The position numbers were made by a program, and so were the translations under genes. A DNA stretch of 64,000 nt from Blasia pusilla (lineage: Eukaryota), in the NCBI GenBank assembly GCA_050084515.1, contig CM114271.1:41974001-42038000 (forward strand), read 5' to 3'. Below, piece by piece: positions 1 to 64,000 of this stretch. Every line of letters starts with the position of its first letter. Position 1 is the stretch's first letter. Below the pieces are notes generated by a model. That model was given only the letters and a program-made list of their open reading frames with translations, searched no databases and had not been told where the DNA came from.

Positions 1-1835
1 GCACACTTTAGGTGTTACTTGTTTGGCACACAGTTTACCCTTGTTATTGATCACCAGCCGCTCAAGTGGTTGATGGAGTCTGACAAGCTTAAAGGGAAGC
101 TTGCACGTTGGGCTCTTATCTTACAAGAGTATGACTTCCAGGTGGTACATAGACCTGGAGTTGCCAACCTTGATGCTGATGGGTTGAGTAGGAACCCATG
201 TACTAGCCAAGAGGATGCAACTGGGGCTAGATGGCATGGCGAGGTTGATGAGGAGATGATGCCAGGTTGGCATGCATCCGCCTTTTTATGTTGGTTAGGG
301 GTGGACTCTAGTATGGAGGACCACATGACATCTTACTCTAGTCAGAGGGTAGATGGCCAGCCTTTAGATCCTAAGGTTGGAGATGGTGGTACGGATCAGC
401 ATGATATTCATGATGATGCGTTGGTGTTGGAGTTCCTACAGACCAGCAGGGTGCTAAGCATAGTGAGTGCCAAGGAGCGAGACCGTGTTCTTCAACGTGC
501 TAAGAGGTATTGATTGGAGGGAACACATATTCTCCGTGTGTGGGAGGATGGTAGAGTACGAGTAGTGCCGCATTTGGTTCAGTGAGAGCGCATTGTGCGA
601 CATGCCCATGAGGAGTTGGGACATTTTGGGATAAATCGTATATATAGCTTATTCCTTGGTCAGTATTGGTGGCATGGCATGCATACTCAGGTGCACCACT
701 TGGTGTTACGTTGTATGGTTTGTGACCGGCTGAGGGCATCATTCAATGCCCCTACACCATAGCTACATCCCTTGCCTGTTATGGGGTTGGGTTACCGTTG
801 GAGTGTGGGCTTTGCCGGACCGTTACCGTCGACTGTACGACATTATCGATATGTGTTGGTGATGGTGGAGCACTTCTCCAAGTGGATTGAGTTGGTGGCA
901 TTACCTGACAAGGCAAGTGAGGGAACTTCATATGCGTTTCTTGATAGAGTGCTTAGTCATTTTGGTGCACCATTGAAGTCTTGACCGACCAGTCTGAGTT
1001 TGAGTGAGTTTTAGGTCTTGTGTGACAAGGCGTTGATTGATCATCGGACCACGTCTCAAGATCATCCAGAGGCGCATGGTTTGGCTGAGCGTGTGGTTCA
1101 GACGGTGAAGAGGGCATTGCGCAAGTATGGCCTACAGAAGGGGCATCTTGGAGACTGGGATATTCAGTTGCCATGGTTAGCCATGGGGTATAGGTTCACT
1201 TGCCAAACATCCTTGGCTTCCTTCTCACCTTATTTTCTGTTATACGGCCGAGATCCAGACTTGCCCGCAGCAATTCGTTGGGAGTCTAGTCAGGTGGTGA
1301 ACCTTGATGACCCAGAGATGTGGATGAGAGTGTGTTTCTGGCGAGCTCTTTCGGAGAGTTATGCCACATGACCTTTGAGAATCTTGCCATTGCTCAACAC
1401 AAGGATACGCTGCGGTATGCAACCATTCGGGGTGGAGGTTATCGACCATCGATTTGTAGGTTCTATGTGGGGGACTATGTCTATTTGCAGCAGATTGCAT
1501 CGACAACGTTGGATGTGACGGCAGGCCGCACTATTTTACGAGTGCGCGAGGTGTTAGCTTCTGGAGTTCTCATGTTGGAGGGTCGTGATGGAGCTTTTTG
1601 GAAGGACCATGTGCGTAATTGTGCGCCATGTCATCTTCCAAATGTGGATGGTACTGTTGATCCAAGCTTAGCCATGATACGTGCTAGCTTGAGGTGCATG
1701 TTGTGTGGGTCTACTGGTAACGTAGCCCGTATGTTGGTGTGTGATCGGTGTTCTAGGGGTTGGCACATGATGTGTTTGACTCCACATATGGATGTTGTTC
1801 CTACTGGAAGGTGGATTTGTCCTCGATGTACTTAG
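1..1835 (+). mobile_element. Ty3/Gypsy pol 3' part (RNase H end, integrase, C-terminal PHD finger), disrupted by stops and frameshifts
   Basis: RNase H end FTLVIDHQPLKWL...LARWALILQEYDFQVVHRPGVANLDADGLSR. Integrase motifs: HEELGHFG, VMVEHFSKWIE, HPEAHGLAERVVQTVKRALRK, FSPYFLLYGR. C4HC3 finger CMLC...VCDRCSRGWHMMCL...WICPRC before the stop at 1835. RH-INT order indicates Gypsy. Confidence 0.93.
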
Positions 1836-1997
1836 GAGAGGTAGATGACTTGATCTTTGCATGATATGGATTACAAATGTGCGACTAACGATGGGGCAAC
1901 CTAGCACCCGGCCTCCTGATTCGTGCACCCAAGAAGGTAGATAGCATGTAGTAGATGTATAGGGCTACTTGGGAGTTAGAGGGACCTAACCGCGAGT

Positions 1998-2589
1998 TAA
2001 GGGGGCGAGTTGAGGTACACTTGTGTTTGTGGATGCTCTCGTCTATGTTATGTATATATGTGAGTATGGTATGTCAGCGATGTATGTTGTATGACGATGT
2101 GGATTCACACGACAGTTGTCATGACCATACGGATTATGTCGTAGAATATAGTGTGCTAGTAGAGGCCATACCTTATGTAAGGCCACAGTGTCTAAGTAGA
2201 GATGCGGTTTCATACATAGGGTTGGGGGTTACTTAGTTGAGGGTGACTTTTCCAGTAGGGCCCGCTCTTAGGTTGGAGGATATAGTGTGGAGTGCACTCA
2301 AAGAACAGTTAGTTCTTTGAGTTGAGCTGTTGCTTTGGGAGTTAGCCTTGGTAGTGAGTAGAGTTCTTGGCTATGGTGGTTCCCGCAAGCTTTGACCTGG
2401 ATTCTCCCATCGTAGAGTGGGTTTGGCTCGATTGTATGTGATTCTATACGTGTTTTATGATAGTAGGTCTTTCACGGATTTCAGTTGTGGTACACTTGTG
2501 TTTGTGGATGCTCTCGTCTATGTTATGTATGTATGTGAGTATGGTATGTCAGCGATGTATGTTGTATGACAATGTGGATTCGCACGACA
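1998..2589 (+). repeat. Gypsy PPT, a partial LTR (2011-2114) and a full LTR (2117-2589)
   Basis: Purine tract AAGGGGGCGAGT precedes TG at 2011. 2011-2114 is a near-identical copy of 2486-2589. The full LTR starts TGTCATGA and ends CACGACA (imperfect inverted termini). Confidence 0.75.
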
Positions 2590-3464
2590 GCCCCCCTATC
2601 CCCCCAACACGTGGTTGGGAGCGCCATGGTTGGCATCTTCTCGACGTGGTAGACGGGGTACGTAGTCGATAGTTGGACGTGGTACGGAGTGGATTTGGTA
2701 GGAGCGGATGTAGTAGGGGCCAAGGTGGATGTAGAAGGGCGACGTGGTAGAGGCATGGGTGATGTGATAAACGGGCATGGTTGAGTTCGGACGGGGTTGA
2801 CTTGAGGTTGCGGGGCGCATCTAGGTGTGGAAGGAGAGATTTTCATGACGTGATCTTTTTCAGGCGTGGTTGGGGTTTGCAAGGATTCTGATGGAGACAT
2901 ACATACCGATGCTCACGGGAGGTTCAACGTGGTGGTCGAGGAGAGTGTTGTGCTACGGAGGCTGTCATATCACATAGAGGGGTGGGTGTTGACGATGCCG
3001 TAGGTTGGAGGGCGTGATCAGGTTACCCATTCAAGTCCCTTTTCCCACACTTATCTTATGTGATTGAGAGTGCTGGGTGTCGGGTAGTTACTAGGGCTAG
3101 ATGGGTGTAGCAATGGTGATGAGTGTAGTCTCCATGCATGTGTAGCATGTCTTTGGATATACGGTGGTTGCCACGTATGGGTCACGTGTATGACCCGAGA
3201 GTGTCAATGGTTTAGATGAGTTAGTTGGGAGGCTCATGGTGAGTGCTTGAGCGGGTGAGAGAGGGTTGTCATCACGGCGTTCTTCTAGGGTTTGGAAGAA
3301 CAGGGTAGTGCGAGCAGTAGTAGTGGTGTGACACGAAGTGGAGTGAGATATCGAGGGGTTACGAGTGAGGAGCTACCTTGACATCCATCCGTGGCTAGAT
3401 CGACATCACTAGACACCGGTCTGGTGACAAAATCGCAAACAGAGGCAGTGTCACTTGGCAGGAG

Positions 3465-4015
3465 ATGGACGACATGGGCCATCAGAGCATGCATCGTTTC
3501 TCGGGTGCAGTGGGCATCATCGACTTAGATGATTTTATCCAAGAGTTCGACACGTGGTGCAACTTCCAAGAGATACGGACCCTGACCCGGTTCAACCCTT
3601 TAATGGCATGGAAGGGGTTGTTCCAACACTTGGAGGGTCCTCCAATGGATGACTATATGGAGTTTCAATTGATGTATTTAGTAGAGGTCGATGCCTAGAG
3701 GATGTATTGGGCTCCAGGGTATGTATCCACTAGTGGTCGTGAGGCATATGATGGGATTGTAAGAGGAGAGAGACCGTGCCCATCAGCTTGGAGACTAGAT
3801 GGAGAGGAGGGTGGTGAGACAGGTGATGTGGCAGAGACCTTTGGTGGTAGAGGGCCATCCAGCTTCAGTCCCAAGTGGAGTTCTTTCGATAGTTGGGGAA
3901 GGGCTACTAGGACGTTTGCACGGACAAGCTGAAGAGTCTACAGGATTTTCAGCGATGATCGGGTGAGAGTTTGAGAGAGGCATTCACGCGCATGAGGAGA
4001 CTCATCATTACTACT
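3465..4015 (+). mobile_element. Gypsy gag-like fragment, truncated
   Basis: HRFSGAVGIIDLDDFIQEFDTWC...LFQHLEG resembles a retrotransposon capsid N-terminus. It lies after the LTR and a leader, contains stops, and ends at an abrupt switch to AT-rich sequence near 4015. Confidence 0.55.
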
Positions 4016-4539
4016 TTTAGGGTTTGGAATTTTAAGTTTTTTTTGGGACATCATTTGGCTTCGAAAAAAATTCCGCATCATGAGGATCTAGAGATTCATG
4101 CCCTCACAAAGTTTCAGGTTTTGTGGAGGTATTTTGATGAGGTTGTGTCTACATGACCTCACCGGATACGTGACCTTAAACCTTCCCAAAGCATCTCTAG
4201 AAATATAGCTTTATGTGCTTGAATATATTTCACAAGATATGCACTTTAACATATTCAACCAATAAAGAATTTATGTTATTTAACTTTTTAAGGAAGGTAT
4301 TTTTTCCTTTGGGAATATTTATTTATTTATTAAATATATATCTAAAATATAATTTTTTTCTGCAATTTTTACGCCTTGCTTTTTTCTACTTGGATTTTGG
4401 ATTGTGTCATCCCTTGCTTACGTACCAACGCGGAATGGGCAAAAAAAAAACCCTATCTTAGCGGTCAGTACTTCCAAAATTTAGCCATTTTTTAATTAAA
4501 GTGCCCCTATCTTTGCTCGCATAGGGGCAAGTAATCCAA

Positions 4540-7500
4540 TGAAGAGTAAAGTCCCTGAGTTTTGGATCAGACAAGGCGAGCACCATGATTGGTAGTAGAA
4601 ATGGGATAAGTTCCTGCTTGAAGAGGAATGTGAACCTTACATGACAAGTGTTCATTGTGTGGCACACCAGAAAAACTTAGCTACTCTTGATGCAACAACA
4701 AGTCCACGGTGCAAGAATCTTAGTGAAAAGGTAGATAACATTTTGATTATGTTTCTTTTTATTTCAAGAGAAGTTCAAAGCGTAAGTCTAGCCTTTCTTC
4801 TTTACAAGAAAAGATCAATGATTCTAGGAAGTCATGAAACGATATAGAAGGTGAGATGGCTTACGTCATGGCAAGTGATGAACTCTTTGTGTGACAATTT
4901 AAAATCTGTCATGGTTTACTTTTCTAATGTGAATCCCAAGGAAGATGATGGAGTAGCTTCTCTTCTTCTTAAGAGGCTGAAGTCCTTCAAAATGACTTAT
5001 GTCATTTTTTTTCTCGTCAACATACTTCATTCTATAGCAATGTTGAGCAAGTTACTTGAGACGAAGTTTGTGGATATATCTTCTATAGCTTCTATTGGTT
5101 AGACTGAGGTGGCGCATGTTAGAATGAACTCTATATATTAAAGTGTAGATATGAATGTCTGTCTCATATCTCAATCTATAGGTTTTCATCATCTTCCCCA
5201 TTATGGTCCTAGTGATGGATACATGTGGCGTTTGCAATAAGAGATTTGGAGCTCCTTCTTTCATTCAATCCAAACGGATAGGGATATCATAAGAGAAGAT
5301 TTAGAAGAAGCTCCTTTTTTCTTCAGAGGGATTTTGTTGAGGCTATATGTGTAACTTTGCCATAAAGGTTTGAAGATAATGACATCATTGGGGTTTTAAG
5401 ATCCTCAATCCAATCCATATGCCTTCTAGCATATCTGCTCTACGAGATTGGGATGTGAGGGAGTTGGAAATATTGAGTAGTTTCTATGGACAAGAAAAAA
5501 CCTTGCATGGGATAGTTAAAAGGCCTCTTTTATATTGAAGATTGAGTTACAGTCAAGCTTATGAGACACCTGAGCTGCTATATTTGGTATTCACACAAAG
5601 TAGGGTATCTTAATTTTGGTTAGTCAGTTAAGCGTGATTATCTTAACTAGGTTAGTTAATCACAGTTAGTCTAACTTGAGACTATGGTTAAGATTAGGGT
5701 TAGGGTTGCTTGTACATACCCTATATAATTGAGAAGGGGACTAGCCTCCACTCATTCTCTCATTGCAAAATTTCGTTTTCCATGGTGGTGTGTGAGTGTG
5801 AGAGCCGTTTTCCACCAATTATGCTTGTTTAGCAGTTTTCTACATGGTATCAAAGCTACACATCACTTGAAATTCTTGGTGTTTGAGGAGAGAAGAGAGG
5901 CAAGAGATGGCACAATTTCAGTTTGAGAGAAGGAAATTTTGTTTAGAGATCAGTGGGTGCATACTTCAGGTGGAGCTTTAATGCTAATAAAACTTTGGAG
6001 TCATTTTTTAGGGCTTTCCCAGTCGATTTAGCCATCTGGGTCTGCATCGGTTAGAACAACACTGAAATCTTGTTTTAATAGTCTTTTAGAACCCGTTGAG
6101 AGCTTTCCAACCCATCCAAAATTGCTTGATTCTGACATTCTCAGCTCTTGCAGTAGCAATTTCAGTGTAGGAAAGCACAATTAGTGAAGAAAAGTTGTGT
6201 AGTTTGATCTCTACCAGCCAATTTTGACTAGTTCTTTCATACAGTTGATCAATTTTGGAAAATTTTAGGTCGATATTTGTGTAAGAGTGGTCTATGCTTC
6301 AATTGGAGTAGTGAAAAAACCTGAAATTACGTTTTTATGAGTGAAATCGTTGGTCATGGAGTATTCCTTATCAACATTCACAAGTGAGAAGCTAGATAAG
6401 CAGAATAACAATGTCTGGAAATTTTGCATGAAAATTTCTCATGGATCAAGAACTATGGGAGCATATCACATATGATGAGGCCAAGCTAGAAGGTGACTCA
6501 ACACACTTGAATGTTCGCGCTTGGAACAAACGCGCAAGGCAAGTAATCCGCTATATTTCAATAACTATCAATTCGCCAATGATAGGTCATATTCAAGATG
6601 TTGATATTTCGAAGGAGGCCTAGGATGCATTGGAAAAGATGTTCAAGACATCTACAAAGGCCAAAAAGCTTCAATTGAAACAGCAATTGAATAAAATGAG
6701 GAAAGGATCGCAGAGCATCAATGATTATATTTTGAGTATCAGACATATTTTCGATCAATTAAATAGCATTGGAGTGACAGTAGAAGATGATGATCTGATT
6801 TTGTTCACTCTTCAAGTCCTTCCAAAGGATTACAAATCCTTTGAGATCTCTGTCTCTGTGAGAGAGAAGTATACAACCTTTCAAGAGTTAGTCCTACTGT
6901 TAATCAGTAAAGATATGCGCCTAGTAGGCAGCGCTAGCTCGTCTAGTCTACAAGAGAGTGCGTTATTTGCAAGTTATGGATCAAATAGAGGTAGAGGTCA
7001 TGGTAGAAGCTTTTGTGGTCATGTTGGACATCAAATATATGGAGGAAGAGACACTCAATATAATGTCACTCAATCAACTACGAATCAATATTAGACACAA
7101 TCACAAGATAAAAATGGTGGAAACCGTTGGGGTCGAGGTCATCAGCAGGAAGATCCATGGATCTTGCAATTATTGTGGGATAAAGGGTCACTATGCAAAG
7201 TTTTGCTTCAAGAAGAAGGAAAATATGAGAACAAGATCCTTACAACAACAAAACTATGTGAAATAACAACATGAAGGATAATACCAAGAACAACAAGATT
7301 CACAAACTGAGCATCTCTTGGTCATAACCCATCTTATGGTCAAGAAAGACTCGATAGCAGATTAGTACATTGACTCTGATGCATCAAATCACATGACCTC
7401 ACAAGCTAAATTGTTCAGTATTATGGAGCCGGTGAAAGATCTTGCAATTGTGCTCACAAGAGATGACACTCGGCATCATATCATGCAAAGTTCCAATAGC

Positions 7501-10500
7501 ATCAAATAGTCTTTGTGCTCTTGGAAATGTTATCTATGTTCCTACCAGTGCAAGAAACTTGATCTCTGTAGGACAGATAGTAGAACCAGATTATCAAGTG
7601 AAGTTGAAGACATACGGTTGTTCCATTGAAACAATGGATGACCAGACTATGACAGGCAAAGGAACTAGATCTGGCAGAATATTCAAATTAGATGTTTTTA
7701 TGCCAGAGATTCAAAATGTCACAAATCTAAATGTGTGGCATAAGAGAATTGGACATATGAATTTTCAAAGATTACAAAGTCTTTCATCATCTAATATAGT
7801 AATAAGACTTCCTAAATTAGCGAGTCCTACTATGTTAGAGGTATTTCCTGCTTGTCAATTTGGAAAAAAAGCTAGATTTCCTTTTCCAAAGTAAGGTAGA
7901 AGAGCATCCAAGATATTGGAGTTAATCCACAGTGATGTGTGGACAACATCACAACATAGCCTTAGTGATTGCCAGTGCTTTGTTTCATTTATTTATGACT
8001 TCTCTAGGTATATATGGATATATTTTCTAAAAGCCAAGTCAGAGGTATTCTCAATGTTCCAAACATTCTGAAATTGCGTCATGATGGAGGAGGAGAATAT
8101 CTTTCAACAGAGTTTGATGACAACTTACCTCAAAATGGCATCCAACGCAAATGAGTTATCACTACACTCCACAAAAAATGGAGTCGCTAAGAGGAAGAAT
8201 CATCATATTATTGAGGCGGCACGAGCTATGCTGAATGAGAAGAATATGCCTAAGGTATATTGGGCAGAGGCTGTAGCTTGTGCAGTCTTCTTCATCAACC
8301 GAACTCCAATAGCATGAATTCATGATAAGACTCCATTCAAAGTCTTCATAGGAAGTAAACCTGATTTTTCCTTCGTGAAAGTATTTGGTTGTATTTGTTA
8401 TGCTTAAGTTCCTTCTGAAAGACGTCAAAAATTAGACCCCACATATGAAAGATGTATATTCATTGGCTACACTGATGGAAATAAAGGATATAAGTGCTAC
8501 ATTCCATCCTCTAGGCACCTTATTATTAGTCGCGATGTTATCTTTGATAAGCTAAAGTCATGGTATGCTCCATCTGAGCCTATTCCACCTCTAAACTCTT
8601 CTGTTGAGGGGGAGAATACGACTGTAAATCAACAGACATTGCCTTCAAATTCCCCAAGTACTATTGTAGGATTAGGAGAGGTTCTAGATTCGTCAGTTAA
8701 ATCTGTGAGTCCATGGACGGGAAGAGTACGTATTCAATGTGTTGACACTAGTCAGAGCTTGAGTCAAGTGTTAGAAGCATCTACCTCTGAACAACAACTT
8801 CGTAAATCAAATAAAGTCACACATCCCGTTCATAGATTTATAAATGAAGGTTTCCTTGCCACACATCATGCATATATGATGACTACCCTTCAAAAATAAG
8901 AGCGAGTTATTTTGAAGAAGTTACAAGTAAAGTCGAATGGATTGAAGTTATGGAGGAAGAGCTTGTTGCATTAAGACATCAACAAATTTGGAAGTTGGTT
9001 GATATACCTTCTGGTAAGGAAGGTATTGGTTGCAAATGGATTTACAAAATCAAGCGCAATCAAGATAATACAGTAGTTAACAGATACAAAGCGATATTGG
9101 TGGCTAAGGGCTATGCACAACAATATGGCATCGATTATGAGGAAATATTTAGCCATGTTGCGAAGATGGCGACTACGAGAATAGTGGTTGTAGTTGCAAT
9201 AAGTAAGAAGTGGAGATTACATCACATGGACGTCAAGAATGCCTTCTTGAATGGAGATCTATATGAGGATATATATATATATGACTCAACCACTTGGATA
9301 TGAGTGTCTTGAGTTTCGCGTATGCAGGTTGAAGAAAGCTCTATACGGGCTCAAAAAAGCTCCAAGAGCTTGGTATGGCAAGATTACTTACGTCCTACAA
9401 GAATTGGGTTTTAGGAGATGTGATTCGGACTCCTCGTTATATATCTTGAGAGGACAAGATCATATGGTTATCATCGTGTTGTATGTTGATGACCTCTTGA
9501 TTACTGGGAGTACTGAGGATATGGTACAACAAGTCAAGCTAAAATTACAAGCAGAATTTGATATGAAGGACTTGGGAGAACTCAAGTACTTCCTTGGATA
9601 TTGAGTTTATCAAGGTTGGAGAGAGCATGTGGTTACTACAATGACAATATGCTCTTCACATGCGTTCAAAATATGGTATGACGGCTTGTAAGCCAATCTC
9701 TATACCGTTGGACCAGAGTGTGAAGCTAAGAGTGGATGAAGGAGAGTTTCTTGTAGATTCTAATATGTACATGCGCATGGTTGGAAGTTTGATCTATGTG
9801 ACTATTACCAGGATAGATTTGAGCTATGCTGTTGGCTTAGTGATCCAATTTATGCAAACACCTTGAAAACCTCACCTTGATGTTGTGAGGAGGATTATGC
9901 GGTATGTGAAATTCTCTGTTCAATTTGCGCTTCAATTTGAACCTTCTCCAAGTTTACAATTACAGGGATTCACAGACGTTGATTAAGCAAGAAGCGTGTT
10001 TGATCGACATTCCATATCTGGTATTTCATTTGCTTTAGGGAGCGCTGTTATAAGTTGGGCTTCAAAGGAGCAACGTACATTTGCTTTATCTTCAACAAAG
10101 GCTTCTTATAGAGGAGCAACTAATGCAGCATGTGAGACGGTGTGGCTTCATCAATTACTTGTTAAGATTCGTATTAGTAACTTAGGACGTAGTGTAATAT
10201 ATGCAGACAATATTAGTAGCATCGAACTTACTAATAACTCAGTGTTTCATGCTCGTACAAAGCATGTTGAGATGCACTATCATTTTATCAGAGAGAAAGT
10301 GCTTGCATGAGAAATTGATCTTATGTATATAGGTATAGATCAGCAAATTGCTGACATCTTTATAAAGGCATTGTCTAGAGATAAGTTTGAGATGTTTAGA
10401 AACGATTTAGGCACTAGCGATATCGATATGAGCTTGAGGGGGAGTATTGAAGATTGAGTTACAATCAAGCTCATGAGACACCTGAACTCCTATATTTGGT

Positions 10501-11202
10501 ACTCACACAAAGTAGGGAATCTTAATCTTGGTTAGTCAGTTAAGCGCGATTATCTTAACTAGGATTAGTTAATCAGAGTTAGTCTAACTTGAGACTATGG
10601 TTAAGATTAGGGTCAGGGTTGCTTGTACATATCCTATATAATTGAGAAGGGGACCAGCCTCCACTCATTCTCTCATTGCAAAATTTCATTTTTCATGGTG
10701 GTGTGTGAGTGTGAGAGCCGTTTACCACCAACTTATGCTTGTTTAGCAGTTTTCTACATTTTAGATAGTGCAACTCTCAGGAAAGAATTTGCAGCCTTCA
10801 AAATTCAAGCCATGAAAGAATGGAAGGAAAGTCCTTCAACTACTTGTGGTTTATGGTAAGTTGTAGTCCTTCTTTGAAGATGAAGTATGCTAATCTTTGT
10901 GCTTATGTGATGTAGCTAGAGTAAAATGTGTCTCAACATCAACATGTGAAAGAGTTTTTAGTATTCAAAATGTCATTAAGAATCGGTTGAGGAATAACTT
11001 CATTTCTCATCACTTAGAAGCTTTGATGAGGTTTAACATGGAGGAACCATGTGAGAATTTTGAGGTTGATGATGTTCTGATATCCATTGTGGATACATGG
11101 AAACGTTCAAAAGATTATATATTTTTGTATGCTAATCTAAATTTGTACATTGTTTCCCTTGTTCAACGTGCTAAGGAAGGTGAGACTAATTCTACCCCTT
11201 AA
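4540..11202 (+). mobile_element. hAT-superfamily (ZNF862/KIAA1586-like) transposase pseudogene split by a Copia insertion
   Basis: GSDKASTMIG...SVHCVAHQKNLA and VRWLTSWQ lie before the Copia. The C-terminal dimerisation motif STSTCERVFSIQNVIKNRLRN lies after it. TIRs were not identified. Confidence 0.8.
5533..10758 (+). mobile_element. Full-length decayed Ty1/Copia LTR retrotransposon
   Basis: LTRs at 5533-5844 and 10445-10758. TSD TTTTA at 5528-5532 and 10759-10763. PBS TGGTATCAAAGC (tRNA-iMet type) at 5845. PPT TTGAGGGGGAG. Domains: gag zinc knuckle CNYCGIKGHYAKFC, protease IDSDASNHM, integrase WHKRIGH and NGVAKRKN, RT LYVDD, RNase H RTKHVEMHYHFIRE. Many stops and frameshifts. Confidence 0.97.
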
Positions 11203-12587
11203 TCCTAGTTTCTCTTTGATATCATTACATTTTGTAAATCTATATTATTATTAGAGAGTGCTTCTTCATTTTGAGATGACCTCTCCTATTGACACGTGTC
11301 TTTTTTAACCAATAGAATCAATGGTTGACTAAGCCAATAGGATCGCTCAAATTCAATTGTACACTTAGAATGGGTAATTCAAAATTATACATTGCGCATA
11401 GCACAAACATTAGCCAATCTTATACAATTTGGAATTTGTTATCTTCTTTAGGCTCTAACCCTTCCTACAAAGAGTATTCACTATATGAATACTCTTAGCA
11501 CTTATGGCCTCCAACAGAGGGGGAATCCCAAGTAACAACAAATTAAGTTCTCTAGTATCTCACAATCAAATTAGAAAACTATCTTAGAATGGAATTGTAA
11601 TGATCAAAGATGATGAAAAAAATTACGAAAAAATTGATATGTTGCCCACGAATGCATTTTTTTAATTTAATTACCATTAAATAACACCCATTAACCATAC
11701 TCCACACCTAAGTATTAGGAAGGCAACGGATGATAATATATCAAAACCGAAAAAAATTCCGCTAAAAAACTGATATGCCCCAAAATACTGCCCGAGCTCG
11801 AGCCCTGAGTACCGGGTAGGAAAGTACGTGTACAGCAGCATGAGAGCGGACAGGAAAGGCGAGGAGATGCAACGAGAGCAATCGCGGATCGACCTCGTGG
11901 ACGTATGTCGGTGGCGAGTCCGGCGACAGGGCCAGCACACCGGTAGATTCGATGCGTTCCCTGTCAAGGACATCGGTCGTCCGTTAATAGATCTGGTGCC
12001 GGAACTCCCACCCGCAGCTGGCAGCCCGGGAAGCAGCAGTGACATGAATTGGCGTGGCGCTCGTGAGTGCGTAGGGAAGCTGTACCTTTTCGATTAACTT
12101 TACAGGCGGATGTTGGGGCACCCGGTAGATTTTTGTGTCGATGAGATCGGGGGCGAATTTTGCAGTAGGGCGGGTGGATCGGTCGGGCGTCTCGGTGTAC
12201 CCATCGAAGACTAGAGTGGAGAGCGGTAAGTGACGAGCGGTAGGGTTGACGGAGGTGTGCGTTGTTTTATTGTTGTCATTGTGCGGGGTTTCTGGCGTTG
12301 ATTGTGCTCCGGAATTGGATCTTGTTTGATGAAGATATTTAAAAAAATTTGTTGTGGAGCATTTGGATGCTTTCTCGCCTCTCAGTCGAAGTGTTTATGG
12401 CTTCACTTCAGTTGCCTGTATCCACTTTCCAGGTTGTGTTCTTCTGAAGCATCGGATTTGTGGCTTTGTGTTCAGGTAGTAAATTCGTAGTTTAGTTGGT
12501 GCTGCCGGGATCCTGAGCTTGAGGACGTAAATTTTGCAACTAGTACGGAAAATTGAATCGGGCAGCGTTTTCGGCCTGTGGAGCAGT

Positions 12588-14395
12588 ATGAGACCAGTGC
12601 CGGCATTCAAGCTGGTCCTTCTTGGAGATGGTATATTTATACGTCTCCTCGCTTTCGTTATTTGATGTTTCGGGCATTAAAATATCTGAAATCATACCTC
12701 AACACCATCAAATTGGAATTTTAGTTATAACCTCGAGATCTTGCATCTGAACACGTTGTAGAATCGAATTGTGAGCTTGAATCAAATTGGAAGCTTGATC
12801 GTTTAGACTTCAATTTTCCTGTGTCTGTTTCGTTCTGTTATCTGATAAGCAGAACGTGAAGGGACCAACGTGGAATATGCTAGAAATGCCTTGGAAGCAG
12901 CGCACAAATTGGGCATGCTTAGGGTTTTGACCATAAGCACAAGTATGTCCCAGGTTCGTCCTTGAGAGTGGCTATCTTGCTTGCAGGGCGTGTTGGGAAA
13001 ACATCCATGGTGCTACGCTATGTCAACAATATTTTCTCGGAGAAGCAAACAGCCACAATTCAGGCATCCTATTTAACGAAGCGAGTGAATGTGGAGGGCT
13101 CCACTGTCACCCTTGCCATCTGGGTGAGTCTTCCTGGTCGGTCTTTCTTCCGTAGTACATGTCTTGTTGATCTGTCAAGGAACTCTGAGAGAGTGGCTTT
13201 AGTTATTCCCCACGGGAAACCTACCATGATATGTGTAGTCATTTGAACCACATCAACGGTTTCTTCTTTCGAAAACTCTTAAGTCCTAGTGCATTCTGTG
13301 ATTTGACATTGTTTCAATTACAAGTCCTTATTTTGTTACAATGTCAAATAGCAGGACACAGCGGGACAGGAACGCTTTCATGCACTGGGACCTATCTACT
13401 ACCGGGATGCTGATGGTGAGCCTATTGATACCTAATTCCCTAGGATCACATTTTGTGATTCTCTTGTATAGGTTTAACATCCTGCAGTTCTGTCATGAGT
13501 ACCAGCAAAGCTAATTTGAGTGATGATATTGTGTCAAATTCTAACTGTATGGTGTTGCTTATTCCAGTTGGTTCTGAGTTTTGTTGTGTTTGGTATCTGG
13601 GAGGACAGCTGCCCTGTTAGTTTATGATCTTATGGATAAGGACAGTTTTAATCGAGTCAAAAGCTGGGTCAAGGAGCTTCGCAAGATGGCAAATAAGAAC
13701 ATTGTGCTTGCAATTGCGGGCAATAAGAGTGACATGGATCGACATCGAACTGTTGACCTTAAAGATTCTGAAAGGTTGTTGACTTTGGTCTCTTGAGTTC
13801 GACTGGATGGTCAAGAAGATCTCGGTTTCCAGTATTGCCAGAGCGGATGACTAGAGTGCAGTGATTGTTGTAAAGTGTCTAGATGCAGTGATGATTGAGC
13901 CATCTATCAATCATTTGGGACAGGGAACTAGTCGAGTAGTATCAGTCATTCTCAAAGGTAGAGTGGATTGCCATTGGTATTGATGCAAGCTAAATTTGAA
14001 TTTAGCTGTCTTTTTATTTGTTTCTTCTGGAGTTCTTAGGGCACTAACTGCTCAGCGAATGCAACACAGCTATGCAGAGTCTATTGGAGCTCATCATTTT
14101 TTGACATCGGCAAAGTTCAATACAGGAATCGACGATGCTTTTCTTGATATCGCAAAACGTAAGTCCTACTACTATCGTGAGCCTTGCTGGTGCTTTTCTC
14201 CAATGATACTCTCATTTCCTTGCACTACTAGGTGATAGCTGGGTTTGAGATCTGCGACTGTTGATGATTACAGGTGTGTTGGAGCAAAGAAGAGGCAGTA
14301 ATCCTGAAGGTATATCAGCTGGACCTCATAGGAAAAGCCTCATCATCATTGATGATCAACCAGAGACGCCACCCGCTTCAAAATGTTGTTCCTGA
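12588..14395 (+). CDS. RAB21: Rab21 small GTPase (Rab5-related endosomal Rab), 6 coding exons
   Basis: Exons 12588-12630, 12987-13123, 13355-13415, 13609-13774, 14070-14158 and 14274-14395, all GT-AG and in frame. Motifs: FKLVLLGDGRVGKTS, TIQASYLTK, WDTAGQERFHALGPIYYR (Rab21 signature), GNKSD, TSAK, and C-terminal prenylation motif CCS. A probable 5'UTR intron lies at about 12226-12475. Confidence 0.93.
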
Positions 14396-15416
14396 TAAAC
14401 CTGTGTATATGTAAAATGAATTGATTAAAACTTATTCTTCAGCCTCTGCAATGCAGCTAGTCAGATACAAGCAGTCAAAAGTACTGAGGTGGGACTGATC
14501 CAGAACTATTAGGACAGACTTTCTTTATTGCTAAATGTTTATGGGTAAGGCCAATGGGAAGTAATTTACAGCCTGGTAGGAAAGCTTGACTTAGTGCATG
14601 TTGAGAAAAAATGGATTAGTGGGTGCTGCAAATGGCTGCCACACGAGTGCACACTCCTGCACATGACAAGAAACTCGGTCAGAACCTTAAACCATCTTCC
14701 TTATCCATTTCACTGGTTACTGGGTTGTCCCTTGACTTGGTTATTGGAAGTTGCAAGGACTCTACCCAGTTTTCTATCAGTGAAAAAAGGTTTGCTGCAG
14801 CCGAGGTCATGGCTGGTAAGTGATGGGCTGGATTGTAACATACTGAGGGCCATCAGAACTCAGCAATGAACCCTTTAAGAAACGTGCTTTCTCCACTTCA
14901 AAAAAGCCATAAAAGGGAAAAAAAATCAACAGAAAGTCACCCTTGGCAGGGGGGTGCTTTAGTTTAAGTCTGTAGGATGAGGTAGTGAATTCTTTTTACT
15001 GTCAACATAGTTCAAATTTTAGAGAAGATGGATGAAAATCTCTTTTACAGCACATTTCAATTAATGTGTTAACTGTGACAGCCACCCTTGGCTCGAATAT
15101 GAAGAGTACTTATGAGCAGGATGGAAGAGCAAGAGGGCATTGGTGTATCTCTGATTTAAGTGTTTTGGACAAAGAAATTCGGGTGAATCAAGTTGGGTGA
15201 AGGCATGTGCCAGCGGGTGATGTTGGAGGGTTTGCCAAGGTATGCCATCTAGGATACAGAATCTTGCTTAGGGTAGAAGTTGATTAGATGCTGTACATTG
15301 TGTCATTTCTCTGCCAAGTTTTTGTTCTGCACCTTTGCTTTCAAACATGAGAGAATTGTGGAAAAAGACCTGGTATAAGCGGGAAGTTTAGTGATGGTAC
15401 AAGTTGGCATTGACCC

Positions 15417-15550
15417 CTGCTTAATTGAGGTACAGGCCCATGCATTGTAGTATTTGTCATGTCAGCTCAAAAAATATCGGAAGAACTACAGCAACGTGGA
15501 GGTGAGATGACAAATACCACAATGTATGGGCCTATAACTCAATTAAGCAG
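15417..15550. repeat. About 52-bp imperfect inverted repeat with about 30-nt loop
   Basis: CTGCTTAATTGAGGTACAGGCCCATGCATTGTAGTATTTGTCATGTCAGCTC pairs with GAGGTGAGATGACAAATACCACAATGTATGGGCCTATAACTCAATTAAGCAG, with about 6 mismatches. Confidence 0.85.
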
Positions 15551-15997
15551 CTTACCCTTTCAGTGTAGCAAGTCCATAAGGTGGAAGTCCTGAGCCAAGC
15601 CCAGAATCTTGCTATCTAGTCATAGAGATACGGTTCCAGGTTAAGAGCTGCTCAGATTTTGTGACCCATACCAATTCCTGTCTTCATGTAGTGCTTGTTG
15701 TGTGGCTAGAGAGGGGAGGGTGGTCGATGAGATTATGTCGTTTGTAGGATCAGAAATGATGATGTGTGCATGAAACTCTTGAGTCACAAAATTTGGCGGT
15801 TCAGATTTTCACCATGTAGTTGATTCCAACCAAAGTAGAAATATCTTATGTAGAAATATCATGTAGCCAGCATGTATGTGGCTGGTCTTCTCTTTGAAGT
15901 GGGGATGACCAGCAGTGGACAGTAAGTGTTTTGAAGTTAAAATAGCCAATGTTGTAAAGATATGCTGGTCATATCGGCGCGTCTTCAAAGACGTTGC

Positions 15998-16471
15998 TTT
16001 TGTGATTCAATCATTTTGAGCAGAGGGGATTCATGATGTTAAACAGAACTTTTAATAGAGGAACTAGGAAATTGAAGATGGTTCTTGAGGTGGTGAACTT
16101 CAATTATCGAAAGTCAATGAGGTTCAAGGTGAGAGACCAGCTTTGAACTGAGAGAGGATAGTTCAGGTGTTCATCATGAAGGTGAGATATATGTCTTCCC
16201 ATACACCAGGTACTGAACGAGCCTGGATGTGAATGTTTACTTTTGTGATTCAATCATTTCAGCAGAGGGGATTCATGATGTCAAACAGGACTTTTACTAG
16301 AGGAACTAGGAAATTGAAAATGGTTCTTGAGGTGGTGAACTTCAATTATCAAAAGTGGATGAGGTTCAAGGTGAGAGACAAGCTTTGAACTGAGAAAGGA
16401 TAGTTCAGGCGCTAATCATGAAGGTGAGATATTTCCTCCCCTTACACCAGGTTGTGACTGAGCTTGGATGT
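15998..16471. repeat. Direct tandem duplication of about 240 bp
   Basis: TTTTGTGATTCAATCATTT...GAGCCTGGATGT at about 15998-16231 is repeated at about 16241-16471. Confidence 0.9.
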
Positions 16472-16999
16472 AAGCCACATAATTTGTTGCTGGAGTTGGT
16501 TTTGTATGATGATGCATTTGATCACTAATAGGGTGTGTCTAATGTCTCTGGCTGGGGAGAGAGATAGATAATTGGGATAGGACATCTAAAGATTATCCTG
16601 CTTGTTATGATTATGGATAATGATTTGAACATTCACTATTGTCATCCATCTTGAAGTTCCAAAGTGTGCCAACTGCCAGTAACCTCATTACAATAATGAC
16701 TTCATGAGAAAGAAGGTAAACATGGAACAACAATTTTCAACTCAGTTTGTTGTAGAGCAAAGCAATAAATATGAGATTCAGGATTTATCTTAGATCGCAA
16801 AGTGTATGACTGTCAATGAAGGTGCATCATGAGTGTATTGGGATGATGAGTTGGAGAAAGATTCAGTAATAGTTTGATGTTCTATCCAATTACAACATCA
16901 ATTGGAGCATCCAGATTGTATTCACCCGACATGAAGATGAAGGTAGAGAGATGTCCACACACAAGTCATTCAAAGAAAGCAAATCACAACTTGTACTAG

Positions 17000-18620
17000 G
17001 GAAATTCTTGGATGTAATATGAGTGGTAATGTTGTTTAGATGTTTATTTGCTGATTATTTTGTTCTTATCATTGATAATTAATCACTTTACTTCTTGATA
17101 GAGCTAGGTAAGCTTGTCAATGGGCTTTTTTGTTCTACAAATAAGATTTTCGAGTGATGTATCGAATTGAAGGAGTCAACCATAATTTGGACGAGTTCAG
17201 ACTAGAATTTGGATGAGCACAAGTAAGTGAGATTTTCTTTCCACAAGCCGCATGATTAGAGTGATGATCATTATAACTTATGATGGTGGGATGGTCTTAA
17301 AGCATCTACGCATAGGTAGCATTGGATGAAGAATGACATCAGATCTTACAAGCAGCTTTGAGGTTCAATGGGATGAAATGCATGTTTTGCAAGCTTATGA
17401 GGATGGTAGATTGCAAGTGATGTCGCATTCTGTATAGGGAGCCTTGTTAGTATAACATGCGCATGAAGAGTTGTAGCATTTTAGAATGAAACAAATGAGT
17501 AACTTATTTTATATGTTATATTGATGCAAATAAATTTAGAATAATTGATTGTTTTATTGCATGGTATGTGCAAACATCTTTCATTGTTCTAATTCATTAT
17601 CGATCATAAATTTATTTAGTGAATAGAGCTTGAATATGTTTGAATCTCTCTTATTGATGGAATGTTTTGTTTTATATGCATTGAGAATAACTAAACACTT
17701 TCTAAAATGAAAAAAGTTGGTTGCATTGTGGAACAAAGTGAGTATGTCTTTCTAAATTGAGTGCTGAAATGTGATACAATAATGGTACATTAAAACAATT
17801 GCAAAATTGATTGACCGTGTGTTTAAGTTTAGGAGGGAATTTTAGAGTTTACGTGACAAGATATTAATGGTATATTCTATGACATTTAGAATTATGTTTA
17901 GGCATAAGATTTTGCAAAGATTATGGCTCACATAGTGAACATGATTCGTGCAAGTATGGGTAGTAGAGGGATCATATATGAGATTGGTACCAATAGTTAT
18001 TATGGTTAGCAATGAGGGATTGGATCAAGAGGCAAACATTCTTTGCAGCTTTGTCACCCTAGATTTTGCTTCATAGGTCAGAGCCATATTTATTTATTTC
18101 CTTTTTCTTGATGCTCAAGAGATGTAGAGTTTCCATGGACACAGTGTGTGGATGAAAGCATATTCTCAATGGGTAGGGACATTTCGAAAATCTGTGTCTT
18201 TGGTATTTGAGAACTTAATTATTGTAAAACATTGAGATACATTGATATGTATAGATATTCGGAATGGAGGACATCGATTGATAATCTAGAGGATTTGTTA
18301 GGAGAGTATAACTACTTGTAGAAAATGAGTATGATAATATTTCGCTTGAGTGCATAAGATGCACTATTCTAAGGGTGCATGAGGTATCATCATTTTATAT
18401 ATTCTCTTCAAAAAAAATTGGAATGGAATGACATGATTAGATAAATTATGTGCATGAGTGTGTATCATATCATCTTCCGAAAATCGATAAGACAATAGAG
18501 CGTAAGTCTAGAAGTGGTACCTACAAGCTTGGACCACATATTATGCAAATTTATCAAAGATTTGGCCATCATGTTAATATATGATGGATATCTTAAGGGT
18601 GGTGGATATTACATTTGATT
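17000..18620 (+). mobile_element. Highly decayed relative of the Gypsy pol region at 1-1835
   Basis: Collinear residual similarity. GCATGAAGAGTTGTAGCATTTT matches CCATGAGGAGTTGGGACATTTT, GTTATTATGGTTAGCAATG matches GTTGCCATGGTTAGCCATG, and TATCATCTTCCGAAAATCGAT matches TGTCATCTTCCAAATGTGGAT. Confidence 0.6.
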
Positions 18621-20817
18621 CCACTCTTTACTAGAGTTCTTTACATGCGGCAGATATATTGCATATATGCGTATAATAGATAAGTATGAGTATAAATTTA
18701 TTGTAACATTGTAGACACAAATGCAACAAACAATGTAGTTACATGTGCATTAAGCTTTTTTTTTTTCTATTAGCATCATAGAGATGTATGTCATTATAAC
18801 TAAGAAAACATCAAATAAATTGAAATGTTTTAATTTTTGTTTCTTTTATAATAAATTTTTTTATTATTTTTATATTAATCATCTTTTTATGTTACGCATG
18901 CAACGTTCTATGGAAAATTTATAAATTTATGATATATTCCGTATATCATAAATATATGAAAGGTATATTATATTTTTATTGGTATAAAAATGATACAAGT
19001 CCAAGTTTTGTGACGTACATGGTTATTTGGAGTTAGAGTGATCAGCCTATTGATTGGAAAAACGATTAGAAGCCTCTCAATGGATAGTCATATATGTGTT
19101 TGGTGTTCATCTATAAGTGTGGTTTTTTACTTTACTAGTTGTATGAAGGATACAATGATGTATATCATATAGTGATTGATTGATACACACAATAGTTATC
19201 ATGCCATTCTAAATAGTATGGATACAAATATATCTATATGGAATCTATATTAACACTTAATTGTAAGCCAAGGATAACATACTAGACGGATGAGGAATAC
19301 ATTTGTGTACTACTAAGGATAAAGGGATGGACTAGCTCCATTGCAAGTCCATTTTCCCAAGAGTGGCTATTTTGTGACTCCAATGCAACTACATTTTTGC
19401 GAGTCTAGTTCACGCAACTTCATTGTGGCTTGTAGTAGCCTTGCAAGTCAACGTAGTTTGGTGAGTCCAAGAATCTGCTTTCGCTTCGCAACTATAACGA
19501 CTCGCATGCAACTTACAGTGGATATTCAAATTGACCGTAACATATGTCTACTAGGACTTGCATTTCTACATTTACAAGGTCTCACATTTGAATTGCAAGA
19601 GATTGCAGTGTTTAGAGTTGCAAATGGGAAGTCTTCTTACATTCATTATAAAATGAGATCCTCATCACTCCAAGAGTGATGAGGATCTCATTTTGTGCTT
19701 GTGATCTTGTTAGGTGATAAGGGAGATGGAAATGCCTCAAAGAGTCAAGAGGGGGACATGATTGGGTGTGATAGGGGTAACATAAATTGGGAATATAGTG
19801 AGGTGCAAGAGATTCCATTTTCATTGGTTTATTTGGTGAAAGGCGAGCACTCACTTGTGATTGCATTAAATAAAGTTTGGATGTTGGCCGTAGTATCTCC
19901 AAAAATATTGAATGAGATCTATGGTTCGGAATATTGGGCCATGCTTGATATGAGGATGCGATGGAAAGACTTAAAACCTGAGAGCATACTCAAAAGTTGA
20001 AAAAGAGGATAATTGCTTGATGTAGAAGAGCCTCAAACTTTCAATGAGTGTTGTGTTGAGGTATGGGCAATATGCTCGTGAGAATTAATGAAGTAAGCAT
20101 ACCAATGGAGGAAATTAAATAAGTTGATCAATAGAAAAAAATAAAAATTTTCAGAATGTGAGATAGGTAACCGTAGGTTAAGGACTCATTTGTATATAAA
20201 CGTAAATTATCCATTTGATTATAATAAAGAAAAATGTATAATTTTTGCGCAATGTGTTAATATATCTATCACTCTACATTGTTCACTTTTTGCAAAGTTT
20301 GTCTATTCTTAGGAATATGTGTCATAACATATTTCCACCCATGAAAGGACAGATGATTAATGTAGAAACATTCCTCCATTGAGAAAAAGACAAAAGGTTC
20401 ATTGCTTTCTTATCATCTTGTTGGTGGAATTACATATCCATCTCAAACATACCACAATTGTCCATGAAAATGGAGGGCATAGGGCCTTAATACCTCAAGG
20501 AGTATCAGATGTCATCGAAATTACAAGGCAAGCACTTGGAAGGTGCGGAAAACCAACTCTAATACCTTCTCTAACACTAATTATTGGAGGCTCTCTTCAA
20601 CAAATTTTTTGTCATGTATGGATGCTTGTGATTCTTGCTCAAAAGTGCAACATACTTCATTGTGTTGACTTCGTGTACATCACTTATCCAAATCTTTGAT
20701 TCAAAAATGCGGACCACCCCTCGTAAGTGCTTGAATGGTTGAGCACATCAATCATGAAGGATCTAGTTTTGAATTGTGGAAATTATATTTATGTTGCTAT
20801 AATGAGATATGAATGCT

Positions 20818-21147
20818 CAAGTTTGCATATGGATAAAGTCTCTGTCCGAGGATATGTCCATGTCCGTGGACGTATGTCCGTCTTATAGATGGACTTGTCC
20901 ATGTGGGCCCCATCTCCCCCTTCTTTCTCATTTCTCCCATTTTCCTTTGTGATCCGCATTTTCTTGTTTCTTCCTCCTTCCACTTCCACTCTCTCCCCCC
21001 TTATTGCCCCACCCACCCTTGCCTTACTCTCTATTATGACCTATAAGTGTGGGATCCACCTTTTGCAATCCATATTCATGAACATGTCCAAACTTGTCCA
21101 TCCATGTCCGTGTTAGGGACGTACTTATTTGTTTTTGTGCAATCATG
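20818..21147. mobile_element. About 330-bp MITE-like dispersed repeat, copy 1
   Basis: Similar to 31783-32112 and 63816-64000. Has subterminal TGTCC(G/A)TGGA repeats and a CT-rich core. Ends CAAGTTTGCAT...GTGCAATCATG form a degenerate TIR. Confidence 0.7.
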
Positions 21148-21349
21148 TGCATGTCTTTACTTGATCATACTGACCTAACCACTCCATCATGCATAAGTTG
21201 TTCATAACAACAAACATATTTTCTTGGGAGCGGTATGTGGAAATTAAATATAGCCTAAGGCTTCTAGAAGACTTATATAATATTTTTTCTCGTCTTTAAT
21301 ATCACCATCCTTAACATGCATTATCCGAGGTGTTTGTGCCACAGGTGCG

Positions 21350-21950
21350 CCAATATGAAGGCGATCCAACAACTTAGATATGTAAAACATGGCCTCACCT
21401 AATATGTAGTCCTATACCATACTATCCTCAACTTGGACCTAGTTTCAAATCAAACCCTTCAATCTAAGCATGCAATATTGCATAAAATACATCAATGTAC
21501 AATACCAACCTCCCTAGCAAAATGGCTAAGCTAATGAATTGCCCCATTATAAATAAAGCTGCCAAGACCCTATCCAAGCATATGACGACCATAGTTGCCT
21601 CCACCTACATACAACCAAAATCCTTTAGACATGTGTGTTTGCGACACATCTATCTACCCATGGATATAGAAACAAGGTTGGACAAGCGTATTAGTTTTGA
21701 ACGATTTCATGATTATTTAGGGTCTTCATTTCTCAAGTGGCATGATAGAGTTGAGCATTATCGCAAATTAAGCTGACAAACAATATATGGCCTCCATGAG
21801 ATGTGGTAATGCCAATCCCTGCATTGATATAGTTAGCAATGTCATGCATTAGTCAATGGAGGTCATGGATCTTGAGTTCCTTATCCTAACTTCTTACATC
21901 ATCATCTAGAAATATCCTTTCAAGTAAGCACCATATTCTATAGGCATTCG
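21350..21950 (-). mobile_element. Probable CACTA/En-Spm transposase remnant
   Basis: Minus-strand fragments LKIHDLH*LMH, IH*LSHFAREVG and LKGLI*N*VQVEDS resemble the TnpD motifs LKSHDxHxLM, HLxxHLxxEV and LKxYVRNxARPEGS. Confidence 0.45.
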
Positions 21951-22802
21951 AATCAAGGCAAACATGCAAAATTCATCGCTCCAACCAACTCAAACCCAAG
22001 GTGGATCCCAAATTAACCCTCCTCTTATATTGGTATTGAACCAATTTCGTGTCATCTTGGACATTGGAAAATTAATTTTTGTACAATATTTATCCAATAC
22101 TTATTGATTTTCTTGAGTTATAAATACTCCATCAACACAATATGTTCAATTATTTTTACAATATAAAACATTTCAATCATCTAACTATATGGATTGATGG
22201 GATGTTGTTTCAATGTTGAATCTGATTCATTCCATGCTTGATTATTCATAACATTTGAACAAAATAGATTGGACAAGTCTCTAATGATTTATCATTTGAT
22301 TATTACTATTTTTCAAAGTATTGTTACGATATCAATTGAATCAATATTTTTTTATGTAATACCAATATGGTTTGTAACAATGTTAGTTCAATGTTTTTTT
22401 TAATGTTGGATAATTCAACATTGGTTTTGTAATGGAACAATCTACAATGGGATAATGTTGGATTATTTATCAATGATTTAACTTATACTACCTCAACATA
22501 TTAAGTTATTGAATAAATATTGATTTTACTTGTTTTCCAACAATAGATTAACATCACTCCAACATGGTACCATTTTCATCTCAACAATCCTAGAACAATA
22601 TCATTCTTCTATTAGAAATCCTAGAAATAATTTCATTCCACTATTGGAAGGATGATCTTAAATGACGCTTCTCAAATCTTTGGTTTAGACCAAAATCTAG
22701 AGAAAATCTCAAATGTTAGGATGCAAGAAATAGGTTTGAATATCATTCCCAACAAGTTCTAGAACATTTGTATGTTATCTCATCACCAATTTTTTTATAA
22801 TT

Positions 22803-23908
22803 AATATATACATCTTATTGTAAAATAAACCTCAAAAGAGGACAAAGAAAGGTAATAACATCTCAAAATAGGAGTCAAAAAATGCATAATGGAATGCAAA
22901 AAGAAAATGGCGACTAGCCAACGCAAACACCGACTCAACGAGCTACATGATTGATAGTCTGAAACAAATCTGACAAGAATAAAAGTGGTTGGTCAGACAT
23001 AAATGGACGACGAGGCGAGCGACCCCCCACCACCTCCGCACGACGTATCAATGCCAAGGCTTATGCACCTTGTAAATCCATTGAGATGCATTGCCGAAAT
23101 AAGTAGTAACTACAGAGAGAGAAGGACTACAGGAAGGGGCAAGGTGATGGTTCTCGAGGGAGTGGTGAGTACATACTTTTAGGAAAGTATCAAAAAACAC
23201 ATGTAAATGACCGAATACTTCCACTGCAAAAGGAATAAATCCATCAGTCGCATGTCATACAACATAACTTCACTTCTTCATTCTTGCTTAAGCTTCGGCC
23301 ACCAAACCTTTGGTATGTACGGCTCGACACACCAAGTCAGAACGTATTGGATCAACAACCATCACAGCACCTAGTGTCCTGAATCCACCTTGAGACATAA
23401 CAAGATCCACTCTCCGACAAGAGGTTGCTTGTGTGGTTGAAGGTAGGTCATGGAGTTGCTCTTGCCCAACGGTGTATCTTGCAATACGAGCCACCAATGC
23501 TACCACCTCTCTAATGACATCATATGTGGTCGTTCGTTCTCCACCATGTGCACATCACAGAATATAGATACCCTTGGCATCAATGGGATCCCCGCATACA
23601 CAATTCGGCATACCTAAGAGAGAAGGATGGGGAAGTCCAAGGCGTAACCGCAAAGCTGTCGAGAACGTACTTCGAGGAAGATGAAATGGAAGAATAAGAG
23701 GATTTGTAGTAAGCCACGCCCCCGCTCCGCTACTCGCACTTCAACATAGACGAGCTCGATAAGCGTCAGAAGATGCCTCAGAGAGAATGCTAGAAAAGTT
23801 GATTTGATGCAGATTCTCAGAGATATGCTCTTGAAGTCGATAAAGCCCTTGGGTAATCAATTGACTGAAAGGGGGGGAGAATTGCTTGTGTAGCAAGAGG
23901 AAGAAGAT
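22803..23908 (-). mobile_element. 5'-truncated RLE non-LTR retrotransposon (endonuclease and 3'UTR), copy 1
   Basis: Strongly similar to 41915-43010 and to 55780-56870 (opposite strand). Contains CVCGDPIDAKG and RRVDLVMSQGGFRTLG. Confidence 0.88.
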
Positions 23909-24064
23909 GTTGGATTCTCAACATCCACTTCTCTGAACACCATTAATATGATCGGCCCCCTTGTATGAGCAGAAGCCTAAATTAGCGGTTCCAACTTAGA
24001 CGTCGGAGGAGTCATAGTAATATGACGTAGGTGGTTTATGAATTAGCATTACTAGGATTATCTA

Positions 24065-24175
24065 ACCCTATATTGCATCAGGGTACGGGGCACCCTGATG
24101 CAATATAGGGTGTCCCGCATTCAATCATACTACATTTGGTGCCTCGTCTTGGACCAAATGTAGTATGATTGAATG
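24065..24175. repeat. Two adjacent perfect inverted repeats (20-bp and 23-bp arms)
   Basis: ACCCTATATTGCATCAGGGT-7 nt-ACCCTGATGCAATATAGGGT at 24065-24111. CATTCAATCATACTACATTTGGT-12 nt-ACCAAATGTAGTATGATTGAATG at 24118-24175. Confidence 0.95.
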
Positions 24176-26029
24176 ATTCCTTTGGTGAAAGGAGGATAAA
24201 AATGGACGAAGTACGTGGTGCAGGAGATGAGTTCTCTAATTGTTAGCAGAACAATTTATCAAGAACAAAGTGTCCCATGGAATGTACGATACCCTTATTT
24301 TTAGATGGGCGAGGAGAGATTCTTGGTTGAAAACCAGCAATTCAGGATCTAAAATGCGTGACAAAGTTTGAAAACCAACAGCTTATGAACTACTTCATCC
24401 AATCTTTGCCCTCAATCTCCTCCCATGAACTACAAAGTAAAGCATGAGTGATGAAGATTAATATAGACTAGCGATTACGATGGTACCTGGTCGATGGATT
24501 TTTTGATTGGAGCACTCTCTAGTCCGGGGAGAACAAAAGTTATAGATTCAAAGTAGCAATGAAGGTTAGCACACCATTCAAATATTGCCATGTACAGTAG
24601 GAACTCAAGCAAATCGTGCCGGCAACTATGCGGCCTTGAATTCCTTTTAGACCCTCTTGGTAATTCAAGCTTGGAGCATGGGGCCGAGGATATCCAAAAT
24701 GGCTTTCCTTGCACCCTCGTACTTTAGAACTTTGAATTCTCTTTTGGCGGGGTTGGCATCGATGTACAACTCCAATAAGGCAGGGGAATGGATGAGCGTA
24801 TGCTATGGCCGGCGGGGTTGATGATACCATCCACTTGCAGCTGATGCAACCTCTTGCGTTTCTATCCCTCAATCCAAGTCCAATTCTAAAGGGCATTTGG
24901 ATAGTCTTGAAGAACAGAAGTGTGTGTTTTGAGTGGTTGTACATATTGGAAGTTGTAATCTTGTGATTGATGCTAGTACGAGAGTGGGATGGTTGCATGC
25001 ATATGACAAAGGAAATATGAATGTCTTGTCTACTGCATGTAGCCTCATGAAAAAATCCCATATAATCATTAGATCCACCGATTGTCAAAACTTGCTTGAA
25101 CTACTTTAAATACTCGGAGGATCGCAATGCAAGGTTCCCGAACGGTTAATCACTATGGATAGTCTCGAAGAACAGAAGTGTAAGTTTAGAGTGGTTGTAC
25201 ATATTGGACGTCATAATCTTGTGATCGATGCTGGTGGGAGGGATTGTTGCATAACGAAGAGAATTTGAATGTCTCGTCCCCTGTTTCAATGTTCTCCACA
25301 TTGTAACTGCTAAGGTTATGTTCAAAGTAAGGGTGAGTAGCTTCAAGAATTGTGCCCGAGTATCGTACTTCTTGACTCTATTTCTTTTGTGGGAAAGGGT
25401 TTGTATTCGGAAATACCGACCACACCGATGAATCTCGAAATGCAAGAGCCTGTGGAGAGCGGCTAATTAAGTGGTCGGACGTCTAAAGCTGTAATATTTT
25501 GTACGGCCAAATGCCGTCCGCGGGTGCCGCCGGAGGTGGACGCTCACCTCCTGCGGCCGGATGTGCCGTATATTTCAATAACATGCCCTGAAAATTATGG
25601 AATCCGTAATTGAAATTTTTCGGACATAAATGAAAACCTTGAACGCTTGAAGGACGCTTGTTCGTTGACCGGTTGAGTAGCCCTTTCGCAAGAAAACCCT
25701 AAAACACCGCTCTCTTTGATTGATTTAGCTGCAGCAGACGGGAAGGATAAGTTACGGCCGGCAAATTTACGTAGAATCTGGAAGCAACGAACGAGGACAT
25801 CGCTACGTTAGGCGGATAGGTAGCCTCCTCATCACTGTCGTTCTATACCACAGGAAGCTCGAGTAGGGAGATAAATCGCGGCGAGGCCAACAAGCATTAC
25901 CATATCACACGCAAGAGCGTGGAGTGGGCATGCTCCCTAATGTAGAGCGTATATATACGAGCTCTTTCAGCACGTCTAATTTTCTCGGCAGTGAACTTTG
26001 GATTTCGGGAGTGAATTTTGGAGTGAGAT

Positions 26030-28109
26030 ATGCACGCCACGTTGGAGTTTGGGAGCGGCTGCTCTGTAAGAGTTGCAGCTTCTGCATTTGTTGCACATCC
26101 CTGGCCGCGTGCTGTGGGATTTGCACGAGCTGGAGGATTCTCGACAACAGGTTGTCAGGGTGGTGCCACACAAAGTTGGAGACACAAGGTTCAGTTATGC
26201 TCTAGAAGTAGACTTCTCTCTGCGCGACCAGAAGATGCGATGTCTTTCCAATTTATGTCTCAGTACTATGTATCGCCTCTGCGGACCACGAAGAAGTTCG
26301 TAAGTCCCATGGCCTTTTGGGGTTCTGGTAAATCAAAATTCACGGAGGTGGTTCAGGCTGGGGATCCTGTCTTGCACGAACCTTCATTGGAAGTGCGGGT
26401 CGAAGATATTGGAAATGCGCGAATTGAGAAAGTCATCAATGATCTGGTGGCTACTATGCGCAATGCTCCGGGTGTAGGCCTTTCAGCTCCTCAGATTGGC
26501 GAGCAGCTGCAGGTCTAATATTTTGAACTTTTTTCTACACGCAGGTGTAGTCATGACTTTACCTGGATCCATTGTCTATCTCGTTTCTTTATCGATGGTT
26601 GGCCGGCTCTTAGAGACGGTAGCCAAGGGGAGCAGTTTGCTTCTTTATATGCTCAGTCTCTTTGCTTCTATGGTTTTTTGCCGGATCCCTTCTGCAGAGC
26701 GATGCTGATTGTGAAAAAACGTCATGTATACAAGATCGTAGTTGTTGCCCTGTCAGATTATCGTACTGGAGGATACGGAAGAACTCATGAGCTATGCTTC
26801 AGCGGAGGAGTGCGAGGCGCAGGGACGCCACCCGTTTGACTTGCTGGTAATCTTCCTACCAGTAGCAGCATGAGTCGCGAACTTAGCGAGATGATGCGTT
26901 TCGGTTTGCTTGTCTGTTATCGATTCATTTGTGCTGCTCCGTGTTTCCAATGGCCGAATAAAAACTCAATTTACCGGAATGTGATGATTCTGGATAGCAT
27001 GTTTCCCTCCACAGGTGATCATCAATCCAAGGTTGAAGAGGAAGTGGGGTTCGGGAAAGGCGCTTTTCTTCGAGGGTTGCCTCAGGTTTTTTCTCTTAAA
27101 CCCCCGACCTTGGGCTGTGAAATTATTGGATGTCTCAGCTGAATGTATGGTTTAGTAGTCCATGTTTTTAGCCCGAGGATATTTTGATGGCCACAAGCAC
27201 TAATGAGTCTTGTCCATAGTACATCTTCTGCTAGCAAACACTACTTGGAAGGCCGGTCATAGAAATCTATGAAACCTTAGTCTCGATGATGCTAACTATT
27301 ATTAATATCATGATCCAGCATCTCGCGAGTGTTAAGAATACTCTTCTCGTACCCTTCCAATATCATATTTAATACATGGTGGATAGTTGTGATAAGTATC
27401 TATAGAATGGTAGCCATTGCGTCTTAGTAAAAGTATCTTATTAGCACCAAAAGTGAACCAAATTAATAATATTTAATGTATTACATGGGACTTCCGAAGT
27501 TTCTAAATCAGTTTAGACCCAGGAGAGGAGATACGCGGAGAGAAGTCCTTTCCAAGGTCCTACCTGATTTAAAAATTTCCGCGGCTTACCTTGTTACGTT
27601 TTCAGCAGGTTGCCAAGAGAGATTCTAGGTGACCTTTTGAAAAAATAAAATTACCCTGTTACTTTTGATTGTATTCCTTCACGTCCGAGCATGAATTACT
27701 ATCTTCTAAATGCTCTAGCTTCAAAAGATTATCGATTGGATCAAAAGTGAGGCACCAACAGAAATGCGAATGCATCCAGAGTATTATCCAAATGTTTTCT
27801 TATGTCTAAATAACTCGTTTCCGTGTGAACTTTAAACTCAGTGTGGATGGATATCGGGCTCTGGTGGAAAGAGACTTGGAAGTTGAAGTTTCAGGATTGG
27901 GTAGAGATGGACAACCTATTTACGTCGAAGCAAGCGGATGGAAGGCTCGAATTCTTCAGCACGAATGTGACCATCTATCTGGCATTCTGTATGTTGACAA
28001 GATGGTGGCGAAAAGTTTTCGGACCAAGGGAAATTTGAGAATGCCTTTGCCATGTGGTTGTCCGAAGCCTGGAAATTGTGTACAGGAAACCAAAGACAAC
28101 AGTCTGTAG
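26030..28109 (+). CDS. PDF1A: Peptide deformylase 1A, organelle-targeted, 4 exons
   Basis: Exons 26030-26512, 26757-26846, 27015-27085 and 27842-28109. Motifs [15 protein letters not shown] and QHECDHL. The IIVLEDT...[11 protein letters not shown] insert is typical of PDF1A. The N-terminus looks like a transit peptide. The start codon is uncertain, with alternative in-frame ATGs from 26240. Confidence 0.93.
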
Positions 28110-29653
28110 AAGATGTTCAAACTTACGGAGAGTGGAAAAGATCATTTAATAAATGGAGACAGAGGTTATACAGAGGATTTCGCACTCACTACTTTCAGGT
28201 TGGTAATATTTTCAATGTAATTGTGTTTTTATGTTACTTCTATCTGTCAGGTTACTATGTTACTTCTAACTTGACTGCAAGTTGTCGTTGAGACATAGTC
28301 TGTGTAGTTAACATCCAACTATTTCCTTGAACTCTACCAGAGTAAACGGAAGTATTTATGGCCTTTACATACTCTTTTTTTCTCGCTATCTATGTTTCCA
28401 TACGAGTATAATTACTAATAGTGGGCAGCCTATGAATGGATTGAAAAAACTAATCTCGGTACAAAACTCCTTTTTTTTTTCTACCCATAGAATGGAAAAC
28501 TTTTTGTCACTGCCCGTCCCGTGTAAGGATAAATATTTTCTTGCTAACCGGTTGCCACATGTCAAATATAGAGGTGACTGCAAGTCAAGAAAGCATTCTC
28601 CCTTAAAAATATAGATTTCCCTCTCAACTTCCCCCCTTTCAAAGCACAGGATCCAAACCTTGGGTTGTTTCACACGCTCACGATACTCGCCCTTTGGAGT
28701 CTAGCCCTTTTATAAAGTTTTCCTTAGAAAAAGTCAGTTTTCCACTTCTATAACCTTTGGGTAGGATGAAATGGGCCCATGAATGCACACTATGCCGAAA
28801 ATATCTAAAGAAACCCCTTGTGAAGAAATGTACTAGTCTTTTTGAACTCTTGTGATTTCTCTCTCCCCAAAAGTCTATCGCATTCTTGTCATGTTGAATT
28901 CTTAGAGTGGCAAATGTGAGTAAGGTAATTTGAAGAGAGTAAAAGAAAGCTTTTTAAGAAGATTGAAGAAAAGCAAAATGATTCTGCAAGTAATCTCTAA
29001 TTTTAAATCCATTTAGCACTATTTTGAGTTAGTTCGAAACTTTGAAAACTACATTACTAAAAGTTAGATTATGTAAATTATAATGGAAGAGGTAGAATAT
29101 TTAAAAAATTAATGTAAATTTTGTATTCCCTTTCATGCATGAGGTGGAGGAAGTATGATCTTTTTTGTCTTACATCACCTTTTGTGTGTGTGTGTAATGA
29201 AGACTTCTCATCATTCTATTGAGTTGCTCTGAAAATGAGAGTTATGAGAGAGAATGCTTCTACTTTCTGAATTCTTTGAAATGGAATACCACACGAGATA
29301 ATATGACAGTCTTGGAGCTAAGTATTGATTGTTGCTAGTTTTGCAAATTGTGAACCCCATTTCCCATTTAGTGCAAACTTCCTTTTTAAAATGTTTTTTC
29401 TGTGCATGATTACAATATCTGGGAAAATTTGTGTAAACTAGTTTGGTGCTCTTGCAATGCATAGGTGCAAAACATATATGGTCAACCAATTGTATTACCA
29501 GTTGAATGCTTTAATTCAGCGAAGAAATTTTTTTAATAGTACTTTTCGAGTGTGATTCGTCATTTCCCTTATTTAAATTTTCCTAGGAGTTTGTTTCCTC
29601 GTAGAAAATGCTATGTACAATTGACCATCATAAAATATGAGAAATCTCACGAG

Positions 29654-29689
29654 ATTAGAGCATGGAGAATATATTCTCCATGCTCTAAT
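29654..29689. repeat. Perfect 36-bp palindrome
   Basis: ATTAGAGCATGGAGAATA|TATTCTCCATGCTCTAAT, with no spacer. Confidence 0.95.
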
Positions 29690-31085
29690 AAGAAATGCTT
29701 TGTAAAAGCGATATGTGGTTTTCCTCGGGATCCTCTCATGTTGAGACCACCTACCTTTGCCCAATTGTATCCGGATGCTTGATGTTTGGCTTACGAATTA
29801 GCTTTCGTTGTACTACATTCATCCACCACATGATTGTACCTTGCCTATGCCTTGGTCGACCAGGCATACAACTCATATCCAACCAACATTTGGTTTGCGT
29901 GAGGCCCAAGTGTTGGTTGGGGAACTGATTGTCCCTAATCGTCATATTGGGAGTGTGCCACACTTGGCGTGTGCACGCATTACGAACACTCTTAGGCCCA
30001 GATGGTTAGCATGGTGGTTATGGTTAGCGCTCAATTTTCGATCGCTAATCTCCAGGAGATCCTATTTTCTCTTGGTAGTGGATTGCTTTTGTGTGTCTTT
30101 CGCCGCCATTGAAGTCGCCTTCGCTCCTCATTGATACACAATATTGTTTGATAGCCGTTTCTTTCAGATGGGATTGGGTAATGATGCTCATAATTGCAAC
30201 CACCGCCAAAGGTACCATGATGCTTGTGGTCGCATTGCCCTACTAACAATTTTGGAGTGGAGTACTTGACGATAGAGGATAAGGTCTTTCATGCTATCAC
30301 AAAACCCTTCTTGAGTGTCATATTGTTACACATGTAGTTGTACCATGCCCTGTACGCCTTTCTTGCCCATTCGTAGAGGAATGATCCTTGTCAAGGAGAG
30401 TGACTTACTGATTACAAGAGAAGTTTGAGGAGGAGTTTTGGTGTTACGATTGAGTTGGTGTTAACATACGGATCTCCAAGGAATAGCTCCACCTTGTGTT
30501 TTTAGGTCATTCATCCTAGTCACTATTTTATACTTTTAAGGAGTTTTGTAGGGTGTTTAATGTAGGGGTTCTTGTGTGAATGGAAAAGTGTGCCATGAAG
30601 TATAGGGGCATTAATTCATGGGGGCAAGTATATGGGATTCCTCAATCAGGTCTTTTAAGATAGATCGGCGAGATCTAGTAGAAAGCCTTGGCGGATAGTG
30701 GATGAAAGCCTCAAGAGGTCGAAGATGACTTGCTGAGGGCTTGACTAACCTGAGAAATTAGGTTTCCCTTTTGTTTTGGCTCATTTGGAGCAATATACAG
30801 AAACTAAGTATTTATGATAAGTTCCCGTTTTGAATGTAGTTGACTTTCCACTTTGGGAAGTGACCCTTGATCCGCTAAATCATATCAATAGCCAAGGAGG
30901 TGATTTACAAACATAAGTTACGATGAAGAGTCTGGGAGAGGGAAGGGATATACCTCCAAGAGAGAGCTCTCGAGAGCTCATTCTTTCTTTGTTGAACCTA
31001 TTGGCATGAGACAGTGCAATTATGGTCCTCTTTCTCTTGTGTGTGTAATCGAAGCCTCTCATTAGGAGAGTGGGTTTGGTTTGAC

Positions 31086-31087
<2 letters not shown>

Positions 31088-31121
<34 letters not shown>
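31088..31121. repeat. (GA)n microsatellite, about 17 units
   Basis: Read directly from the sequence. Confidence 0.97.
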
Positions 31122-31123
<2 letters not shown>

Positions 31124-31782
31124 TGCACATTTGTGAGACCTTGTTGATGGAGAGATTTACCTGATTTATTGAAAATATCTTTGTACTTCTTGTCTCGATG
31201 TTTGGATGTCATGAGTTAGTATGTGATCGTTTGTGTTTGTGTGTTTGTTTGGTGACAACGATGTATGTTGTGTAACCATGTGTATGCGTACGACACCTCT
31301 CATTGAAATTTTTTTCCTACGCTAGGCTAGGGGATGTAGATCATCGTAAAATGTTTCCACACCTTGATGTCTATTGCTATGTCAAACATGTATTAGATTG
31401 TATGTGAATATAGATATGATTTCCGCATGCGTAGTTGTACGGTGATTGAGAGTGAGATTGATTATGCAAGAGGAGCATCAAGGTCATCATAGGATGCTTC
31501 ATGAATTTTAGAGGTAAGGTGGTACGTCAAAGATTAATATTAGAGGATTTGTGCATTACGTTGTGAGGTATTAAGTATGCTCACGATAGAAATAACCTCA
31601 ATATCCTTCTACGTCATCCTTAGACAAAGGAGAGACCTTCAAGAGTTTCCCATTACACAAGCAAGGGCGTTGAGTGGTTTTACTTGTGAGGGTACAAGTA
31701 GAGGACCGCGTAGATTTTCAGTAGCCTTGGAGACCATTGAATTGCATGACTTTGTAGTGGAGGTTAAAAGTTGTTATAGCTT

Positions 31783-32112
31783 AAAGGTTACATGTGGATA
31801 AAGTCCGTGTCCGTGGATATGTCCATGTCCGTGGATTTATGTCCGTCCTATGGAAAGACTTCTCCATATGGGCCTCACCTTTGCCTTCTTTCTCCTTCCC
31901 CTTACTTGCCTTCGTGTTCCATACTCCTCTATTTCTTCCTCCCTCCACCTCCATTCCCTCCCTCATTGCTCCACTCATCCTTGCCTTGCCTTCCATCATG
32001 GACTATAAGTGTGGGTCCCACCTCTTAGAACCCATGTCCGTGGACATGTCAAGACTTGTCCGTCCATGTTCGTCTTAAGGAAGGACTTGATTTCTACAAG
32101 ATGTGGAACTCT
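31783..32112. mobile_element. MITE-like repeat, copy 2
   Basis: Aligns with 20818-21147 and 63816-64000. Confidence 0.7.
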
Positions 32113-35100
32113 CTAGAGTTCAACCCTTTACAACATGGAACGATATATTCTTGCACCTAGAGGGGGCTCTAATGTTAAGCTATCACAAGTTTTAATTCTA
32201 TTAGATCTACGATAGAGATTAAGGCGTGGAGGCTCTATTGTGATCCATATTAAGTGTCATGGATTGAGCCATTTGCCACTTATGAAGAAGAGAAGCTAGA
32301 TGAGGCTACCTCCTTAATCATTGATGGCACATATGGAGAGATGAGCAACCCAAGAGCGATTCTATTGTCCATTTATGTTGTCCCAAGGTTTAACCTAGTG
32401 GTCAAGTTCTTTGTTGAGTTGCACAGACAAGATCAAGATTAAGAAGTTAGTGTGCATCCATGACTATTGTAGGTGGAGAGGAGACATGGTGCACGAGGCA
32501 ATCATTTTTTTGCGAATATTTATTAGCGTTTCTCAGATAACACCAGAGGCCCATGCCGTTCATGCATGGTATGGGATGCTTGAGCATGATCTACGAAGAC
32601 GTATGATAGATGTGACACTCTTATATTGGAATTTACCTACATTAAGGGAGGTCTTTAAGTTGAGTGCATTGAGCACAACTTGGTTGAAGAGAGTGTGGCA
32701 ATCTTGAGCTATTTGAAGTAGGCATTGCTAAGGATAGCTACACCTTGCCATCACTATAGAAACGTGCGTTGTGGAGGAGTACAACACCTAGGGTACATTT
32801 TAGTTATTGTGAGCATGTGTCATTGACCCATGGGTTTCATCAACAACCATGGTTGATTTTTTGGGTATGGGATAGAAGGATTAGAAAGATTGCACCCTCT
32901 TGGAAGTGGTCATGTAGTACCACCCACTAGATAAAATGGGCTTCACCAAGAGTATTCCATTGTCATCATTAGAGAGTTGTGATCATATTCAAGAGAGGTG
33001 TTTCAATTAATACCTCAAACTAGTAAGGATAGAATACATAAGATAACAATAGATCAAATATTATAGTATGTTTATATATAATAATATATGATAATTAGGA
33101 ACTGGTGAATATTTTCCTAATTATGTTTTATTGGATTCGAAAGTAAAACCTTTGAAGACAATTTTTACATGTTGGGATCCAACATGAGATGGCTAGATGC
33201 AATGATAGAGGCCATGTAATTCGTGATAGAGTTTACTATGATAGCTCCCTGCATGCCAAGATTACAGTCGTAGTAGTCATATCTAGCAACCCAATCACCG
33301 CATCAAGGAAAGCTCGTGAATGGTGAATCTTAAACTCTATCTTAAAGATCTTAAACTATCTCCAAGGCACAAATAAACATTGTTGTGCAGTGAAGGACCT
33401 TCGCATGCAAGCCACAAAAGATAGTGCTTTTCGGATCGAATTGCCAATGTGCAAGACATTTGCAGTCTGCTTTCTCGAGGGTGGCGCCTCACGCTGTCCG
33501 CTGGAAAATTTGCCCTGCTGGTGAAGCACCTGCCGTTGTGAGAAGTTGACATAAAGTGCTGAACCAGTGCGTAGCTCGTGAAATGCAGAGGCCTTATGAG
33601 TACGAACAATCGTTTATCTGCAAAGCATTCCCTAGCTCGTGTGTGCACTATTGGGCATATGGATTGTTGGGAGAAAAGAAAATTATGGGTTGTCAAAGCC
33701 ATTCCTCGGGATTCCAAGAACCCAACTTAGAAACTTTCGGATTCATACAATCTCACGAAGATATCAAGACTCTGTCCGTTATTTATGACTCGGAAGAAAC
33801 AGTAATAGGGAAAGGTGGCCGTCTCACACGAACATCCCAGATTCCCATGGCCGGCGCTTGTGTGTGGATTGCGCACTGTACCATCCAGTGAGTGAGAGCG
33901 AGTGCGGGGATGAATGCGGGTATTGTCAATCACGCACATCGATAGCCTGGTGATCGGTGCCACTCGGATGACTCACATGGCCTCCGTCAAGATCAAAAGT
34001 GCGAATTATTATCTTCCGAAGATCCCGGAGCCCGCATCGCCAAGTACATCTATGACTTGAAGATGGCCCAGCAGAAAGGCTGCTGTCCATCGGGAACGTA
34101 AGCTACTCGGGTTTGATGTCCTCGATGCAGTTGTCAATTTTACTGCTCTAATTTCATTAGTTTCCGAAGTGGACACCACACTCACCGTCTGCACAGTAAG
34201 AACCGTCTGCGATCTGGCCGTGTAGCACCTGCCAGACTGCAGCATGCACGTCCTACTCCCTCGCGGCCGTAATCTGCGATAACCGTGTTCCAGGATTGTA
34301 CGAATCCAAATGTGGCATATCTAGACTCTAGCGTCTTCTGGCAGAGGAGAAGTCTATCTAAACTCCGTCAACCATAATCTCGAGTCGTGCTCGCCGATTT
34401 GGGCGCTCAAGACCTTGAAACTGGAACGGGTAACCGATCGCTGACTCTCCCAGTGCATCTGTATGCACTTGTCCTTGAGTCCTTGACTACTAATACTTTT
34501 CCAACTCCCTATGCATTGCTTCGATTCGGAAGTTACCGGTGCTGGCTGTCGCCCCAAGTTCTCGAACAGGCCTCCGCGAAATGTGAAGTTGTCACTAGAG
34601 TCAACTCCATTCTCGAAGGGGCCGTCGCTAAGAATCGAAAGTTGCTGAGAGCTGCCGCTATGGAAGCGTTCAAGGTTTTCGTTGCTGGGAGCTGAGTTTA
34701 GGAATTTCCTTTCAAATCTTTGACTGCTTCTGTTGGAGTTCGGTCTTAGAGTGTTACTCTGCATGCACCACCAACGGCTGACCACGAGGAGATGTTTACC
34801 AGCAGAAAAAAAAAACATTTATCACACGTCAAACATTTTACAGCGCAATATGGAATATTCAGTGGTCTGGAGACTCATGACACTTCGCAGAATTCGGCAA
34901 CATGAGGTGGTACTGTTTGAAGTAAACACGAGCTCAGACTCCGTCAGTCAACACGAGCCAGACTCGGGATCAGAAGCGAGCATATGTGAACATGGCGGAG
35001 TGGTGGAAGGCATGTGACCCACATTTTCTGGAGAGAAACACACAGATCGGTTTACGGCTGTAAAGCTACCCCCTTCCCTTCCAACTTGTCGTTTTGGAAG

Positions 35101-36379
35101 AGTGTGAGTTCTCCTCCCGGCCCCGACTGAAACCATTCATGAGAGTGAAAGTGGGATACAATTATGGAGGGTTCTCCCCTCTAGTAAATAAGAGACTCTA
35201 ATGGGGTAAACAATTTCGGATAGTCTGAATACAACAGAGTTGCAAAGTATGTAAAATTCGTTGCCTCAAAAAGTCTGTATTCTATAAAATTGAATTTCCT
35301 CATGTGTCGAAACCTAGAAATTGGAACATATGCGGCGTCAGCAAAGGACGATTCGCAAATTTTCACGCGAAAGTTAGAGTAAGCATTTCGTGTTGAGCTT
35401 TGTGGAGAACATGACGGCACATTAAAGTAGAAAGAAAGCCATCAAATATGTTGTCGATTGAAGATCCGTTTGATACAAAGGATGCCGAATTATCAAGAAC
35501 AAGGTGACTCTATGGCAGATTAAGGAGTCTTGGTGTGATTCCGAAAAACGCTGATATCCAACCACCTTGCAATTCCGGGAAGTTCAACCGGATTTTGGCA
35601 AGAAAACACGAGGGCAGATGTAAAGAGCAACTCGATCAGACTAGTCAAATAACTGGTATGAGCTCGTGTTTACTTAAAACAGCAGCACCTCATGTTTGAG
35701 ATAAACAAACTGAAGTAAGCTCTCTGTAACCATCAGAAGAGCAGCTATGGCTCCGACTCTCACATCGAATTTACAGTTGCTGAAATATCCGTATGTACAA
35801 GCACCGAAATTAAATCGACACACCATCGCACCATTCTCAATCGTGGACTCAAGAAATACTACGGTCACAACTCACATATAGAGCCGTCCGATGATATTTC
35901 GAAGGATCTCGCTGTTTCATGGCCTTGATGGGAACTCATCACCACGTACGGCCACTCTTTTTATCCCTCTACCTCTCTGTTGCTCAAATTCAGTCCAGCC
36001 GCGCTTGTCAGGCCTCAGTCAGCTGGCGCTTCGCTGGACCATCTGGAAAAGTCAGTAGAGTATATCTGGATTGTCCCACTCCATTATGATTAGAGTCTAC
36101 ATTTTGAATCATGCTCGGCCCATTAGAACTTAAACTAAACTTGTCTAGTTTAAGATCGTTGCCCAGGGCCGTGCTAGGAGATGGAGTTGCCGACGCTGTG
36201 CAGACCATCCTTTCTAGCTTTCAATTTGGTGTGAGATGGGGACAAAACTAGGGCCATCTCCTAACACTGCCTCGGAAATGATCTTAAACTAGACCAGATT
36301 TAGTCCAGGGAATTTTTTAGAAGAAAAAGAACGAATTGTTGTGATTTATTATCAACAAGTATATATTGGGTTAAGTTGT

Positions 36380-48989: not shown

Positions 48990-51900
48990 ACCACGTTTCA
49001 TACGTCTTTCCTTGTCTTCGATGACTTGCCTACCTTTACTTCTATGTCATTAGAGATGGATTTGGATTCTCCATCTACTCGCTTATCTGGTTTTACACGC
49101 CCTCCTACAATTGTAATCTCTCCCCCTGGTTCACCTCCTCCTCGTAGATCTCACCATTTTCCTCCATATGCTAATACACCCATTACACTCGCTACATTTC
49201 TTCCGGATTCTCCTCTTCTTCCTTCTTCGCCTTGTCTTATTGAGCCTAATTTTGATCCATTATTACCGAATTTTTCTACTTTGCCATCCCCACCTATCTC
49301 ATCTATGCCCTTTCTTCCAACTCCCATCTATTCTATCCGAATCTCCCCTTTACCCCCTCATCGTCGGCCATCACCACCTCTTGCACCTCCCACCTCCTCT
49401 CCTTGTAACCCTTCTACTTCTCCATTTGTACCAAAGGTTTGTTGCATACCTTGTGGTAAGGAGTTTGCTCCTAATGGGATCAAAAGACATCAGCGGTACT
49501 GTCGATCCATGCATGGGCCTTCAATGCCTAACCCGATACCACCTCCTACTACACTCCCCACAACAACTACTTGGACCTGGTTAAACCAAATTGATCTCCT
49601 TCGCTCTTTCCATCCAAGTCTTCCTCGTCCTAGACTCTACACTTGCATTCCAATTGCTCTTTGCCCCATCATCCAACAAGCTTTGTTGTTCCCATTAGAA
49701 AGGTTAGCACGTGACCCCACATATATCAATGCTTGGTATCTCCTATTACTCTTCCCACAATGGTTTTTAGTCCTCCCTCCAAGGGGTGGTGCAATGGATC
49801 ATCGTGAAACCTCCACACGTATTCAACGCTTTATGTCTGGGGATGAGGAGAATCTTCAGAATGAGCATATACTTCGAGCATAGGCCTTAGCTGCGGCTCA
49901 TCCCACTCAACATGCCAGTCATGGGATGCCTTCAACACAACAACGTCTTTGACGAAGTCTTCTTTTGGGGCACGTTGGTGAGTTTTCACGTGCAGCTCGA
50001 GCATTGGGCCCTCTTTCTCCGGCGGTTCCAAGTGCGGAAACAGTGGCTCTCTTAGAGTCTCTTCATCCTCCTTCAAGTGGCGATGTTCCATCTTTTGTGG
50101 AAGACTATACAACGGACCTTGACTTGGAGGTTTTCACAAGGGCTTTTCTGCATACTCTTCGTTTATCATCAAGCGGGCTATCAGGGATGGTTTTTTAGCA
50201 TCTCCGCGATTTGCTTTATCCCAGCAGATTCAACAAGTGGCTTTGTCTCTCTATATAAGGTGTGTGCACATATGGTAGCACGTCGTCTCCCATTCTCTAT
50301 CTCTATGCTCTTAGGGGCTTGTCGTTTGTTGGCTATGGATAAGTCTCCTTCAGGTGTGCGCCCTTTGGCTATTGGAGAGGTTTTATACGGCTTGGTTAGT
50401 CGATCCCTATGCTTGCAATTTTTTCCTCACTTAAGTGCCCACTTATTTCTGCATAAATTTGGAGTGGCAACTCGTGGAGATTGTGAGGCTGTGATGCATA
50501 GGATTCGCTCCACTCTTGATATTCATCCAGATTGGGTAGCAATTCAAGTCGATGTGGCTAACGCATTCAATTCAGTTTCTCCTGCGGCCATCTTTGAGGA
50601 GTTACGTTGTGTAGGAGGACAACTCGCGAGCCTCATTCCATTTGTTTGCTCCTTCTATGCCTTGGATGTGGAAAATTGCTAAACAAGCATAATTGGTGGA
50701 AAACGGCTCTCACACACACATACCACCATGGAGAACGAAATTTGCAATGAGAGAAATTGAATGGAGGCTGGTCCTCTTCTCAATTATATAGGGTATGTAC
50801 AAGCAACCCTAACCCTACCCTTAACCATAGTCTCGAGTTAGACTAATTGTGATTAACTAACCCTAGTTAGCATAATCGTGCTTAACTGACTAACCAAGAT
50901 TAAGCTTCCCCACTTCGCGTGAGTACCAAACGTAGCAATTCAAGTGTCTCATGAGCTTGACTGTAACTCAATCTTCAATATTCCCCCTCAAGCTCATGTC
51001 GATATCTTTAACGCCTAAATCCTTTCTAAACATCTCAAACTTATCTCTAGACAATGTCTCTGTAAAGATGTCAGCAATTTGCTGATTTGTATTTATATAC
51101 ACAAGATCAATTTCTCCTGAAAGCACTTTCTCTCTAATAAAATGATAGTGCATCTCAACATGCTTTGTACGAGCATGAAACACAGGGTTATTAACAAGCT
51201 TGTTGCTATAATATTGTCTGCGTATATTACACTAGATCCTAAGTTACTAACAAATAATCGATGAAGCCACACCGTCTCACATGCTGCATTGGTTGCTCTT
51301 GTGTACTCAACCTCTATTGAAGATAAAGCAATTGTAGGTTGCTTCTTTGAAGCCCAACTTATAGCTGCGCTTCCCAAAGTAAATGAATAACCAGATGTGG
51401 AGTGTTGATCAAACACGTTTCCTGCCCGATCAGCATTTGTGAATCCTTGTAATTGAAAACTCGGAGAAGGTTCAAATTAAAGCCCGAATTGAATAGAGAA
51501 TTTCATATATCGCATAATCCTCCTCACAGCATCAAGGTGAGGTTTTTGAGGTGCTTGCATAAACTGGCTCACTAGGCCAACAACATAGCTCAAATCTAGT
51601 CTGGTTAAAGTTAGATAGATCAAAATTCCAACCATGCGCCTGTACATATTAGAATCTGCAAGCAGCTCTCCTTCATCCACTCTTAGCTTCACGCTCTGGT
51701 CCAACGGTGTAGAGATTGGCTTACAAGCCGTCATATCATATTTTGAAAGCATATGAAGAGCACATTGTTGTTATAGTAATCACATGCTCTCTCCAACCTT
51801 CATAAACTCAATACCAAGGAAGTACTTGAGTTCTCCCAAGTCCTTCATATCAAATTATTGCGTGTTACTTAAGCTTGACTTGTTGTACCATTTCTTCAAT

Positions 51901-54900
51901 ACTCCCTAGTAATCAAGAGATCGTCAACATACAACACAGTCATATTCTCCCCCTCAACATACAAGTTTAGAGGTGGAATAGGCTCAGATGGAGCATACAA
52001 TGACTTTAGTTCATCAAAGATAACATCTCCACTAATAATAAGTTGCCTAGAGGATGGAATGCAACACTTATATCCCTTAGTTCCATCAACATAACCAATG
52101 AAGATGCATCTTTCAGACTTGGGGTCTAATTTCTTACGTCTCTCAGAAGGAACATGAGCATAACAAATACAGCCAAATACTTTCAAGAAGGAAAAATCAT
52201 GTTTATTTCCTTTGAAGACTTCGAATGGAGTTTTATCATGAACTCCTAATGTTGGAGTTTGGTTGATTAAGAAGATTGCACATGCTACAGCCTCTGCCCA
52301 ATACACCTTAGGCATGTTCTTCTCATTCAACATAGCTCGTGTCGCTTCAGCAATGTGTCGATTCTTCCTCTCAACCACTCCATTTTGTTATGGAGTATAA
52401 CGGTAAGTCAATTGACGTTGGATGCAATTCTGACGTAAATAATCATCAATCTCTGTTGAAAGATACTCTCCTCCTCCATCACAACGCAATTTCATAATGT
52501 GTTCTCCAGTCTTCTTCTCTACTAGAACTCTGAATGTTTGGAATACTGAGAATACCTCTGACTTGGCGTTCAGAAAGTATATCTATATATACCTAGAGAA
52601 ATCATCAATAAATAAAACAAAGTACTGGCAACCACTAAGGCTATGTTGTGATGTTGTCCACACATCACTCTGGATCAACTCCAATATCTCGGATGATCTT
52701 ATACCTTGCTTTGGAAAATGAAATCTAGCTTGTTTTCCAAATTGGCAAATAGGACATACCTCTAACGTAGTAGGACTCGCTAATTTAGGGAATCCTATTA
52801 CTATATTAGATGATGAAAGACTCTTTAATCTTTGAACATTCCTATATCCAATTCTTTTATGCCACACATTTAGATCTATGACTTGTTGGCCGATTTGACC
52901 ATACATTGTTGTTTGAATCTCTGGCACAGAAATATCTAATTTGAACATTCTGCCAGATCTAGTTCCTTTGGATATCATAGTCTGGTCATCTATTGTTTCA
53001 ATGAAATAACTATCTGCGTTAAACTTCACTTGATAACCCTGTTCTACTATCTGTTATACAGAGATCAAATTTCTTGCAATGATAGGAAGATAGAGAATAT
53101 TTCCAAGAGCACAAAGACCATCTAATGCTATTGGAACTTTACCGGTATGTGTGATATGATGTTGAGTGTCATCTCATGTGAGTACAATTGTAGGATCTTT
53201 GACCGACTCAAAACTACTAAACCATTTAGCTTGTGAGATCATGTGATTTGATGCACCAAAGTTAATGCACCAATCTGTTGTCGAGTCTTTCTTGACCATT
53301 GCTCCCATATGATGAGTCATGACCAAGAGATGCTTCGTTTGTGAATGTTGTTGTTCTTGGTACTGCTCTTGATGTTGTTGCTCCACATAGTTTTGTTTCT
53401 GTAAGGCTCATGTTCTCATATCTACCTTCTTCTTGAAGCAAAACATTGAAGCCTTCTTCATGACCCTTGCCTCTGTTTGATCCATAAACTGCAAATAGCG
53501 CACTCTCTTGCAGACTAGACGAGCTACCGTTGCCTACTAGACGCATCTCTATATTGATCAACAGAGGAACTAACTCTTGAAAGGTTGGATACTTCTCTCT
53601 CACAGAGATAGAGGTCTCAAAGGACTTGTAATCCTTTGGAAGGCCTTGAAGAGTGAATAAAATCAGATCATCATCTTCTACTATCACTCCAATGCTATTC
53701 AACTGATCAACAATATGTCTGATACTCAAAATATAATCATTGATGTTCTGCGATCCTTTCCTCACTTCGTTCAATTGTTGTTTCAATTGAATCTTTCTGG
53801 CCTTTGTAGATGTCTAGAAGAGCTTTTCCAATGCATCCTAGGGCTTCTTTGGAGTATCAACATCTTGGATGTGACCTATCATTGGCGACCTGATCGTTAT
53901 TGAAATGTAGTGGATTACTTGCGTTGCGGGTTTGTTCCAAGCGCGAACATTCAAGTCTGTTGAGTCACCTTCTCGCTTTGCCTCATTATCTGTGACACAC
54001 TCCCATAGTTCTTGACCCATGAGAAATTTTTTCACGCGAAACTTCAAGACATTGTATTTCTGCTTATCTAGCTTCTCGCTTGTGATTGATGCTGAGGAAT
54101 ACTCCATGATAAACGATTTCATTCATAAAAATATAATTTCAGGCTTTCTATTGCTCCAATTGAAGCATAGACCACTCCTACACAGAAATTGACCTGAAAT
54201 TTGCCAAAATTGATCAATTGTATGAAAGAACTAGTCAAAATTGGTCTGTAGAGAGCAAACTGCACAACTTTTCTTCACTAATTGTACTTTCCTACATTGA
54301 AATTGCTACTGCAGGAGCTTAGAGTGTCAGAATCGAGCAATTTTGGGTGCGTTGGAAAGCTCTTGACGAGCTCTATAAAATGGGTAAAACCAGACTTTGA
54401 TATTATTTTAGCGGACCCAAACGGCTGAATCGACCGGGAAAGCTCTAAAAAATACCTCCAAAGTTTTATCACTGTCAAAGCTCCACCTGAAATCTACACC
54501 CACTGAGCTCTGAATAAAATTTCCTTCTCCCAAAATAAAATTGTGCCTTCTCTTGCCTCTCTTCTCTCTTCAAACTCTAAGAATTTCAAGTGATGTTCTC
54601 CTCCCGCTCTGATACCATGTGGAAAACTGCTAAACAAGCATAATTGGTGGAAAACGGCTCACACACACCACCATGGAGAACGAAATTTAAAATGAGAGAA
54701 ATTGAGTGGAGGCTGGTCCTCTTCTCAATTATATAGGATATGTACAAGCAACTCTTACCCTACCCTTAACCATACTCTCGAGTTAGAATAATTATGATTA
54801 ACTAATCCTAGTTAGGATAATTGTGCTTAACTGACTAACCAAGATTAAGCTTCTCTATTTCGTGTGAGTACCAAATGTAGCCGTTCAGGTGTCTCATGAG

Positions 54901-56872
54901 CTTGACTCTAACTCAATCTTCAATATTTGATACGCCCATTATCTATTCCCATCATGCTACTTCTGGGGAATATAGTATTCTACAATCGACTTGAGGCACA
55001 CGTCAAAGTGATCCCATGGGTGGGCCACTCTTTGCCATTGCCCATTTTCGTGCCCTTCGAGCATCAGCACAACCATTTCCATCTTGTCTTTTCCGTTCTA
55101 TTGCTGATGACACTCACATTATACATCCTCCTTCTGAAGTGGTTCCTGCTTATACCCATTTTGTGGAGCAACTCTCTTTCTTAAACCTTAAAGTCCAACC
55201 TAGTAAATGTGGATTATGGTCTCCTTCTTGCCTTCCCTCAACATTCACCCCCATCTACTCCTGATTTTCCCATCTATATTGAAGGGGTTAGAGTTCTTGG
55301 GGTCCCGATTGGCTTCATCGACTATGTCTCAAAGTTCTTGGATGAGGCCCTTTAATTTGAAAGACGTGGAATGGCTTCATTTGTTACCTCATCTAGGAGA
55401 TCCCCAAGTGGCTTATGGGATTCTCTCCCAATGTTTTCTACGACATCCTTCCTACCTTCTTCGCACTTGTCCTCCCACTTCAAGGTTCTTACATCGGTTG
55501 GCATCTTTTGACGCTTCTATCTTGGCAACTTTTGGTCAACTTCTTGGCCCGAATACCTTTGAGGAGAGGATGGTGTCTTGCCTATTTCTTTTGGAGGGGT
55601 GGGACTGTCCTCCACAATCGCAGTTGCTCCGGCAGCCTTTTTGGGGAGTTGGGCGTTGGTAGCACCGATTATGGCTTCTAGGTTTCTCCAAGGAGATACA
55701 CCTATCTTGATGGATCATATCGCCCATGTAGAGGAGGGGGACTTATTATTTCAACAAAAACTAAGATCTGCACGAACTCTTCTTCCTCTTGCTACACAAG
55801 CAATTCTATCCCCTTTCTGTCAACTGATTACGGAAGGGCTTGATCGACTTCAAGAGCATATCTCATAGAATCTGCATCAAATCAACTTTTCCATCATTCT
55901 CTCCGAGGCATCCTCTGACGCTAATCGAGCTCATCTACGTTCATGTGTGGGTACTGGAGCAAGGGCGTGGCTTACTGCAAATCCTCTTATTCTTCCATTT
56001 CATCTTCGTTGAAGTATATTCTTGAAAGCTTTGCGGTTATGTCTTGGACTTCCCCACCCTTCTCTCTTAGGTGTGTTGAATTGTGTATGCGGGGATCCCA
56101 TTGATGCCAAGGGTATCCATATTCTCCGATGTGCACATGGTGGAGAATGAACGGCCACACATGATGTCATTAGAGAGGCGGTAGCATCAGGTGCTTGTAC
56201 TGCAAGATACACCGTTGGGCAAGAGCAAATCCATGTCCTACCTTCAACCACACAAGCAAACTCTCGTCGAAGAGTGGATCTTGTTATGTCTCGAGGTGGA
56301 ATCCGGACACTAGGTGATGTGGTGGTTGCTAATCCAACACGTTCTGACTTGGTATTTTGAGCCGCACATACCAAAGGTTTGCCGACCGAAGCTGCAGCAA
56401 GAATCAAGGAGTTAAGTTATGTTGTGAGACATGTGACTGATGGATTTATTCCTTTTGCAGTGGAAGTATTCGGTCATTTACATTTGTCTTTTGATACTTT
56501 CCTGAAAACATGTGCTCACCATTCCCTCGAGAATCATCACCTTGTTCCTTCCCATAATCCTTCTCTCTCGATAGTTACTACTTATTTTCGGCAATGCATC
56601 TCAGTGGCCTTACAATGTGCACAAGCCTTGGCATTGATACGTCGTGCGGAGGGTCGCTCGCCTCGTCGTCCATTCACATCTGACCAACCACTCGTATTCT
56701 TGTCATATTTGTTTCAGGCTATCAATCATGTAGCTCGTTGAGTCGATGTTTGCGTTGGCTTGTTGCCATTTTCCTTTTACATTCTTTTATGCATTTTTTA
56801 CTCCTCTTTTGAATTGTTATTACTTTTTTCTATCTTCTTTTGAAGTTTATTTTATAATAAAGTAGATATATT
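48990..56872 (+). mobile_element. Near full-length RLE non-LTR retrotransposon (CRE-like), copy 3, interrupted by Copia
   Basis: Single-ORF layout. Pro-rich N-terminus, zinc finger CIPCGKEFAPNGIKRHQRYC, RT (GVRPLAIGE, QVDVANAFNS, DPMGGPLF, IADD), CCHC knuckle and RLE. The 3'UTR has AATAAA followed by GTAGATATAT. The 5' end is approximate. Confidence 0.9.
50667..54925 (-). mobile_element. Internally deleted Ty1/Copia element of the same family as 5533-10758
   Basis: LTRs at 54618-54925 (5') and 50667-50980 (3'). PBS TGGTATCAGAGC at 54606-54617 on the minus strand. PPT present. TSD TTGGA/TTTGA, where the uninterrupted RLE copy 2 has a single TTTGA. Most of the RT N-terminal part is missing. 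Confidence 0.96.
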
Positions 56873-58042
56873 TTAAATTTAACTTCTTAAAATGATATAT
56901 GTAAGTCGGAAAGGAGTCCTTAAGAGACAAATATCAAAGGTAAAAAAAATTCTTAAAATATTTCGTCTCTCATAAATATATATTTTTTAAATGAAAACAT
57001 TTAAAACACATATTACATAACATAAAATGTTTAAATATCTTATCCATCTTCTTTAACGGAAAATATATAGATGTCACTAAGATGTGACCCGAAGAGAATG
57101 CGAAAGAACCGAACAGTCTGGAAAGTACGTCGTGTAACTTTGTTCTTGTAGTAAGTTTCGTTTGTACCACGACATCCATTTTGGCACGGCAACTTGGCGG
57201 CTGGCATCCTGCCTTGATTTCAGTTCGTACGTGTTTCGGGGGACTGACGCTTGGCCCGGTCGATCAGATCGGAACCACTCTACTATAAACACGTGTCGAT
57301 ATCAACCGATCGCTGGATGTGACTCATGTGAAGTGCGAAATCAGATACTAGTTATTCTCAATAAAGTCACGGACGGACTTCCACTGCGTTCTACTTTTGC
57401 ATCTACTTTCATTAAGCATAAATAATTACTGCTTACTGAACAGTTAATTAAGGACCTGTGCGGGAAATTAAAAAGGATTTGAATAGCTAGTTTGTAAGAA
57501 TATTAAAAAAAGGTTTTTTTAATAATATATCCAATTTCAGTAAGACAATTTTTCATATATTTTTTTTGTTAATAGTCGAAGAATAACTTATTCCTTTCCC
57601 AATCCCCGTCTTTCAATAAGTAAATAAAATAAAATCATTTATTTTCTTGAATTTTTTTCCAAAAAAAGAATTTATATTTTATTTCAATTTAAAATATATA
57701 TATAATATTTCTTCCATTATTTTGAAGAATAATTCTTGTCCCATTTGTGTCCAATTCTCTTTTTCATTTTTCCCCAAATCGTAAATTATTTTTTCCCTCA
57801 AACCTAAAATTTAAATATTTTTGTCATAATTTTTTTATATGAACATTGAAAAAATAATTTTAAATTTTAAAATGAGAAAAGATAATAAAAATGAATGATA
57901 GAAGATTTCATACGAAAGATGTTTGAATCTGAGTTAATTATTATTATTTATAAATTTATGAATTAAAATTTTTATTTGATCATTAAAATCTTACCCATTC
58001 TTTTTTTTGCTTAGTATAGGGTAGATTTTTTCAAAAAAAATC

Positions 58043-58108
58043 ATGCGTATCATCCTTGCACAAGGCCATGCAAATCTTCTCGGTATATATCGTTCCAATT
58101 TTATCGGA
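58043..58108 (-). pseudogene. U6 snRNA pseudogene fragment
   Basis: The minus strand reads TCCGATAAAATTGGAACGATATATACCGAGAAGATTTGCATGGCCTTGTGCAAGGATGATACGCAT, matching the U6 core. The ACAGAGA box and AGC triad are mutated, and the 5' stem-loop and 3' end are missing. Confidence 0.9.
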
Positions 58109-58951
58109 ACAATAAAATTCATGAATCAATCATGGAAAAATCTGATAGGTGTCATTCATTCATTCATTCATGGTCTTCAAAGTGAACTAACGCCCTTGAG
58201 TGTATGATTAAGAGAGGATGAATTTGGCTTCCTTCCATTATCACCTATCTTTTGAGGTTTATTTAGACACATGTCAATTAGAGGGAAGAAGTTAAATTAA
58301 AAAGTAAGAAGAAATGATTAAATTAAGAAGAGATTTAAGTTAAATGAAGAGGGGAAACGAGCACCAACTCCGCGAATAATCAAATGTCACTTTTTCCAAC
58401 ATATGACTTCTTACTTACATTTTTTAAAGTGATATTAAGGATTCCTACTTCACCAAAATTTAGAATTTTGGGCCCATATCCACAATATTATCATCAACCA
58501 CCATCTTTTTGGCCGAATTGAGGAGAGGAAGGAGCTGTTCTACCATGACAAGCACCATTAGGCCAATACCAACATGATGGATTGTTAATAGGTCTTAGAG
58601 GCCTACTATCTTCTTTGGATGGAGACAAAACACATCCGTTGACCAAAGAGAAGATGCATGACACAAATGAAAATAAAGGTCGAGTTCTATTGGGGGATAA
58701 GACTAATAAAGATGCAAGAGGTGTTTTGAATGACCTAAATAAAGGTTGTAATATTAGTTTTGATAGGATTGGGGAGAGTTCCAATTGCCTTGTACATAGG
58801 AGCGTTATTACCATAACCTTTTGTGGGGAGAGTGCTTTGGATAATAGCAAAGTTATTCTTGTCCATTATAGTTGGGGAGTTTAATTATGAATTCCTAAAA
58901 AACTTTTGATTTGGAATCCGAATACAACATTTTGAAGGGAAACATCAACAC

Positions 58952-59330
58952 TTGTCTAAGGAGCATGAGAGACTAAAGAGAGAGATGGAGAGGATTCTAA
59001 ACAATGTAGTGGATCCAAATACCACCAACTATGCTTCTACAATGCTAGCACCAACACCTCTCACTCCAAGCATTCAAGAGAAAGATATTCCAAATTATAT
59101 GAGGGCGATCGCCATAGCTAAAGGAAGGATCCTCACACAAAAAAATGGCCAAAATGTATCATTTGCTTCAACCCGATTACCGTAGAAGGTTGTTATGTGA
59201 CAAACATATGTAAAATCTGTTATTGGCATCCATACTATCTTGAAAAAGCCATGTTATCATCACACATGTGTCAAACGTGTAGAAAACCTTGGTTAGTAAG
59301 GTTGTATCATCTTTCTGGCATATCTTTCTA
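58952..59330 (+). pseudogene. Coiled-coil plus RING-finger-like coding remnant
   Basis: After a probable frameshift in the A-run at about 59139-59145, the frame reads KWPKCIICFNPITVEGCYVTNICKICYWHPYYLEKAMLSSHMCQTCRKPW. This has RING-like spacing with some ligands mutated. Confidence 0.5.
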
Positions 59331-60744
59331 TCCGCCTGATAGTAATGCACTAACTTTGTATCGTAAGCGATCGTAAGAGCAAGAGAATTTCACTTTCAGT
59401 TTGGAACATTGTAACTTGAGATCAAATTATAACCTTGAAGTGAACAAAGATGGGGTGCTTCAAGGAGAAAATCTCATGGCAACAAAGAATTGATCGAGAG
59501 ATACGATCATGGCTCATTGAGATGTACAATCAAGGAGAGCTTATTCACGAAATTTCCATGGATCTCCAAAATTAAGAGGCGCAGAACTTCTTCTTTAGGC
59601 AGGGGTCAAATCCACAAGAAGTCTCGAATGCCCTCAACACATCTCTTCAGCAAGTTCTAAACGATCATCAAAATCCATTGATGGATGATCCTGTCTTGAG
59701 GATACTCGAATTGATCTTGCCACTTTTCTTATTGCAACATATTCCTCAAAGGATGAAAGGGGGATATCCACCATATATCATTATCCCCATGAATGCATGA
59801 GGAATTTATCAGATTCTTTGAAAGAGATTGTGTTGCAACCCTCATGACCAAACGAGCGCCAAGCGGAACATCAAAAATCTAGTGGGCTCACACGCGCTTG
59901 GATGATTTGCGCGTTGGAGAGGTTTCTTGAAGGAGATACAAGATATGGTACGCAAACAAGGTTGAACTTTTCATGCGTTTATGGTCGTGACTAGGAAGCC
60001 TAAACCAAATGTGGACCAAAACTTAAGAGGAGTGGAGTCTAGGAAGAGAGGTTGCCAAAGAGGTGAAAATTGGATTTGAACGTGGCTAGTGTTTGGGATT
60101 TCTACTATATTTTGGACCATAAATTTTAGTCCTAAGATGTTTTTGGGACAAGAAGTTGGCGTTGGAAAGCTTATGCAAAATTTATTCCAATGCACTCAAG
60201 ATGTGAGCAATTGCATAAGCAGAGACTAGGAAACTTCGCAAAAATGACTAAAGAGGGAGTTGGGTTGAGGGCCAAGAAGAGGGGCCGGAGAGTCTTTTCT
60301 CAAAAGATAGGGGTAGGGCAGAGAACCCCATGAGTACTAGTAATGGGGAAGGTCTCCATGAATGCTTGGGACTCAAATCTCACTTTGGGATGCCGCGTGG
60401 CGAACCAAGGGCATGGAATGGATTGGGAATTTGGTGTTGGGAGTTGAAACTTGAACCAAGTCCAATAGAGTGGATTTCGGAGGCCACTATTGGATTCCAA
60501 CCCACAACTCATTTAATTGCCTCTTGGTTAAGCACTCATGCGAGGTCCATTGGATAATTGGGACCATCAAGCGTACGAAGGCTATTTTAGGTGCCTTGAC
60601 TATCCAAAAAGTCTATCCCAAGTCTCGGAAGACTTGCCCGTGTTGGGAAGTGAGGAACTATTGAAGATTCACTTACAATCAAGCTCATTCGACAATCGAA
60701 TTTCTATATTTTGTACTCAAACGAAGTAGAAAAGCTTATTCTTG

Positions 60745-61770
60745 GTCACTTAGTTAAACACAATTAGTCTATGGTTAGTTAATCATAATTAGACTATGGT
60801 TAGTTAATCACAATTAGTCTAACTATGGTTAGCTAATCATAATTAGTCTAACTATGGTTAGTTAATCATATTTTGTCTAAATCAGGACTATAGTTAGGAT
60901 TAGTGTTAGGGTTGCTTTTACATGCCCTATATAATTAAGAAGGGGACTAACCTCCACTCATTCTCTTACTGCAAAATTTCATTCTCCATGGTGGTATGTG
61001 AGAGTTGTTTCCCACCATATATGCTTCTTTAGTAGTTTTCTACATTATATCAGAACGATAGGAGAACATCACTTGAAATTCTTGGTGTTCAAAAAGAGAA
61101 GAGAGGCAAGAGAAGGAAAATTTCAATTTGGGAGAAGGAAATTTCTTTTAGAGCTAGTGGCAAAAGATTTCATGTGGAGCTGTGACGATGATAAAATTTT
61201 GAAGGTGTTTTTTTGGGCTTTCTCGATCGATTAAGAAATCTGGGTCCGTAATGATTAGAATGACACGAATGGTGGATCAAATTTTCTTGTGGAACTCACC
61301 GAGAGCTTTCCAACGCATCCAAATTCGCTTGATTCTGACATTTTGAGCTCCTGCAATAGCAATTTTAGTATAGGAAAGTGCAATTGGTGAAGGAAAGTTG
61401 TGAAGTTTGCTCTGAATAGGCCAATTTTGACTAGTTCTTCCATACAATTGGTCAATTTTGGAAAATATCATATCAATTTCTATTTAGGAGTGGTCTTTCT
61501 ATGCTTCAATTGGAGTAGTGGAGAGCCTGAAATTATGTCTTCATGAGTAAAATCATTTTTCATGAAGTATTTCTCAATAGCAATCACAAGTGAGAAGCTA
61601 TATAAGCAGAACTACAATGTCTTGAAGTTTCAAATGAAAAAAATTCTCATGGGTCGAGAAGTATGGGTGATTTTTATAGGTGATGAATCCCAGCCATGAG
61701 GTGACTCCATAGACTTGAATATCCACGCTTGGAACAAGCGCGTAAGGCAAAAAATCCACTATATTATAGA
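60745..61770 (+). mobile_element. Truncated third Copia family member (partial LTR, leader, gag start)
   Basis: LTR ends TTTTCTACA at about 61044. PBS is decayed (TTATATCAGAAC). The leader and gag start align with 5845-6560. Confidence 0.88.
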
Positions 61771-63815
61771 TGTACATCAAATCCTTGGCACGCTTGTTGG
61801 TTAATTTATTCCTATGCTTAGAATAGATAAACCATAACTACTCCAATTTCTATTCGCTGAAGAGGGAGAGACCTCTTGTGCTAATATTGACTTTGCCAAA
61901 GAGGACTATGTTGGGGCACCTTGACCGTGTGTGTATGGTTGAAATAATATCAACCATGTCCATAGCTTTGGACATTGTCATAAAAAAACCCGCGATGCCT
62001 TCTATCCACTGGGCCATGGAATAATAGGAAAAGAATGGGTCTCTTCCATTATCACAAATATATGGCCATAAATACGCCCCATCATTGGTTTATGACCATC
62101 ACACTCTCTCAACGGAATACTATTGGGAGAATCATAATAAACAACTTTTCATCTTCTACCAAAAAATCACCATTGGCCACAATAATCTCAATCTCTCTTT
62201 CCTTCTCCTTTTGCCTTGTATTCCTCCTATTGAAATACTTCCTAAAAGCATTTGTGATAACCATGGCATGGACGCCTCCCTCAATTCTAAGATATTTCAT
62301 TCCATCATAAAGTTTGTTGCAAAGCGTGTACTAGTAGAAATAAAAATTTGTCTCTTCATTGGGTTGGTAAGGGGCTAATATATCCATCTAGACATTAAAT
62401 AGGAGGCTACTCTTTCTCGTCTCATGAATTTTTTTTAATCAATGTTGTATCCCGATCTCTTGATAAATCTATTAATCTTTCCATAGGTACTAGAAGTATA
62501 TGTCTAAGCTCTGTCAGTTGTGGTAATCTAATGGTTCTTGCAACCTTTTCTAGTTCCCTTACTACCTCTGATTTTGTAAGCTTGTGTTCATTGAATTCTA
62601 CCCTCTTGAATAGCAGTGTATCTTTTTCAATGATTCCTTTTGTCGATGATTGATAGAAAAAGAGTTACATAGTAGTGAATACATACATGTTATGCCTAAG
62701 AGTTTTGCCCATTAACAAGAAAATCTAAGGGAGTGAAATTTCCCAAAATCTGAAGGTTCTTTCTACTTGACACTCTGGACAACATAACATATGTCAAACC
62801 AAAATTGAAAGCATGCTTCAAGACAACCAAACATGACTTTCAAAGTGTACCTTGTGTGTAACTTAGAGTAAGGTGCTATATATGGAATACAAATTTGTGT
62901 TGACAAAACTTTGGAACGAGCTCACTATGAACTAGTACATATTCATACTACGAGAGCCTAATCTTGTTATGCAAAGTAGTATTACTTGAAGAGTGCACAA
63001 AAGAACTCATGCTTAGGAAATGTAACTCTATATACTCGCAAGGATATTCTTTCATATACAAAGATGGAGAAAAAGATAATCTAGTACTAATTGTAGAGCA
63101 AATCCAATTGTCATTAGAGGAATAAAAAAGTAAACCTTTTGATTAATAATGAAATAAGCCAAAATGTATTAATTAAACAAGAAGGTATGACTAACCTTAA
63201 GTTGTTGCCTAAATTTTTGGGATGACATTCACTCCTATTGTAGGTGGGAAATTTCCGCAACATGAATTGTGATGAATGCCAACCATCGAAATAAAAATTT
63301 AAGTCATTGTGGGGTATTACCTACCTTTCCCATAATTTATAAAAGTGACCATGGTCTAAAGGAACAAATAGATTCACAGTTCTTGCTTGAGAATATATGA
63401 GGAAAAGGAAAAGAATACAAGGGTGTTGTTTGACAAATTGAGTAGAGGCTTGCAAACATAATTATATAAATGAATGTTGACAACACATAATCTATGGTTG
63501 TTTAATGATCCTTGTTGCACTACAAAAAAACACTTACGAGAAGTGAAGACACAAGAACATTGAAGTTATGTCTGTCATAATCTTACTCTCGAGAGAATGT
63601 TATCAACTGATAAGTTTTTTTGCTTTTAAGAGAAATTTAGGTAGAGGGTCACTTCCACATTGAAATCGTGACATAATAGACTAAGAAAATATAGAGAGAT
63701 GAACCTACCAAGTGGATTGCAAGTGGCAAAAAACTACTAAGATAAATATAAAATGCGTGATAAAGGCCAAAATTTTTGAAAAGCCCCTACTAATTTTCCA
63801 ATATGAATTCATAAA

Positions 63816-64000
63816 CAAGGTTGCATGTGGACAAAGTCCGTGTCCATGGACATGTCCGTCCAATGGAAAGACTTGTCCGTATGGGCCCCACCTTTCCTTT
63901 CTTCCTCATTCCCCTTACTTGCCTCCGTGTTCCATACTCCTCCATTTCTTCCTCCCTCCACTTCAACCTCCACTCCCTCCTCCCTCATTACTCCTCTCAT
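63816..64000. mobile_element. MITE-like repeat, copy 3, running off the window
   Basis: CAAGGTTGCATGTGGACAAAGTCCGTGTCCATGGAC... aligns with the other two copies. Confidence 0.7.

Follow-up and report, generated by a model that had tools for sequence, protein, structure and literature searches.

In the window, the 64,000-nucleotide stretch of DNA analysed here, one family of non-LTR retrotransposons is represented by three copies, which are 88–92% alike. They are very probably three dead insertions of a single-open-reading-frame family of the restriction-like endonuclease (RLE) type, which is dispersed in many copies in the genome of a bryophyte-like host. The features are listed in Table 1.

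Table 1. Features of the three LINE copies and of the nested element, in window coordinates
Feature	Position	Strand	Remark
LINE copy 1	≤48500..56871	+	split by nested Copia element
LINE copy 1, 5′ segment	48500..50662	+	5′ UTR, N-terminal region, RT up to motif A
N-terminal zinc-finger-like motif C-x2-C-x11-H-x3-C	49440..49502	+	read in translation
RT N-terminal half, motifs 1, 2, A	50330..50662	+	cut off by Copia insertion
Copia-type LTR retrotransposon, nested, unrelated to LINE	50667..54926	-	LTR pair and Pfam domains
LINE copy 1, 3′ segment	54928..56871	+	RT motifs B, C through RLE to 3′ UTR
CCHC and restriction-like endonuclease core (RVD...GDVVV...K)	56082..56420	+	interrupted by stops, copy 1
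Conserved 3′ terminus, AATAAA and terminal GATATAT	56846..56871	+	followed by 11-nt A/T-only flank
LINE copy 2	41920..44258	-	5′-truncated inside pre-RT region
LINE copy 3	22803..23907	-	5′-truncated; linker, CCHC, RLE and 3′ end left

BLASTN comparison of positions 48900–57000 with the window, redone at higher sensitivity, aligns copy 1 with copy 2 over 54926–56871 and 43850–41920 (88.4% over 1979 nt) and over 50254–50667 and 44258–43845 (90.1%), and copy 1 with copy 3 over 55778–56872 and 23907–22803 (87.5%). A tblastn search of the window with three relatives recovers these three loci and no others. The preliminary description of this DNA had reported three copies, two of them 5′-truncated, and both searches bear this out. 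It had also presented the span 48990–56872 as LINE, and had overlooked the nested Copia element, which makes up 4,260 (4.26 kb) of the 7,883 bases. The Copia LTRs (50666–50982 and 54617–54927) are 90.9% alike, with a K2P distance of 0.079, and Pfam detects gag, pre-integrase and integrase SH3 domains between them. The element has lost internal sequence by deletion and is flanked by a 5-bp target duplication in which one position is mismatched. Among whole-genome shotgun (WGS) reads, 231 join 50662 to 54928 without Copia sequence, and therefore stem from other family copies that lack this insertion.

The 5′ end of copy 1 had been placed at 48990, which is too far downstream: read depth is still at repeat level in 48500–48793 (142, vs 0.3 in the unique flank at 57026–57300). 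The 5′ UTR is at least 540 nt long, with a probable open reading frame start at 49044, and residues 172–274 of the 5′ segment match the relative P0008 at E 3e-9. BLASTN finds no second copy of 45000–49100 in the window. A permissive Rfam scan of 47500–49300 for a 5′ UTR ribozyme gives a tRNA and chance-level matches only.

All three copies contain stops and frameshifts. Translation of copy 1 along the tblastn frames meets at least seven in-frame stops and four frameshifts; the term "near full length", applied to it earlier, thus fits its extent but not its reading frame. The longest open frames are those of copy 2, with an RT read-through (P0001) and a 309-aa open reading frame at 41878–42804 spanning the CCHC motif and the RLE. 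K2P distances between the copies are 0.086–0.127, and copy 1 predates a Copia element whose LTRs differ by a K2P of 0.079; on these grounds the copies are judged old. The three copies are old and dead, and with no intact one among them, the window itself displays no activity.

At the amino acid level, the family has a single open reading frame of about 1,100 codons, with a zinc finger, RT, a CCHC linker and a C-terminal PD-(D/E)xK nuclease. This domain order, with RVD as the first nuclease signature (RVD...D...K), had been read from the sequence earlier and is upheld by the translations and by a profile alignment. The N-terminal zinc-finger-like motif agrees in position and in its F...GI..H pattern with C2H2 motifs of the relatives P0008 and P0009; the Pfam match (zf-C2HC_2) is weak, at E 0.074, and falls below the cut-off. 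In copy 1, RT motif A (QVDVANAFNS) is at about 50545, motif B at about 54995 and motif C (ADD) at about 55106. The N-terminal RT piece alone gives a weak match to Pfam RVT_1 (E 0.011). Beyond RT motifs B and C, the 3′ segment encodes thumb and linker, then the CCHC motif, the RLE and a set of C-terminal helices, and it closes with a short 3′ UTR; its nuclease core aligns to the catalytic D, D and K of R2 via the family profile.

The family is an RLE-type LINE with R2-type RT and nuclease. A search of PDB with a single relative gave nothing useful, so that a profile of 10 full-length relatives (A2) was needed. Over positions 233–946, this profile matches the R2 proteins 9nl3 (E 4.4e-26) and 9dou (E 7.7e-26), and the alignment runs from the RT through the nuclease with the nuclease D, D and K in register. 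Accordingly, it is wholly improbable that the element is an APE-type plant LINE (L1 or RTE) with a chance motif in place of a C-terminal nuclease, even though a review, in the portion drawn on here, names L1 and RTE as the LINE superfamilies of land plants (PMC9033089). The profile matches L1 ORF2p at E 7.8e-5 and in the RT only, and thus favours R2 by about 21 orders of magnitude, through the nuclease. Pfam finds RVT_1 in 26/26 relatives scanned and, at E ≤ 0.01, an APE, RNase H or Myb domain in none of the 26, including the three longest (1,617–1,833 aa); a protease domain was likewise not found in the relatives scanned. Within the window, the open reading frames scanned by Pfam contain no APE domain and the N-terminal one no Myb domain. 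The fold of the window's own protein also matches the R2 nuclease region: the AlphaFold model of the 309-aa open reading frame of copy 2 (pLDDT 82.3) has seven Foldseek matches at E ≤ 0.001, and all seven are R2 retrotransposon proteins. Below these rank other PD-(D/E)xK nucleases, together with the nuclease-like domain of Prp8. Profile search, Pfam scan of the 26 relatives and fold matches thus agree in refuting the APE-type reading and in confirming the RLE type proposed at the outset.

The RLE-type LINEs include R2, CRE, NeSL/Utopia, R4 and HERO. The R2 clade has a conserved insertion site in 28S rDNA and an N-terminal Myb domain beside its zinc finger(s). R2 elements of Bombyx mori (R2Bm) and Taeniopygia guttata (R2Tg), with structures 8gh6, 9dou and 9nl3, display the same one-frame order of RT, linker, CCHC and PD-(D/E)xK. 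The family profile aligns to them from the pre-RT region to the nuclease, the nuclease region is alike in fold, and neither family nor R2 ends in a poly(A) tail. However, identity in the fold alignments with the window open reading frame is only about 14–18%, the family has no Myb domain by Pfam, and it is present in hundreds or more dispersed copies. The window copies are not at the 28S site; their flanks are unrelated and the window has no rRNA match.

A place in the CRE clade, to which CRE1, CRE2, SLACS and CZAR belong, had been favoured in the preliminary description and is rather unlikely. CRE-clade elements carry their zinc finger(s) at the N-terminus and their RLE at the C-terminus; those of trypanosomatids (CRE1, CRE2, SLACS and CZAR) insert into spliced-leader genes and have A tails, and MoTeR targets telomere repeats. 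A single open reading frame with N-terminal zinc finger, RT and C-terminal CCHC and RLE fits this general order, and the family has neither the Myb domain of R2 nor the protease of NeSL. The likeness is one of general architecture rather than of phylogeny against named CRE sequences, and the window copies show neither spliced-leader insertion nor A tails. Site specificity of the CRE kind is also not seen in these copies, whose flanks are mutually unrelated, with no tRNA or U6 gene at the junctions. In addition, the architecture also suits NeSL/Utopia and HERO as these are described in PMC4640811.

According to the same source, the RLE LINEs of NeSL/Utopia and HERO have between one and three zinc fingers ahead of the RT and, at the C-terminus, a further zinc finger and the RLE, a general plan that, compared by description, they have in common with the window family. 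HERO includes many non-specific and some microsatellite-specific families (PMC4640811). The relatives of the window family differ in having no protease or RNase H domain, and there is no U2 snRNA gene at the window junctions; a U6 at a distance of 1.1 kb is the sole snRNA gene present. Dualen/RandI is a LINE with RLE from the green lineage (green algae), as given in PMC4640811, but it combines APE and RLE in one open reading frame, whereas the 26 scanned relatives have no APE or RNase H domain. Plant L1 and RTE elements occur in the same host group, and 5′ truncation and dispersed copies are common to them and the window family. In the review text drawn on (PMC9033089), their nuclease is an N-terminal APE and their 3′ ends are (A)n or (GTT)n; in the window family the nuclease is a C-terminal RLE, and the terminal GATATAT is followed by an A/T run.

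At the DNA level, the insertions have the properties of LINEs: they have no LTRs, end at a common 3′ terminus, are 5′-truncated in two of three copies and show a gradient in read depth. The three copies align up to ...ATAATAAAGTRGATATAT and then diverge. A 26-nt pattern of this 3′ end is found at 56846–56871 and 41920–41945 and has no match in any of 100 shuffles, so that the common 3′ end noted earlier is supported by both alignment and shuffle test. RNA reads from another copy diverge exactly after 56871. The first 11–16 flanking bases are A/T only in all three copies, and a fourth 3′ junction, from RNA reads, begins CATATATAAT. No poly(A) tail is present at the 3′ ends of the copies. Each of the three copies has flanks unlike those of the other two, and therefore insertion into one particular gene is not a property of the family. 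Copy flanks, A/T runs and read data are all in keeping with the dispersed distribution and A/T-rich 3′ junctions described at first.

Comparison of the flanks did not establish target duplications for any window copy. The candidates are a short displaced 8-mer for copy 2 and a short, displaced, split A/T motif for copy 3, both rejected as unproven. Copy 1 offers no more than 9-nt A/T matches, at 47695 and 47880, a level expected by chance in A/T-rich DNA. A link to Pol III genes was also rejected. Rfam detects only a tRNA-Asp (47596–47669) and a U6 (58015–58123) in the window, both near copy 1 and neither at a junction; copies 2 and 3 have neither, and at Rfam gathering scores there are no rRNA matches in the window.

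The junctions raise the question of whether the family targets (TA)n or other A/T microsatellites rather than being randomly dispersed. In a window of about 60% A+T, A/T runs such as those that follow GATATAT in all three copies, and at the fourth junction, are improbable by chance, and microsatellite-specific RLE families have been reported, as seen in the part of PMC4640811 used here. Yet the element may itself have added the A/T run as a tail, in which case it would not be target sequence, the two truncated copies have no clear (TA)n upstream, and the junctions number only four. Such specificity is considered quite unlikely.

Abundance was estimated from public DNA and RNA reads of the same organism. 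In the WGS run (X12), 33,116 of 12,434,590 reads were placed on the examined stretch, with reads accepted from 80% identity, a threshold at which the depth may include related families. Depth rises fivefold from 5′ to 3′ across the LINE, from 142 (48500–48793) to 708 (56144–56437), and is 142–421 in the bins of the copy 1 5′ segment, against 0.3 in the unique flank. The LINE bins receive ∼1.6 of 1,966 million letters, or about 0.08% of the sampled DNA. In this bryophyte-like land plant the copies of the family number from hundreds to thousands, a figure that depends on genome size, the unique-flank depth of 0.3 being about one read. Only 149 of the 33,116 DNA reads are at least 99% alike to copy 1 and most are below 95%; relative to copy 1 the family is old and diverged, and these identities leave its youngest members undated.

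In RNA runs X15 and X16, chosen on their species label, most LINE bins have a first-mate depth of 3–23 on the minus strand vs 0–4 on the plus strand, strand being assigned by the usual library convention, uncalibrated on a host gene; the 3′ bin 56438–56731 has RNA on both strands. None of the 516 and 885 reads (totals that include the nested Copia) is at least 99% alike to copy 1, and the RNA therefore comes from other copies. The family had been called proliferating, which suits its many copies, some of them transcribed, but not the old and dead copies of the window. It is somewhat unlikely that the family is still retrotransposing in the species, with intact copies and with this RNA as functional element mRNA. 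Strand-biased RNA over the 5′ UTR and open reading frame would agree with ongoing activity, as would the intact 900–1,130-aa open reading frames in relatives and the majority of reads without the frameshift at three of the four copy 1 sites (230/333, 276/388 and 206/320). At the fourth site, however, only 165/347 reads are without it, and the scarcity of DNA reads close to copy 1 marks the family as old relative to that copy. Furthermore, neither an intact copy of the family nor an insertion polymorphism was seen. Transcription of dead retrotransposon copies is common.

The window also carries a host gene. Its peptide deformylase exon has its best named matches in Marchantia, Calypogeia, Riccia and Sphagnum, that is, in bryophytes, which agrees with the land-plant genome assumed at first; judged from these sequence matches, the host is land-plant-like and bryophyte-like. 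The named relatives of the LINE are unannotated proteins of the liverworts Riccia and Calypogeia and of the charophyte Klebsormidium. A protein atlas yields "hypothetical protein" clusters only, some of them under the label Streptophyta, plus a Cnidaria cluster that has a PHD domain. In an RT tree, from a quick LG+G4 search that left out the fragments P0186 and P0192, the window RT joins the sequences from Riccia and Calypogeia at moderate support (SH-aLRT 83), and these lie within a 17-row clade (SH-aLRT 99) that includes the Klebsormidium cluster. The named references of this tree are three streptophytes only, and long-branch joins are flagged elsewhere in it. Relatives in liverworts and a charophyte alga suggest a resident lineage and, we infer, vertical descent among streptophytes.

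By analogy with R2 biochemistry, the element protein would bind its own RNA and the nuclease would nick chromosomal DNA. As in target-primed reverse transcription generally, the 3′-OH released by the nick would then act as primer for copying the RNA, starting at its 3′ end, and incomplete copying would leave 5′-truncated insertions. This mechanism, the presumed nuclease activity and any target preference are proposals. A broader proposal is that the family, together with its relatives in liverworts and Klebsormidium, represents a distinct, vertically inherited streptophyte RLE clade outside CRE, NeSL, R2, R4 and HERO. On this view the family has lost gene targeting, has spread in a bryophyte to dispersed copies numbering about a thousand, and continues to be transcribed from a 5′ UTR of its own; as a whole this is tentative and rather doubtful.

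The L1 and RTE background assumed for plant LINEs agrees with a 2022 review of land-plant transposons, which in the portion drawn on here gives these two as the only LINEs (PMC9033089). Among the papers searched, none describes RLE LINEs in streptophytes. A many-copy RLE LINE in a bryophyte, with relatives in two liverworts and one charophyte, widens this picture, and suggests that many unrecognised LINE fragments are annotated as "hypothetical protein" in liverwort and charophyte genomes. The window copies are dead, and their own value is therefore as family markers. RLE LINEs are under development for gene insertion (PMC13580325), and an RLE lineage that inserts outside rDNA could help to show how target choice is encoded. 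If the distinct clade were real, land plants would have, beside L1 and RTE, a third type of LINE that differs from these in its nuclease, and the family would be a naturally occurring case of relaxed, A/T-directed targeting by an RLE enzyme.

The family with three decayed copies in the window is an RLE-type LINE, that is, a non-LTR retrotransposon with a C-terminal restriction-like endonuclease of the PD-(D/E)xK type. Pieces of the window compared with Pfam reveal RVT_1 alone, and weakly. Intact relatives of 900-1,130 aa in large protein collections are 37-50% identical to the window RT, and the nuclease part by itself has 802 matches at E ≤ 0.001 in a library of 50% representatives. A profile built from ten full-length relatives matches solved R2 proteins (E 4.4e-26) from the pre-RT region through the nuclease, with the catalytic D, D and K of the R2 nuclease in register, whereas it matches human L1 ORF2p at E 7.8e-5 and in the RT portion only. 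Thus, a grouping of the RT with APE-type LINEs, which would have refuted the preliminary description, is not seen, and its RLE assignment holds. An AlphaFold model of the 309-aa open frame of copy 2 has a mean pLDDT of 82.3; all seven Foldseek matches of this predicted structure at E ≤ 0.001 are R2 retrotransposon proteins, the next, weaker ones being other PD-(D/E)xK nucleases and the Prp8 nuclease-like domain. RVT_1 is found in 26 of 26 relatives by Pfam scan, which detected APE, RNase H and Myb domains in none of the 26, a PHD finger in two and a C2H2 finger in one. In a more distant RLE-LINE branch (relative proteins P0193 and P0195), a PHD finger replaces the N-terminal zinc-finger motif. 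One protein-atlas cluster of the PHD-bearing kind is labelled Cnidaria.

At the amino acid level, the order zinc finger, RT, CCHC and RVD-type nuclease, first read from sequence alone, is borne out by motifs in the translations: RT motifs A (QVDVANAFNS), B (GTRQSDP) and C (ADD), the knuckle as CVCGDP...H...C and the nuclease as RVD...GDVVV...K. The copy 1 open reading frame probably starts at 49044, as read from the translation, and its conserved N-terminal region matches the relative protein P0008 (E 3e-9). Manual reading along tblastn frames gives copy 1 a minimum of seven in-frame stops and four frameshifts; stops also occur in copies 2 and 3, both of them truncated. All three window copies are dead.

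Features of the window (positions in nt)
Feature	Position	Strand	Basis or remark
PHD-finger protein host exon	1311-1835	+	
Further Copia copy, same family	5507-10759		BLASTN
LINE copy 3	23907-22803	-	BLASTN; 87.5% over 1106 nt
Peptide deformylase host exon	26027-26518	+	
309-aa open frame, copy 2	41878-42804	-	spans CCHC and nuclease region
LINE copy 2	44258-41920	-	BLASTN; to copy 1 halves, 90.1% (415 nt) and 88.4% (1979 nt)
C-x2-C-x11-H-x3-C motif	49440-49502	+	copy 1 translation
LINE copy 1, 5' segment	ends 50662	+	BLASTN vs whole window
Nested Copia-type LTR retrotransposon, splitting copy 1	50667-54926 (4.26 kb)	-	LTR pair and Pfam domains
LTRs of nested Copia	50666-50982; 54617-54927		90.9% alike
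LINE copy 1, 3' segment	54928-56871	+	BLASTN vs whole window
Further Copia copy, same family	60656-61765		BLASTN

BLASTN of the noted span against the whole window, rerun at more sensitive settings, confirms three copies of one repeat, and tblastn with three full-length relatives leads to the same three sites and to zero further ones in the window. The span 48990..56872 had been taken as one LINE; more than half of it is a separate Copia element, and the remainder is indeed LINE. Copy 2 aligns to both halves of copy 1. The Copia insertion carries Pfam gag, pre-integrase and integrase SH3 domains on minus-strand open reading frames and has a 5 bp target duplication with one mismatch. In DNA run X12, a whole-genome run, 231 reads pass straight from 50662 to 54928, and therefore other LINE copies lack the Copia. 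K2P distances between LINE copies are 0.086-0.127 and that between the Copia LTRs is 0.079; since the Copia sits in copy 1, copy 1 predates an already old insertion. Compared with the copy at 5507-10759, the nested Copia is without ∼850 nt at ∼51937 and ∼190 nt at ∼53448, and loose read ends at these two points agree at 0.91-0.93. The Copia family exceeds the LINE in abundance, at a WGS depth of ∼500-830.

The three copies share a 3' end, as first described: they align as far as ...ATAATAAAGTRGATATAT, beyond which the sequences are unrelated. The terminal 26-mer occurs twice in the window with ≤3 mismatches, and 0 times in 100 shuffles. The unrelated flanks show that no one gene serves as the target. 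No poly(A) tail is present at the LINE 3' ends. The first 11-16 bases past the terminus are A/T only in all three copies (window A+T ∼60%), and RNA reads from a fourth copy depart from the window sequence exactly past 56871, then reading CATATATAAT.... These A/T runs, present at each of the four 3' junctions seen, may have been added by the element as a tail, or may instead reflect a preference for A/T or (TA)n targets. Copies 2 and 3 have their 5' junctions close to 44260 and 23907, respectively; target duplications were sought in the flanks of all three copies and none was established. Position 48990 is not the 5' end of copy 1, as had been proposed, for the repeat extends upstream, with WGS depth still 142 in bin 48500-48793; no sequence within the window marks the true start. 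A tRNA-Asp(GTC) gene (47596-47669, minus strand) lies ∼0.8 kb upstream of the last documented LINE-repeat position, and a 9-nt A/T match to the LINE 3' flank, 26 nt from the 5' end of this gene, is probably due to chance. A U6 snRNA gene (58015-58123, minus strand; 44 bits, exactly the Rfam gathering score) sits 1.1 kb past the 3' end of copy 1; no link between this gene and the insertion emerged.

Public runs under the same species label were aligned to 48500-57300 at ≥80% identity. In X12, 33,116 of 12,434,590 reads align, and LINE depth, 142 on the 5' side, climbs to 708 near the 3' end (0.3 in the unique flank 57026-57300). The reads mostly share 80-95% identity with copy 1 (≥99%, 149; 95-99%, 1,812; 90-95%, 15,310; <90%, 15,845). 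At three copy 1 frameshift sites shift-free reads number 230/333, 276/388 and 206/320, and at the fourth 165/347. Depth times bin length, summed, gives the LINE ∼1.6 of 1,966 million letters, only ∼0.08% of the sample, or ∼360 copies of the 3' end for each gigabase of genome; despite this share there are three copies in 64 kb, all inside 34 kb (22803-56871), which points to clustering in this region or to a neighbourhood rich in repeats. In two RNA-seq runs, reads over the LINE are strongly strand-biased: first-mate depth in most LINE bins is 3-23 on the minus strand versus 0-4 on the plus strand, which by the usual library convention means sense-strand LINE RNA. None of the aligned RNA reads is ≥99% alike (0/516 and 0/885, totals that include the nested Copia), and thus other LINE copies are the RNA source.

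Established R2 biochemistry, together with the structures matched by profile and fold, points to an R2-like mechanism. By this analogy, the protein would bind its own RNA, the C-terminal nuclease would nick target DNA and the nick would prime reverse transcription; the 5' truncations and the 5'-to-3' depth gradient fit such priming. The family has in common with R2 the RT-to-nuclease profile match and the nuclease-region fold, but lacks the 28S insertion site and the Myb domain of R2. CRE elements have spliced-leader targets and A tails; judged by these hallmarks only, the window copies, previously termed CRE-like, have neither.

Named members of matching protein clusters, annotated 'hypothetical' or 'unnamed', come from three species: Riccia fluitans (11 members, one cluster), Calypogeia fissa (12 members in one cluster, plus four further representatives) and Klebsormidium nitens (two entries). 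In a 34-row tree from a quick maximum-likelihood search, with long-branch joins flagged elsewhere in it, the window RT groups with Riccia and Calypogeia rows (SH-aLRT 83), nested in a 17-row clade (SH-aLRT 99) that includes the Klebsormidium cluster. The best named matches of the deformylase exon are Marchantia (61%), Calypogeia (62%) and Riccia (53%), with Sphagnum at 71% over a smaller part of the query. This closeness to bryophyte proteins indicates a bryophyte-like land-plant origin of the window, in keeping with the land-plant host first named, and from these sequence affinities the LINE looks resident in the host genome, not foreign.

Passages of a 2022 review (PMC9033089) give land-plant LINEs as L1 and RTE. 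Full-text searches of the papers covered turned up no account of RLE LINEs from streptophytes. The family adds a member to the RLE-type LINEs and is of moderate interest, the element class being known; that interest lies in the LINE family and its host range rather than in three dead window copies.
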